DNA of 64,000 nucleotides, taken from Chiloscyllium plagiosum (taxonomy: Eukaryota). Location of the stretch: NCBI RefSeq assembly GCF_004010195.1, contig NC_057759.1, positions 510,264-574,263 on the forward strand, read 5' to 3'. Both the position numbers and the translations under genes were made by a program. Within the stretch, counting starts at the first letter, position 1. Each line of letters begins with the position of its first letter. This document shows positions 1 through 64,000 of the stretch, piece by piece. Under the pieces are notes generated by a model. It saw only the letters and a program-made list of their open reading frames with translations, was not told the DNA's origin and searched no databases.

Positions 1-742
1 AGAAAGATGGGGTACTGGGCTAATGGTCGGATACTTGGTATTGTGGATGAGCAGAGGGATCTTGGTGTCCATGTACACAGATCTCTGAAAGTTGCCACCC
101 AGGTAAATAGTGCGGTGGAGAAGGCATATGGTGTACTGGCTTTTATTGGTAGAGGAATTGAGTTCCGGAGTGCTGAGGTCATGTTGCAGTTGTATAAGAC
201 TCTGGTGTGGCCGCATCTGGAGTATTGTGTGCAGTGTTGGTCCCCATACTAAAGGAAGGATGTGGAGGCACTGGTACGGGTGCAGAGGAGGTTTACCAGG
301 ATGTTGCTTGGTATGGTAGAAAGATCGTATGAGGTAAGGCTGAGGCACTTGGGGTTGTTTTCATTGGAGAAAAGAAGGTGTAGGGGTTACTTGATAGAGG
401 TGTACAAGATGATTAGGGGTTTAGATAGGGTTGACAGTGAGAATCTTTTTCGACGTATGGAGTCAGCTATTACGAGGGGGCATAGCTTTTAAATTAAGTG
501 GGGGTAGGTATAGGACAGATGTTAGGGGTAAGTTCTTTACTCAGCGAGTCGTGAGTTCATGGAATGCCCTGCCAGTAGCAGTGGTGGACTCTCCCTCATT
601 ATGGGCATTTAAGTGGGCATTGGATAGGCATATGGAGGATAGTGGGCTAGTGTAGGTTAGGTGGGCTTGGATCGGCGCAACATCGAGGGCCGAAGGGCCT
701 GTACTGCGCTGTATTCTTCTATGTTCTATGTTCTATGTTCTA
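1..742 (+). mobile_element. CR1-clade LINE, 3' end of ORF2 (RT C-terminus) and 3' UTR; relatively young copy
   Basis: ORFs 7-252, 262-492 and 431-655 read RDLGVHVHRSLK...YKTLVWPHLEYCVQCWSP...VQRRFTRM...LFSLEKRR...TRGHS...FFTQRVVSSWNALP, typical CR1 motifs. There is one stop (250-252) and a 1-nt frameshift near 490. It ends in a (TTCTATG)n tail. Confidence 0.95.
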
Positions 743-789
743 AGATTAAAAAAATGTCAGGCTATCCAGTTGCTTATTATAACTCAAAC

Positions 790-1385
790 CGTCCAATCTC
801 GATAAAATCCTTGTAAATCTCAATAATCTGATAACATCGTTCCTATATTAGGGCAACCAGAACTGTACATTGCACTCCAAAAGTTACTGCATGTAGACAA
901 TGTCTATTGCACTGCGCTCATTAATCACCCTGATCACCTCTTCAAAAGAAACAAATTTGTGAGTCACGATTTCCCACATACCAAAACATATTGGCTATCT
1001 CTCATCAGTCTTTGCCTCTCCAAGAATATATATATCCTATCTGTCAGAACTTCCTCCAACAACTTATACAACACTTGAGGTCAGACTCACTCGTCTATAG
1101 CTCCCAGTCTTCTCCTTTCCTAAATAGTGGCATATTAGGCTTTATTTAAAGCCTGTGAAAGGGTTCTACATGATAGAGTGGTTACTAAGTTAAATGTGAT
1201 GTCATGCCCTCTTGAAGAAGGAGCAATGAATATTCAGTGAATGGCAGGATATTAGGAAGGTCCGAGAAACAGAGGTATCTTATGTTATTTGTCCAAACAT
1301 CCATGAAGATGGCAGGGCACATTAATAGAGTGTAAAGAAGAGATATCAAACACTTATCTTTATCAGTTAAGGCATCAATTCAGAT
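790..1385. mobile_element. Degenerate CR1 fragments (minus ~790-1125, plus ~1200-1385)
   Basis: Patchy similarity to the CR1 ORF2 sequence of other copies in the window, e.g. ccagaactgtacattgcactccaa and actcactcgtctatagctcccag. Confidence 0.6.
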
Positions 1386-2159
1386 CGATGTGAATAGCTT
1401 ACAGCAGTTTCCACAGAAAAATAAAACCAAAGAGAATTCCGTAGGTGACTGTCCTTCTACTGCGTGAACACTTACAAAACATGAATGGTTCGTACCCGAT
1501 TTCAGTTCAACATTATGGCTTGTGTAAGTCTTGTCTCACTGCAGCTAATGAGATTGACCGAGAAGGGCAAGGTGCAACTAGTATTACTCAGAACACTGAG
1601 TATTTTGAAAGCTGCTTTTGGCAAAATAATTCTTTACCGATTTGTGCATTAAGCAGACCTCCAAAATAAACTCAGAGACTCGAAACCCCCCGAGACTGGC
1701 ATGAATTGCTAATCTTTTAATAGCACAAGACTTACTGTGACATTCACATTTTCTGGACATCATTATCAATTTTATTTCGCTCGTTCCATTTGCAAATGTG
1801 AGACTCAAAAGCAGAAATTCACATTATTCTATTGGCTTTCCATATCTGCCCTTGGGCATTGTTTAAAGTAGATGTTTAACAATGTCTTTTAAGCATATTT
1901 ATCAAAGGTATGTGTTGCATGGTTATGTTTAGAGAACAGTTGGATAAAACCGGATTTCCAAAACACCAATATGCCAATACTACTTTATAAATTGACATAC
2001 AGTACATGTTGAGCAATTCACAAAAAATAAATAAGTAGAGGCAGTGAATTTGGGATGTTGGACATTCTCCATATAATCAATAGGATGATTTTATTCTGAT
2101 TGTGCATTGAAAACAAAGTTAATGCCATGCGATAACAATTATTCTTGTTTTAATGAGGT

Positions 2160-2800
2160 CGTCAGAAATAGAATGTTAGCCCTTACTTCAAGGCAGTTGG
2201 AGTATAAGAGTAGGGAAGTCTTATTGCAACTGCCACATGATGTTGGGGAGACCACATCTGTAGCACTAGAAGTAGTTTTGCTCCCATTGTTTCAATGAAG
2301 AGGTCTTTTTATTGGACTGTGCTCAGACAGGTTTCACTGGAATCAACGCTGAAATGAAGGCATTGTCTTAAACCAATTGCTAAATAATTTGGGGGACGCT
2401 ACTCATTGGTGTTCAGAAGAATGAGAGGAGATCTGATTGAAACATATAGGAGCTCCACAAGGTCAACGCTGAGAGAATGTTTCCTCCTTGTTGGATAGCC
2501 AAGGCTAGAGTGTACAGCCTCAGAATAAAGGGGCACGAATAAAAGACTGCGATGAGGAAGAATTTCTTCTGTCAGAGGGTTGAAAGCTTTTGGAACTCTA
2601 TGCCACAGACAGCTGTGTGTGGGGGCAGAGTCCTTGTGTAAATTTAAGACTGAGACAGATAAATTCTTGATCAGTCAGTGAAATAAGGGAAAGGGCAGCA
2701 AAGTGGATGTGAGGAATGTGGGATCAGCCACAATCCTATCTGTTGGCAGAGCTGGTTTGTTGGGCCGAATGGCTTACTCCTGTTCCTATCTCTTATGATA
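2160..2800 (+). mobile_element. Decayed CR1 LINE 3' portion
   Basis: Reads LEYKSREVLLQL, then agaagaatgagaggagatctgattgaaacatat and gaatttcttctgtcagagggt. It ends with gggccgaatggcttactcctgttcctatctcttatg. Confidence 0.85.
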
Positions 2801-3199
2801 GGAAAACTAGTTTCTGATGACCACAACTCTTATGCCTATCACTAATACAGCTGCCAATGCATTCTGAAGTGAACAATTCCAAAGAAGAGCAACTCTACCC
2901 CCTTGACAACCATGAGTAGAACTTCTTTCTCATCATCATTGTAAATCGACCTCATTCCCGCTCTCCTACTCCAGATTTGTCTGCAACCTAAAGCATCTCA
3001 ACAAAGTACCTTTATTTTATTTAACATCATCTCTCATGCATCTTAGCAGCATTGTGAATAGGTCCAACGTGGATAATCTTCGACTGCAGTGGGCACCTTT
3101 TCTGCCGTGAAACCAGCCAGATGAATCTTCTATGAATGTTCTATAATGCAGTTGGATGTGTCCCTTTTGATTGTCATGGTGGCTACGTCACTTTTCATT

Positions 3200-3510
3200 G
3201 TCATGGTGGCTCAGTGATGAGCATTGTTACCTCGTATCACCAGCGATCTGAGTTCGATTCCAGCCTCGGGCGACTGCCTGTGTGGCGTTTGTATATTCAC
3301 TGCTTAAGTGCTCTGGTTTCCTCGTACAATCGAAAGATGTGCACATTAGTTGAACTGGTTTTACTAATATGCCAAAACTTTTCATGGATGTGTGTTTTAA
3401 AAAAGCATAATAGAGTAGGATAATGAATCTTGGTGGGTTACTCTTTCGAAGATCGGTGTGGACTTGTTGGGTCAAACAGCCTGTTTCCACATTGCAGGGA
3501 TTCTATGATA
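3200..3510 (+). mobile_element. Degenerate HE1-type V-SINE
   Basis: tRNA-like head (ggtggctcagtgatgagcattg...gagttcgattcc) and tail tcggtgtggacttgttgggtcaaacagcctgtttccac match the better copies at 6840 and 29420. Confidence 0.8.
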
Positions 3511-3724
3511 AATAAGGGGGACAAAGTCAATATAGTCATTGAGTATGTCTGCATCACGGTCCGAAAGTAGATTTCAAAATATCATATTCCAATATGTAAC
3601 AAAATCCAATATTCAACTGCTCTCTTAAAAGCCTTTTCTTTTAAAAATAAAGTGCTCCTTCCTATGTGGGCTGACAATTGTTTCTGTGCTAGCAGTATTA
3701 TGACTATATAGAGTTATACAGAGA

Positions 3725-4025
3725 CCTAGAAATGCCCTAGGGGTCTGCTGTTAAAATCCCCCCATGACAAACGGTGGAACTGAAAACAATAATAATCTGG
3801 AAATCAAAATATAATGATGAACATTAGAAACTTTGTCGATTGTTCGGTAAAGATCCATCTGGTACACTCATTAATGTTCTTTGGAAAATAAATCTGTCAT
3901 CCTTACCTCGTCTGGATCTAATGTGACCTCTATACCTCTGCGAAGCAGTTGACACTTAACAGCCCTATGGGCAATAATTATCGGCACAGGTAGCAATGCC
4001 CACATCATGTGAATGACTAAAAATA
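3725..4025 (+). mobile_element. Second shark SINE family (LINE-tail-sharing), degenerate
   Basis: atccatctggtacactcattaatg...ccttacctcgtctgg...gggcaataatta...atgcccacatcatgtgaatg matches the copies at 6240, 47180 and 57180. Confidence 0.7.
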
Positions 4026-4544
4026 ATCTGTTCCCTATCCATCCAAATCATATCCTAAGTGTTAATTTCTACTATCCAATTGAATGCAGGTAGTTCTTCT
4101 ATAACATTCTTGTGCAACTCGGCACTATAGAAAAATCCCTCCAACGAAACATTGCTTGAAGTGTTGGTGACATAATCGCATTACTGCAAACACATTTTGA
4201 AAGTTCACATTTCAGAAATCGTGTCCCCAAATCATAATCATATGATAGCAAATTCACTTTAACGAAATGTGCATTTTGTCAGAACGACCTGTTATTCTAT
4301 TTTCTCACGTTAAAATCTTTTCTTTGCCCATTTACTTCATCCATCACTTACCCGTTGAACCAACATTGTGACGTCCATACAATTTGTTATCTTTATCTAT
4401 TTTTGTAAAAAACAAAACTTTTCGCTACAAAGGATTAAGTCCATTTATCTTGTTCGTGACATTAATTGTAAACAATACTGATCGTTACTGCAGACCACTT
4501 GTACGGCTTCCGAATCTGATAATGGCCTAGCTTCATTCGCACTG

Positions 4545-5330
4545 AAGAAAATGGAATGCCTTTTTTGAGAGGACTGGAGTAGAACGAAATAGAAGTGATG
4601 CTGCAGTTATACAAAACCCTGGTTAGAATGTACTTAGATCAGATCTGGGCACCACACCTTAGGAAGGATACATTGGTCTTGGAGGAGTACATGATGGGTT
4701 TAGAAGAATGATTAATGGTCTTCAGAAGGTTAAGCTGTGAGAAGCAAAGAACAAATAGCAAAAAAAAAATTAACAGCCCAGGAACAGGGCCTTCGGCCAT
4801 CCAAATGAGCTGATCCAAATCGACTATCTAAACCTATCGCCCAATTCCCAAACATCTATATCCCTCTGTTCCCCACCTAGTCATGCATCTGTCCAGACGG
4901 ATCTTCAATGAATCTACCGTGCCTACCTCTACTCTGCAGGTAACGCATTCCAGGCACTTACCACCTAGGAAAAGTTTGAAAGTTAAGATGTGACCAGATT
5001 GAATTCTTCAAGACATAAACAGGAAAGGACAGAATAGACAAAGAGAGGTATGCCTATAACTGGGGAGGGCATAGTCTGAGAATGAAGTCCAGACTATTCA
5101 AGAGTAATATTTGGAAGCAGATATACACACAAAGGGTCATAGAAATCTGCAACTCTCTTCCACAAACAACAAGGGATGCCGGATCAGCTGTTAGTTTTCA
5201 ATGTGAGAGAGATACATTTTTGTTAGACAGAGTTCCCACACGGCATTAGGCCACACATCAGCCACAATCTCATTGAATGGTGGAACAGGTTCAAGGGGCT
5301 GAATGGCCTACTCCTGCCTACCTGATTTCT
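4545..5330 (+). mobile_element. Decayed CR1 with a nested minus-strand CR1 3' end (~4745-4968)
   Basis: The plus copy reads gtgatgctgcagttatacaaaaccctggttaga and ends aggggctgaatggcctactcctg. The nested segment aggaacagggccttcggcc...aacgcattccaggcac resembles the minus CR1 at 25700. Confidence 0.75.
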
Positions 5331-5394
5331 AAATAACAGTTTGGGTACTGTGAGAGAGGGATGGACAGGTGGCGATGCTAAAATAATACAAGGT

Positions 5395-5915
5395 GCTCGG
5401 GACGCTGGAGATCTGAACCAAGAACAGAAAGTGCTGGGGAAATTCAGCAGATCTGGCAGTGTTTGTGGAGAGAGAAAGCAACGGTTATGTTTCGAGTCAC
5501 AGTAACCCTTTTTCAGAAACAAAGAGAAGGAGATTAAAAACAAGGGGAAAACAAACGCAATGTTGATAGTCGTTGACAGGGAATGTTAACATCACACACC
5601 CCCAACACCTATATTGGTTACATTCAGCACTGCCAAACGTATTGTCAATTCCTCACTATCTCTATTATATAGCTTTTCTTCTTTCCTGGCTTCCAATTAA
5701 CCATCTCTTTGTCTGCCTAAGCTCTCTTTCTGGATTCTGTCTCCAACTACCTTTTACAGATCCTGCCGACCCCCAAACCCGACCCCCTGACTACTTTCTT
5801 CTAAAGGCTTGTGGTTCTAAGGAAAGGTCACTGGACTTGAAATGTTAACTTGCTTTTTCACTCTCCCAGATGCTGGCAGACCTGTTGAGTTTGCCTGGCA
5901 CTTCTTACTTAAAAC
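5395..5915. mobile_element. Penelope-like element remnant with inverted terminal (pLTR) halves
   Basis: 5395-5520 (minus) and 5815-5915 (plus) are reverse-complement related: ggtcactggacttgaaatgttaac...cagatgctggcagacctgttgag. They flank a pyrimidine-rich interior. Confidence 0.6.
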
Positions 5916-6239
5916 CTGCAATCTTAACTTTTTCTGCCTCTTTCCCCAAATGCTACCAGACATACTGAGGATCTCAAGTCTAAAGCCGATGTCTCCAATG
6001 TGAATCCAATTAATTTTACCTTGACTGATACTGAATGTCTGTCCATTTCGATCATTCCTCTTCAACTGTTCTCAGGAGTTTGTTATATCAGTGTCCTCTA
6101 TGATAAAGGCAGACAGAAGAATTCCATTCACTTGTCTGTCACTAATTTCATCCCAGTTAAATCCACAGATTCTCACCCCAAGGGGCGGAGCCTTAACATT
6201 AGGAACAGACCATTCAGGACAGATGCTGGAAAGTATTCT

Positions 6240-6560
6240 TTTTAATAATTGTTCATGGAATGTCGGTATGGCTAGCTGAGGCAGCATTTCTTGCCCGTCC
6301 ACAATTGCTCAGAGATCAGTTCACGGGCAATTACATCATTTTTTTGGTCTGGAGTCACGTGAAGGTCATAAAAGAAAGGTTAAGAGATTTCCTTCCCTAA
6401 TGACGTTAGTAAACCACATCGATATTTCTCGACAATTAGCATTTGTTTCATGATCTTCTTATGTCCAGGCTATCACTGGATTCAATTTCCACCATCGGCC
6501 ATTTCGGGATGCGAACCCAGCTCCCCAGAACGTTCCTTGGGTTCTGGATTAATAGTCTGC
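6240..6560 (-). mobile_element. Second shark SINE family copy
   Basis: ggtctggagtcacgtgaaggtc...gatttccttccctaatgacgttagtaaacca...aatttcccacc is the reverse complement of the 47180 copy. Confidence 0.75.
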
Positions 6561-6839
6561 CGAAAATATACATCAGATTAAGTGTGGGAGAGGTATACAA
6601 CTGCTTTCCTCAAACCACATTGGATGCTGGATAAATTATTTGATTTCGATCTGAGGAAAATGTATTTCTAGTAAGCAGAGTTATCAAGCAGTTGGAGACA
6701 AAGAACTGTTTATGGCGTTATGCGACAGATTAGCTTCAATGTCAATAATTGGCAGAACTGGTTCAAGAGAATGAATTGCCTACTCCTGTTCCTCTGAAAT
6801 TCTAACTGCTGCTATTTGCTTTTTTTTTTAGCATACTTT

Positions 6840-7127
6840 GGGCGGCACAGTGGCACAGTGGTTAGCACTGCTGCCTCACAGCGTTAGAGACCTGGGTTCA
6901 ATTCTCCGCCTCAGGCAACTGTCTGTGCCGAGTTTACACATTCTCCCCGTGTCTGCGTGGGTTTCCTCCGGGTACTCCAATTTCCTCCGACAGTCCAAAA
7001 ATGTGCAGGCTAGGTAAACTGCCCGTAGAGTTAGGTGTAGGAAATTGGATATGGGTGCGTTGCTCTTCGGAGGTTCAGTGCGGATTTGTTGGGCGGAAGG
7101 GCCTATTTCCACGCTGTGAGTAATCTT
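6840..7127 (+). mobile_element. HE1-type V-SINE
   Basis: tRNA-derived head gggcggcacagtggcacagtggttagcactgctgcctcacag...gggttcaattc; V-domain ttctccccgtgtctgcgtgggtttcctccggg; CR1-like tail. Confidence 0.92.
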
Positions 7128-7904
7128 ATTTGTTTAGGATATTTTTAGTCCTTTTTTCTGTATATTTCTTGTGCTTCTGCATACTTCACTTTTTCTGTCC
7201 TTTTCTGGTATCTAATAGTTCCCCAATCCTCTGGTGCACATACATCTTCGCAGCATTGGACCCCTTTGGCATTGAAACCATCACAAACACCTATTTCAGC
7301 AGAAATGAAAATCATGGTGGCCTCTCTTTCTCGTATTCGAGCCGGGTTCATCCTCTGAGCGGAGGCTGAACACCTTGGGTGGGAAATGCTTGCTGCATTT
7401 CCAACCTTTTTAAAGTTACGAGGCGACTTTGCGGACTCAGGGAACCAGGAGCGGATTCCCGTTGCATTAGTTGATGGGGAGGGAGGTGGGGATTGAATTA
7501 GTTCACCGGTTGAGCTTTAGCAAGCAACATTACTGATATGGACTGCATAGGTGGAGTGGTGGTGGGGTGGTTGGCCCTCATTGTTATGTTTTCACGCCCA
7601 CATAAATGCACGACTCTTCCCTGACACAGCCGAGGCAGATTCACTTTGCTTCAAACCATCCATGTTCGACCCAGCATAAATTGTTACATTTGTTGTCGAG
7701 CACATCGGGATAGTCGCTTTGCATTGAGCAACATAGAAAGTGGTGCTTGTAAAGTATGCGCCGATATCTTGTACGTTTCCTTCTTTTAAAAGCTGTTATT
7801 TGTCTCTCTATCACAAACTCTTGATTCCTATCAATCCCTTTTTTTACCACCCATACACTTTGTACCGAAGGTATAGATAGTAAGATTTCAGATTACACGA
7901 GAAT

Positions 7905-8770
7905 TAATGGTATTTAGAAAGAAGGCTATCTTAGAGTACAATGGGATCTTGATCAGACAGGCCAATGGGCCAAGTGATGGCAGATGGAGTTTGATTTGGA
8001 TAAATACATGGTATTGCATTTTGCTGAGGCAATCCAGAGTAGCACTTACACAGTTAATAGTAGGGTCCTTGGGAGTGTTGTCGACAAGAGGGACCTAGGG
8101 GTGCAGGTACATAGTTCTATGTCAGTGATATCGCTGGGAGTCAGAGTGGTGGGGGTGGTGTTTGGTACGATTGATTTCATTGGTCAGCGCATTTAATATA
8201 GGAATTGGGACATCATGTTGTGGCTACGTTGGTAAGACCATTTTAAAAATAATGCGTATCATTCTAGTCACCCTGCGGTAGGAAAGATGTTGCTAAAGTA
8301 GAAAGGGTAGAGAATATAATTACAAGGATGGTACCTGGATTTGAAGGTTGAGATTTTGGGAGAGGCGAGATAGGCAGGGACATTTTGTCCCTGGAGCATC
8401 GGATGCTGAGGGGTAACCTTACGGACGTTTGTAAAATCATGAGGGCCACAGATAAGGAGAATGGACAAGATATTGTCTCCAGGATTGGCGGATCTAAACC
8501 TGGAGGGCATAGGTTTACAGTCAAAGGTGAAAGATTTAAAAGGGAGCCGAGGGTAGTTGATATATGGAATAAGCTGCTAGAGGAAGTGGTAGAGGTAAGT
8601 ACAATTACACCACTTAAAAGACATTTAGACAGATATAAGAATAGAAAGCTTTAGAGTGATACACTTCAAATGGAGGTCAATGGAACTAGTTCAGTGTAAG
8701 AAAACTGGCCAGCATGGACGAGTTAGGCCGAAGGGTCTGTTTTCATGCTGCACGACTCAATGACTCTCTT
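7905..8770 (+). mobile_element. Decayed CR1 LINE 3' portion
   Basis: ORF fragments MEFDLDKYMVLHF...RDLGVQVHSS and SLEHRMLRGNL...RVVDIWNKL; (TGACTC)-type tail. Confidence 0.9.
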
Positions 8771-8914
8771 TCTTTTAAATTTGCTTCCAATGTTTATCTT
8801 TACCTTCAAGTTTCGTTAACATTCTCCTTAATCTCGCCAACGTCTTCCCATTTGTCCCTCTCTTTGCGCTGATTTTCCGTATCCTTCTTCATCTCAATCT
8901 CTCGATTAATTTAG

Positions 8915-9055
8915 AGTTGGAGGTGCCAATGTTGGGCACCTCCAATAGTGGGCAAAGTTAAAAATCACACAACATCACGTTATACTACAATAGATTTATT
9001 TGGAGTCACCAGCTTTCAAAGCAATGCTTCAAAAGCCAGCGCCTTCATTTAAACT
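8915..9055 (-). mobile_element. Short PLE-related palindromic element (family C), degenerate
   Basis: aaagttaaaaatcacacaacatcacgttatactacaatagatttatttggag...ctttc is the reverse complement of the 30730-30860 element. Confidence 0.65.
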
Positions 9056-9639
9056 TCTTGGCCTATAAGCAGTGTGTGTTATTTTTACCTCTATTAATCA
9101 ATGTGCACTTGTCGTAATCTTCTTCCCCCTCCAAGTATATTCTTTATCCCAGGACTCTGTCTCCACAGGCGAATCTAATCTGACTTTGTGTATCCAAGAA
9201 AATAAAAGAGTTTTCAGTTTGATTAAGAATCGTGTGCTTACCGAGGGGTTGTAACTGATTAAATTAGCGTTTTCACCAAGGATAAAAGAAACACAGACAT
9301 TCAATTTTCTCTCCTGACTGTTTTAGCAGTGAGACTCACTAGTTTATGTTGTCAATTGTTTGTGTGTGCTAATACCTGATGACCACTGAAATATAGGCCT
9401 AAAATGTTTAAAAAATTGCAGCCCCACACTTACCTTGGAGAGAGAGGCGTCTGGTGTTTCAACCAGAGGGTCACCACAGCTCACAGGAGGGAAACATTGA
9501 GATGGAGAGCCCTCAAGCAGTATCCGATTTGAATACATCATCAACCATTACCCACCAACCATTAGATCGAATCACCCTTGCCTAGCCTGCAGTTTATTAA
9601 ATGGTGACAAATAATATTTATTGGATCTATAATCTGTTA

Positions 9640-10110
9640 ACCAGGATGATTCCTGGGATGATGGGATTGTCTTACAAGTTAGCCTGAGACTCTACTCACT
9701 GGAGTTTAGCAGAATTGAGGTGATTTCACGGAAACGTTTAGGGGCTTGATGGGGTCAATGCTGAGAGAATGTTTCCCTCTCATTTAAGCGTCCACGACCA
9801 GAAGGTACAGTCTAAGAATCAAGAATCTAAGAGTCAATGTGGGACTGAGATCGGGGGGATTCTCTACTCTCGGAGCGATGAGTGCCTTTGAAACTCTCTT
9901 ACCACAACGAAAAGTGTGGGTGGGCAGAGCCTTTGTTTATATTTAAGGCGGAAGCAGGTACATTCTTGATTAATCAGTGAATCAATGGTTACAGGGAAAG
10001 TGGAAGTGAGTGATGTCGGATCAGCCAGGATAGTATTGAACAGTGGAGCAGACTCGAGGGGCCGAACGGCCTGCTGCTGTTCCTGTTTCTTATGCTAGTA
10101 TGACCTTATG
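9640..10110 (+). mobile_element. Decayed CR1 3' end
   Basis: Same family as 2160-2800; ends gaggggccgaacggcctgctgctgttcctgtttcttatg. Confidence 0.8.
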
Positions 10111-11299
10111 GAATGATCCCAAGCCTGGGGTTCCATATAAAGTCCGAACATGTTCTGTAAGTTGCATCTTTATCCAGTCGGCGCAAACCAGTGTCCAGAT
10201 GGAGACTGAAAACAACCTAATTTGGAGAGATTTTCCTCCTCCTTCCCAAACGCTGTGGGTCTTTTCAATGATTTGGTTCCTTTATCCAATACTTGGACAC
10301 GGTACTGTTAACTCAGGCTGTAGGAATAGGTTATAGATTTATCACTGATATTTCTGTCTTATTTTGAGGACTGAACTGAACAAGAGTGCATGGAAAACAA
10401 TGAGATCACCTCAAATGCTTGTTTCATTGTGGTGTGTTTGACTCCAACTGAAGTGAGTCTCCAACATGATGTACAGTCCCTCAAATGACATGGCTTGTGT
10501 TTTGACTTCCATGCCTTTAGCTAGCCCTTCTGAAGAATGGTCACTAGACTAGGAATATGAATGCTGTCGCTGTCTCTCCACAGATGCTACCAGCCCTATT
10601 GAGTTTCTCCTGCACTTTCTGGTGTCGTTTTCTTTAGCTGTTTCACCTCAGTAGTATCCATTGCACCAGCATTCAAGTTATTTCAATATTTGTTTCTGAT
10701 GTTGTGGCTCTGTCTTAACAGAGAGTGAACAATAATAAAGTTAACAGGAACGGATTTTAGAATTCCTCCTGTAAAACCATTTACAAGGTTATACCTTAAT
10801 ATTTACGAAAAAAACATGTTACTTTTTTATAGCGGTTTTCACAACTAATCATTCGCATCAGTGATATACTTACAGATGCCATCATGTTTTTAATGTGTGT
10901 ATTTGGAACTGCTGAGAGTATAATCCAGAAAAATAAAGACATATATTGGCTCAAACGTGTTCCCTATAAAATGGGAATTGAAGGCACAATAATCAATAAG
11001 GAATAAATACTATATCTAAAGATGTATTAGTGCACATCTATATATGTTGCATAAAGTCAAGTTTCAGATTAACAAGAGTCATTTAACAATCTCACCTCTG
11101 AACATTTTGATGTTTATTTCGAGCTGAGGGGTATAAAATAATAATGCAAAGTTGAAATGCCACAAACATGATGGTCAACGTCAATAATATAACACAAATA
11201 CCTACAGGGCATAGGATATCAGTGTCAAAAATCAGAGAATGTTAAAGAAACACAGCAGGTATGACACTATCTATGTACACAGAACAAACAGAAACCTGA

Positions 11300-12365
11300 A
11301 GCTCAAAGGGGAATTGCAAGATCGAGTCCAGGATTCTCTTCAGGTTAGTAGGCAGGTTCAGTTGGCAGTTAGGAAGGCAAATGCAATGTTAGCATTCATT
11401 TCGAGAGAGCGAGAATACTAGTACAGGGATGAACTGCTGAGGCTGTATAAGGCTATGATCAGACAACATTTGGAACGTTGTGAGCAGTTTTAGGCCCTTT
11501 ATGTGTAGAAAGATGAAGTTGGAGGGAGTTAAGAGGAGGTTCACAATGAAAATAACACCAATTACGGGCTTGTCACGTGAGGAGTGGTTAAAGAGAAGAT
11601 GTTTCCAGGAGTAGGAGAGACAAGGACCCGAGGGCACAGGTTCAGAGTGAAGGGATGACCCTGGAGGAAGTTCTGCAAACTGAGGATGGTGAATCTGTCG
11701 AACCTATTGCTGCAGAGTGCTGTGGAGGCCAAGTCATTGCGTACCTTTCAGAGAGAAGTCTATAGGTCCTTGCTTGGGAAAGGTGATCCAGGGTTACAGG
11801 CAGAAGGCAGGAGAATGGGTTTGAGAAACAAATCAGTCATGACCGAAACATAGCACAACATCAATGAGCTGAGTGCCCTAATTCTGCTCCTTTGTAGTAA
11901 TGTCTTATACCTTGTTCAAGCTGCTTGACAGAGTCATTGATGAGAGGATGATTTCCCCCGCATGGCAGAGTCTAGGACCAGAGGATACAGTCTCACAATA
12001 AAGGGGCACCAGTTGAAGACTCAGATGATAGGGATATCTTCGGTCAGAGGGTTGAGAGTTTTCAGAACTCCATGCCACAAAGTTTCTCTCCCTCTCTGTG
12101 TGCGTGTATGTGTGTGTGCGCATGTGCACGTGCGTGTGTGTGTGCCCGCGCGTCTGTGACTGTGTGCATGTCTGTGTGCGTATGTGGAGTCCACAATCCT
12201 TGTGTATATTGAAGACTGAGATATATTCTTCACTAGCTAGGGAATGAAAGGTTACAATCAGGAAATTGCTTGTGAGGACTGAGAGATCAGCCATGGTCTT
12301 ATTGGTGGATCAGGCTCGAGGGGCCCAACAGTCTACTCCTGTTCCTACTTCTTACGGTGTTATCG
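11300..12365 (+). mobile_element. Two tandem decayed CR1 3' portions; the second is interrupted by a (GT)-rich microsatellite at ~12095-12185
   Basis: Reads QVQLAVRKANAMLAFISR and SRTRGYSLTIKG; two CR1-type tails at ~11900 and ~12360. Confidence 0.85.
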
Positions 12366-13769
12366 ACTTGAAATGTTAACTGTGTTTTCCACTTCACTCC
12401 ACAAATGCTGTCAGGCCTGCTGAGTTTCTCCAATGATTTCTATTTTACTTATTTTTCATCCAAATCCAGAATTGAATTGGGTAATTTGGAAATGTAAATG
12501 AAGCCTCCCTAAACGAAACATTAAATGAAGCTATGAACATGGCCACTTGAAACATACAAAGAACGGAATAAAAGCGATGCAATCACGTTTTTCCTGTTGC
12601 AACTTAGAATTCCCACAGTAGAGATAGACACCATTGTTCTTTGAGTCTACAATGACTTTTCAAAGTGCATCCAATCCAGGCCATATACCTGTAACCCCAC
12701 AATTCCCATGGCTAATCCATCTAGCACACACAACATCCCTGGACACTTTGGGCAATTTGGCATGGTCAACTCACCTAACCTACTCATCTGTGGATGGAAC
12801 CCCACACAGCCAATTAGGTGAGCAGTTGATAAACATAAATGTTTGCGTCTCTTTCTGCTCTGAGTACTTCTCCTTTAATTCAAGGTTAACTCTCTTTGAA
12901 TTCAGTTCGGTGAGATTGTTGTTTTGATCCAATAAATTGTATTGCAGCTGCCAAACATTATGCCACTTTATTCCATTCTTTTTGAAACTAGTTTTATAAG
13001 GCCATTCAGACCCTCAAGCTTGTTCCACCAGTCAATGAAATCACAGCTGATATGTGGTCGAAATCCATATACCTGCCTCTGGTCCACATTCCCTTTACAG
13101 TTTTACTTAACAAATACGTCTCTCGCACGTATTTGAAATTGGCAACTGATGCTGGGTATATGTGGAGGGAAAAGATAGTGACTGGGCACCTCCGGTGAAT
13201 ATATTAATGGCACAGACCGCTGGAAAAACGACATGGGCTATTTTTTGTCACACTTGATTTGTTTGTCTTTCTGCACACAGAATGGCTACTGTGAGACCAT
13301 CACTGAAACAAACGTTTGAGTGTGTATTAACAGTATTACTGGAGCACCACCTAGAATGGTTCCACGTTCAAGCTAGTGATGGAATTCTCCTCAGTTTTGC
13401 TAGAAAGCAGATTTCCCGTTTCTTTAAATTCATTCGTCGGATGTGGACATCACTATCCAGGCCAGCATTTTTTTTAACCTCTGCTCTTAGGGACGTCTTC
13501 TCTCAAAGTGAATTGACCTTTTCTGTGGTTTGAGAATGAGCGTTTTTTGGTCTGCACTTTGAACACCTCGCCAGCTTCTTTTCCTCAGTCCTGCCTTTGC
13601 CTTTGTAATGTAAGCAGTTTTAATTTCAGTGTTTTAAAGACCCTATTTCAATGAGTGTAAACAGAACAAATCTCCAAATATGCCTTTGTCAATTTGCATG
13701 AATAACATGAAATTAAAGTAAAATCAAATGTGTCTTGCTCCTCTGAACACAGCAAACTAAAAAAAGAAA

Positions 13770-14150
13770 AATCGGACCACAGAGGGATACAGCAGGGAAA
13801 CAGGCACTTCAGTCCAACTCGTCCATACCGACCAGATTTCCCTAACAAAACTAATCCTATTTACCTGCGTTTCCTGCATATCTCTCTATATATTTCTGAT
13901 CCATACATCTGTCCAAACGTCTTTTAAAAATGTAATTCCACTCGCCTCTACAACTTCTCCTGGCAGCTCGTTTTATATATACGTGTGAAAAAGTTGTTCC
14001 TCTGGACCGATGAAATCTTTCACCTCTCACCTTAAATTCATTTACCTCTACTTTTTCACTGCGCTACCCTGGGGAAAAGAACTTGGCTGTTCATCTTATC
14101 TATGCTTCTCACAATCTTGTAAACCTGTAAGAGATCACCCTTCAGCTGTC
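13770..14150 (-). mobile_element. CR1 3' end, minus strand
   Basis: aaacaggcacttcagtccaactcgtccatacc...ctcctggcagctcgtt...ctctcaccttaaa is the reverse complement of a CR1 tail. Confidence 0.75.
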
Positions 14151-14159
14151 TGCATCAAC

Positions 14160-14452
14160 AATGTGGAAATGAATGTGATTTGTATTCCCAGAGGCCTGGC
14201 ATTCCAACAAAATCCCATCAATAAACACATCGATTTGGAACCCATTTACCAACCTCTGAGAAATGATATTACACGCATTAAGAGACCATGCCACATCAAT
14301 AGAAAATGGGACAGAACACCAACACTACACCGGAGGCTCACTGATGATATTACCTAGCATGGTGATGTAAAGTGTGAAAATAAACCTGCCAGCTCAGCAA
14401 GCAAACTTACAATCTGAACACCAACCTGAGCTACAAGTCTTTCAAAAATCGC
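14160..14452 (+). mobile_element. Penelope/Poseidon-type PLE 3' end (family B) with a degenerate hammerhead-like motif
   Basis: Reads NPINKHIDLEPIYQPL (end of the GIY-YIG ORF), then ggaggctcaCTGATGAtattacctagcatggtgatg. Homologous to 39322-39620 and 61905-62140. Confidence 0.75.
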
Positions 14453-14468
14453 AAACACACGTCATTAC

Positions 14469-14798
14469 CTAATGATGAGTGATCCACGTTTCTTTTCTGT
14501 GTGTCTGGAACAGATTGGCTGGACGGGGAAAGCATGGCACGCCCATTAACCTCTGCTTGATATCGACAACTATAGTTTCCTGCAGAAGAATGTTCATGTA
14601 CATTGATGGTGAAGACTGCCGTATCTTCAAGATCAGTCACACGACGATCCGTTGTAGAATCTTCCCTCCGACTGTTGTACAAGTTGAATATTCCACCTCT
14701 GGGCCGAATCTCACCTTTGCAGGAAATCACGACATTGTCCCTGTATCAATTAGCACCGTAATCTGACAGGACTTTGATAATCGGTTTGGAGAGTTGAT
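14469..14798 (-). pseudogene. Ig-like domain exon 2 (C2/LILR-FcR-like) of an Ig-superfamily receptor pseudogene
   Basis: acag|AT acceptor and G|gtaatg donor give a phase 1-1, 330-nt exon. It translates DQLSKPIIKVLSDYGAN*YRDNVVISCKGEIRPRGGIFNLY...AVFTINVHEHSSAGNYSCRYQ...LSPSSQSV, with both Ig cysteines and GNYSC. In-frame TGA at 14746-14748. Confidence 0.85.
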
Positions 14799-15169
14799 CT
14801 GTCACATCATGTCAAAATACAAACGTTTACAAAAGCATTTACATATCCTTTCTAAAGCAAAACTTTGAAAGTAGAAAGGTGTGAGCGAAAGCAATTGGAA
14901 AGTCCAGAGAGAGCTCTTGACAGCAATAATTCTCAAATCAAATATAACATATTACAACATAATCAATTATCCTGGCTCATTGCGAGACCATAATCAAAGA
15001 TGCAGGAATGGTCCCTAGTTTAGTGAACAAGATTATAATCGTGTGTTCCTCTTCCGAGTTTACAAGCAGAAATTGAAGTGAGATTGTCCCATTTTGAAAG
15101 CAGTGCTGTTGGTCTGAGGAAAGGTAAGGACTACTATGGGGCTGCTTACAGTCGCTGGATAGATTTAGC

Positions 15170-17222
15170 GGCCAACCTAAACAAGTATGTCACTACTGTT
15201 GTAGACTTCACTAGTACGCATGTAGAAACTGTGTGTTGCAGATGTTAATCCGAGTGTTCCCCAACTGGAAACCATGGATGAAGTGGGAAGTCCACTCCCT
15301 ACTGCAGGTCTGAGGCTTTCAACTCAGGTAAACCTGAACTATACAGGAAATTCAAGTACAAACTCTGTAGGACCGACAGGGATGCTAAGAGGCAACACTA
15401 AGCTAAACATGAGACGAAGATCAACCACACACATACCTCTCCTCCCTCACCTATCGCCTTCATCTCCTCCCCCACTGGCCTGTTGTGCTCTGTGCTGCTC
15501 TCTCCCCACCCCCACCCTCCTCTAGCTTATCTCTCCACGCTTCAGGCTTGCTGCCTTTATTCCTGATGAAGGGATTTTGCCCGAAACGTCGATTTTGAAG
15601 CTCCTCGGATGCTGCCTGAACTGCTGTGCTCTTCCAGCACCACTGATCCACACAGATACCTGTCCTTGTGGCAAGGCTTACACAACATGAAGCAAAATTG
15701 AACAGAATCATGGGCAACTGTACATATCTATGCGATGACCTCAATGCATTCTGTGCTTGCTTTGAGCAGAAGGTCAGTGAATCAATGTCATCTATGCCAA
15801 TAGCCTCGGATGAACCTGTACCCACCGTCACTGCCACAGAAGTTAGAAACTGTCTACTTTAGATTGAACCCACGGAAAGCAACTGGCCGTGTTGGAGTCC
15901 CCAGCTTTGCACTCTAATCTGTACGGATCAGCTAGAGGGAGTATTCATAGACGGCTTTAACTTCTCCTTACTATGATGTGATATTCCCAGCTGCTTCAAG
16001 CAGAACACAACCATCGCAGCGTGAATGGAAAATCATGCAGTGTGCCTCAATGACTAATGCCTGTTGGCTGTGACCTACATAATTATCCATTATCTTCAAG
16101 AGGGTTTAATGACTCACAGCCACTCCAGGTACCGATTACCTCGATCCTTTACCTACCGGCAAAACAGGCCCACTGCAGACATCACTTCCCTGGCCCTACA
16201 CTCATCCATGGAACATCTAGATAATAAGGATACCTACGCCAGGCTTCTACTTACTGACTACAACTCTGCATTAAACACCATAATTGTAAACAAACTGATC
16301 TGGATGCACAATCAGGAAGAATAGGCAATAACATCTCCTCACCATAATCCTCAGCACCAGGGCCCCACAAGTTGTGTACTCAGCACCTACTATGCTTCCC
16401 TACACAATCATGACTGTGTGGACACATTCCAGCCCAAATCCATTTACAGGTGCGCTAACAACACCATTGTATGCTTAGTGGCATGGTGCAACGATTATAA
16501 TCTTTCCTTCAATATCAGCAAAACTAAGGAGCTGATCATTGACTTCTGGAAGCACAGTGGAGGACACGCAACTATGTGCTTCAATGATGCTGAGGTCGAG
16601 ATCGTCAACTGTGTTAAGTTGTTGGGAGTGATGGTCACCAGAAATCTGTTCTGATTGATGCCATGATCAAGAAAACGTAACAATACCTCAAATTCCTCAG
16701 GATGACAAAGAAATTCGGCATGTCCACAAGCACTCTTGCTAATTTTTATAGATGCACCACAGAAAGCATCCTATTTGGATGCATCACAACGCGGTATGAC
16801 ATCTGCTGAAGAAATTACAGAGAGTCTTGAACACAGCCCATCTCACAAATCTGTATTTCATCCATTAATACCATCTACACTTCCTGCTTCTTCCGTGAAA
16901 TGGCCAACATTAACATAGACCCCTCCCACGTCAGTAATACTATTTTCAATCGGGCAGAAGATAAGAAAGTTTGAATATATGTAGCATCATGTTAAAGAAC
17001 AACTTCTTATCTGCTGTTTAAAGACTTCTGAATAGACCTCTCAAATATTAATTCTGATCTCTCTTTCTTGGTATACACTTGCTCTACAGCTGTAATACTT
17101 TATTTTTCACTCTGTTCTGCTACCCTAATGCACATTGTATAAGATCTGCCTGTAGAGAATGGAAAACAACTTTTGTTGACTATATCTCGGTTCGTGACAA
17201 CAGTAAATCAAATCAAACAACA
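15170..17222 (+). mobile_element. Rex1/Babar-clade LINE, decayed; lies in the intron between the two Ig exons
   Basis: Reads YRQNRPTADITSLALHSSMEHLDNKDTYARLLLTDYNSALNTII and LSFNISKTKELIIDF; ends in aaatcaaatcaaa. Confidence 0.8.
15443..15647 (+). mobile_element. PLE family A terminal fragment with hammerhead core, nested in the Rex1/Babar LINE
   Basis: CTGATGA (15563-15569), stem ggg/ccc, GAAA (15583-15586), then CGTC. Flanked by an ~18-bp imperfect direct repeat at 15425-15442 and 15648-15665. Confidence 0.8.
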
Positions 17223-17255
17223 AACAACAGGGAAGAAGTGGGTTTAATTACATAC

Positions 17256-17550
17256 CTCTGACGTGTATCAGAATGGTTTCAGTCAATCCTGATCTTGTGC
17301 ATGTTCCATTCGCCAACACGAATAAACATTCACACTTGTAACTTGATTCACCTCCCATTAAGTGTTTTAATTGTAAAGAAATTTACATTGTCCATCAAGA
17401 AGATTTATTTATCTGCAGTTGGGATCGTGACTGTAGCAAGTGTGTAACCTTGTAACTGGACATTGACAGTTACACTTCACCGATGCTGTCTCTCCTTCCA
17501 AAAACACCTCATACTATGGATTCAGAGACACAACTGGCTTTGTAAATAAT
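17256..17550 (-). pseudogene. Ig-like domain exon 1 of the same receptor pseudogene
   Basis: ttcctcag| acceptor and G|gtatgt donor. Reads KPVVSLNP*YEVFLEGETASVKCNCQC... and, after a frameshift, GGESSYKCECLFVLANGTCTRSGLTETILIHVR. Several stops and frameshifts. Confidence 0.75.
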
Positions 17551-17714
17551 CTGAGGAATGCAATTGAAACATTTTATCTCCACAATATGCTTAACAAAAA
17601 TGTTGGAACCTCTTATAATAAGCAAAATTCATATGCACTTTACTGCATAAAGATCCCACACTCATGGATAGTGCCTGGGACGATTGAATTCTTAAAATAT
17701 ATCTTTCTTTGAAA

Positions 17715-18370
17715 TTAATTGAAGGTATATGGGAGCACTTGCCTTTGTTAAGTGTTAAGAGTTTCAGAGTGGGAGGTGATGCTGGGACTGTATGACACGT
17801 CAGTTAGGGCAAGAGTATTGTGTGCAATTAGAGAATAGACATTCGAGGAGAGATATGATAGCATTGGCAGAGGATGTGGCGGGAGATTTACCGAGCTGTT
17901 GCCGCAGGGATGCAGAGTTTCACTGATGGAGAGAGACTGGACAGACTGGGGTTGTTTTCCTTCAAGAAGAAGAGATTGAGGGGGAAGTGGACATGATTGA
18001 GATGTATAAAATGAGGCCAGAGATAGAGTAGAAAGGAAGAATCCTTTCCCCTTGATGGAGGGTGTAAAGATTGGGATGGTGAGTGGGTGTGAGGGGTTGG
18101 GTGTCCATAGATCTAAGGCAGAGGAAACCTTTGTTCACCCGAGCTGGACGAGAATCGGGAACTGACTCTCTGTAATGGTAGGAGATACAAAAACCCTTAT
18201 CACATTTAAGAAGTGTTCAGATGTGCACGTGAGACGCTTAGACTCTGGGGCCAAGTGCTAGGTAAATGGGATTAGAAAATAGTGAGGTGTCTGTTTTTGA
18301 CTGGGGCAGATGCGCTGCATTGAAGAGCCTTTGGCTCTGCCGTAGATCTTGAGGAATGTACGACTCTAAG
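17715..18370 (+). mobile_element. Decayed CR1 3' portion
   Basis: gagtattgtgtgcaatt, gactggggttgttttcctt...gacatgattgagatgtataaaat. Confidence 0.75.
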
Positions 18371-18720
18371 GTTTGCATTGTTTTTAAAGTTCTAAGGTCC
18401 ATACTAGTGTTTTGATGTTTCAAATAATAGAACCGGACAGTGTAACGATAGTAGCGTTGAACCTTATAATTCTCAAACTGTTAATTATGGAAACATCTGG
18501 GAATTATAGTCAGATATTTTGTGGAACTTCATGATAGACACAAAAAAGAGAGAAATTATAAGATTAACTTTCAAAATGATGTCTGAAAAGCTGTACACAA
18601 ATTTCAGCTCTACGTTTGATAAGACGGTTCTCATCGATTTATCTGATAATCAAGTGGAAACGCATTAACGAAATAATTTTTATGTTAATGAATTAATGCA
18701 CTATAAATTCTCATACTCGC

Positions 18721-18756
18721 GTATCTCAAGCATTTATACCAGCACGGGGAAATTAA
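18721..18756 (-). pseudogene. Putative 36-nt second signal-peptide mini-exon of the Ig receptor pseudogene
   Basis: Preceded by the pyrimidine tract ttcttttattgtttccaattag|. Exactly 36 nt, phase 1-1 (VNFPVLV*MLEI). Donor is gcgagt (GC variant or mutated GT), and there is an internal TAA. Confidence 0.5.
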
Positions 18757-19309
18757 CTAATTGGAAACAATAAAAGAATTGCTGAATATTAATAATTTCC
18801 TGTTGACAAATCTGCAGACAGACATAGATGCAAATTTCTGTAATGAGTCATTTGGATGGTGGCGGTCAGAGAGGGGAATGCAATATTTTTGGAACGTGGT
18901 ATAAATTAGTGTAACACTTGTTAAAGATACTTCAGGTTGAGTTCAAACAGGCATTCCTTCAGGCAGTTTTGGTAACGTGTTACTTTGAATGCCTTGGACA
19001 CATAATTTCAAAAACTGGTTAAAATAATGTTAGTATAGCAGTGTATCGAGCTATCTCATCACCACTCTCCCAGGGCAGTCTGTATTAAGAAGGAATAGAC
19101 TAAAACGAAACGGATCTGGCTAGCTCACAACATAACAAAACCATCAATACATTAGCACGAGGAACTGTGATTGAAGTAAAAATGATGTCGAACCATTTTG
19201 AGTCCAGTTATTAAACAGCAAGGAGAAAGCCATTGGTGTGAATTATTCATAGAAAACAAACTTATAATACACATTGTGGACCTGTTGTAATCAGAAAAAC
19301 ATTAGGGTG

Positions 19310-20000
19310 GATGGAGTCACAGAGGCACAGTCCCAGAACACGGAAATAAACCCTGCTTTCCAACTTGCCCACGCCAACCAGACATCCTAAACTAACCTTG
19401 CACCATTTGGCAGCTTTGGACCCATATCCCTCTAAAGCCTTCCTGTTCACCTACCCACGAGATGCCTTTTAAATATTGGACCTGCCTGCACCACCTCCTC
19501 GCTCCATACACGCACCATCCTCTGCATGAAAATATCACCACTTAAATTCTTTTAAAATATTTCCTCTCTCAACTTAGACTTATGCCCTGTAGTTTTGGAT
19601 TCCCCATCCCAAGGATAAACACCTTGATTGTTTATGCTATCCATCCCCCTCATGATTTTATAAACTATAATCTCACCCTTCAGCCTGTAGCGCTGCAGGG
19701 CGAGAAAGCTCCAGCCTATTAGCCTCTCCCTATAACATAAACCATCCTGACCAGTTGCACATATTTTCCATTCTAAAAGATGGAAATGTTGTGTGCACCG
19801 CTTTCAAGTTTAACAAAATCTTTCCTATAGAAGGGTAACTTGAACTGTACTCAGTACTCAGCCTCAACAAAGTGTAATCCAGCAGCAACATGACATCCCA
19901 AACCGTGTATTCAATGTTGTGACCAATGAAGACAAGCGTGCCAAAGGCTTTCTTCACCACCGTGTCGACATGCGACTCCACTTTCAAGGAACCTTGTACT
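19310..20000 (-). mobile_element. Decayed CR1 3' portion
   Basis: Minus ORFs read KVESHVDTVVKKAFGTLVFIGHNIEY and NRKALEGYG. Confidence 0.85.
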
Positions 20001-20339
20001 TGCCAGGCGAGTTATCTTCTCTAAAATACATAAAGTGACTGCTATCCTCTATGTTAAACATATAATTAGTTATTCTCGACGACACATGTGTGGACTGTCG
20101 TTCTCTCTAATACACCTGTGCAACCTTCAAGGAAATGATCCAGAAAATCATCCCAATGAAAATGACGCAGAATATCGCATAATTTGGCAAAGAAATTTTA
20201 CAGAATTTCATTTAAAATTCGAATGTTACATCACTTATCTTAAAACTGAACAAAGGAAATATACATATCGAAGGAATAGGTCATCAGGAGTATGTTTTGC
20301 CAATAATAGATTGGGATCTTTATAAATAAACACTTCAAG

Positions 20340-22470
20340 TTCGACAAAAGATGCATATTCCGTAAAAGTACAAAGATCCAAACGGAATGGTGCATCTAGC
20401 AAGACTCAGAAAAGATATCTAAATTTCATCTTTTCCAAGCAGGCAAATTGTAAGACTGCCAGAAACATTGGGAAGCCTGAAGATTGGGAGTATTTGAGGA
20501 CTAAAAATAAGAAGACCAAAACATTGTTGAGGAAAATAAATCAATACAAATTCAAGCAAGTGATGAATACAAAGATGGATGGTAAAGTCTTTTTAAAGAT
20601 ACAGTGAAAGAAAAATGAATTAGACAACATAAATGTGGTCCCATCACAGATGAAGGTAGCAAATTTACATTAGCAACAGGATAATGCAGCTCACAGACTT
20701 GCAGCAGGTCATTGGACCATACAAAACAGGCCTTTCGACCCTCCATACTGCTCAACCATTCAACAGGATCATGCCTGATCTGACATTCCTCACATTTATT
20801 TCCCACTCTTTCCCCAATGGCACTTGATTCCACTATGACGCAAAATTTTATACATCTCAGCTTTGAACATACAAAAGGATTTTACCCCCAACACAGCTCT
20901 TTACAGCCAGGAATCGTAAAGATTCAGGTTTCTCTGATAGAAGAAACTCCTCCGCATCTCAGTCTTCAATTAGTATTACTTTATTTTAACACTATGCCGT
21001 TTTGTCCTCTCAGCATTGGACCCCATCAAGCCCCTTTGGAATTCTACCTGTTTCAATGCGATCACCCCTCATTCTGCAAAACTCTAGCGGGTAGAGTGCC
21101 AAACGTTTTAACCAGCAAGGAAAATGATCCAGGAAATCATCCAGATTTAAGTGATGCAGAAAAAATGTACAAGGTGCCAAATAAATTTCAGAGAGGTTGC
21201 GACAAATAAAAAGTGGTAGTTGATATGAAATTATTGAGAGTGATGGTTGATAAATATCTTTAACTGATAAAAGTTAATGAAGAGGATGGTGAAGGAACGG
21301 CAAAAAAAAAAATTGCCACATTGTTGCCTACCTTTCTAAAATTTATTGTTTCTACAACTGGTCATGCTGATTCAAAGATATTTAACATTATTCCTTAAAT
21401 TCAAGGAAAAGGGGTCAATGGAGATCTTTGTTAATATCATGACTAGAGTAGACACCATGTGAGAATCTAGCAGGGATAATCTAGTAACAGAATGGAGCAA
21501 AAATGGTAAAATTGGATAGAGCCAACATTGTTGTGTTAATCGAACATAAATCATTACAGTACAGTACAAGCCCTTCAGTCCTTAATGTTGCTGTGACCTG
21601 TGGAAGTAATCTGAAGCCCTACAGTCGAACCAACAATATTCTATCCTCGCCAATATGCCGAGCCAATTACCAATTAAATGCCCTTAAATGGGAATCATGC
21701 TTGACAAAACTGATGGAGCATTTTGAGCATGTTAGTTGCAGCATCTGTAAATGAGAAACAGAGAAGAGAATAGGTTCTCAGAAGGCTTTTCATAAGATCC
21801 CACACAGGCTGTCAACAAAAAATAAGTATGGGCCATGGGACTGGGTGAACTGAACAGTATGGTTTGAAATTGCTGAGCATCGAGAAAGCAGAAAGTTTGA
21901 ATGAATGAATCAATCTCAGGAGGCAAGCGTTCCTCACAGGGAACCACAAACATGAGACATCATGAGTCTAGAGTTTCCTGAAGGTGTTAGCACAGTCAGC
22001 CAGGGTGGTGAATAAGGCATATGGACTTAGGCCTGGTTATAGAATACAGGAGCAGGAACATCTTGTTGTAAGGTTCACACCATGGGTTAGAACACAAATG
22101 GGATACTGTGCGTAGTTCTGTTGACCACACTATCATAAGCTGAAAATGTGTTGCTGGAAAAGCGCAGCAGGTCAGGCAGCATCCAGGGAACAGGAGAATC
22201 GACGTTTCGGGCATAAGCCCTTCTTCAGGAAACGTCGATTCTCCTGTTCCCTGGATGCTGCCTGACCTGCTGCGCTTTTCCAGCAACACATTTTCAGCTC
22301 TGATCTCCAGCATCTGCATACCTCACTTTCTCCACACTATCATAAGGACGTGATAGCACTGGAGAGGGTGCAGAGGAGACTCACGAGGTTGTTGTCAGGG
22401 TTGGAAAGTTTCAGTTTTTTGAGGAGAGATTGGATAGGCTGAATTTGTCTTTCCTGGAGTCGATCAACGG
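20340..22470. mobile_element. Mosaic of decayed CR1 fragments (plus ~20340-20690 and ~21680-22470; minus ~20700-21110)
   Basis: Reads ESCLTKLMEHFEHV, then tagcactggagagggtgcagaggagactcacgagg. The minus tail is caggcctttcgacccctccatactgctcaaccattcaacaggatcatg. Confidence 0.7.
22140..22333. mobile_element. Palindromic PLE-derived insertion (family A) with an intact hammerhead core on the minus strand
   Basis: The arm ctgaaaatgtgttgctggaaaagcgcagc...gaatcgacgtttc is followed by its reverse complement. The minus strand of 22201-22230 reads tcCTGAAGAagggcttatgcccGAAAcgTC. Direct repeat CCACACTATCATAAG at 22125-22139 and 22332-22346. Confidence 0.9.
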
Positions 22471-22653
22471 GATGAACACCATAATGATTCACTTAAAAAA
22501 TACTCGGCTGTAATAATCGAAGGTGCTTATTTAAAAAAATTACAGTGAGCTAACCTCTTTTGATGAACTTCCACAATTGACTGGTTCCTGATTTATGCAA
22601 AATATCTCATTATTTCGAGTCATCTTCGAGTGGTTAACGGACCTGATACTCAC

Positions 22654-22684
22654 CAATTGCCAGAAGGATTGAAAAAGCAGACAT
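22654..22684 (-). pseudogene. Putative first (leader) coding exon of the Ig receptor gene
   Basis: aaaATG TCT GCT TTT TCA ATC CTT CTG GCA ATT G|gtgagt encodes MSAFSILLAI(G/V). It has A at -3, a hydrophobic core and a consensus phase-1 donor. Confidence 0.6.
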
Positions 22685-22785
22685 TTTGTGATGAAATTCC
22701 ACCCAATATTTTGAATGCAGAGATTAGTGTGTTGGTGTCCTTACTTTCTTGACTTTTGAGAGGTCGGAAGATAACAGTCTGTCTT

Positions 22786-22896
22786 GAGGAAGTTCCCTCC
22801 CAAAGCTATTTCTATCACTCATGCTCGTGTGAGTCAAATTATTGCTACACGTCAAAAAATACAACATTGGTGATCACTGAAGCAGTGTGTGGAAGT
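22786..22896 (-). promoter_or_regulatory. Candidate immune-type promoter motifs upstream of the leader exon
   Basis: GAGGAAGT (ETS/PU.1) at 22786-22793 overlaps GGGAACTTCC (NF-kB-like, minus strand, 22788-22797). TGAGTCA (AP-1) at 22830-22836. GGAAGT at 22891-22896. Confidence 0.4.
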
Positions 22897-22994
22897 GAGA
22901 GAACCCTAAGGGCTCCCTGACCTAGATTACACACAGGGGCTAACAGTGCCTCATTGGTTGGACAACTGGCCTGTGATGCATATTCGGAAGAATA

Positions 22995-23745
22995 GAAGAA
23001 TGGAATATTTTCTAAATGGGAAGAAAATTCAGAAATTGGAAGTGCAAAGGAACTTGGGAGTCCTTGTCCAGATTTCTCTGAAGGTACACTTGTAGGTTGA
23101 GTTGCTAGTTAGGAAGGTAAATAAAATATAGTCATTCGCCTCAACAGCACAAAATAAAAAGCTGGAATGTACTTTGGAGGTTTTATAATATTCTGGTCAG
23201 AACATGTTTATACTATTGTGAGCAATTTGAGCCCTAAACCTCAGGAAGAATTTATTGGCCCTGAGTAGGCCCAGAGGATGTTGATGAGAATGGTCTCAGA
23301 AAAGAAATATTTAACATATTAGGAAGGTTCGAGGACTCTGGGACTATACTCGAGTTTAGAGGGATGGGGCGGATCTAATTGAAACTTCCAAAATATTGAA
23401 AAACCTGGAGAGAATGGACATTTGGAAGATGTTTCCAATGGCAGTGCCCGAGGGCACAGACTATCGATAAAGGGAAGGCCTATTATAACAGTGATAATGA
23501 GAAATTTCTTTAACCAGAAAATGGTGAACCAGTGAATTCATTGCCAAAGAAGGTTGTGGACGTCATTTCATTGAGTATATCCAAAATAGAGTTAGAAAAG
23601 TTCCTGATTAGGTGGAGATCAAAGGTTACTGGGAGAGCGCGGGAGAATGGGGTTGGAAAAACTAATCAGCCATGATTGAATGACAGAGCAAACTCGACGG
23701 TCCGAATGACCTAATTTCTGATGTTATGTTATATGGTCTAAGATC
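22995..23745 (+). mobile_element. Decayed CR1 3' portion
   Basis: aatattttctaaatggg...gcaaaggaacttgggagtccttgtcca...gagaaatttctttaaccaga; tail ttatgttatatggtc. Confidence 0.85.
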
Positions 23746-24394
23746 ACAAATAAAGACTGAAAATGAAAATGGAATATTTAATGTGTGTAGATGTACCCGA
23801 ATCCCATTCAAAGGACAATGTTGAGTTTACACCATTGTAATTTGTCAATTTTGAAATGCTGTATAATTTGCTTTAATAAATTTGAGGAACAAACGTTAAT
23901 ATGTACTTATCCACTTCGCTGAGACATCTCGATTTTTTAATGTACTCATGGCCAGCAATTATTACCTCCCCTCAATTGTCCTTGAAAGATTGTTGGTGAG
24001 CTGCCTTGTTGAATTGCAGTTAAGCTGCCATGTACAATGGAAAGCATATTCTCCAAGCTATGTCCTGATGTTCAATGTCTATTGAAGATTTTTGTTTCAG
24101 CGATAATGGCCAGAATGTGGAGTACTGAAAATAGAACTGCACTTGTCTAAAGGAGCATCAAGGCAGTCGAAGATTCATTCTGTTTTAACACATGTAAATT
24201 ACAATCTGAATATATTTTGTTGTATCTCATCAATATCGATCTCATTTTAATATAATTTTACCTTCAAAACATTTCCTCTGAATAAAGCTGCTCCCTTTTG
24301 CCTTTTAATTCAATGATCAGAACACCAGCTAAATTATTCATTTTGCAGGTTTGTTCAATGCATTCAGTTCAGCGGTTTCATCCCTGCCTGTCCC

Positions 24395-24885
24395 TACAGC
24401 GTAGGGTCAGGAGTGGGCTGTTTGCTGATGATTGCACAATGTTCAACACCATTCACCACTGCTCAGATACTGAGACAGACCATGTTCAAATGCAAAGAGA
24501 TTTCGACAATATCCAGGCGGAGTCTAATAAGCAGCATGGCAAGCACTGACCATCACACTCCACAGATGTTGCCAGATCTGCTGACTTCCTCCATTACTGT
24601 CTGTGTGCAGGACAAAACTTGTAGAATGGAAATGAGCAGGAATTTCTTTGGCCGGATGGATGTGATTCTGTGGAAGATTTTTGCTGCAGAGAGCCGTGGG
24701 GATCAAGATATTGAGTGTCTTTAAGACAGAGGTAGACAGTCTCTCGATTGGTGAGGGAATCAAGGGTTACCGGGAGAACGCAAAAGAATGGAGTTGAGAA
24801 ACATTTTAGCCATGAGCAATTGGTGGAGCAGGCCTGATGGGCTGAACGGCCTCATGCTGCCCCTATATCTTGCGGCCTTCTGTCT
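24395..24885 (+). mobile_element. L2/CR1-like RT fragment (FADDCTMF) followed by a CR1 3' tail
   Basis: ORF 24298 contains GLFADDCTMFNTI. 24610-24885 is a CR1 tail (gggctgaacggcctcatgctgcccctata). Confidence 0.7.
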
Positions 24886-25699
24886 GCTGGTCTAGGAAAG
24901 GAGCCAATAGTTTCTTCACTGAAGGACATTAATGAACTAGGTGGGACAATCAACAGGTCAAATCATTTGAAGAAAATGAAAATGCTGATCTCCCTTATGG
25001 GACTGTCGAATAAATAAAGTATAAATGGTGGTGCTTCTGCAACATGTCACAGTTGTCACTGGCTGGAATTCAGTTTGTCCATTACCAATACCAATTGTTG
25101 ATTCTCCCATATGAGTATTCCCTTCAGGAACTTTTCCATTTCACTGTTGAGAGACACAAATGGACATTATATTTATGCTAAAGGAAAATGTTCCACTTCT
25201 TAACTTCTTGCAGAGTGAAAAAATACTTGTTCATTTCCATCTTCTACACTCAGTTAGCAATCATAACTCTAGCGAGTCCCCCAAATGGAAAATGTGCACC
25301 TCTCTCTAATTTTCTTAGAATACCTGCGGCATTGCGCAGCTCCCACCAACATCCTGTCAAAATGGATATATTCAAAATAGGAAATTCCATCATCTTGCAT
25401 CTATCCAACTTAAGGAATGTTATTTGTCCTTTGAACTAGCTGGTTCGGTCTTGTCAGTGGGACAAACCCTACTAGAAGCGATGGCGATGTTACCTGGGAC
25501 GTAGTCCTGTTCACATAACAGGATGGACAATGCTATAGTGACAATGTCTCAATTTTGCTTGATTAATCTGTGAGAAATATAGGGCAGGTCACTTTACATT
25601 CTGTACATCTTGTTAAATGAACAGTTAATTTCACTTTATTTCTTACATATTTTCAAATAAACCAAACATATTGTTTTTCAGTTGAAAACAATTGAACAA

Positions 25700-26450
25700 A
25701 GGACAAAGCACAAAAGTAATGACAGCACAGGAAAAACGCCTTCGGCTCTGCAAGCCTGCGCCAAACCAGATAGCCGATCTAAACCAACTATTTTCTAAAG
25801 CCCATAACCCTTGACTCCCTGCCCATTCATATATCTGTCTATCATAACATCTTAAATGACGCTATCATTCCACCTCTACCTCCTCTATTGTCAATGCATT
25901 CCAGGCCCACACCACCATCTGCATAACGAACCTCCCCTAAATCTTTCCCAGTCACTTTGAAATCGTGACCCCGAGTAATTGGATTCTGCGCTGTGGGAAA
26001 AAAAACTTCTTGCTATCAACCCTGTTTATACCTCTCATGATTTTGTGGACCTCAATCAGGTCCGATCACAACCAGGTCCCCCCTCAACCTCCGCCTTTTA
26101 AAGAAATTTCTAATCTATTCAACATATCTTCATAGCTAGCGCCCTTGATACCACAAAAGATCCTGGTGAACTCCTCTGCACCCTCTCCAAAACATCCACA
26201 TCCTCTTGTTAATATGCGGACCAAACTGTATGCAGTACTCCAAATGCAGCCGAACCAAAGTCCTATACAACAATAACGTGACCTGCCAACCTTTGCACTG
26301 AGTACCCCGACAATGAAGGTAAGCATGCTTTATGCCTTTTTGACCACTTTAATGACCTTCGTTGTCACCTTCATGGAACTAAGGACCTGAACACCCAGAT
26401 CTTTCTGTACGCCAATTTTCCCCAGGACTGTATAGTTAACATTTGAATTG
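25700..26450 (-). mobile_element. Decayed CR1 3' portion
   Basis: Minus ORFs read QKDLGVQVLSSMKVTTKVIKVVKKA and FTRIFCGIKGASYEDMLNRL. Confidence 0.85.
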
Positions 26451-28737
26451 GATTTGGCTATACAGTTCTCTCTTGAAATGGATTTTACTGTGCAGTTAGC
26501 TCTTGAATCGGTTTCGCTCTTGAAATAAACAATCAATAAATTACCAGAGCACGCAAGTAACTATTAGTGACTGTAGTAAACAGCTGATTCATTTTCAGAT
26601 CAGTGAACACACCAGTATTGGTATCAGTAAAGCTGTTGAAAATGACTTTGCAAAAAAAAAAACCTGAATTAAGAAACAGTGCTACAGGGTCTCACAACTA
26701 CCTCGAAAACACTGCCCATCTCCAAAATATGCACAGAGAATTTCCAAACTGGAGCTGGACAGTTATTCACATAATCCATCACAACAGATCAGGTATATAT
26801 GTACAACAGAGAAATGCATAGCCAAAGGACTAGCATCGGGTTTGATGCTTGTCCAAACACTGTTCAACATTTGCAAAACTCAACTGACAACAAGCATGTC
26901 TTGCAAGTTTATCTCTTCTGCTGTGCGATCGAAATACAGTAATTCTGTACCTTGGACCCGATCCTGAATAAAGGTGTTATAAAAGTGATGGACTCCTGCA
27001 GCACATGGCGTCTTACATTGAATCCCCCATAAACCTTATCCAGTGCATGTCAGCTCCACAACGTCAGTATCCAAATAGAATTGTATAGCCAAATTGGTGG
27101 CCAACATGATCCCAGCCCAACATGCTTCTTTGTTACTTGTAAATGTTTGCAGCATTGGTCTAACAATTAACAGCAAAGCCTCTTTACTGAAGGCTCGACA
27201 TCATTTGAAAATACCCACTTTTCAGTTGTCCAATAAGCACAAAATCCACCCATTTGTTCAGTTCAGATTTATGACAACAATGTGATGAAAACAGTGAACA
27301 ACTCACAGTACGGGGCTTTGAACAGATGAATCTCGTTACCACACTTTGAAATTATCAGGGTTTTTTCCCTTGAAATAATGCGGTGTACTGATATTCACAC
27401 ACAATCATTTTCATGGCAACAATATTACAGCTTTCTAAACATTCTCCAGTCAGATACGAGTACATTTTCAATTGTTTCTGTCCATCACACAGGTCAGTAA
27501 TGTGCTATGTGAATGTTAGTGTCTGTGCGATGTTAGGTATGTAGGCCAGGTCTCAGAAATACATCTGTTCACAACAAACAAGGTACTGACTGAACCTAAC
27601 CAGCCTGCACTCACAAAAACGCAAAACTCAGTGTCCAGCATTGCTCACGTTTAGACAATACTTTGCATAGTAATTTTTTAAGGGAATGTTATTGATTCAT
27701 TATTTATTGCCCATCCCTTGTTGCCTTTAAGAAGGTGTTGCTGATCTGCCACATTGAAACACTTGAGCTCACGATTGAGCATATGCAGTAGGTAAAATTA
27801 CAATGCCATTGGCGAGGGAACTTCCAAAAGTGAAATTGAAAGAAACAGCAATACACTTCCAAATCAAGATGGTGGTTGGCTTGGAACGGAAATTGCGCAT
27901 GTCCTTCTTGATGGTGGTCATTTCAGAGGAGCATTGCAAGGAGTTTTGGCAAATTTCTGCATTGCACCGTGTAGATAGCAGTCATTGCTGCTACTACGTG
28001 TCAATGGATAAAGGGTGAAGCTGCACTCAACCAGGCAAATGTGGAGTATTTCATCGCACACACAATCAATGTGTATATTATAGGTGGTGGGCAGGCTTTC
28101 GGAAATCATGAGGTGAGCTATTGCTGCAGGGGATTCCTAGCCCCTGAAATATTCTTGTAGCTAATTCACTTTCTGCGTCGAAAGGTGTGGCGCTAGTATA
28201 GCACAACAAGTCAGGCAGCATGTGAGGCGCAGAAGAGTTGACATTTTTCCATGAGCCCTTCAGAGGAATAGGTAATAGATTTATGTGAATAGTTAGTTCT
28301 GGTATGTTGCTAGCTGGGAGTTCAGTGATGGTGATAGCATTGAATGTTAGAGATGTGGTTCAATTCTGATTGTTAAAGGTGATCGTTGTCTGGCACATGT
28401 GCAATGCAAATTTTACTTGTCGGTTAAGCACATGCCTGAATATTTTGCTTATCTGATTAATCATGAATGGTGTTGAACATTGTCCAATCATGACAAACAC
28501 CCCCACTTGTGATTTTACGGTGGAGGGATGGTAATTTGTGAAGCAGTTGAAGACTGTTGGGCCTAGGACACAGAACACTCTTATAATTTACTTTTAGTGT
28601 CTCTCCCTCTGAGCCTGAAAACTTACTTCATGTTCGATCTTCTCCATACTTGTGTAACAATATATCTGAACAGATTAATATTAAAAAAGTAACCTATGGA
28701 GCTGAGAGAGGACATGGTTAGCCTAATCAGTTGGACG

Positions 28738-28946
28738 AGAAAGTGAGGACTGCAGATGCTGGAGATCAGAGCTGAAAATGTGTTGCTGGAAAAGCTCAGC
28801 AGGTCAGGCAGCATCCAAGGAACAGGAGAATCGACGTTCCGGGCATTAGCCCTTCCTGAAGAAGGGCTTATGCCCGAAACGTCGATTCTCCTGTTCCTTG
28901 GATGCTGCCTGACCTGCTGCGCTTTTCCAGCAACACATTTTCAGCT
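28738..28946. mobile_element. Palindromic PLE-derived insertion (family A) with an intact hammerhead core on the plus strand
   Basis: Near-perfect inverted repeat centred at ~28857. CTGAAGA at 28856-28862, gggc-ttat-gccc, GAAA at 28876-28879, then CGTC. Direct repeat CTAA(T/G)CAGTTGGACG at 28723-28737 and 28947-28961. Confidence 0.9.
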
Positions 28947-28975
28947 CTAAGCAGTTGGACGGCTAGTTTTTAAAT

Positions 28976-29165
28976 GGAGAAAGTGAGGACTGCAGATGCT
29001 GGAGATCCGAGTCAAGGAGTGTGGTGCTGAAAAGCACCAGTTGTCAAGCAGCATCTGAGGAGCAGGAGAATTCTGATTACTGAAGAAGGGCTTATGCTCG
29101 ATAGATCGACTCTTCTGCTCCTCGGATGCCGCCTGACAGTCTTTGCTTTTCCAGCATCACACTCT
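28976..29165. mobile_element. Older palindromic PLE-derived element (family A)
   Basis: ggagaaagtgaggactgcagatgctggagatc...CTGAAGAagggcttatgctcgatagatcgactc...tttccagcatcacactc; degenerate arms. Confidence 0.75.
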
Positions 29166-29419
29166 TTGGCTACTTTGTAATGTAAATTAATGCCAGCAGT
29201 ATGGGCCAAATTCCTGCACTGACTGAGGGGAATGTAAAGGATGGTCTCCTCAACGTCCCCCTTACATGAGGCATGGTAACTGTCCAGTTAAACTGTTCTC
29301 CGTCTAACGAGAGAACAAGCCTATCATCCCGTCTGGTTATGGTTCCTTACCTTACCATTTCTGATCGAGAGGCTTATCCAGAAAAACCTCCCTCGGGAAC
29401 TGTTGTAGAACTACCGTGT

Positions 29420-29745
29420 GGGCGGCACGGTGGCAGTGGGCGGCATGGTGGCACAGTGGTTAGCACTGCTGCCTCACAGCGCCAGAGACCCGGGTTCAAT
29501 TCCCGCCTCAGGCGACTGACTGTGTGGAGTTTCCACGTTCTCCCCATGTCTGCGTGGGTTTCCTCCGGGTGCTCTGGTTTCCTCCCACAGTCCAAAGATG
29601 TGCAGGGTCAGGTGAATTGGCCATGCTAAATTGCCCATAGTGTTAGGTAAGTGGTAAATGTAGGGGTATGAGTGCACTTCGGCGGGTTGGTGTGGACTTG
29701 TTGGGCTGAAGGGCCTGTTTCCACACTGTAAGTAATCTAATCTAT
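29420..29745 (+). mobile_element. HE1-type V-SINE, young, with a duplicated 5' end
   Basis: Starts gggcggcacggtggcagt + gggcggcatggtggcacagtggttagc; intact V-domain; tail gtaagtaatctaatcta. Confidence 0.95.
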
Positions 29746-30132
29746 CCTGGAACTGAGATGGCTGCTCTCAACCAATTCCAAACATCTTCCTTTGTACTCG
29801 GTATGACTTCAAACAGTGCAGATTCCCATTTGCCCCAGTTTTACCATTAAATCTTGATACTAGACTTGGTCAAATGCAGTTATGATTATGTTAAGTGTAG
29901 TCACTCTCACCTCGCTTCGAGAGTTCAGCTGTATGTTTTCTTCTTGTCCATCTTTAAATCAAGGCTCCAATGAGGTAACGGAATGAATGGCCCTGGCTGA
30001 GCCCAAACTGCGCTTCATTGAGCAGGTGGGTGCTCAGGAAGCGTTGCTTGATACCACTGTCGATGACATCTTTCAACACTTAATAGATGAGACTGATGGG
30101 GCAAACATTGATTGTCTGACACGCGTGTGTGC

Positions 30133-30136
<4 letters not shown>

Positions 30137-30220
<84 letters not shown>
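30137..30220. repeat. (GT)n microsatellite
   Basis: Uninterrupted run of about 40 GT units. Confidence 0.98.
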
Positions 30221-30224
<4 letters not shown>

Positions 30225-30396
30225 TTATGGGACACACCTGGATAGTTTCCCAAATTTTAAAGTAGGTGCCAGTGCTGTCGCGCAGCCAGAACAGCTTAAA
30301 TGAAATGTTATCAGGGCCCACAGCCTTTGCATTATCCAACCCCTCCAGCTGATTGTAGATACCACACACAACAAAATCGAATTAGACTAAAAATCA

Positions 30397-30862
30397 GATA
30401 ACACCAGGTCATAGTCCAACAGCTTATTTGGAGGCACTAACTTTCGAAGTACTGCTTCTTTATCAGGTTTAGATTAGATTAGATTAGATTAGATTAGATT
30501 ACAGTGTGGAAACAGGCCCTTCGGCCCAACAAGTTCACACCGACCCGCCGAAGCGCAACCCACCCATAGCCCGACATTTACCCCTTACCTAACACTCCGG
30601 GACAATTTAGCATGGCCAATTCACCTGACCCTGCACATCTTTGGACTGTGGGAGGAAACCGGAGCACCCGGAGGAAACCCACGCAGACACGGGGAGAATG
30701 TGCAAACTCCACACAGTCAGTCGTTCTTCTTCATCACCACCTGATGAAGGAATAGGTCTTCGAAAGCCAGTGCCTCCAAATAGACTTGTTGGACTATGAC
30801 CTGGTGTTGTGTGATTTGGAACTTTGTCCACTCCAGACCAATACTGTCTCCTTCAAATCATG
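30397..30862. mobile_element. Palindromic PLE-related element (family C) split by an HE1 SINE
   Basis: Left arm acaccaggtcatagtccaacagcttatttggaggcac; right arm gtgcctccaaatagacttgttggactatgacctggtgt. The core reads cacCTGATGAaggaataggtcttcGAAAgccagtg. Confidence 0.75.
30469..30722 (-). mobile_element. 5'-truncated HE1 V-SINE with (TAATC)n tail
   Basis: Reverse complement of the HE1 body (ggaggaaacccacgcagacacggggagaatgtgcaaactccacacagtcagtcg) with (TTAGA)n at 30469-30500. Confidence 0.93.
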
Positions 30863-32039
30863 AATCAAATTAGCTGAAGCCTGCCATCTGAGTGAGATTA
30901 AAGTAAATCATCCCAGCCACACCTTTATCTGAAAAATGTTATGAATGTTTCAGTTTTATCTTTTCCCTTGTTGTTTTGGGCTCTTCCATCATTGAGGAAG
31001 GTGATATTTGTGGAAGCTCCTCCTCCCATAAGTTGTTTGATGATCCAGCACCACTCTGTCTGAATGGATGTGACAGCAGTACAGAGATCACATCTCATTA
31101 GTTGATTCGGGTTTCACTTAGATCTGTGTATCACTTGCTGTTATGCTATTTGTTGAATAGGTGGTCCTGTTTGGTAACTTCACTTCGTTTTTTAAGTGTA
31201 TCGGGTGTTGCTCTTGGCAAGCACTCCTGTATTCGTCATTGAAGAATGGTTTATCCCCTGTCCTGATGGTCAGGGTAAGGTGGAGCATATATCAGCCAGT
31301 GACAGTGAAAATTGCGCTGAAGTACAATTCTGCTGCTGTTGGTAATGTCTCGAATCACTTGACAACCCAGTTCTGGGTTACTAGATATATTAGAAATCGA
31401 TCCCGTTTGGCACAGTGGGTAGTTTTACTCGTTCCCTGAGGGTATTCACAATGTAAAAGTTGGACTTTGTCTCCAGAACTATTGTATGTTGTAGTCAGTG
31501 TTACCAATATGGCCATTGATCAACGTGTCTGCAGCCGGTAGATTGATGATGATGAGGTCAGGTATGTTTCTCCCTCTTTCTCGTTCCCTCCCCAGCCACC
31601 ACATGCACAGTCGAGCAGCTATGCCATTTTGGACCCATCCATCTTGATCATAAACGTTGCTGCCTAACAGTCTTGGTGGTGGTTTTGAAATGGCCCACCC
31701 AGTAAACATTCTGCAGCGTTGTCACTCTCTCCGTGCTTCCTCCAAGTGTTGTTCAATATGCAGGAACACCGATCCATTAGCTGAGGGATGGGAGTCAGCA
31801 GAAGGTTTCCGTGTCAACATTTGACCTGACACCATGAGGCTTTGTTACGTCATGTTGTTGCTTGAACTGTCTATAGGAAAGTTCTGAAAGTTCTGGCACT
31901 GGCCCCCGGACGTTAGGAAGGAGGAATTTGGACGGTCAACAGGGCTTTTTTTTGTCACTGTCAACTGAAAGGCCTCTCCTGTGCTGTGTGACACAGACCC
32001 TATGATTCTTGTCATTGTACTCTACAAAGTCTCACTCTT

Positions 32040-34810
32040 TTATTTCTTCTCAGTGCCTTGCCTATTCAACGATTTCCACATTTTTTTCTCAACCACGTCA
32101 TTGTGTAACGCAGTTTGTAACCTACCCACCTATCTCTCTGTAAATATTCCTGTCATTTCCTTCAGACGCTACATCCATCTCTATCTCAGTAACCCACCTT
32201 AACGCCATAATCTTCATCAATGACCTACAACTGTAAATTCCTTCAGAATCTTTACTACTCCCTATTTACCTAACTTCATCCAAACTCTGCATCACCTCCT
32301 TATTTCTCTGACGTCCTGGAAACCCTACACACCTCTCTATCTCTCTAACCTCGTCCAACATCTACGTATCTCCCTTTATCTTAACTTCCTCCAACTCCTA
32401 AACCATTCCCTAATTCTGTAATTTACTCCAGACAGTACAAACCCTACAGATCCCTCTAACGTGCTCTTGAATGCACAATCCAACCTGTCACTATATCTTC
32501 CTCCAGTACCTACATATGACCTCGCACCTGTAAATTAACCCAGCCCCTGCACGATTCCCTATCGCTGTAAATTAGTTCAACCCCTAAAAACCCTACATAA
32601 ATCTCTAACCTGTTCTGTAATGTACAATCCACTCTAACACGCTAATGCCCTCTAGCATCTAAAGTCCCCCTGATCTTGGTAATTTACTCCAGCATCGACA
32701 TCCCTGCAATTTGTTCAGGACCTCCACACATCCCAATCTCTGTAACCTCCATCAGCCACCCGTCCCCACCTGATCTTTGTAAACCTCATCAAACACAGCA
32801 AGTCCTCCTGCTCTCTGTAACTTACTCTAGCTTCTACCTCCCTCCTTATATCTCTAGCATCTCCCAGCACGTATATTAATTCCTATGCATATAACCTCCA
32901 CCAATTTTTAAATCTGTCCCCGTCGCAGTAACAACACCCAGCCACTACAGATCCCTCCTCCAATCTCTGTAACCACCTCTAGCCACTACACCCGTCCATA
33001 TCTGTGTAACCTCCTCTAACCGGTCCACCCACCAAACTCTGTAAACCTCATGCAATTCCTACATTGCTCCTGACCGCTGTAACCTGCTCCAGCCTCTACA
33101 TTCCTCCCTATATCTGTGACATCCTTCAGCATCTACACCCATTCTAGTATGTATAACTTCCACCAACACTTGCATTCTTCACCATCGCTATAATCACAGC
33201 CAACTGTACAGCCGTTCCTGTCTCTATTACCTCCTCCAGCTTCTACACCCCGCCCTGCCTCTGTGGCCTCCTCCAATCATTTCACTCCTCCCTCTCTCTG
33301 TTACCTCCTCCAGCTACTACACCTGAGCCAGCTATTCTAGCCCTTTTTTTTATCGGTGTGAACTTCTCCAAAACCCACACTCCTCGCTATCTCTGCAATG
33401 TCCTACAGCCAATACTCCCCTCCATATCTGTCTTGGCCTCCATCATCTGCAAACTTTCTTGTCTCAATCACCACCTCCAGACACACCCTCGTCATCTCTA
33501 TTATCTCCTCCAGCACCTGCAACACTCCCTATTCCTGAAAACGTTTCCACCTCTAACAGCCTCACCTAATTGAGTAGCATCCTCCAGCGAGACACTCTTC
33601 CTTACTTCGGTAACACCTCCTAACCCTAGACCGTTCCTTATTTCAGTAACCTCCATCACCCATTTCTGCCCTTCCTGTCACTGTAACCACATATATTCCT
33701 CTCTATCTCAGTAAGATCCAACCCGTACACTCCTCCTGATCACTTTAAACTCCAACAGTCCATACATATTTCCTGATTTCAGTACCCTCCTGCAGCCCCT
33801 ACAAACTCTCCCTTCTCTGTACTCATCTCAAACAGAAACATCCATCCATATTCCTATAAGTTCCTCTGGCCTCCACATACGTGCCGATTTCTGCACTCAT
33901 TCCTGTTTCTGTAACCTCCTCCAGCCCTGACATCCCTCGCTAGCTCTGGAACCTGCTTCTGCCCCAACAAACTTCTCACTGGAAACTCCACTAGCTATTC
34001 CAGTTTTCCCAATCACTATGACCTCCTGCAATATGTATCGTTCTATATCTTTGTAACCTCTGACACTGCTCCTTATACTCTGTAAGGAGCAGTCATCCCT
34101 CCCATTCTGCGAAACACTCTCCAGTGCAACATACCTATCTCGGAAGCATGACCTAGCCGCTTCACCCCTCTTTATTTGTGCAATCCTCACAGTATTGTTA
34201 TAACCCGTACCAGCAACTACATCTTATCGTATCTCTCAAATGCCCAACAGCCCCAGTTTCCTTCCTTTTCTTTTTAGCTTCCAACAGCTCCTTAACCCAA
34301 GCCTCCTTATCACTGTGACGTTCACTAGCACCTATGTCCCTCCGATCTGTGCAGACTCCACCTCCACCTTCATTTATCGATTTCATTGTGGACTCCACCA
34401 GCACTTATATACATCCATATCCCTCCAAGCAACTCCAGCACCTACGGCCCTCATGATCGCTGTAAATTTCTCAAGCCACTACATCCTTCCCTATATCAGT
34501 TAACACATTTCCTCCTATCTCTGTTACGTCAACCAGCTTCTACAACACTCCATATGTCTGTCACGTTCTGCAGTCGTTAAACACCTTCTTATTTCTATAT
34601 CCTTCTCTAGAACTCACACTCTCACTAATTCTAGCATCAATTGCAGCGCAATTCCATCCTTATCACAGCAAGCTCCTCAAGCATTTGTTCACTCCTATCC
34701 ATGTATCCTTCTCTAGCACCTGCACTATATGCTATCTTTATATTCTTTGCAAGCACCGATACTCCTCCCTATTTCTAAAACCTCCTCCAACCTGTGTATT
34801 TCACCATCCC
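32040..34810. repeat. Degenerate C/T-rich minisatellite, unit ~35-37 bp
   Basis: Recurrent ctctgtaacctcctccagc...ctacac...ccct motif; the plus strand is strongly depleted in G. Confidence 0.8.
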
Positions 34811-34864
34811 GAAAGAGTTACCTCTTGAATTGGCAGTCTCCATTTCAGCTCTGGGAGTTAAGAG

Positions 34865-37800
34865 AGCGTGATCCGGATGTAACCGGGACAGGAAATATGA
34901 AATATTTAATTCGTGAATCAGTTAAGCGAAGGCTGAACTGCAATGGAAGCCAACATTGTTGAGTAAGTGAAATAATATATTGTTTGCAGTGGCTAAACAC
35001 GAAACACTACACACGCACTTCGCCCACATGCCTTACTCATCTAACAAAAAAAAAGACTCTGCATGGAGGGTTGTTAAGGTAAGGATTTTTTTTAAAAAAT
35101 CTCTTTTGGCAATTTCGAGCCTAGCCGATGGAGGCTTGGAGAGTTGCAGGCTATGGGATACAAGGGTTACTACTGGTGTCACTGTTGATCTCGCCTGTGA
35201 GAAGTGCATCCAGCTCTAGATCTTCACAGACCACATTATTGATCTGGAGCTGCAGCTGAAGCTAGATGAACTTTGGATCATTCGGGAGGCTGAGGAGATG
35301 AGAGAGATGAGTTAGAAGGAGATGGTCATGCTTAAGTTACAGATTAAAGGTAACTGGGTGAACATCCGGAGTGGGAAAGGCAATAGGAAGACAGTGCAGA
35401 GACACCCTGTGGCTGTCCCCTCAATAATAAGCATATCTCATTGGATACTGCTGGGGGTTAAGTCTATCGGAGAAAGCCACAGCGGCCAGGTCTCTGGCAC
35501 TGAGCCTGGCTCTGTGCCTCAGAGGGGAAGGGTGGAGAATAGGAGAGTGATAGGAGATTCAATGGCGAAAGGAACAGAAATGAGTTTCTGAGGTCACAAG
35601 CGAGACTACCAAATAATATGTTGCTTCCCGAATGCCAGGGTCAAGGATGTCTCAGACTGAGTTGAAAGGGTCAGCAGCCAGAAGTCCTGGTAGATATCGG
35701 ACTGGTGACATAACTAGGAAATTGGATGAGGATCTGAAAGTTTAATATAGGGAGTTAGATTCGAAGCTAAAAGGCAGGTCGAGTGGCGAAATAACCTAAG
35801 AACTGCTACAGGTACCGGGGCTAGTGAGGCTAACAACGAATGTAGCTGAGCGCGTGGCTGGAAGGCTGGTGTTGAAGGGAGGGCTTCTGATTTGGAGATC
35901 ACTGGGATAACTTTCCGGAGAAGGTAGGACCTGTACAAGCAAGACGGGCTGCACCTGAACTTGAGGTTCCTGGTCGGAAGCTTTGCTTGAGCTTTTGTGG
36001 GACGTTTAAAGAAATTTGGCAGGGGGATGGGAACCAGAGCTGTGGATCAGAGTGTAGAGTACATTGTGAACAGGCATATACAGCGTGCAGAATATCTCTG
36101 AGGAAGGGTAGACAGTTGATAAGGCTACGGTGGAGTCAGTGTGATGGGTTGAAGCATGGCTATTTTAATGCAAGAGGTGTCAGGAGATAGGGCGGTGAAC
36201 TCAGAACATGAATCAATACTTGGAGATACAATGTTGTGGCTATTAAAGAGACTTGGATTTCATAGCGACAGGAATGGCTGTTGGATATTCCATGGTTTAG
36301 ATGTTTCAGAAGGAATTGAAAGGGAGAGAAAACTGGTAGGGGTGTGGCATTGATAATCAGTGATAGTATCATAGCTGCAAAAATGTAGGTCGATGAGCAG
36401 TGTTTATCTATAGAGTCAGTATGGGTGGGTGTCAGAAACAGACAAGGCGCAGTCACTTCATTGGGAGATTCTTACAGTCGCCCCAAGTGCAACAAAGACA
36501 CCAGGTAGGAAATTGGAGGGCAGAGTTTGGAAAGGTGCATAAAGAAGAGGGTTGTTTTCATGGATGATCTCAATTTCCCAAAAATTGATTGGAACCTCCT
36601 CAGTTCAAGTAGTTTGAATGGAGCAGATTTTATCAAGTGTGCCCAGGAAATATTCCAGACTCAATATTTAGATGTTCTGACTTAAGGTAGGCTACATTGG
36701 ATTCGTTGCTTGGTAGCAAACTAGGTCATGTGTCAGATCTCTCATTTCAGTGACAGTGATCACAGCTCTCTGAAATTTACTGCAGTCATGGAGAGGGATA
36801 GGTGCAGGCGGTTTGGGAAATTTATTTAATGGGGGAGGATCTATTAGGCAGGAACTGGAACGCTAGGAGAAAGTGAGGACTGCAGATGCTGGAGATCAGA
36901 GTTGAAAAATGTGGTGCTGGAAAAACACAGCAGGCCAGGCACCATCCGAGGAGCAGGACAATCGAAGTTTGGGGCATAAGCCCTTCTTCAGGAATGAGGC
37001 CGGTGTGCCAAGCAGGATTAGATAAAAGGTAGGGGGGAGGGAATTTAGGGGAGGGGCGCTGGGAATACGATAGGTGGACGTAGGTGAGGGGGAGGGTGAT
37101 AGGCCGTAAGGGGGTGGGGGCGGAGAGGTCGGGAAGAAGATTGCAGGTCAAGAGGGCAGTGCTGAATCCGGGGGTTGGGACTGAGATAAGGTGGGTGGAG
37201 GGGAAATGAGGAAGCTGGAGAAATGTACATTCATCCCTTGTGGTTGGAGGGTTCCTAGGCGGAAGATGAGGCGCTCTTCCTCCAGGTGTCGTGTGGCCAG
37301 GGTCTGGCGATGGACCTGCATGTCCTTGGCGGAGTGGGAGAGGGAGTTAAAGTGTGCAGGAATTGGAGCGCATCGATTTGGAACAGGTGTTCTCAGGATA
37401 TTGCAAGACAGAAATGCAAAGTTTGTTTTATTTTGGTGCGATTGCTGGATAGGTTTGATCCACTGAGGAAAGGAAGTGATGGTCGTGTGAAGAATCTTGG
37501 ATGATAACAGATGTGGAACATCTAGTCAAAAGGACGTAAGGAAGCTTATTTAAGTTTGAGGTAGCAATGATTGACAGGATTCTACATGGTTATAAGCTAG
37601 CCAGGCAGGAACTGAAGAATAGACTTAGGAGAGATATAAGGAGGCTTGAGAAAACCTTGGCGGTTAGGATCAAGGAAAACCCGAAGGCGTGAGGAACAAG
37701 AGGATGGCCAGAGTGAGGGTAGGACCGATTAAGGATGGTGAGGGCAACTTGTACCTGGAGTCAGAGGAGTAGGCGAGGTCCTTAATCAATGCTTTGCTTC

Positions 37801-38250
37801 AGTATTCAAGAGTGAGAGGCATCTTGACTTTTGTGAGGACAGAATGAAAAAGGCTGATATGCTCGAACAGGTTGATATTCAGAAGGAGAATATATTGGAA
37901 ATTTTGAAATGCATGTGGATAAATAAGAAGCCCGGGCTAGATGGGATATACCTACGGTCACTACAGAAGTGAGGGAAGAGATTTCTGCACGATTGCGAAG
38001 AACTTTGCGCCCTCACTGTCCACTGGAATAATACCAGATGACTGGAGGGTGGCAAATGTTTTCCCTTGCTCAAGAAAGGGAATAGGGATAACCCTGGGAA
38101 TTACATGCCAGTCAGTCTTACTTCGATGGTGGGAAAATTATTGGAGCAGATTATGAAAGACAAGAATTATGGTTGTTTGGAAAAACCTAGTTTGATTAGC
38201 GATATGAACATGGGTCATGTCTCACGAACCTTATTGAATTCTTTTTGAAG
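34865..38250 (+). mobile_element. CR1 LINE 5' portion: ORF1 (Zn finger/coiled coil + SGNH esterase) and ORF2 APE/RT start, decayed
   Basis: Reads CRLW...CEKCIQL, RVIGDSM (GDS), DGLHLN, YFNARG, and KKGNRDNPGNYMPVSLTSMVGKLLEQI. Confidence 0.88.
36864..37355 (-). mobile_element. Penelope-like element 3' part (GIY-YIG C-terminus + family A terminus with hammerhead core), nested in CR1
   Basis: Minus strand reads HFNSLSHSAKDMQV...LEEERLIFRLGTLQPQGMNVHFSSF, then CTGAAGAagggcttatgccccaaac. Flanked by a 16-bp imperfect direct repeat at 36848-36863 and 37356-37371. Confidence 0.88.
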
Positions 38251-39321
38251 TATATATAAATTTGTGGTCATTTTGAAAATTGGTCAGAGCAACTGCTACT
38301 GAACAGCAGAACAACTGCTGTATAGCCGGAGAGCTAACTGCCCATCAAAAGTTTTGCCCACAAAGAAATGAGAAGGTGCTCTATCAAAAAGGTCCCTTTT
38401 CCGGTAAAACATACTCACAGTAAAACGAAAGAATAAGACTCAGGGAGACCAGCAGACAGAATATTGAAGACAATGGAGAAGGCAGAGATGTGTGGATTTG
38501 AGATTAAGTTACTGTAATGTTTAACAAGTGTTTTATTGGAAAAGCATGTCAATAGAATTGTGTTCAGTTAAGGGAAGGAGTGTTCTGTTTATTAAGAGTT
38601 TTGTACAGTGTTCTGTTAGGAAACTAAATTGTTACTTTCCTTTATGCATGGCAAATTAGGAGTTCACTTTCCCTCCCTCATATTTCTAAGAGATTACAAG
38701 GCCAGGCTAGTTTATTTGGGTGTTTGGTTTCAATTCTCAGAGAAGTTCAACCTCCGCGTCATAACAGATTAAGACTAGCCCGAGATTTGGACAAGATTTG
38801 GCATACGAAATATCCCAGCAGTTTTAAACACTGAGCGTTTTTTATCCTAGCCCTTTAAGTAAAACATAGTTGAAAGAAGCTTAATCTCGGTTACTTGTGG
38901 TTGGTTAAATTAGAAGTGACAGAAATAGCTCTTTACAATGCTAAAGAGTTTTGGGGATTGAAGACGCTTCACAAGTTTGCAAAGGAAGTTTAGAAAGACA
39001 GCGGAAGGATATGCTTTTAAACTTAACATAGAGTTTAGGATTGGGTTTAAAATTGGATGAAAGGACAGTTAAAAATGTAATGGACTTGGTCAGGCACTTA
39101 GTTATGTGAAAGAAACAGAAAAGTGCAGTGGAGTTAGAAAAACTTAAATTCGAATGAGGAAACTGGACTTAGAGGAAAATGAAAGGAGGGAAGGTTCTTA
39201 GCTGAGCAAAAAGACAGAGCGAGAGAATTTGAAGTTCAGAATGAGCGAATTAGTCAGAGAAGTCAAGCTAACAGAATAGAGATGAAGGGAGAACGCTCAG
39301 TTTTATGCAATTTTGTTAAAA

Positions 39322-40616
39322 GTTCTGAGAAGACTTGTAGTTCAGGTTGAGGTTCTGGATGTAAGTTTGCTCGCTGAGCTGGAAGCTTTGATTTTCGGAC
39401 ATTACTTCATCATACTAGGTAACTGCGTAACTGAGCCTCCGGTGAAGTACTGGTGTTCTGTCCTGCATTCCATTTATGTGTTAGGTTTCCTTGGATTCGT
39501 GGTGTCATTTCCTATGTTGCTGATGTCATTTCCCGTTTTCTTTTCTCTGTTAGTGGTAGATGGGGTCCACATCGATGTGTTTATTTATGAAGTTCGAGTT
39601 AGGATGCCATGCTTCTAAGAAGTGTCCTGCATGACTCTGTTTGGCTTGTCCTATGATGGATGTGTTGTCCCATTCAAAGTGGTGTCGTTTTGTATGAAAG
39701 GATATTAGTGGTAGTGGCTCCTTTTGTGGCTAGTTGATGTTATGTGTCCTGGTGGCTAGTTTTCAGCCTGTGTGTTACAGTTGTTGCAAAATATTTAGTA
39801 AATTACGTTCATTTTACTTGTTGAACGTAAAGGGTATTTTAATTTAATTACCTACTGTCTTAGTGTGTTGGTGGGTTTGTGCACTACTATGAAGCCAAGA
39901 GGTCTGATTAGTCTAGCAGTCATTTCCGAGATTTTTCATGTAGTGTAGAGCGGCAAGGGTTTCTGGGTGCATTTTGTCAGTTTGTTTGAGTTTGTTGCTG
40001 AGAAATCGGCGGACTGTGTTCATTGGGTTACCATTCTTTTTGAATATGCTGTATTCATGATTTTCTTCTGCTCGTCATTTTTTCTCTGTGCTGCAGTGTG
40101 CGCTGGCTCGTTGAAATAACGTTCTAATGCAGCTCTTTTTGGGGTATTGAGATGATTGCTTCTGCAGTTCAGTGTTTGGTCCGAATGTGTTGTTTTCCTG
40201 TAGACGCTGGTTTGAAGTTCCCTGTTGAGTTTTCCCTCTATTGTGAGATCTTGGAATGATGGTTTGTTGTGATTTTCCTTCTCTTTTGTGAATTTTATGT
40301 CAGTAAGGAAATGATTGATGATCTTGAAGATTTTCGGTAATTTGTTTCATTTAATGATGACAAAGACATTATCCACATAGCAGACGCAAAGTTTGGGTTG
40401 GATGGTTGGCAGAGCTGTTTGTTCGAATCTGCATTACAGCTTCTGCTAAGAACCCTGATATCGGAGATCCCATGGGTGTGCCGTTGGTTTGTCTGCAGGT
40501 TTTGGTATTGAAGGTGAAGTGGCTGGCAAGGCATAGGTCCACTCCCTTGAAGATGTTGTCCTTGCTAATGAAGTTGGTGGTGTCCGGTGCATGCGCATTT
40601 GGTTTCTTGTTAGATA
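39322..40616 (-). mobile_element. Penelope/Poseidon-type PLE (RT + GIY-YIG remnants, family B) inserted in the Gypsy gag
   Basis: Minus strand reads QTNGTPMGSPISGFLAEAVM, IKFTKEKEN, VYRKTTHSDQTL and NVIY*IFCNNC. A possible tgttaaaa direct repeat lies at both ends. Confidence 0.85.
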
Positions 40617-42004
40617 TGTTAAAACATTGCCATGTATTGATGAGAAATAAGTCGAAGCTTTCTTTATTTCTTCTGAAAAATTGGCTCGGCAGATGGAGTG
40701 ACCAGAGAACTTGTGGATAATGCTAGCTTACACTAAGCTAGTAGCCAGAGCTAGTGAGGTATTTACAGTGCTCTCAGATAAGTGGTGAAGAGATTATGAA
40801 AAGATAAAAGTGACAATTTTGCGTGCTTATGAATTGCTACCAGAAGTGTATACGCAGCGTTTCAGAAAAGTAAAGAAAGCACCAGGTCAGACTTATGTTT
40901 AGTTTGAAAGAATACTTAAAAATAGATAAAATATATGAGGCTCTAGAAGAGAGCATCCTGCTGGAGGAGTTTAAGAAATCACTTCCAGAGTGGATGCTAA
41001 CTTATGTGGATGAACAGAACTTTTAAAAAGTGAGAAAGGCAGCAGAGATGGCAGACGAATGTGCTTTGGTGTGCAAGGTGACATTTAGCTTCCGACAGGA
41101 ATTTTGTCCAGTGAGGGATAGAAATTGGGAGAAGGGAATTGAGTACACTACAAAACAAAGAGTAGAGCATAATGAGGATAGTTTACCGCAAGTTAAGAAC
41201 GAAGGCCAAGGAACTGAAAGGCCTCAGGTGTTTCCAATGTGGTAAGATAGAACATACAAAGCCACAGTGCAGGTGGTTCAATAAAGGCGCTGTGGGAAAA
41301 GAGGCTAAAACTGTAGCATTAATGAAAGTAGTAAAGGAAACCCCAAGACGTCAAGGAACTGCAGAATATTGCACAGCCTTTGCAGGGGCTGGACATTGCA
41401 TTCGTACCCGATCTCTATAAAGACTTCATTTCATTTTCGTAAAGTTTACTCATGAATGAAAGGGGGAGAAGAGAAAGAAGCTACAGTTTTAAGAGATGCG
41501 GGATCTGATGGGTCTCTGATAGTAAGAGATGAAAGTATTTTAATTCTTTCTGACATATTAATCAACAGGGCAATAATTTATGGAATAGATAGGTAAGAAA
41601 TTTAGCCATCGCTGGGTAAGATATCCAAATCAAGGCGGAGGAAATAACAGTGGGAGTGATTAACAGAGTGTAATTTCCGGGAATACAGTTTATTCTTGGG
41701 AACGATTTTGCAGGATCCAATGTCCTACTGAAGCCACTTCTTATGGAGAGGCCATAGGCAAATCCAGGGAACTGAGGAGTTCAAACAAAACTACCTTAGA
41801 TTTTCTTCCAGAACGGTGTAAAATCAAGATCCCACTGTCAAATTACATGAAGATGTACATACTGAAAAGAATGATGATGGCATTGAGGTTCAGTTAGCGG
41901 ACACCCCATATGATTTACTGGTGCAGGAAAAGCCTGAATAGGCAATGGGTCAGTCTAAAACGTTTTGTCCTGAAAGGCTAATGGTCTTTCAACGGAATGA
42001 TGAG

Positions 42005-42415
42005 ACAATTATATATATGTGTGTGTGTGTGTGCGTGTGTGTGTGTGTATTTATATAAAAATATGTATATTATATAAATGTGTACACATATATGTGTGTG
42101 TGTGTATGCACACACGCGCACACACATACATTTGTTTGTGTGTATCTATGTAAAATATTATATTCGTTACAGCGTGGAAAAAGGCCATTCGACCAAGAAG
42201 GTACACACCAACCCTTTGAAGAGAAACCAAACCAGACCCATTTCCCTTTGAATAATGAGGAGAAAGTGAGGTCTGCAGATGCTGTTCCAGCAATAAAGTT
42301 TCACCTTTGAATAATGAACCTAACGCTATGGCCAAACCACCTGACATGCACATCTTTAGATTGCAAGAGGTAACCCACGCGGGGAGAATATGAATACTCC
42401 ACACAGACAAGGGCA
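42005..42415 (-). mobile_element. (AT)/(GT) microsatellites plus a degenerate HE1 SINE inside the Gypsy element
   Basis: tgtg/tata runs at 42005-42150; gtggaaaaaggccattcgacc...acccacgcggggagaatatgaatactccacacagaca. Confidence 0.7.
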
Positions 42416-44821
42416 CCAGGTTGTGTCGCCTGTAGTATACAGATAGGAAGTACGAGGATAGAACATGAATTACCAGTTAAAGATCATCTACGTCTGAAGA
42501 ACACAGGCTAAAATACAAATGCAGTGCTATTCGTTTGGACTGCAAAATGATGTGATTAACTTTTGACGTAGACGTCATACATGCCAAATGGTAATTTAGC
42601 CACAGGCAGTAATATAAAATTTGTTCCAAATTCCTGCCTTGGAAGAAACTCTCATGAGGGTTATGTTTGATTGTGTACTTCCTCCATCTAAATCAAAAAG
42701 TGGGAATCAGAATTTGCTAACTATAATGGATATGTCTACTAGATTTGCAGAGGCAACATCGTTATGCAGTGTTCAGACAAAAAGGGTGATGGAAGAGTTA
42801 GTAGCTTTCGTTTCCCAGCATAGGCTACCCAGAGACTTTCAGTGAGACGAAGGGTAAGTTTACTGCTTGGCTGTGTAAGGACGTTTTGGCATAAGTCACT
42901 TTAAATCAAGTGTGTAGCATCCTAAATCCCAAGGACCCTTAGAAAGCCCAGACTCTGAATACGCTGGTAAGAGTGAACTGTCAGGAGTACCCGAAAGTCT
43001 GGGATAAATGTATCCCATTCGTATTGTTTGTCATTAGAAATGCCCCAAACGAATCTACCCTTTGAGTTGATATTCGGACATGAAGTTAGGGGGCCTTTGA
43101 AACTAATTAAAGAGAAATTGATTGGTCAGAAGTCAGAGAGTTCGCAGTTTGATTATGTGCCTGAGGTGAGGGAGAGATTAAATTAGTAGGTGAGCTAGCT
43201 AAACAACACCTCAAGAGAACACATTATAGAATGAAGCAGGTGGCAGATAAATGTTCGAAAATTCGGCCGTTTTCCCGTGTGGATAACGTATTAGTGTTGT
43301 TACCAGTGGGAGGTGATCCGTTCAAAGGCAGGTTTAGTGGTCGCTATTAAATTGAGAAAAAGTTCATTCAGGTAAATTATTTGATAAAGATGCCCAATAG
43401 AAAAAAAACTGCATTTCGTATGTTATGTGAATATGCTGAAACCTTTCTATAATAGAGACAGGGGACTGTAGAAGCAAATGTTAGTTACTGCCTTGCAAAA
43501 CAAAGAATAAAATACAGCTGTTGTGGATTTTGATGTGCCACAAAATATGTAAAATAAAGTGGAAATCATTGAAGAATGGGATAGGATCTGTGTCAGGAGC
43601 ATTGACCAGATTTGAAAGGTTTGTTGCAGTAGTAGTAGGACATCTGCGGGATTAGAATGTGGAGGACTAACGCTACTGTACGTGAGATGTGAGTAGTGAA
43701 TGCTGTTCCGATAAACCAACACCCCTAATGCTTAAGCCTCTCAAACCACCCATGTCGAGCAGGAAGTGAATGTGATGCTCAATGAAGACAACATCGAACT
43801 GATTCAGAATGAGTGGAGGTCGCTGATCATGTTAGTTCCTAAACCTGACAGGACTAAATGATCTTGTGTGGACTATCAGAAAGTCAACACCGTAGCTAAA
43901 TAGTACTCCTATATACAATACTCAAAGAAAAAAAAAATTGTCGATTTTTGGGACTGAGCGGATTCTACTGGAAGTTTGTTACAAACATCAGCCGCATGGT
44001 GGCACGTCTTGCAGATTTATGAAATAACACACACTTTTCGTGGATAGAGCAATGCCAGGAGGCATTTCAGTATTTTAAAGATGCATTAACTTCGGCACCA
44101 ATTTTAGTCAATCCAATTTTTAAAAACACCTTTCAAGTTGCATTTGATGCTCCTGATATCAGGGTTTTGGCTGTATTCATGCAGAAAGATGGAGGTGGAA
44201 CTGAATGGCCAATTAGCTACTTTTAAATAATCTTACTATTCACAAGAAATGTTCCTTGTCCATCAAAAAGAGTGATTATGTTTGCCACTGGCCTTACAAC
44301 AGTTTAATTCTTTTGTGACAGGCAATGTTTTGGGGACAGTTGTGTACATGGACCACAACAATCTCATATTTCTGGAACGATTTGAAAACATTAAAATATA
44401 TGAGACTATTTGATTGGATCATATGTTTCAGACTTTTAATTTACAAATTGTACATGTTGTAAATGTTAATATGTGATAGCATTTGCAATATTCCAGCTTT
44501 AAAAGAAATGGTGTAGATAAGATTGGATAATATCGAATCAAATGTTGTAATGTTTGTAGAATTAATATGAAAGCATAACTTAGATGAATGATATATGTGT
44601 TTCATAGTAATGGTTTTACAATTACAGAAAACAAATGAAGCTATCTTTTCATTATCGTTTCACTTCCGGCAGGGGAAGGTGTTACAAAGTCGAAATCATG
44701 TTTGCTCACTTGAAATAGAGAGTGTTGTTGAATGTTGAAGGCTCAGCTGATCTAAAGGATACGCTCAGAGATGAGCTGTTCCAAAATACGTACATGTTAC
44801 AGTTGGCTGTTAAATGGATAC

Positions 44822-44911
44822 GAAAATGTGTTGCTGGAACAGCGCAGCAGGTCAGGAAGCATCCAGGGATCAGGAGAATCGACGTTTCGGGCATAAGCCC
44901 TTCTTCAGGAA
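44822..44911 (-). mobile_element. 90-bp PLE family A insertion (hammerhead core + ~60 nt) in the Gypsy 3' LTR
   Basis: Minus strand reads tcCTGAAGAagggcttatgcccGAAAcgTCgattctcc. Perfect 14-bp direct repeat TGTTAAATGGATAC at 44808-44821 and 44912-44925. Confidence 0.9.
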
Positions 44912-46759
44912 TGTTAAATGGATACCTGAGTTTTGTTTGCTGTTTTGACAACAATTCGCATTTAACAAATTAGTTTAAACTATGCCTAGAATACTAAAAC
45001 CCAATCGAGTTTGAAATTATTCTTTTGACAAATTGGACTAGTGACAGGAAATGATGTCGGGGATATCATAAAAAGCAGGCAATTGAAAATTGGTCAGACA
45101 TCTGCCAGTGAACAGTTGAACAACTGCCAACGAGCCGGACAGCTAACTGCCCATGTAATCTTTTGCTCTCAATGGCATTTGAAGGCTCTCTTCATCAAAG
45201 GTAATTTTCCTTTAAAATGTGCTCGTAGTAAAAAGAAGGAAAGGAGACGCAGAGAGATCAGAAGATGAAAGATTGAAGATCGCAGAGAAGGCAGTCTGTG
45301 TGGATTTGAGATTGATTCAGGCTGTTGTTGAATATGTGTGTTATTGGAACAGCATGCTGATTTTGTTCAGCTGGGGGAAAAGGTAGTCAGTCTCTTAATC
45401 GTTTTGTTCAGTGTTCTGTTAGGAAAACGAATTGCGTTTTTTGCCTTAAATGCTGGAAATGGGAGCTCTTTTTCACTTCCTCGCACTTTTAATATGAGGT
45501 GCGGTGGGCTTTTCTGTTTTTGGTTTTAATTAACAGAGGATTTCACCTCCACCTCACAATTTAATGAACAATAATTTGAAAGCATACAATTTTTGAATTA
45601 ATGATATTTCCTGTGTACACTCACTAGTGAAACAAAAACCGACAAACGTGTTTATTTCAATGAAAAGTGAGACACTTTCAAAGATATTTGTACCAAAGGC
45701 AAGTGATATTTGTTTTGATCATCGAGATTGAATATTTAAAACATTCTGTTCTGTGTAAAATTTAGATTTCATAATGAAGCTGACCTTGCAACACTTGCAT
45801 TTTAATTGTATTTTGAGGCCTCAGATATAATCAGATATGGACCAAATATAATCAGACTTCACAACGAGAAATAATAGGAATCTGGCTTTTATAAGCATCT
45901 ATACATGATAAAGTTGAAAACTTTGAAGTACAGTATGAGGCCTTTTGGCCGCAAGTGTGTGTATCGGCTCCTGAAATGTCGACTGAGTTCATCTCATTTG
46001 TCACACCTAGCTCTGTCGCCACTATAGTTCATAACTTGCCATTTCAATTTTGAATCTATAGCCACAACTCTCTGCATAAACAAGTTTCTTTTCATCTCAA
46101 TCCTAGCCCTTTTGCTGACAGCCTTGAAATTGGAGCTCCTAGTTAATGCAATACCACCTAATTAACACAGATTTTTTGAAAATATTTTTCTGCCCTGCAT
46201 AGCTTTCCATGATTTCGAGCAACTTAATAACTTCACATAATTGTCATTTCTGTTTCAAGAAAAATAGGCCCATCCTTCCTTTATTCATATCCTTCCATCC
46301 AGTTATCATTCTAATCACATATAATGTTTCTGGTATTCTTCGACATAGTAATGCATTGTGTGTGTGTGAGTCTGTGGTTATGCTTGCGTGTATGTAAATC
46401 TGTGTTTGTGACTCTGCGTGTGGACCTGTATATGTATTGGCTGCGAACAGTCCTCTGCACTTGGACTGAAATGGAAGAATGAGATGTAATTGTATGGCCA
46501 TATAATTGAGAAAATATACAGCGTTTCAAAGCTGTCTTATATCAAAAATGTGTAAAAAAAATCTTTTTTATTCATGGATTGGGAAAGTGAACAAATCACG
46601 TTCATGAATCAAACACAAATAATTTAATGGACATTTATTATGATCCTCGAAGGAACAAATGTTTAGTTTTCTCCTGAGAATTTAAATTCAGCTTTTTTAA
46701 AAGTCTGAGTTGCATAAGGTTTGATCAATATGCAATCATCATTGATGAAAAAAACCAGG

Positions 46760-47160
46760 TAATGCTAGAAGTTCCCACTGGTTCTAGCAGTATCTGTGGT
46801 AAGAAGGCAGAATCAACATAGGGTCGCCTTAAAGCAGTTGAGGCAGCGTTTGTTGATAGGACCTCCATTACTAAACTGCAGCGGATCACAGCCCTTAGGG
46901 CAACCTTGAAAACTGCACTTACTCAAACAGCAAAGAGAGAGATATTATTCACAAAGCAGAGACTGTTTGACTGCAATGACAAGCCTGGCAGGTATCTAGC
47001 GTACGTTACCAGAAAGAAAAAAAAGCTCCCCAAGCCATTATATCTATTAGAGCGAATGGTGGTACCCTGACTTGTAATCGTAAAAATACCAATGCTGCCT
47101 TTAGGAAGTTCTATTTTGAATTGTATTAGTTGCAGGACTCTGAGGATAGATCCATTGATC
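46760..47160 (+). mobile_element. L1-clade LINE ORF2 fragment
   Basis: Reads FTKQRLFDCNDKPGRYLAY and NAAFRKFYFELY, resembling the L1/Tx1 region between the endonuclease and RT. Confidence 0.6.
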
Positions 47161-47174
47161 TAATGAACGCGATG

Positions 47175-47480
47175 TCCTGGTGGTATTGTCGCCGACTGCT
47201 AATCCAGAGTCTAGATAATGTTGTGGGGAGTCAGGTTCAAAGGACGCCATAGCAATCGGTGGAATTTAAATTCAATACAATTCTGGAATTGAGAGTCTAA
47301 TGATGATTGTTGGAAAATCCCATTTGGTTCACTGATGTTCATTAGAGAAGGAAACCACTATCCAGACCTGGTCTGGCCTGCATGTGACTCCAGACCCAGA
47401 GCAATTTGTATGACTCTTAAGTGCCCTCTAGGAAATTAAAGATGGACAGTAAGTGTTACGTAAACTCGCGACCCCCTTAG
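47175..47480 (+). mobile_element. Second shark SINE family copy
   Basis: ggtggtattgtcgccgactgctaatccagag...ggttcaaa...cccatttggttcactgatgttc...ctggtctggcctgcatgtgactccagaccc. Confidence 0.8.
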
Positions 47481-47509
47481 CAAACGTTACTAAAAACAAA
47501 ATCAGAAAA

Positions 47510-49070
47510 GCTATTAAAGAAACAAGTAGAAAGCATAAAATATATACCAAACACTTCCCCAAGTAGCTAAAAAGGAAAAGAACGGTGGAAGTAAACGGGG
47601 ACCTTTTAGAGGACGAACATAACAAAGTAATAAGGGAAACTCAAAAGTGGCAGAGGCATAATCACTACTTCATGTTTTCACAGTGGAAGATAAATTCTTC
47701 CCAAAATTAACTGCAACTACAAAGGACCTTCATGGAATTAGAATCATGAGGAAAAACGTATGACGTAAATTGATGGGATTAAAGACAGGTAAGGCCGTCG
47801 GACCTGATGGACTGAACCCTATGATATTAAAGGAGGTGATAGTAAAGATAGTGGATGTATTAGTTAGGATATTCAAAAGCAAATCTTGGATTCTGGAACG
47901 GTACCAATGTATTGGAAAAGTAATATTGTGACACACTTATTCAAAACAGGAGGTAAACAAAAAGTGGGAACTATAGACCAGTGAGTTTGACCTCTGTAGT
48001 GGGGAAGTTGCTTCAGTCAATTGGAAAGTAGGAAGTAACAGAACAGTTGGAAAAGCAAAGATCAATTCGTCAGTGACAATACTGTTTCATGATGTGCGGG
48101 TTGTGCTTGACACACCTGCTGGCGTTCTTTGAGAATGGAGCCAACAATGTGCATAATAGGGATCCAGCAGATGTGGTTCATTGTGGACTTCCCGAAGGCA
48201 TTTGACAGGTACCACATAAATGATAGACCAACAAGGTTAGGTCCAAGGGGATTAAGGGAAGAACATTGAATTGGATAGAGGATTGACTGACTGACAGAAG
48301 CAGAGCATCGGGATAAACGTTCCTTCACTGTAGAACTGAAACTAGCGAAGTGCTGCAGGGTTCAACACTCAGACTTCAATTGTTTACAATCTATACAAAT
48401 GACCTGGAAGGAGAGACAGAGTGTAGCAACAAAATTCGCAGTTGGTATGAAAATATGTGAGAAAGCAGGCTGTGATGAGGAGATGAAGAGTTTACAGATG
48501 AACATTTTTAGGCTAAGACAATAGAAAACACCTGCAGATGGAGATTAATGTGGATAAGTGGTCGATTCCATTAATAGAAAGAAAATAAAGGACAAATGAT
48601 TAACTAAATAAGAAGCGGATTGAAAGTGCATCAACAATGAAGATTGTAGGTGTGTTTGTGCATGACTCACAAAGTACGTATGCAGATAACACATATATTA
48701 AGAAATGCACTTTGCATTTGTTGCAAAAAATCTGGAATAAAGAAGAAGATTTGGCAGAATCATCTAATACCTTGATTGAGGAGACTGAAAAGATATTCTC
48801 TGGTGAGACAGACGCAAACCAGTAGTTATACATATAGAGTGAGATGAGGAGAAACTATTGCTCAGTGGATTGTGAATCTGTGGAACTTACTGTGCCAGAG
48901 TGTAGTGGAGGTTAAATTGTACGTTTTTGATGAAAATCAGGGTTAGGGCTTTCGCACCAGGAAGGAAAGTGGAGTTGAGACCAGAAAAAGATTAGGTATG
49001 ATCGTATTAAATATCGCAGGGAATCTAAGGCCTGAATTTCCTACTCACACCCCTATTTCCTATGTTCTTA
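47510..49070 (+). mobile_element. Decayed CR1 ORF2 with internal deletion
   Basis: KAVGPDGLNP, aactatagaccagtgagtttgacctctgtagtggggaag, gacttcccgaaggcatttgac; tail cctatttcctatgttctta. Confidence 0.85.
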
Positions 49071-51079
49071 AGTTGTTCCTTCCGCAGTTCTTTAGCTTTT
49101 ATTCACCTTTGGTTGTTGGGGTGGCAGGAGTCGGGAGGTTTCATCGAGGGAGATGTCGGTTGCTCTGTGTGTTGGAACAACCCAGAAATGTGGAGGAAAG
49201 ACAACAGCCAGGGCTTGTTGATTGCCACAGCAGGCCTGACAACCAGATGGCCGATCCATGATCTTACTTCCAGATGTTTAATTGCAAGGAGTAATTGTAA
49301 ATCATAATGTTACAGTCAGACAGTCAATCTATAATTGACATTGCCATTTTATAATCAAGGGGCAAATGACCATTTCGATCCGAAGAGTTGGTTATTATTT
49401 TGAGATTTAATGGCTATTTGCTGCAACTCCTGGCTGGGAACTGGGTGACGGAAAGGTAAAACACTATAACATTGTCGCAACTTGAGAACTTCGAAATTGA
49501 ATAAAAATATTGCATTATCAATTCCATTGGAATGTGGCCATAATATTTATCTTTTGAAAAGTATTTTGAATTTTTATGAAAGAATGCTGAGCATTGAAAG
49601 TTCAGAAAGGGAAGCTATAAAAGGGACATGAATCCATAATGAGGTCTAAGTGGGTGAAGGGAACGGAAAGATATTGGTGTTTGGATCATAGTTTTAAAAA
49701 TGTGTCTGTCTTTGAGTACACTGGCGAGGTGAATGGAAAAGTGGTGTATTATTTCAATGGTCAGATTGCGAAACTGAGGCACGAGTATCGGGGTTCCTGG
49801 ATCACAAAATAAAGCTTCTGCATGACTGTGAAGTTTTTATTTCTCTGCGAAGCAATATAAATGTTGAGGTGTTTGGACACCGAATACATTTAGAAATAGG
49901 GACGTTTTTACACAGTTTTACTAATTACTGTTGAGGCCACGTTCACTTTAAAAGTGTCGCCTTGTTGTTGAGTTGCTGTTAAACGGCTCGATAAGGAGCC
50001 ACTCTCAACCTCCTCTACTTCAAAGAAAAAACAAGTAAATCGAGCCTCTTTTCAGAGTTAGCGTGCTCTCTTGCCTTGTTACTTCTGAAATTCATCACCT
50101 CACATTTATCAATGTTAAATTTCATCAGCCATTCATCTGAATTACTGGACAATTCGTTTACACCCTCCTGTCATCGCTTTGTACCAACTACATTATTTAT
50201 TCTTCCCCCAACTCCATCCCTCACATTCACATCATCATTATTTCTTCCTGTCCCGCAGATGTTATCCACAGAAGACGAATTGAGAATTCCAGTCTCTTGT
50301 TTTTTTTTTACTTTGGCGAATTTACAGCGTGATGCAGTTGAGGTCTTCTTTTTATGACCATGGAGCTGAATTTTATTTTCGACATGGAGCTGAATTCTCC
50401 TTTCATGCTACGTCCTTCTGTATGGTTTATTCATTAGGGTTCCATGTAATTAATATTTTGACTGAGTAACGGTGCCTTTCACTGCAACATCTATATTTTA
50501 TGTGAATCTGGATAATATTCCTTGTAACCTTCCCTGCAACAATCAGAGCTGAAAGAATTTTTCATGAGCGGGATGGACACAGACTCATAAGATTGTTTGA
50601 AAGAGCTAGAGTGATGAGGATAAAGATTTAACTAAATTGTACAAATAGACAAACGTTAGGAGATCAAATTATATCATTAAGTCTACCCTTGAATTGGAAG
50701 CAAATTATTAGAACATACACCAAAATTCTTACTATTGTAAAAAAAGTTTAAACAATGTTCTTGGAGTGGCATGGATCTGACAGCTGCTACTGAGATTGCA
50801 GACATAGTTAAAGACTTTTTTTTAACAGTTAATACAGTCATTATTGTTTATGAATGAAAGATTATTTTCTATTTTTTTAATTAACATTCAACGACAAACA
50901 ATAAAAGGCAACATTTCGCGATATTTCTTTCAAATGATTTTTAAAAACGAGTTTGTTAAGGGTGAAATAAAATTACAAAAGTATGTATATGCTTTAAAAG
51001 TTTTTATAACACTGCAAAAGCTCTTTGTTTCGAAAAAGCAAACAGTTTATTTCAAATAAGCCGTTGTGCGTAAATTCTG

Positions 51080-53640
51080 GAAACATGTGTTTAGATCTGG
51101 AGAAGACCTTTCTCTTTGAGGCATTTATTGAACAGGAATATTTTAATAGAGTAAATTAGCGAAATGGTTGAACTTTTAAAAAAGATATATATTTGGTGTG
51201 TGTAAACTGCTATTTTAGCAAAGTTTTCTGCCCATAATGGCAGATAATATATGTATCAGGTGTTATGTAACATGTTATTGTTAGGCTTCATGTTACTAAG
51301 GCCATATATAAAGTACAGACAGAGAAAGCTAGAAGATTTAGGAAAGTTATTATCCCGTAAAATCATTTAGATAGATGGTGGACTCACAGGAAATGTAGGA
51401 AAACAATTCAAAAGGCTTTGATGGCTATTCCTCTATCAAACAGATATTCGTTTTTTGTAACTGTTGAAGGGCATTGACGATTCTTACATTAGCGTTTGAC
51501 AAGATTTAGTAGAATTATTGCTACAGGGAACTCTCCTGTCAGAGACATAAAGGTGGAGACTCTCTGGCAGTGAGCGTAAATTGAGAATGTTGCTTTCCCG
51601 GTGCTAGGATTAAGAATGCATCTGCACCCTTCAATCATATTAATATGAGATTGACACGCGAGAAATTACTATGCGTATTGGTAGGAATGTCATGTTTAGG
51701 TTAAAAAGAAAGAACAGTACAGAATGAACTTAAGAGTTGAGGTCGAAGATTTCATAAAAAAAAACATTAAAAGCAGTAATTTCTGGTTTACTCCCAATGC
51801 CAAATATAACCGGGGGAAGGAGGAAAAGGTTAATGGAGAAAAATCAATGGCTGAAGAGCTCGTGTGTTGTTCTAGGATTTAGGGAAGGATTTGGGAAATT
51901 GGAATGGGGCTTTTGAAATAGAACAGACCTGTTTAAATATGATTGGCCTAATCGAAACTGGAAAGCAACCAATATCTTGGCATATAGATTTGCTCACTCC
52001 ACATTGGGAAACTTCATATTAGTCGAGAAGGCAACTGAAGGTATTCTAAGTAGCTGTGTAAATGGTAGGATCGGTGTAGAAGGTTCTGAATGTGAGGAGA
52101 GCATGTCAGTTATAAAAGTCAGAGCATGTAGTAATTCTGTATAACTGCATTGCATTTGTTTCAATGCAAGTGGCCTTACAGGGAAGGCTGTTGAACATAG
52201 GGCATGTTTAAAAACATGGGATTGGGACGTCATAGCTATTACAGATAGATTTTAAAAGACTGGCAGTTCAGTGTTTCACGCGTTAGGCGCTATAATAAAT
52301 ATAGAAAAGGAGAATGGAGAATTGGTGTTTGTGATTAAGGAATAAATTATTGCTGTAACAAGGGAAGCTATTTCTGGCAAAACACACAGTGAAAATATAT
52401 GGGTAGAAACTAAAAATAATAAAATATAGATCTCTTCGATGGTATTGTACTAAATGCTCCCCAACAGTAAGAAAGAAACTGAGAAAAAAGTATCTAGGGA
52501 ATTTTCAGATAGACCTAAGCATAGCAAGGTTGTAATAATGGGGGATGTTAATTTTCCAAAAAAAATGTTTGGGACTACGATAGTGTTAAAGATTTGGATT
52601 ACGAAGGTTTCGTCAAATGTGTTCAAGGAAATTTTCATTGTCAATATGTGGATGCTCCTACTAGAGAATGAGCAAAATAGACCATCTTTGGTTCAATCAG
52701 GCAGGGCAATTGACTGAAGAAAAATAAAAGCAGGGAAACTTTGGGTCTCGAAATTAGAACTCTAGTAGTTTAAAATGGTTATGGAAAATAATATGCCTTT
52801 CACAAATATGATCTTTTAAATTGGAGTATCACACATTTTAATGGTATGAGACAAGGACTTTCAAAGATTTATTGGAGTAGACTGTTAGCAGGTAAAAGGA
52901 CGTCTGACAAGTGGGAGACATTCAACACTTTGACGATGAGGGTTCAGAGGCATTATGTTCCTGTTAGAGTGAAGGTAAGGCTGGTAAGATTAAGGACCAA
53001 TGGATGAGTAAAGTTATCGAGGTTGTATTTAAGAATAAAACAGAATCTTTCTTTAAATATAGATTTTTTTTCAATTGAATCTCTTAATCAATATGACGTT
53101 TGTGGGGCATTCGTCAGAGATAAATCAGGAAGGCAAAAAGGGGATATGGGGTAGCATTTGCTTATTAGGTAAAGGATAATCAAAAGATTTTTACAATTGG
53201 ATTAATATCAAAAGGGTAATTAGGGAGGGTGTAAGGCTTCTGAAAGATCAAGGGCGACATCTTTGTACTGAACACCAGGCGATGCAAAATGAAACCATTC
53301 TGTTCCTGTTGCATCAGATACCGGCAACCACACACTGTTGTTAGCACCTCACATTACCCAGATTGAACTCTATCGGCTTTTTGTCAGCCCATTACCCAAT
53401 TTGGTCAAGATCCTTTTTAATCACAGATCACCTTCTCCACTGTCAACAGTCATACCAATTTTGGTGTCATCCACAAACTTCCAACGATGCCATCTATATT
53501 CTCATCCTTATCTTTTATATAAGTGACAAACAATGAAAACACGGAACCAACTTCTGTGGAACACTTCTAGTCACATAACACCCGCACGAAAAACAACCCT
53601 CCACCATTACTCTCTGGCACTTGCCATTGCGCCAATTGAA
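51080..53640 (+). mobile_element. Strongly decayed CR1 (ORF1 esterase and APE region), with a minus CR1 fragment at ~53330-53640
   Basis: Reads CICFNASGL and VVIMGDVNFPK; also gtaatttctggtttactcccaatgcca (esterase region). Confidence 0.7.
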
Positions 53641-55327
53641 AGTGCTGGACATAAACTCAGCACTTCTGGCAGTATCGGGCAGAAAGAAACGGAATTAATT
53701 ATTGCTTGAGTCCAATGTGACTTGTTTAGAACAGGTTCATGTGAGACTCGATATATTAACGCTGCTTCTCTCTCCAGATCCTGCCTCATTTGTTGCATTT
53801 CTTCACCATCTTATGTTTGTATTTCAGTTTTACATGACCGCTAATGTTTTACTTTTGTTGATGTGACTAGATGTTGAACCTGGTTATATTTGGACAATAT
53901 GCTCCTTTCATTTTCCCAGTACTTGTGCCGGTGACACTTGTGTTACACTGCAGTCTTTTTCTTCTTTAATTTCCAAGAAATAACATTTTGCCAATATCCT
54001 CTTAAATGAGCGAATCTCAGCAAATTGATTTTGAAGTAAAAGGCACTTTACAGCCAACAACATTTTACAAAACAGGAGGAATATTTTGATGCTGACGTCA
54101 TCTGTTTCCTTTATGAATAAGCTTGTCTCCTCAGGCTCTGTCAGCTTTTCGCACATTTCTCACAATAATTACAGCAAAGATGGTGGTCACTCAGCCCATC
54201 ATCTCTGTACCAGCTGAGAATTAGTTATATCCGAACTGTTACTGTACTGTGATCTCCTTGTAAACCTACACATTTTGTTATCTGTGTCTGTGTTTAATTC
54301 TGAATATCTTGTCCAGAAAGGAACAATCTCAAACCTGTATCACCTGTGATTAAATAGTCTATATGTAGTATGATATCACATTTAAAATTTCGTGTTCTAT
54401 TCACATTGCTGTTCGACATCCATCCCCGATATGTCATCTGTTCCTTGATCTGAATTGCGTTTCGTTCCATTTGTCACAAAGAGGGATGGTTGAATAGTCG
54501 CGACTGGGAGATCTTACTGTATTCCTCTGTAGTCTCCACAACCACTGTTCCCACTCCTTTCTGTCCCTTAGACAGTGTCACATACATTTTGTCCCTGATT
54601 TAGCAATCCATGGGTTTTCATGAACGAGGTCAATGCACATTCCACATTTGCCTTCGGACTGCTTTAAAAACGACAAACTCTTTTCTGATATTTGTGAGTT
54701 CATATAAAAATGCTGAAGCGCATTTAGTTTGAAAATAAAAAAAAAATTGACAATTAGAGGAATGAGAGGAATATCCAGACAAATCCACACTTTCAGTGTC
54801 TGATCATGGCAAATATGCCAACTGATAATCTGTTGAATGGCACTTATTCTAATGAAGGAAGGATCAGCACAGTAACAACAGCTAGATTGTGTTTTTATTG
54901 GAGGGGTTCAATGGGGGTTTATGAGATTACTGCATTGCACATGGACAACACAGCAGAATCATCTAGTCTGCAATAAGAAAACATTCGTCAATCTTCCTCA
55001 CAACTGGCAATTCAAGATGGGAAATGAGACGAACAGCCAGCGATGTCAAAATTCAATCCAGGCCAGTTCTTATTGTGAACTGAACGGGTTGTATTGAAAC
55101 GGGTTAACTGGAACTGTTTGTTCAGTGACTGTGATTGACTTCAGTCTCCATGGATCCTAACTTTGTCACTGGAGGATTTATCTCTTCTCTTAGTATAGGG
55201 TTTCTTTCGGTGCTTAATCTCATTGTAGCAGCAGATGCATGAAGCCGACACTAACAGGGATCAGCAGCTGCAGAGACGGGGTGGGAGAGGTCAGAATCAG
55301 GGAACATTAGACTGTCATGTTACAACA

Positions 55328-55502
55328 ATGGATCAGAATTTGACAAAAGTAGACTGGAATATTACAAGAATGGAAAAACATTTATCCTGGGGTATTTACT
55401 TAATTACCACGTTTTGGTCAAACTTACCAGATCGGATACGAGGGATGCTGAAGATTATTCAAGCGGGATACTATCCCATCCTCGCTATTGTTGGTGTTCC
55501 TG
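55328..55502 (+). CDS. First coding exon of a GPR139-like class A GPCR (N-terminus + TM1); exon 2 not found in the window
   Basis: Open frame MDQNLTKVDWNITRMEKHLSWGIYLITTFWSNLPDRIRGMLKIIQAGYYPILAIVGVP followed by G|gtaagt (phase 1). The YY..L..xGxP motif with an intron just before the TM1 Asn matches GPR139/GPR142-family structure. Two N-glycosylation sequons (NLT, NIT). Confidence 0.75.
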
Positions 55503-56400
55503 GTAAGTCTCTGTATATCTATCGATTTATTAATTACATAAATCATGTTGAAATTCATTGGTATTTATGATACCAATACCTAGTACCTTCAGTTTCAATT
55601 GCAAACTCAATTCATTATCAAATTTCAGACCCCATTCCCCACCTACACAAATGTCTGACAGCAGGACTGTTTAGAATCCCAAAAGCCTTTGGCCTGAATT
55701 GATTTATGTTTCTGTATTCTCTCCGTCACCAAACCTATCCACTACCAGGTCTATGACATCCCCAGTTCCCATCTCAGCGTCAGTGCTGTTGAACTTATAC
55801 CAATATGTATGCCCTGTTAAAATTCAGACTTTACGGTTCAAGCTGTCTTCTAAGTAATCTTCCAGTTACTACGTTACTTCCAGAAACTTCGTTCACAGCC
55901 TTGTTCTTACCTCTAAAGTAAGTTTACGATAGGGACACTGAGTCAGAGTATTAAGGCATCTTGACAGGTAATTCAGAAGCACAGGTGATTACACGAAAGG
56001 TAGTGCTTCAAACCCTACCGCTGATGTTGTCAGACCTTCAACAAAATGATAGGAATTGGAAATATAAACGAATTTCACTAATGTCAAACATAACATCACC
56101 AGTATTTTGCGTATAAGCTCCTTTGGTAAAGAAATCAAACATTATTACATGGTCTGAATTAAGAGTAACTTCAGACCCACATCAATGTGCTTGGCTCTAC
56201 TGCCTGAAGGAATGGTCTCACAGTAAAGGGCATTTAGTGAGGTCAACAAATGTGGCCCATGCCAGCTATGCAGATATCCCACGTCATAACAAAATTAAAG
56301 GTTAAATAAAACAAAGAGTGATGCTAGAGATCGGAAGCTTTAAGAACGAGAAAGTGCCAGAGGAACTCAGATTTGACAACTTTGGGTCGCAAGAACCTTT

Positions 56401-56685
56401 GGGCGGCATGGTGGCACAGTGGCTAGCAGAGCTGCTTCACAGTGCCAGAGACCCGGGTTCAGGTGACTGACTGTATGGAGTTTGCACATTCTCCCCGTGT
56501 CTGCGTGGGTTTCCTCCGGGTGCTCCGGTTTCCTCCCACAGTCCAAAGATGTGCAGGTCAGGTGAATTGGCCATGCTAAATTGTCCGTAGTATTATGTGA
56601 AGGGGTAAACATAGAGGTATGGGTAGGTTGCGCTTCGGCGCGTCGGTTAGGCTGAATGCCTGTTTCCACACTGTAAGTAATCTAA
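56401..56685 (+). mobile_element. HE1-type V-SINE
   Basis: gggcggcatggtggcacagtgg...ttctccccgtgtctgcgtgggtttcctccgggtgctccgg...tttccacactgtaagtaatcta. Confidence 0.93.
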
Positions 56686-56710
56686 ACAGAGTTGGCATTT
56701 CGAGTTCACT

Positions 56711-56847
56711 AGGCGAAGTTAGGTACAGCAGATGCTGGAAATAAGAGTCCTGATTAAGGGCGTTTTAAACACCAAAATGTCGATTTTCCTGCTCCTCGGA
56801 TGCTGCCTGACCTGCTGCGCTTTTCCAGCACTACTCTAATCTTGACT
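56711..56847. mobile_element. Short PLE family A insertion, degenerate
   Basis: gcagatgctggaaataagagtcCTGATTAagggc...gtcgattttcctgctcctcggatgctgcctgacc; flanked by catttcgagt(tc/ct)act direct repeats. Confidence 0.7.
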
Positions 56848-57179
56848 CATTTCGAGTCTACTGACCATGCATCAGAAATGAACGCAGCTGGGAAATGGCA
56901 TGATTGATGCTTCTGACAGAGGTGTCGGTCGTGAAGGAGAGAAGGAGTCAGTTAATTTGATGTAGAAAGAGAGCGATAGAAAAGAACGAGCAAACAAATG
57001 GATTGATAATAATCAGCTAGAGTTGAAATAAAATACGAGCTTAATCTTATTTATTTTTCTCCTGTTGGCATTTTGCTGAATGTCATGCCCATGTAGAGTA
57101 AACATCAAAGTCCCTGTTGAAGGTGATTCAGTTGTGTCACTTTGTCTCTCTTCCTGATTGTGATAATCTTCTTTTATTA

Positions 57180-57650
57180 ATTAATGGGATGCTCGGTCAG
57201 CATTTAATTTGCTTTCCTCGTTGTTCTTGAAAAGGTGTTGGTGAGCTACTTTTCTGAAACCCTGAAGTCCTTGGGTTGTAAATAGTCGGTGCTTAGGTCC
57301 GTCCAGTTTCATTTGTTTGAGACTTTTATGATTGATGCAATCGAGTGACTGGCTTGGCCATTTCAAATCGAAAGTGAGAGTTAAACACATTGCTGTGGGT
57401 CTGGTGTCACATGTAAGCCTGACCAAGTGAAGATGCAGATTTCCTTACTTGGAGGACATTAGAAAGCCAGGTAGAATTTTTTCTGACAATCGAAAATGGT
57501 TTCATAGTTGTATTTGATTCTTAATTCCTGATGTTTTATTGATTCAAATTCCACCATTTGCCATGGTAGGATTCAAATTCGGGCTCTCTGTCATTAGTTG
57601 GGTCCCTGGATTAATATGCTGGAAATAATATGGCTAGGCCATCGTCTCCC
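57180..57650 (-). mobile_element. Second shark SINE family, near full length with LINE-derived tail
   Basis: attgctgtgggtctggtgtcacatgtaagcctgacc...attcaaattccaccatttgccatggtaggattcaaa; the tail resembles the LINE end at ~27700. Confidence 0.8.
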
Positions 57651-57759
57651 CAGCATCTCCAAGCACCTTCATTGGTAATAGTGGTGTTACTTTTGGCGTG
57701 GCTGTGTTTAAAGCACAACTATTCACAAGCCAAAGGAGTGATTTGGCAAAAAACTGCCA

Positions 57760-58365
57760 AGCTCATTTTGTATTTAGTAGAAGGTTAGTGGATGGGAAGT
57801 GCTCTTGGCGAAAAGGAACTGAATGTCCTTGGTCATGAGTCACTAACAGAATTCGTACGTGGCAGCAAACAATCAGCGCAGTACGTGGTATGCTGATCTT
57901 CACTGCAAAATAATTAAAGTACAGGAGTGAATACACCTTCCCGCAGTTTTAGAGTCTTATTAAGGCAGCAATTCAGATTTTTCTCTCCTTGATAAGGAAT
58001 GATCTCCTTGACATAATGAGGCAGTGTAAAGGAATTTTACCAGATTAATTCCTGGGATTAGGGTATGATGAGTAGAGTATGAAGGAAATGAGTCTTTAAT
58101 CTGTGATGCTACCAAAAAATAAAAGGTGATTACATTCAAAGTTGAGGGTTATGGACTAACACTCACTTTTTCCAAAACAAAACATTGATAGCATGGAAAA
58201 TGAAACGTGTTTTCCCACGATATGTCTTTTCTCATTTGGACAGGAAAGATGGATTTGGGCCAACAGCAGGGCAATGGCGTGCGATGGATGGAGATTTTGG
58301 TCGGCATGGACCAGTTTGGCCTGAAGGGCCCGTATCCGTGCCATAGCATGCTATGACTCAGTGAT
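57760..58365 (+). mobile_element. Decayed CR1 fragments and tail
   Basis: ttggtcggcatggaccagtttggcctgaagggcccgtatccgtgc...ctatgactc. Confidence 0.7.
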
Positions 58366-58924
58366 AGTTTACGTATCTGTGTGCAACCCCGATTTTCGTT
58401 GAAAGAGTACTCCAGGATTTGAATGATCTGTCACCATCTCAATGTGTGTGTCCCTGCACTAAATGTCATGTTGTTCACAAATCTGTCAGCAGCCACAATC
58501 TGAAGGATTCCGCCGTCCCCACTAGCTTCTGAACTCCATGCAGTACACTGACCTGTCTTCTCGGAGATGGAAGATGTCCCCTTGAGACTTAGCACAAAAC
58601 ATCCACTTTCCCTCCTCAACATCAGCAAACCACGTTAAAGTAACACGTGTGTGCTAATAGCAACGGAACCAGGAGGAACAACATGGAACAGTCTGTCTGT
58701 GCGGTCTCTGCTTCATTGGTTTGTCGTGTTGGAGCATCAATGACATTCTCCTATTCCTGTGGAACAGTTTGTAGGGGCTGAATGGCCGGTACTGTTCATG
58801 TGTTGGATTCTCGATGGGCTGATTCTCGATTCTCGATTCTTTCTGGTCCCTGGGCAGTATTGGATGACCCATTGTTCCTGCTTACCAGTGTGACAGGCTG
58901 ACAAGTCTTCCTGTGTAATAGTGG

Positions 58925-60230
58925 ACAAGCAGGAGGCTGGAAGAACACAGCAAGCCAGGTAGCATCAGGAGTTTGAGCCGTCAACGTTTCAGGTATAACC
59001 GTTCTTCAGGACTGGAGGTGCGGGTTGGGGCAACTGCAGATAAAGAAAGAAGGGGGATATTTCGGGGAGGCAGATCAGCAGAATGGTGAGGTAGCGATAG
59101 GTGGACAAAAGTGGCGAGTGAAACCTGGTTGGTCGATGGGATGAATGATTCTAGTTCGTAGGTGGAATGAAAGAGAAAAGGTGGTACCGAAAAAGGATTT
59201 GGGGCAGGTTGGGCAGTTTTTTTCAAACTGAAGAACTCAAAGTTGAGTCCTCTGGACTGTAGGCAAGCCAGGCAGAAGATAAGAAGCTGTTCCTCCAAGT
59301 TGTGTCCTGTCCCACTGTAGCAACAGAGGAAGCCGAGGATGGACATGTTGGAGAGGAAGTGGGAGGGTCAATTCAAATGGGCATTTGCTGAAGGTCCAGA
59401 CGGCCCCTGCGGGCCCGTCTGCGATGTTCATTAAAACACTTAGTTTATATTTGATCATCCCAATGTGGAGAAGACCACATTTGGAGCGTGGATGGAGGCT
59501 AAGGGTTGATATACAGGCAAGCATTGCATCTTTTCCGATTTCAGTTGAAGATACCTGGAATGATTGGAGGGGAGTGTGGTACAAACCAAGGACTGGCGAA
59601 GGGAATGGTTCTTGTGGAAGATGTAACAGGTGGTGGGATGCAAACTAGTTTTCTGAATCGGATTCTCTTGATGCGGTCTTCTGTACGTCGGGGAGACCAA
59701 ACGTAAACTTAGAGAAAGGTTCATTGAGAATCGCAGCCAAGTCCTCAGAGGCCGACCGGACATTCCAGTTACCTCCCTTTTTAACTCTTTCCCACTCTCC
59801 TTACGGAATGACCACCTTTGGCCTCCACAACAAATCAATCAGCAAATTGGATGAACAACACCTAATCTTCCGCCTGGGCATCCTATAGTCGGGAATACTC
59901 AACGTTCAGTTCTCCACTTTAAAACAACCTTCTTTCGTAGCTTCTCCCTTCCATTCCATTGAAAGACCCTTCTTTCCAAGTACCAACCGGATTCATTCCT
60001 CCCATCGACCAAAATAGTGCTACCCTTTACCTATGTTCACTTATCCTCACATCACCACCCCACTCCCCCCTCCCCACACCCCGTTATCAGCAGTTCCCCT
60101 TACCCTTATCCCCAGTCCTGAAGAAGGGTTAAAAACAAGCTGTTGACTTCTCCATCTCCTGATGCTGCCCAATTTGCTGTGCTCTTCTGGCCTCCTGCTT
60201 GTCGACTTTGAAATCCAACATTTCCAGTTT
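58925..60230. mobile_element. Inverted pair of Penelope-like elements (minus ~58925-59640, plus ~59660-60230) with GIY-YIG remnants
   Basis: The plus copy reads CGLLYVGETKRKLRERF...LDEQHLIFRLG. The minus copy reads CGLLHIG...LEEQLLIFCLACLQSRGLNFEF. Both end in CTGAAGA-containing termini pointing outward. Confidence 0.82.
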
Positions 60231-60409
60231 AATATTATCTTTTCCTGTGTAACAGACAGGAGAGAGTGCCTGGGCTGTGACTCTTCTCATTCAATAGGTT
60301 CGATGGGCTTAATGACTTTCTCATATTCTTGTGAAACCAGCTTTAGATGCTGAATGAGCACCTCTTTTCTTACCGTGGACTTGTCCAGTGTCTAGCAGTA
60401 CTGTTACAT

Positions 60410-60815
60410 GAATGTTGTCTACACGTTAAAAACACAAGCTTGAATGTTGTCCAGGTTTTGATACTTTAGCACCTGAGGGGGTGATAAATTATTCTGAACG
60501 TTGTGTTATCTTCACTGAACATGGCCACTTCTGATCGAATGATGGAGGGAAAGATGTTGATGAAGCAGCTGAAGATGTTTGTGCCGAGGAAGCTACCATG
60601 AGGATCGGCCACAGAGATATCCATGGGCTGAGATGTTTGATTTCCACCAAACACATTGTGTTCTGCATGACCAAACTAGTTGGAAGTTTATAACTGATTC
60701 TCATAAATTTCAGTTTTGTTCGGACTTCTTGGCACTTTGCTCAGTCAAATACTGTCATGATATCAGGGCCAGTCACTTTTATGCTGCGTTCGTATCTTTT
60801 GTTCATATCAACAGG
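60410..60815 (-). mobile_element. L2/CR1-like RT fragment
   Basis: Minus strand reads PHGSFLGTNIFSCFINIFPSIIRSEVAMFSEDNT, a decayed PQGSVLGP...FADD. Confidence 0.75.
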
Positions 60816-61259
60816 TAAAAGTATGTGTATGGGGAGTGTTTTCCTCTCTCACAGTGTAGTGACTGGTGGGGCCTCTCAATCCAAGACAGTTGGTGGAACA
60901 ACATCACTGAAATGTTGGGGGGGAGGCGTGTGGGCGTGTTGTCAATGCATTTTGACACGAATTAGGCATGAACGAGAAATTGAGGTCTAGAGCAGATGAG
61001 CTCTGATTTTAATGCAAGGAAAGACAAATGTGAGGTGCTAAATAGCCTCGCATTATTACAGTATACTTCAGACTCCAGTGACTTTGCGGCCTCTTCCATT
61101 TCCTGTGTTACTGGCTGAAGGAGGCTGAACAGATGGATAATGTTGCTGTGTAACAGGATACTGTTGATACATGGCCGTTAAGTCAGCAGGGGGACGGAAA
61201 CATAAATTGTAGTTCCAGTGTCCAGAAGGTGAATAGTAGTGAGCTCAGAAATAAGGTTT

Positions 61260-64000
61260 CCAGATCATATGAGTTCACTGGCAAGCCGGAGTGTGGTTTC
61301 AATGCCAGGAGCGTGCTGAATAAGAAGGATTGCAGAATGGATTGGTACTTGGGACATCAGTGTTGCAGCCATTTTGGAGATATCGATAGAGCAAGGACAG
61401 GGATGGTTGTTACAGAATCTTGGGATTTAGATGTTTCAGTAAGAAGAGAGAAGATGGCAAAAGAGAGGGAGGTGGGGCACTATTAGTCAAGGGCAGTATT
61501 ACAATGGTAGAAAGAAAATTTGAAGACTCAACTACTGAGGTTGTATGGGCTGAGGTTAGAAACATAAAAGGCGTGGTCACCCTGTTGGGAGTTTTCTATA
61601 ATACTCCGAATAGCTTCAGAGATGTAGAGGAAAACATAGCAAAATGATTCTGGATAGGAGCCAGAGTAACAAGATAATTGTTATGGGGGACTTGATCATT
61701 CCAAATATTGACTGGAAATACGGTAGTTCTGGTCGTTTAGATGGGTCAGTTTTTGTCCAATGTGCGCCTGATGATTTCCTGACACAGTAGACAAGCTAAT
61801 AAGGGGCGAGGCTACATTGGATTTGGTACTAGGTAATGAACCTGCCCAGTGGTTAGATTTGGAGGTAATTGATCACTTTGGTGATAGTGACCACAATTCG
61901 GTTCTGGAATTTTGAGAAACTTTGTAGCTCACGTCAAGGTTCTGGATGCAAGTTTGCTCGCTGAGATGGAAGGTTCATTGTCAGACATTTCATCACCATA
62001 CTCGGTAACATCATCGGAGAGCCTCCAGTGAAGCACTGGCATTCGTGACCCGCTTTCTATTTATGTGTTTAGGTGATATCATTTCCTGTGACGATGTCAT
62101 TTGCTGTTTTGAAGTTATTTCCGGTTCTTTTTCCCAGATGCATAGGATCGGAATAGAAACTGCAGGGGACGGGCACACTTGAAATGTAGAGTTTATTCAA
62201 GGAACAGCTACTGTGTGTTCCTGGTAAGTATGTACCTGTCAGGCAGGGAGGAAATGGTCAAGCGAGGGAGCGGTGGTTTACTAAAGAAGTTGAATCTCCT
62301 GTCAAGAGGAAGAAGAAGAAGAATGTTTGGGTGAGACGTTTTATCTCAGTTCAGGCGCTTTAGTGTTCCAGGTTAGCCAGGAAAGACTTAAGAAAGAGCT
62401 AGAAGACCCAGGAGGGGGATGTCGTTTACAGATAGAATCAAGGAAAACCTAAAGTTTTCTATAAATATATCAGGAATCGAAGAATGACGAGAGAAAGTTT
62501 AGGGCCAATCAAGGATAGTGGCAGAAATTTGTCCGAGGAGATAGGGGACGTGCGAAATGAATATTTTTCGTCAGTGTTTACAATGAAAATAGACAATGTT
62601 TTCGAGGAGAATACTGAGTTGCAGTCACTAGACTAAACGGGATTGAAGTTCACAAAGTGGAGGTGTAAGCAGCTTTCTAAAGTGTGAAAGTAGATAAATG
62701 CTGTGGGCCAGATGGGATTTATCCTAGGAATCTCTGGGAAGGCAGGGAAGAGATTGCAGAGGCTTTGGCTTTCATCTCTGTGTCATCATTATCTACAGGA
62801 ATAGTGTCAGAAGACTGGAGGGTAGAAAACGTTGACCCTACTTCAAGAAAGGGATTAGAAACAACCCCATTAATTGTACACCAGCGAGCCTTACTTTGGT
62901 TGAGGGTAAAGTGTTGGAAAAAGTTATATGACACAGGATTTATTATCAAGTAGGGAGGAAAAACTTTTACTCAGGATAGTCAACACGATATTGTGAAGGT
63001 TGTTCGTGCCTGACAAACCTTATTGAGTTATTTGAGAAGGTGACCAAATAGGTGGATGAGGGTAAAGTGGTTGATGCAGTTCATGTAGATTTCAGGAAGG
63101 TGTTTGTTAAGGACCCTGCGGTACAAAATACGGAGGCATGGGATTGAGGTTGATTTAGCAGTTTGGATCAGATATTGGCTAACTGAAAATAGATAGAGTG
63201 CGGTGGTTGATGGGAAATGTTCATCCTGGAGTTCAATTACGAGTGGTAACCCTCAAGGATCTGTTTTGGAGCCATTGCTGTTTGTCATTTTTTATAAATG
63301 ATCTGGATGAGGGTGTGGATGGATGGATAAGTAAATTTGCGGATAATAGTAACGTCAGTGGAGTTGTGCTGAATGATATTGAAGTTTACAGAGGAACATA
63401 GACAGGCTGCAGAGCTGAGCTGAGAGGGAGAAAATAGAGTGCAATGTCGAACAGTGTGAGCTGATTCAGTTTGGAAGGAACATTAGGAATATAGAGTATT
63501 GGGCTAATGGTAAGATTCTTGGTAGTGTAAATGAGAAGGGATCTCGGTGTCCATGTACATAGACCCCTGAAAGTTGCCACCCAGGTTGATAGGGTTGTTA
63601 AGAAGGCATATGTGTTAGCTTTTATTGATAGAGAGATTGAGTTTCGGAGGTATGAGGTCATGTTGCAGCTGTAGAAAACTCCAATGCGGCCACAGTCCGA
63701 GTGTTGCATACAGTTCTGGTCACCGCATTACCAGAGGATGTGAAAGTGTTTAGAGGAGATGGATTAAGATATTGCCTAGTATCGAGGGAGCTTCTTATGA
63801 GGAAAGCTATGAGATTTGAGGCTGTTTTCTTCAGAGATAATAAGGTTGACGGGTGACTTCATTGAAACATGTAAGATAATCAGAGAGTTAAGTAGAGTGG
63901 ACAGTGACAGTGAGAGCCTTTGTCCTCAGATGGTGATGGCTAGCACGAGGGGTCATAGCTTTAAATTGAGATGTGATAGATATAGGACAGCTCTCCGGCG
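61260..64000 (+). mobile_element. CR1 LINE ORF2 (APE + RT), decayed, running to the window end
   Basis: Reads FNARSV, GGGALLVK, KCCGPDGIYPR, PQGSVL, INDLDEGVDGWISKFADN. The 3' part matches the family at 1-742. Confidence 0.92.
61905..62140 (-). mobile_element. PLE family B terminus nested in CR1, with hammerhead-like motif
   Basis: Minus strand reads ggaggctctCCGATGAtgttaccgagtatggtgatGAAAtgtc; homologous to 14330-14450 and 39325-39450. Confidence 0.75.

Follow-up and report, generated by a model that had tools for sequence, protein, structure and literature searches.

Inverted, 5′-truncated copies with a tail of 30-40 bp at one end are the described insertion layout of Penelope-like elements (PLEs) (PMC8557442; PMC3846280; PMC2377424), a group that has expanded in the introns of the whale shark (bioRxiv 10.1101/443036). 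The origin of these inverted and tailed insertions has been called still undefined (PMC8557442), self-priming has been proposed for them (PMC3846280), and two nicks and two start sites have been found in vitro (PMC11167929). In the in vitro system, purified PLE protein cuts the two strands of the target and extends each of them, the reverse transcriptase (RT) starts at two neighbouring internal sites with the tail between them, and the insertion reaction does not need cleavage by the ribozyme (PMC11167929). The minimal hammerhead ribozymes published for PLEs are weak or protein-dependent (PMC11167929; PMC4209133; review PMC6765202).

Structure of the insert and its target site

The insert presented in this study is 192 bp long (22140-22331 of the window, i.e., of the whole 64-kb stretch of DNA that was analysed) and is bounded by exact 15-bp target-site duplications (TSDs). 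Its parts and its host are arranged as follows.

21937..22468 (+), decayed C-terminal relic of a LINE ORF2, host of the insert; from frame comparison, limits approximate
22125..22139 (+), left TSD (15 bp); the last 2 nt double as the putative start of the arm A cDNA (microhomology)
22140..22231 (-), arm A, which copies the PLE 3′ end without the tail; it begins 3 nt before the hammerhead core and stops at the upstream end site
22201..22228 (-), core of a minimal type I hammerhead, with C3 at 22228, C17 at 22201, and stem II at 22220-22217/22212-22209
22229..22231 (no strand), head-to-head junction, three bases common to both arms in the sequence (TTC/GAA microhomology)
22229..22299 (+), paired part of arm B, a second PLE-end copy that starts at core G12; 71/71 complementary to arm A
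22300..22331 (+), PLE tail of 32-34 nt, on arm B only, stopping at the downstream end site; the same tail is found in copies 28737, 28977, 36866, and 42260
22332..22346 (+), right TSD (15 bp), from the direct-repeat search

An exact 15-mer in both end zones was found for 21 of 20,000 random 192-nt intervals of the same window, and the TSD is the sole direct repeat found in 21500-23000. Once the insert and one duplicate are deleted in silico, an uninterrupted LINE-ORF2-like frame spans the site; it matches the LINE relic at 64-330 of the window (34.7% amino acid identity, E = 6.5e-9). The relic at 64-330 is 70% identical to 63485-63990, located downstream of an RT-like stretch. From its motif, we take the host relic to be CR1-like, the clade name being our own and not the output of a tool. 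The retro-insertion with a 15-bp direct repeat that the first-pass annotation had described is supported, and so is its description of the copy as young, from the identity of the TSDs (15/15) and of the arms (71/71). A 185-nt short-read contig of run X1 contains the left flank, the TSD, and 22 nt of the insert with zero differences, so the left junction is not peculiar to the assembly. In runs X5 and X8, no contig covers 22024-22113, and the lower share of words from the locus in these two runs is not taken as a sign of an empty site. The locus is an ordinary transposon relic within another relic.

The repeat search placed the inverted repeat at 22138-22217 / 22220-22299. In the predicted fold of the minus strand (-161.5 kcal/mol, z = -21.8, with 0 of 200 shuffles as good), 22138-22208 pairs with 22229-22299 in a perfect stem of 71 bp, above which lie a bulge of 8 nt and stem II (4 bp). 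The tail of 32-34 nt (22300-22331/33) is unpaired, lies outside the palindrome, and is present on one arm only. Thus, of the earlier description as a TSD-flanked palindrome, the inverted repeat and the 15-bp TSD stand, while a clean palindrome does not, because the tail has no partner. A stem that pairs an arm with its own tail was tried and dropped, with no covariation term and z = 0.22. The Rfam search of the insert returned only sub-threshold look-alikes of miRNA hairpins.

Penelope-like origin of the insert

Two longer copies in the window, at 36866 and 58921, extend upstream into coding sequence for a GIY-YIG C-terminus. The copy at 36866-37357 continues into a 68-residue frame (peptide 37151-37354), for which the HMMER search found 21 relatives at E <= 0.001, including a 416-aa protein (P0017); one of the 21, P0006, is an unrelated protein of 6056 aa whose match is confined to a 31-residue stretch, and it was set aside. 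The word-index protein search with the same 68-aa peptide gave no match. P0017 has 52 long homologues, which are 29-49% identical to it and carry RVT_1, HTH_animal, and, in part, GIY-YIG domains. The 37151-37354 peptide matches 37 of these 52 proteins (E <= 1e-3) and, among the matches listed, does so at their C-termini. In the copy at 58921-60241, the GIY-YIG motif region is found in both arms. The window peptides alone gave no Pfam hit, and no RT part of the PLE family was found within the 64-kb window. When the pLTR and tail were examined for the start of the ORF, one frame was open through the tail, and it has no match to the N-termini of the 52 relatives, which are themselves only 29-49% identical to P0017.

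The longer copies reach the GIY-YIG C-terminus, which identifies the unit as the pLTR at the 3′ end of a PLE that bears an endonuclease (RT + GIY-YIG). The Penelope-derived origin proposed in the first-pass annotation is supported by the same upstream coding sequence. The source PLE may belong to a Neptune-like clade.

Copies across the window

The PLE end is present at least ten times in the window. Ten copies were analysed, which together occupy 2,897 bp (4.5% of the window); four weak profile matches at 5431-5519, 5815-5902, 10526-10615, and 12369-12432 lie outside these ten. Six copies are inverted (22140, 28737, 28977, 42260, 56712, and 58921) and four have a single arm (15525, 28183, 36866, and 44822). 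Those other than the 22140 insert are as follows.

15525..15650 (+), copy from another subfamily with one arm and no tail; TSD not found, limits approximate
28183..28270 (-), decayed copy with one arm, likewise without a tail; TSD not found
28737..28948 (+), inverted sister of 22140 within the same subfamily; the A arms of the two are 93/94 identical, the centre junctions differ, 15-bp TSD with 1 mismatch
28977..29171 (+), older inverted copy with a third junction, read by eye; weak 13-bp TSD with 2 mismatches
36866..37357 (-), single-arm tailed copy extending into the C-terminus of an RT + GIY-YIG ORF; 16-bp TSD with 2 mismatches
42260..42303 (no strand), 44-bp mini inverted copy, consisting of part of the tail and, from the pre-tail end, ~23 nt; TSD of 14 bp, exact, arm A read by eye
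44822..44912 (-), solo arm without a tail, from the same subfamily as 22140 (87/90), starting ~5 nt before C3; exact 14-bp TSD
56712..56847 (no strand), inverted copy in which only the tail forms the second arm; exact 10-bp TSD
58921..60241 (no strand), old 1.3-kb inverted copy with both arms extending into GIY-YIG coding sequence and one tail; 14-bp TSD with 1 mismatch

TSDs of 10-16 bp were found in 8 of the 10 copies, four exact and four with 1-2 mismatches. Copy ends fall at one of two sites ~33 nt apart, the downstream site giving a tail and the upstream site none. All six inverted copies have exactly one tailed arm and one tail-less arm, and in all six the tail-less arm extends further 5′ than the tailed arm; under random ends, the probability of either pattern would be 1/64. 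No two of the six have the same centre junction. In the sisters 22140 and 28737, the tailed arms stop at ~+21 and ~+6 relative to C3, respectively, and TTC is shared at both joints. The two arms within each of these young palindromes are 71/71 and 85/88 alike and share a variant at 22186, and each arm end overlaps its own TSD side by 1-2 nt. The arms of the old 1.3-kb copy (58921) are only 69% identical. C3-A9 is retained in ten arms. Six of these start 2-8 nt before C3, three extend well beyond it, and the start of the 15525 arm is ambiguous; none starts at the predicted cut site of the ribozyme.

These observations do not support a separate, non-autonomous, MITE-like family that is copied as a palindrome, as had been suggested: the junctions differ in 6/6 inverted copies, including two with a 93/94-identical arm, and the same end is also found as single arms and in long ORF-bearing copies. 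Pattern scans of metagenome, viral, and genome contig collections gave no match.

Hammerhead core

The core motif CUGAAGA-A-GGGC(UUAU)GCCC-GAAA-CG-UC is located on the minus strand at 22228-22201, with the predicted cut between 22201 and 22200. The motif search confirmed the earlier report of a minimal type I core on this strand in which helix III is reduced to a palindromic ACGU. A degenerate pattern has 6 matches in the window versus 0 in 100 shuffles. Rfam gave no hammerhead match at E <= 1. The conserved core, stem II, the palindromic 15.2/16.2 positions, and the NUH triplet are all present. Helix I has only 2 bp in the 22140 copy, shorter than the ~4-5 bp expected of the class, and it has 3 of 4 pairs in the AUUC-type source and 4 in AGUC-type copies.

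Within 22228-22201, the DNA variants above 1% listed among contigs that passed a 90% identity filter, which limits the contigs considered, affect only N7, loop II, and CpG sites, a placement that is compatible with a conserved source ribozyme. For helices I and II across 13 arms, there is no excess of covariation over shuffles, and 74.7% is paired versus 16-46% in slid controls.

According to the folding calculations, G12-C17 has an unpaired probability of 0.00 in the 22140 hairpin, every base in the 3′ half of the core is paired, and the ACGU through which two ribozymes would pair is buried. The cost of a hammerhead-compatible fold was calculated as 19.9 kcal/mol for 22140, 33.5 for the sister 28737, and 3.2 for the solo arm 44822. 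Because of the 2-bp helix I and the locking of G12-C17 in the hairpin, the ribozyme of the 22140 copy is predicted to be very probably inactive. The earlier view of this copy as a working ribozyme is therefore doubtful.

Junctions in contigs and RNA reads

Three DNA runs and one RNA run were compared with one arm plus its flank, which yielded 57,995, 31,628, and 32,191 contigs and 1,497 RNA reads. The summed contig depth is ~1e7 on the arm versus ~10 in the flank, which we take to mean very abundant and not as a copy number. Genome-wide, five strand-switch joints were listed from the contigs and RNA reads, each at a different position pair. Where letters lie between the two sides, 10 of the 12 joints listed (there are 72 more) leave the arm at 22231 or 22232. 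Hundreds of records, comprising many contigs and 326 RNA reads, run on past 22231, and their consensus begins like upstream PLE sequence. In run X1, two joints were each found in 8 contigs, with summed depths of 268 and 335 versus ~10 in the flanks.

The RNA data are polyA single-cell reads, none of which lies on the flanks of the 22140 insert, and no RNA run was listed as containing this locus. As a side observation, plus-strand T>C changes occur at 11 places in RNA run X21 versus 1, 2, and 2 in the DNA runs, the RNA and DNA being from different samples; provided that the first mate reads the strand opposite the RNA, T>C corresponds to A>G on the hammerhead-sense RNA. At A15.1, T>C was found in 62/550 reads in one direction and 10/373 in the other, versus 0.1-0.4% in DNA, and the direction bias has p <= 3.2e-4 in five of the six T>C rows listed. 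Changes at 22176, 22177, and 22181, which are impossible as editing on that strand, are equally biased, and the transversions at 22146 and 22148 are raised in RNA without direction bias; one or a few expressed divergent copies may therefore explain much of the T>C signal. A palindromic Xenopus repeat and a lizard Penelope element have been reported to be heavily edited (PMC5625713), and the T>C pattern matches the expectation for editing of a hairpin RNA, but it is weak and confounded and is given here as a lead only.

Insertion mechanism

We consider it likely that the insert is a severely 5′-truncated PLE insertion whose palindrome was made during insertion by the joining of two cDNAs. Built in this way, the insert would be a truncated insertion rather than a palindrome that propagates itself like a MITE. 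The PLE endonuclease would introduce a nick into each strand of the target, the two lying 15 nt apart. At the upstream start site, the end of the top strand would prime a cDNA, which would run to the 5′ limit of the template just before the hammerhead, and the bottom-strand end would prime a second cDNA at the downstream (tail) start site, which would stop at G12. The 3′ ends of the two cDNAs would then anneal via the GAA/TTC microhomology and be filled in, with the hammerhead carried along as a passenger from the source pLTR.

The two-cDNA reading draws on the layout, junctions, and TSDs of the ten fully read copies of the window, on the strand-switch joints in contigs and RNA reads, and on the published in vitro reaction. 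The main result against it is the recurrence of the two joints in 8 contigs each, which is compatible with microhomology hot spots and also with a replicating palindromic source; in addition, the sister copies 22140 and 28737 share the same arm A start, the arms of the 1.3-kb copy are only 69% identical, and the sequence in which arm A of 42260 and the junction of 28977 were identified by eye is decayed or very short.

The template RNA may begin at this 5′ limit; the stubs would then be run-off copies of the leading pLTR of the mRNA. A YCA(G/T)TCC motif is located at this limit, just before the hammerhead. We take this motif to be initiator-like, and on the strength of the motif an initiator may lie at the template's 5′ end. 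No pile of RNA read ends was found at the putative RNA start or at the predicted cut site, although a polyA single-cell library could hardly show one.

An alternative that we regard as unlikely is snap-back self-priming, in which a single cDNA or antisense-template copy folds back at a short GAA/TTC or at the stem II palindrome and copies itself, after which resolution by the endonuclease leaves a tail on one arm. Self-priming has been proposed for head-to-head PLE junctions (PMC3846280), and the tail has been attributed to endonuclease resolution (PMC8557442). The variant at 22186 shared by both arms is predicted by a single template, as in the joining of two cDNAs, but snap-back copying predicts the same; the near-identity of the arms (71/71 and 85/88) also suits it, and it would likewise yield a new junction with each insertion. 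On the other hand, if the arm reaching furthest 5′ were copied by snap-back, the copy could not acquire a tail missing from that arm, and the tail is on the other arm in 6/6 cases. The arms at 56712 and 42260 barely overlap, unlike the product of self-copying, and the overlap of both arms with their own TSD sides in the two young copies also stands against it.

Slightly less probable still is a non-autonomous palindromic mini-element that is transcribed and, through a PLE, retrotransposed as a unit, and whose junctions were later altered by deletion at the unstable centre of the hairpin. Non-autonomous derivatives of PLEs exist (bioRxiv 10.64898/2026.07.22.740005), the sisters 22140 and 28737 have the same outer ends as well as the same start of arm A, and the recurrence of two joints in several contigs would be expected of such a unit. 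However, the identical one-tail layout extends from 44 bp to 1.3 kb and over several subfamilies, single-arm copies have TSDs of their own, and the many contigs and 326 RNA reads that continue past 22231 enter a consensus like the sequence upstream in the PLE. Moreover, the perfect 71-bp hairpin would hide both putative RT start sites.

There is very little to recommend a non-LTR retrozyme, for which an active hammerhead would release and circularise a unit RNA that is then inserted. The type I core is present, and two joined forms in run X5, in which the hammerhead front adjoins the tail region, are readable as head-to-tail tandems. However, the 22140 locus has no tandem array and its arms are inverted, the predicted cut site is the start of 0 of the 10 arms with C3-A9, position 3 of helix I lacks a pair in 7/10 cells, and only 1 of 9 Xenopus dimers was cleaved (bioRxiv 10.64898/2026.07.22.740005). 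Finally, a MITE moved by a DNA transposase, which a long inverted repeat and a length of ~200 bp might suggest, and an assembly artefact are essentially excluded, because the inverted repeat is not terminal (the tail lies outside it), the TSD length of 10-16 bp is not fixed, the unit is continuous with a GIY-YIG ORF, the left junction is seen in short-read contigs, and removal of the insert restores the host frame; in keeping with the first-pass annotation, no DNA-transposon signature was found for 22140-22331.

If the joining of two cDNAs is combined with the putative initiator and the T>C signal, a wider reading can be put forward, which we offer tentatively and regard as doubtful in its entirety. 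The stubs would be a genome-wide, high-copy record of PLE priming from two nicks and two start sites, the 5′ end of the RNA would lie at an initiator that overlaps helix I of the hammerhead, and run-off at the 5′ pLTR would give stubs and perfect hairpins that form an Alu-like reservoir of double-stranded RNA, in which ADAR would edit A14 and A15.1 of the ribozyme.

Comparison with known systems

The proposed route resembles the twin priming of L1, in which two target ends prime on one RNA, which results in a 5′ inversion joined by microhomology. The arms of such L1 inversions are not known to overlap in sequence, whereas those of 22140 overlap by 71 nt. The literature search found no paper on this element or on twin priming or two-cDNA joining in PLEs, a weak result given that most subscription journals and Repbase/Dfam lay outside its coverage.

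The palindromic Harbinger repeat of Xenopus (PMC5625713) is similar to the 22140 insert as a self-folding ADAR target of ~200 bp but differs in being a DNA transposon. The non-LTR retrozymes (PMC7229834; bioRxiv 10.64898/2026.07.22.740005) are also short, non-coding, hammerhead-bearing, and related to PLE terminal repeats; however, they are head-to-tail tandems with at least 2 hammerheads in the same orientation, whereas 22140 is an inverted unit with one core.

The hammerhead is closest in form to the minimal hammerheads of metazoan pLTRs (PMC4209133), with which it shares the CUGANGA-N-stem II-GAAA-NN-UH core, the palindromic 15.2/16.2 positions, the extra base between 9 and 10.1, the G10.1-C11.1 pair, and the occurrence mostly as solo, truncated copies. 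Helix I is 2 bp in the 22140 copy and 4-5 bp in the Schistosoma families, and the 22140 core is sequestered by the second arm.

Similar to Poseidon of Anolis in vitro (PMC11167929), for which both strands are nicked and extended without a need for cleavage by the ribozyme, the window family has two RT start sites, here putative, that bracket the tail ~110 nt downstream of the hammerhead. The ORF of Poseidon starts inside the pLTR (PMC11167929), whereas no such start was found in the PLE family of the window. The Poseidon report does not describe a palindrome formed by the joining of two cDNAs (PMC11167929).

With the endonuclease-positive PLEs (PMC8557442; PMC3846280; PMC2377424), the copies share a head-to-head arrangement of variable length, a tail at one end, a TSD, and a GIY-YIG ORF upstream. 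In the 22140 insert both arms are shorter than 110 nt, and the whole insert is hence a hairpin; its TSD is 15 bp long versus 8-10 bp in the Adineta examples (PMC8557442; PMC3846280; PMC2377424). In annotation, such stubs resemble MITEs or miRNA hairpins, and they are possibly a source of double-stranded RNA. Since all three junctions are kept within 222 bp, a census of young, TSD-bounded stubs can separate the joining of two cDNAs, snap-back copying, and a palindromic master. The inverted 5′-truncated copy, the 30- to 40-bp tail at one end, and the pLTR hammerhead are each already described for PLEs, and the value of the 22140 stub is that of one of very many compact records of the PLE insertion mechanism.

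Repeats and a candidate exon around the insert

Two inverted copies of the Penelope-like element (PLE) end lie at 28723-29180; they differ in age, share the same orientation and are spaced by 28 bp. Weaker matches are probably older subfamilies of the PLE end, and the first two of the four are oppositely oriented. The window also holds fragments of a second family with reverse transcriptase (RT) motifs, an open frame and a short repeat family, as follows.

5431-5519: weak profile match to the same PLE end
5815-5902: weak profile match to the same PLE end
10526-10615: weak profile match to the same PLE end
12369-12432: weak profile match to the same PLE end
39286-40722 and 13989-14441: RT-motif fragments (weak RVT_1 match, E = 0.046) of a family distinct from the PLE of the insert
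14431-14745, minus strand: open reading frame that weakly matches an immunoglobulin domain (Ig_3, E = 0.0054)
29437-29744, 30485-30723, 56400-56685 and 6836-7129: repeat family of approximately 300 bp (76-91% identity among copies)

We take the RT-motif fragments, to which a stretch at 61910-62074 is related, to be Penelope/Poseidon-like. The 300-bp family is presumably SINE-like, and a 79-bp inverted match lies within its copy at 30391-30817. The open frame may be an exon from a host gene of the Ig superfamily, in which case some PLE copies would be intronic.

Arm-tail pairing, RNA reads and joined forms

In five aligned tailed arms, GAUGCUG of the arm can pair with CAGCAUC of the tail (22243-22333), which would enclose the upstream end site; the stem has no covariation support. 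In the RNA run X21, T>C changes are in excess at 22149-22221 (A>G on the hammerhead-sense RNA), including core positions A14 and A15.1, and are skewed toward one read direction. A-to-I editing of PLE hairpins is a possible source, confounded by a possible contribution from a few divergent copies that are expressed. The same run includes 61 reads whose loose end at 22141, adjoining the tail-less end site, is T-rich (agreement 0.46); polyadenylation close to this site or A runs in the genome may account for it. In the DNA run X5, joined forms connect the front of the hammerhead (22231) to the start of the tail (22138/22144), and can be read as head-to-tail tandems, i.e., as partial-tandem formation of the PLE end (pLTR) or as retrozyme-like units.
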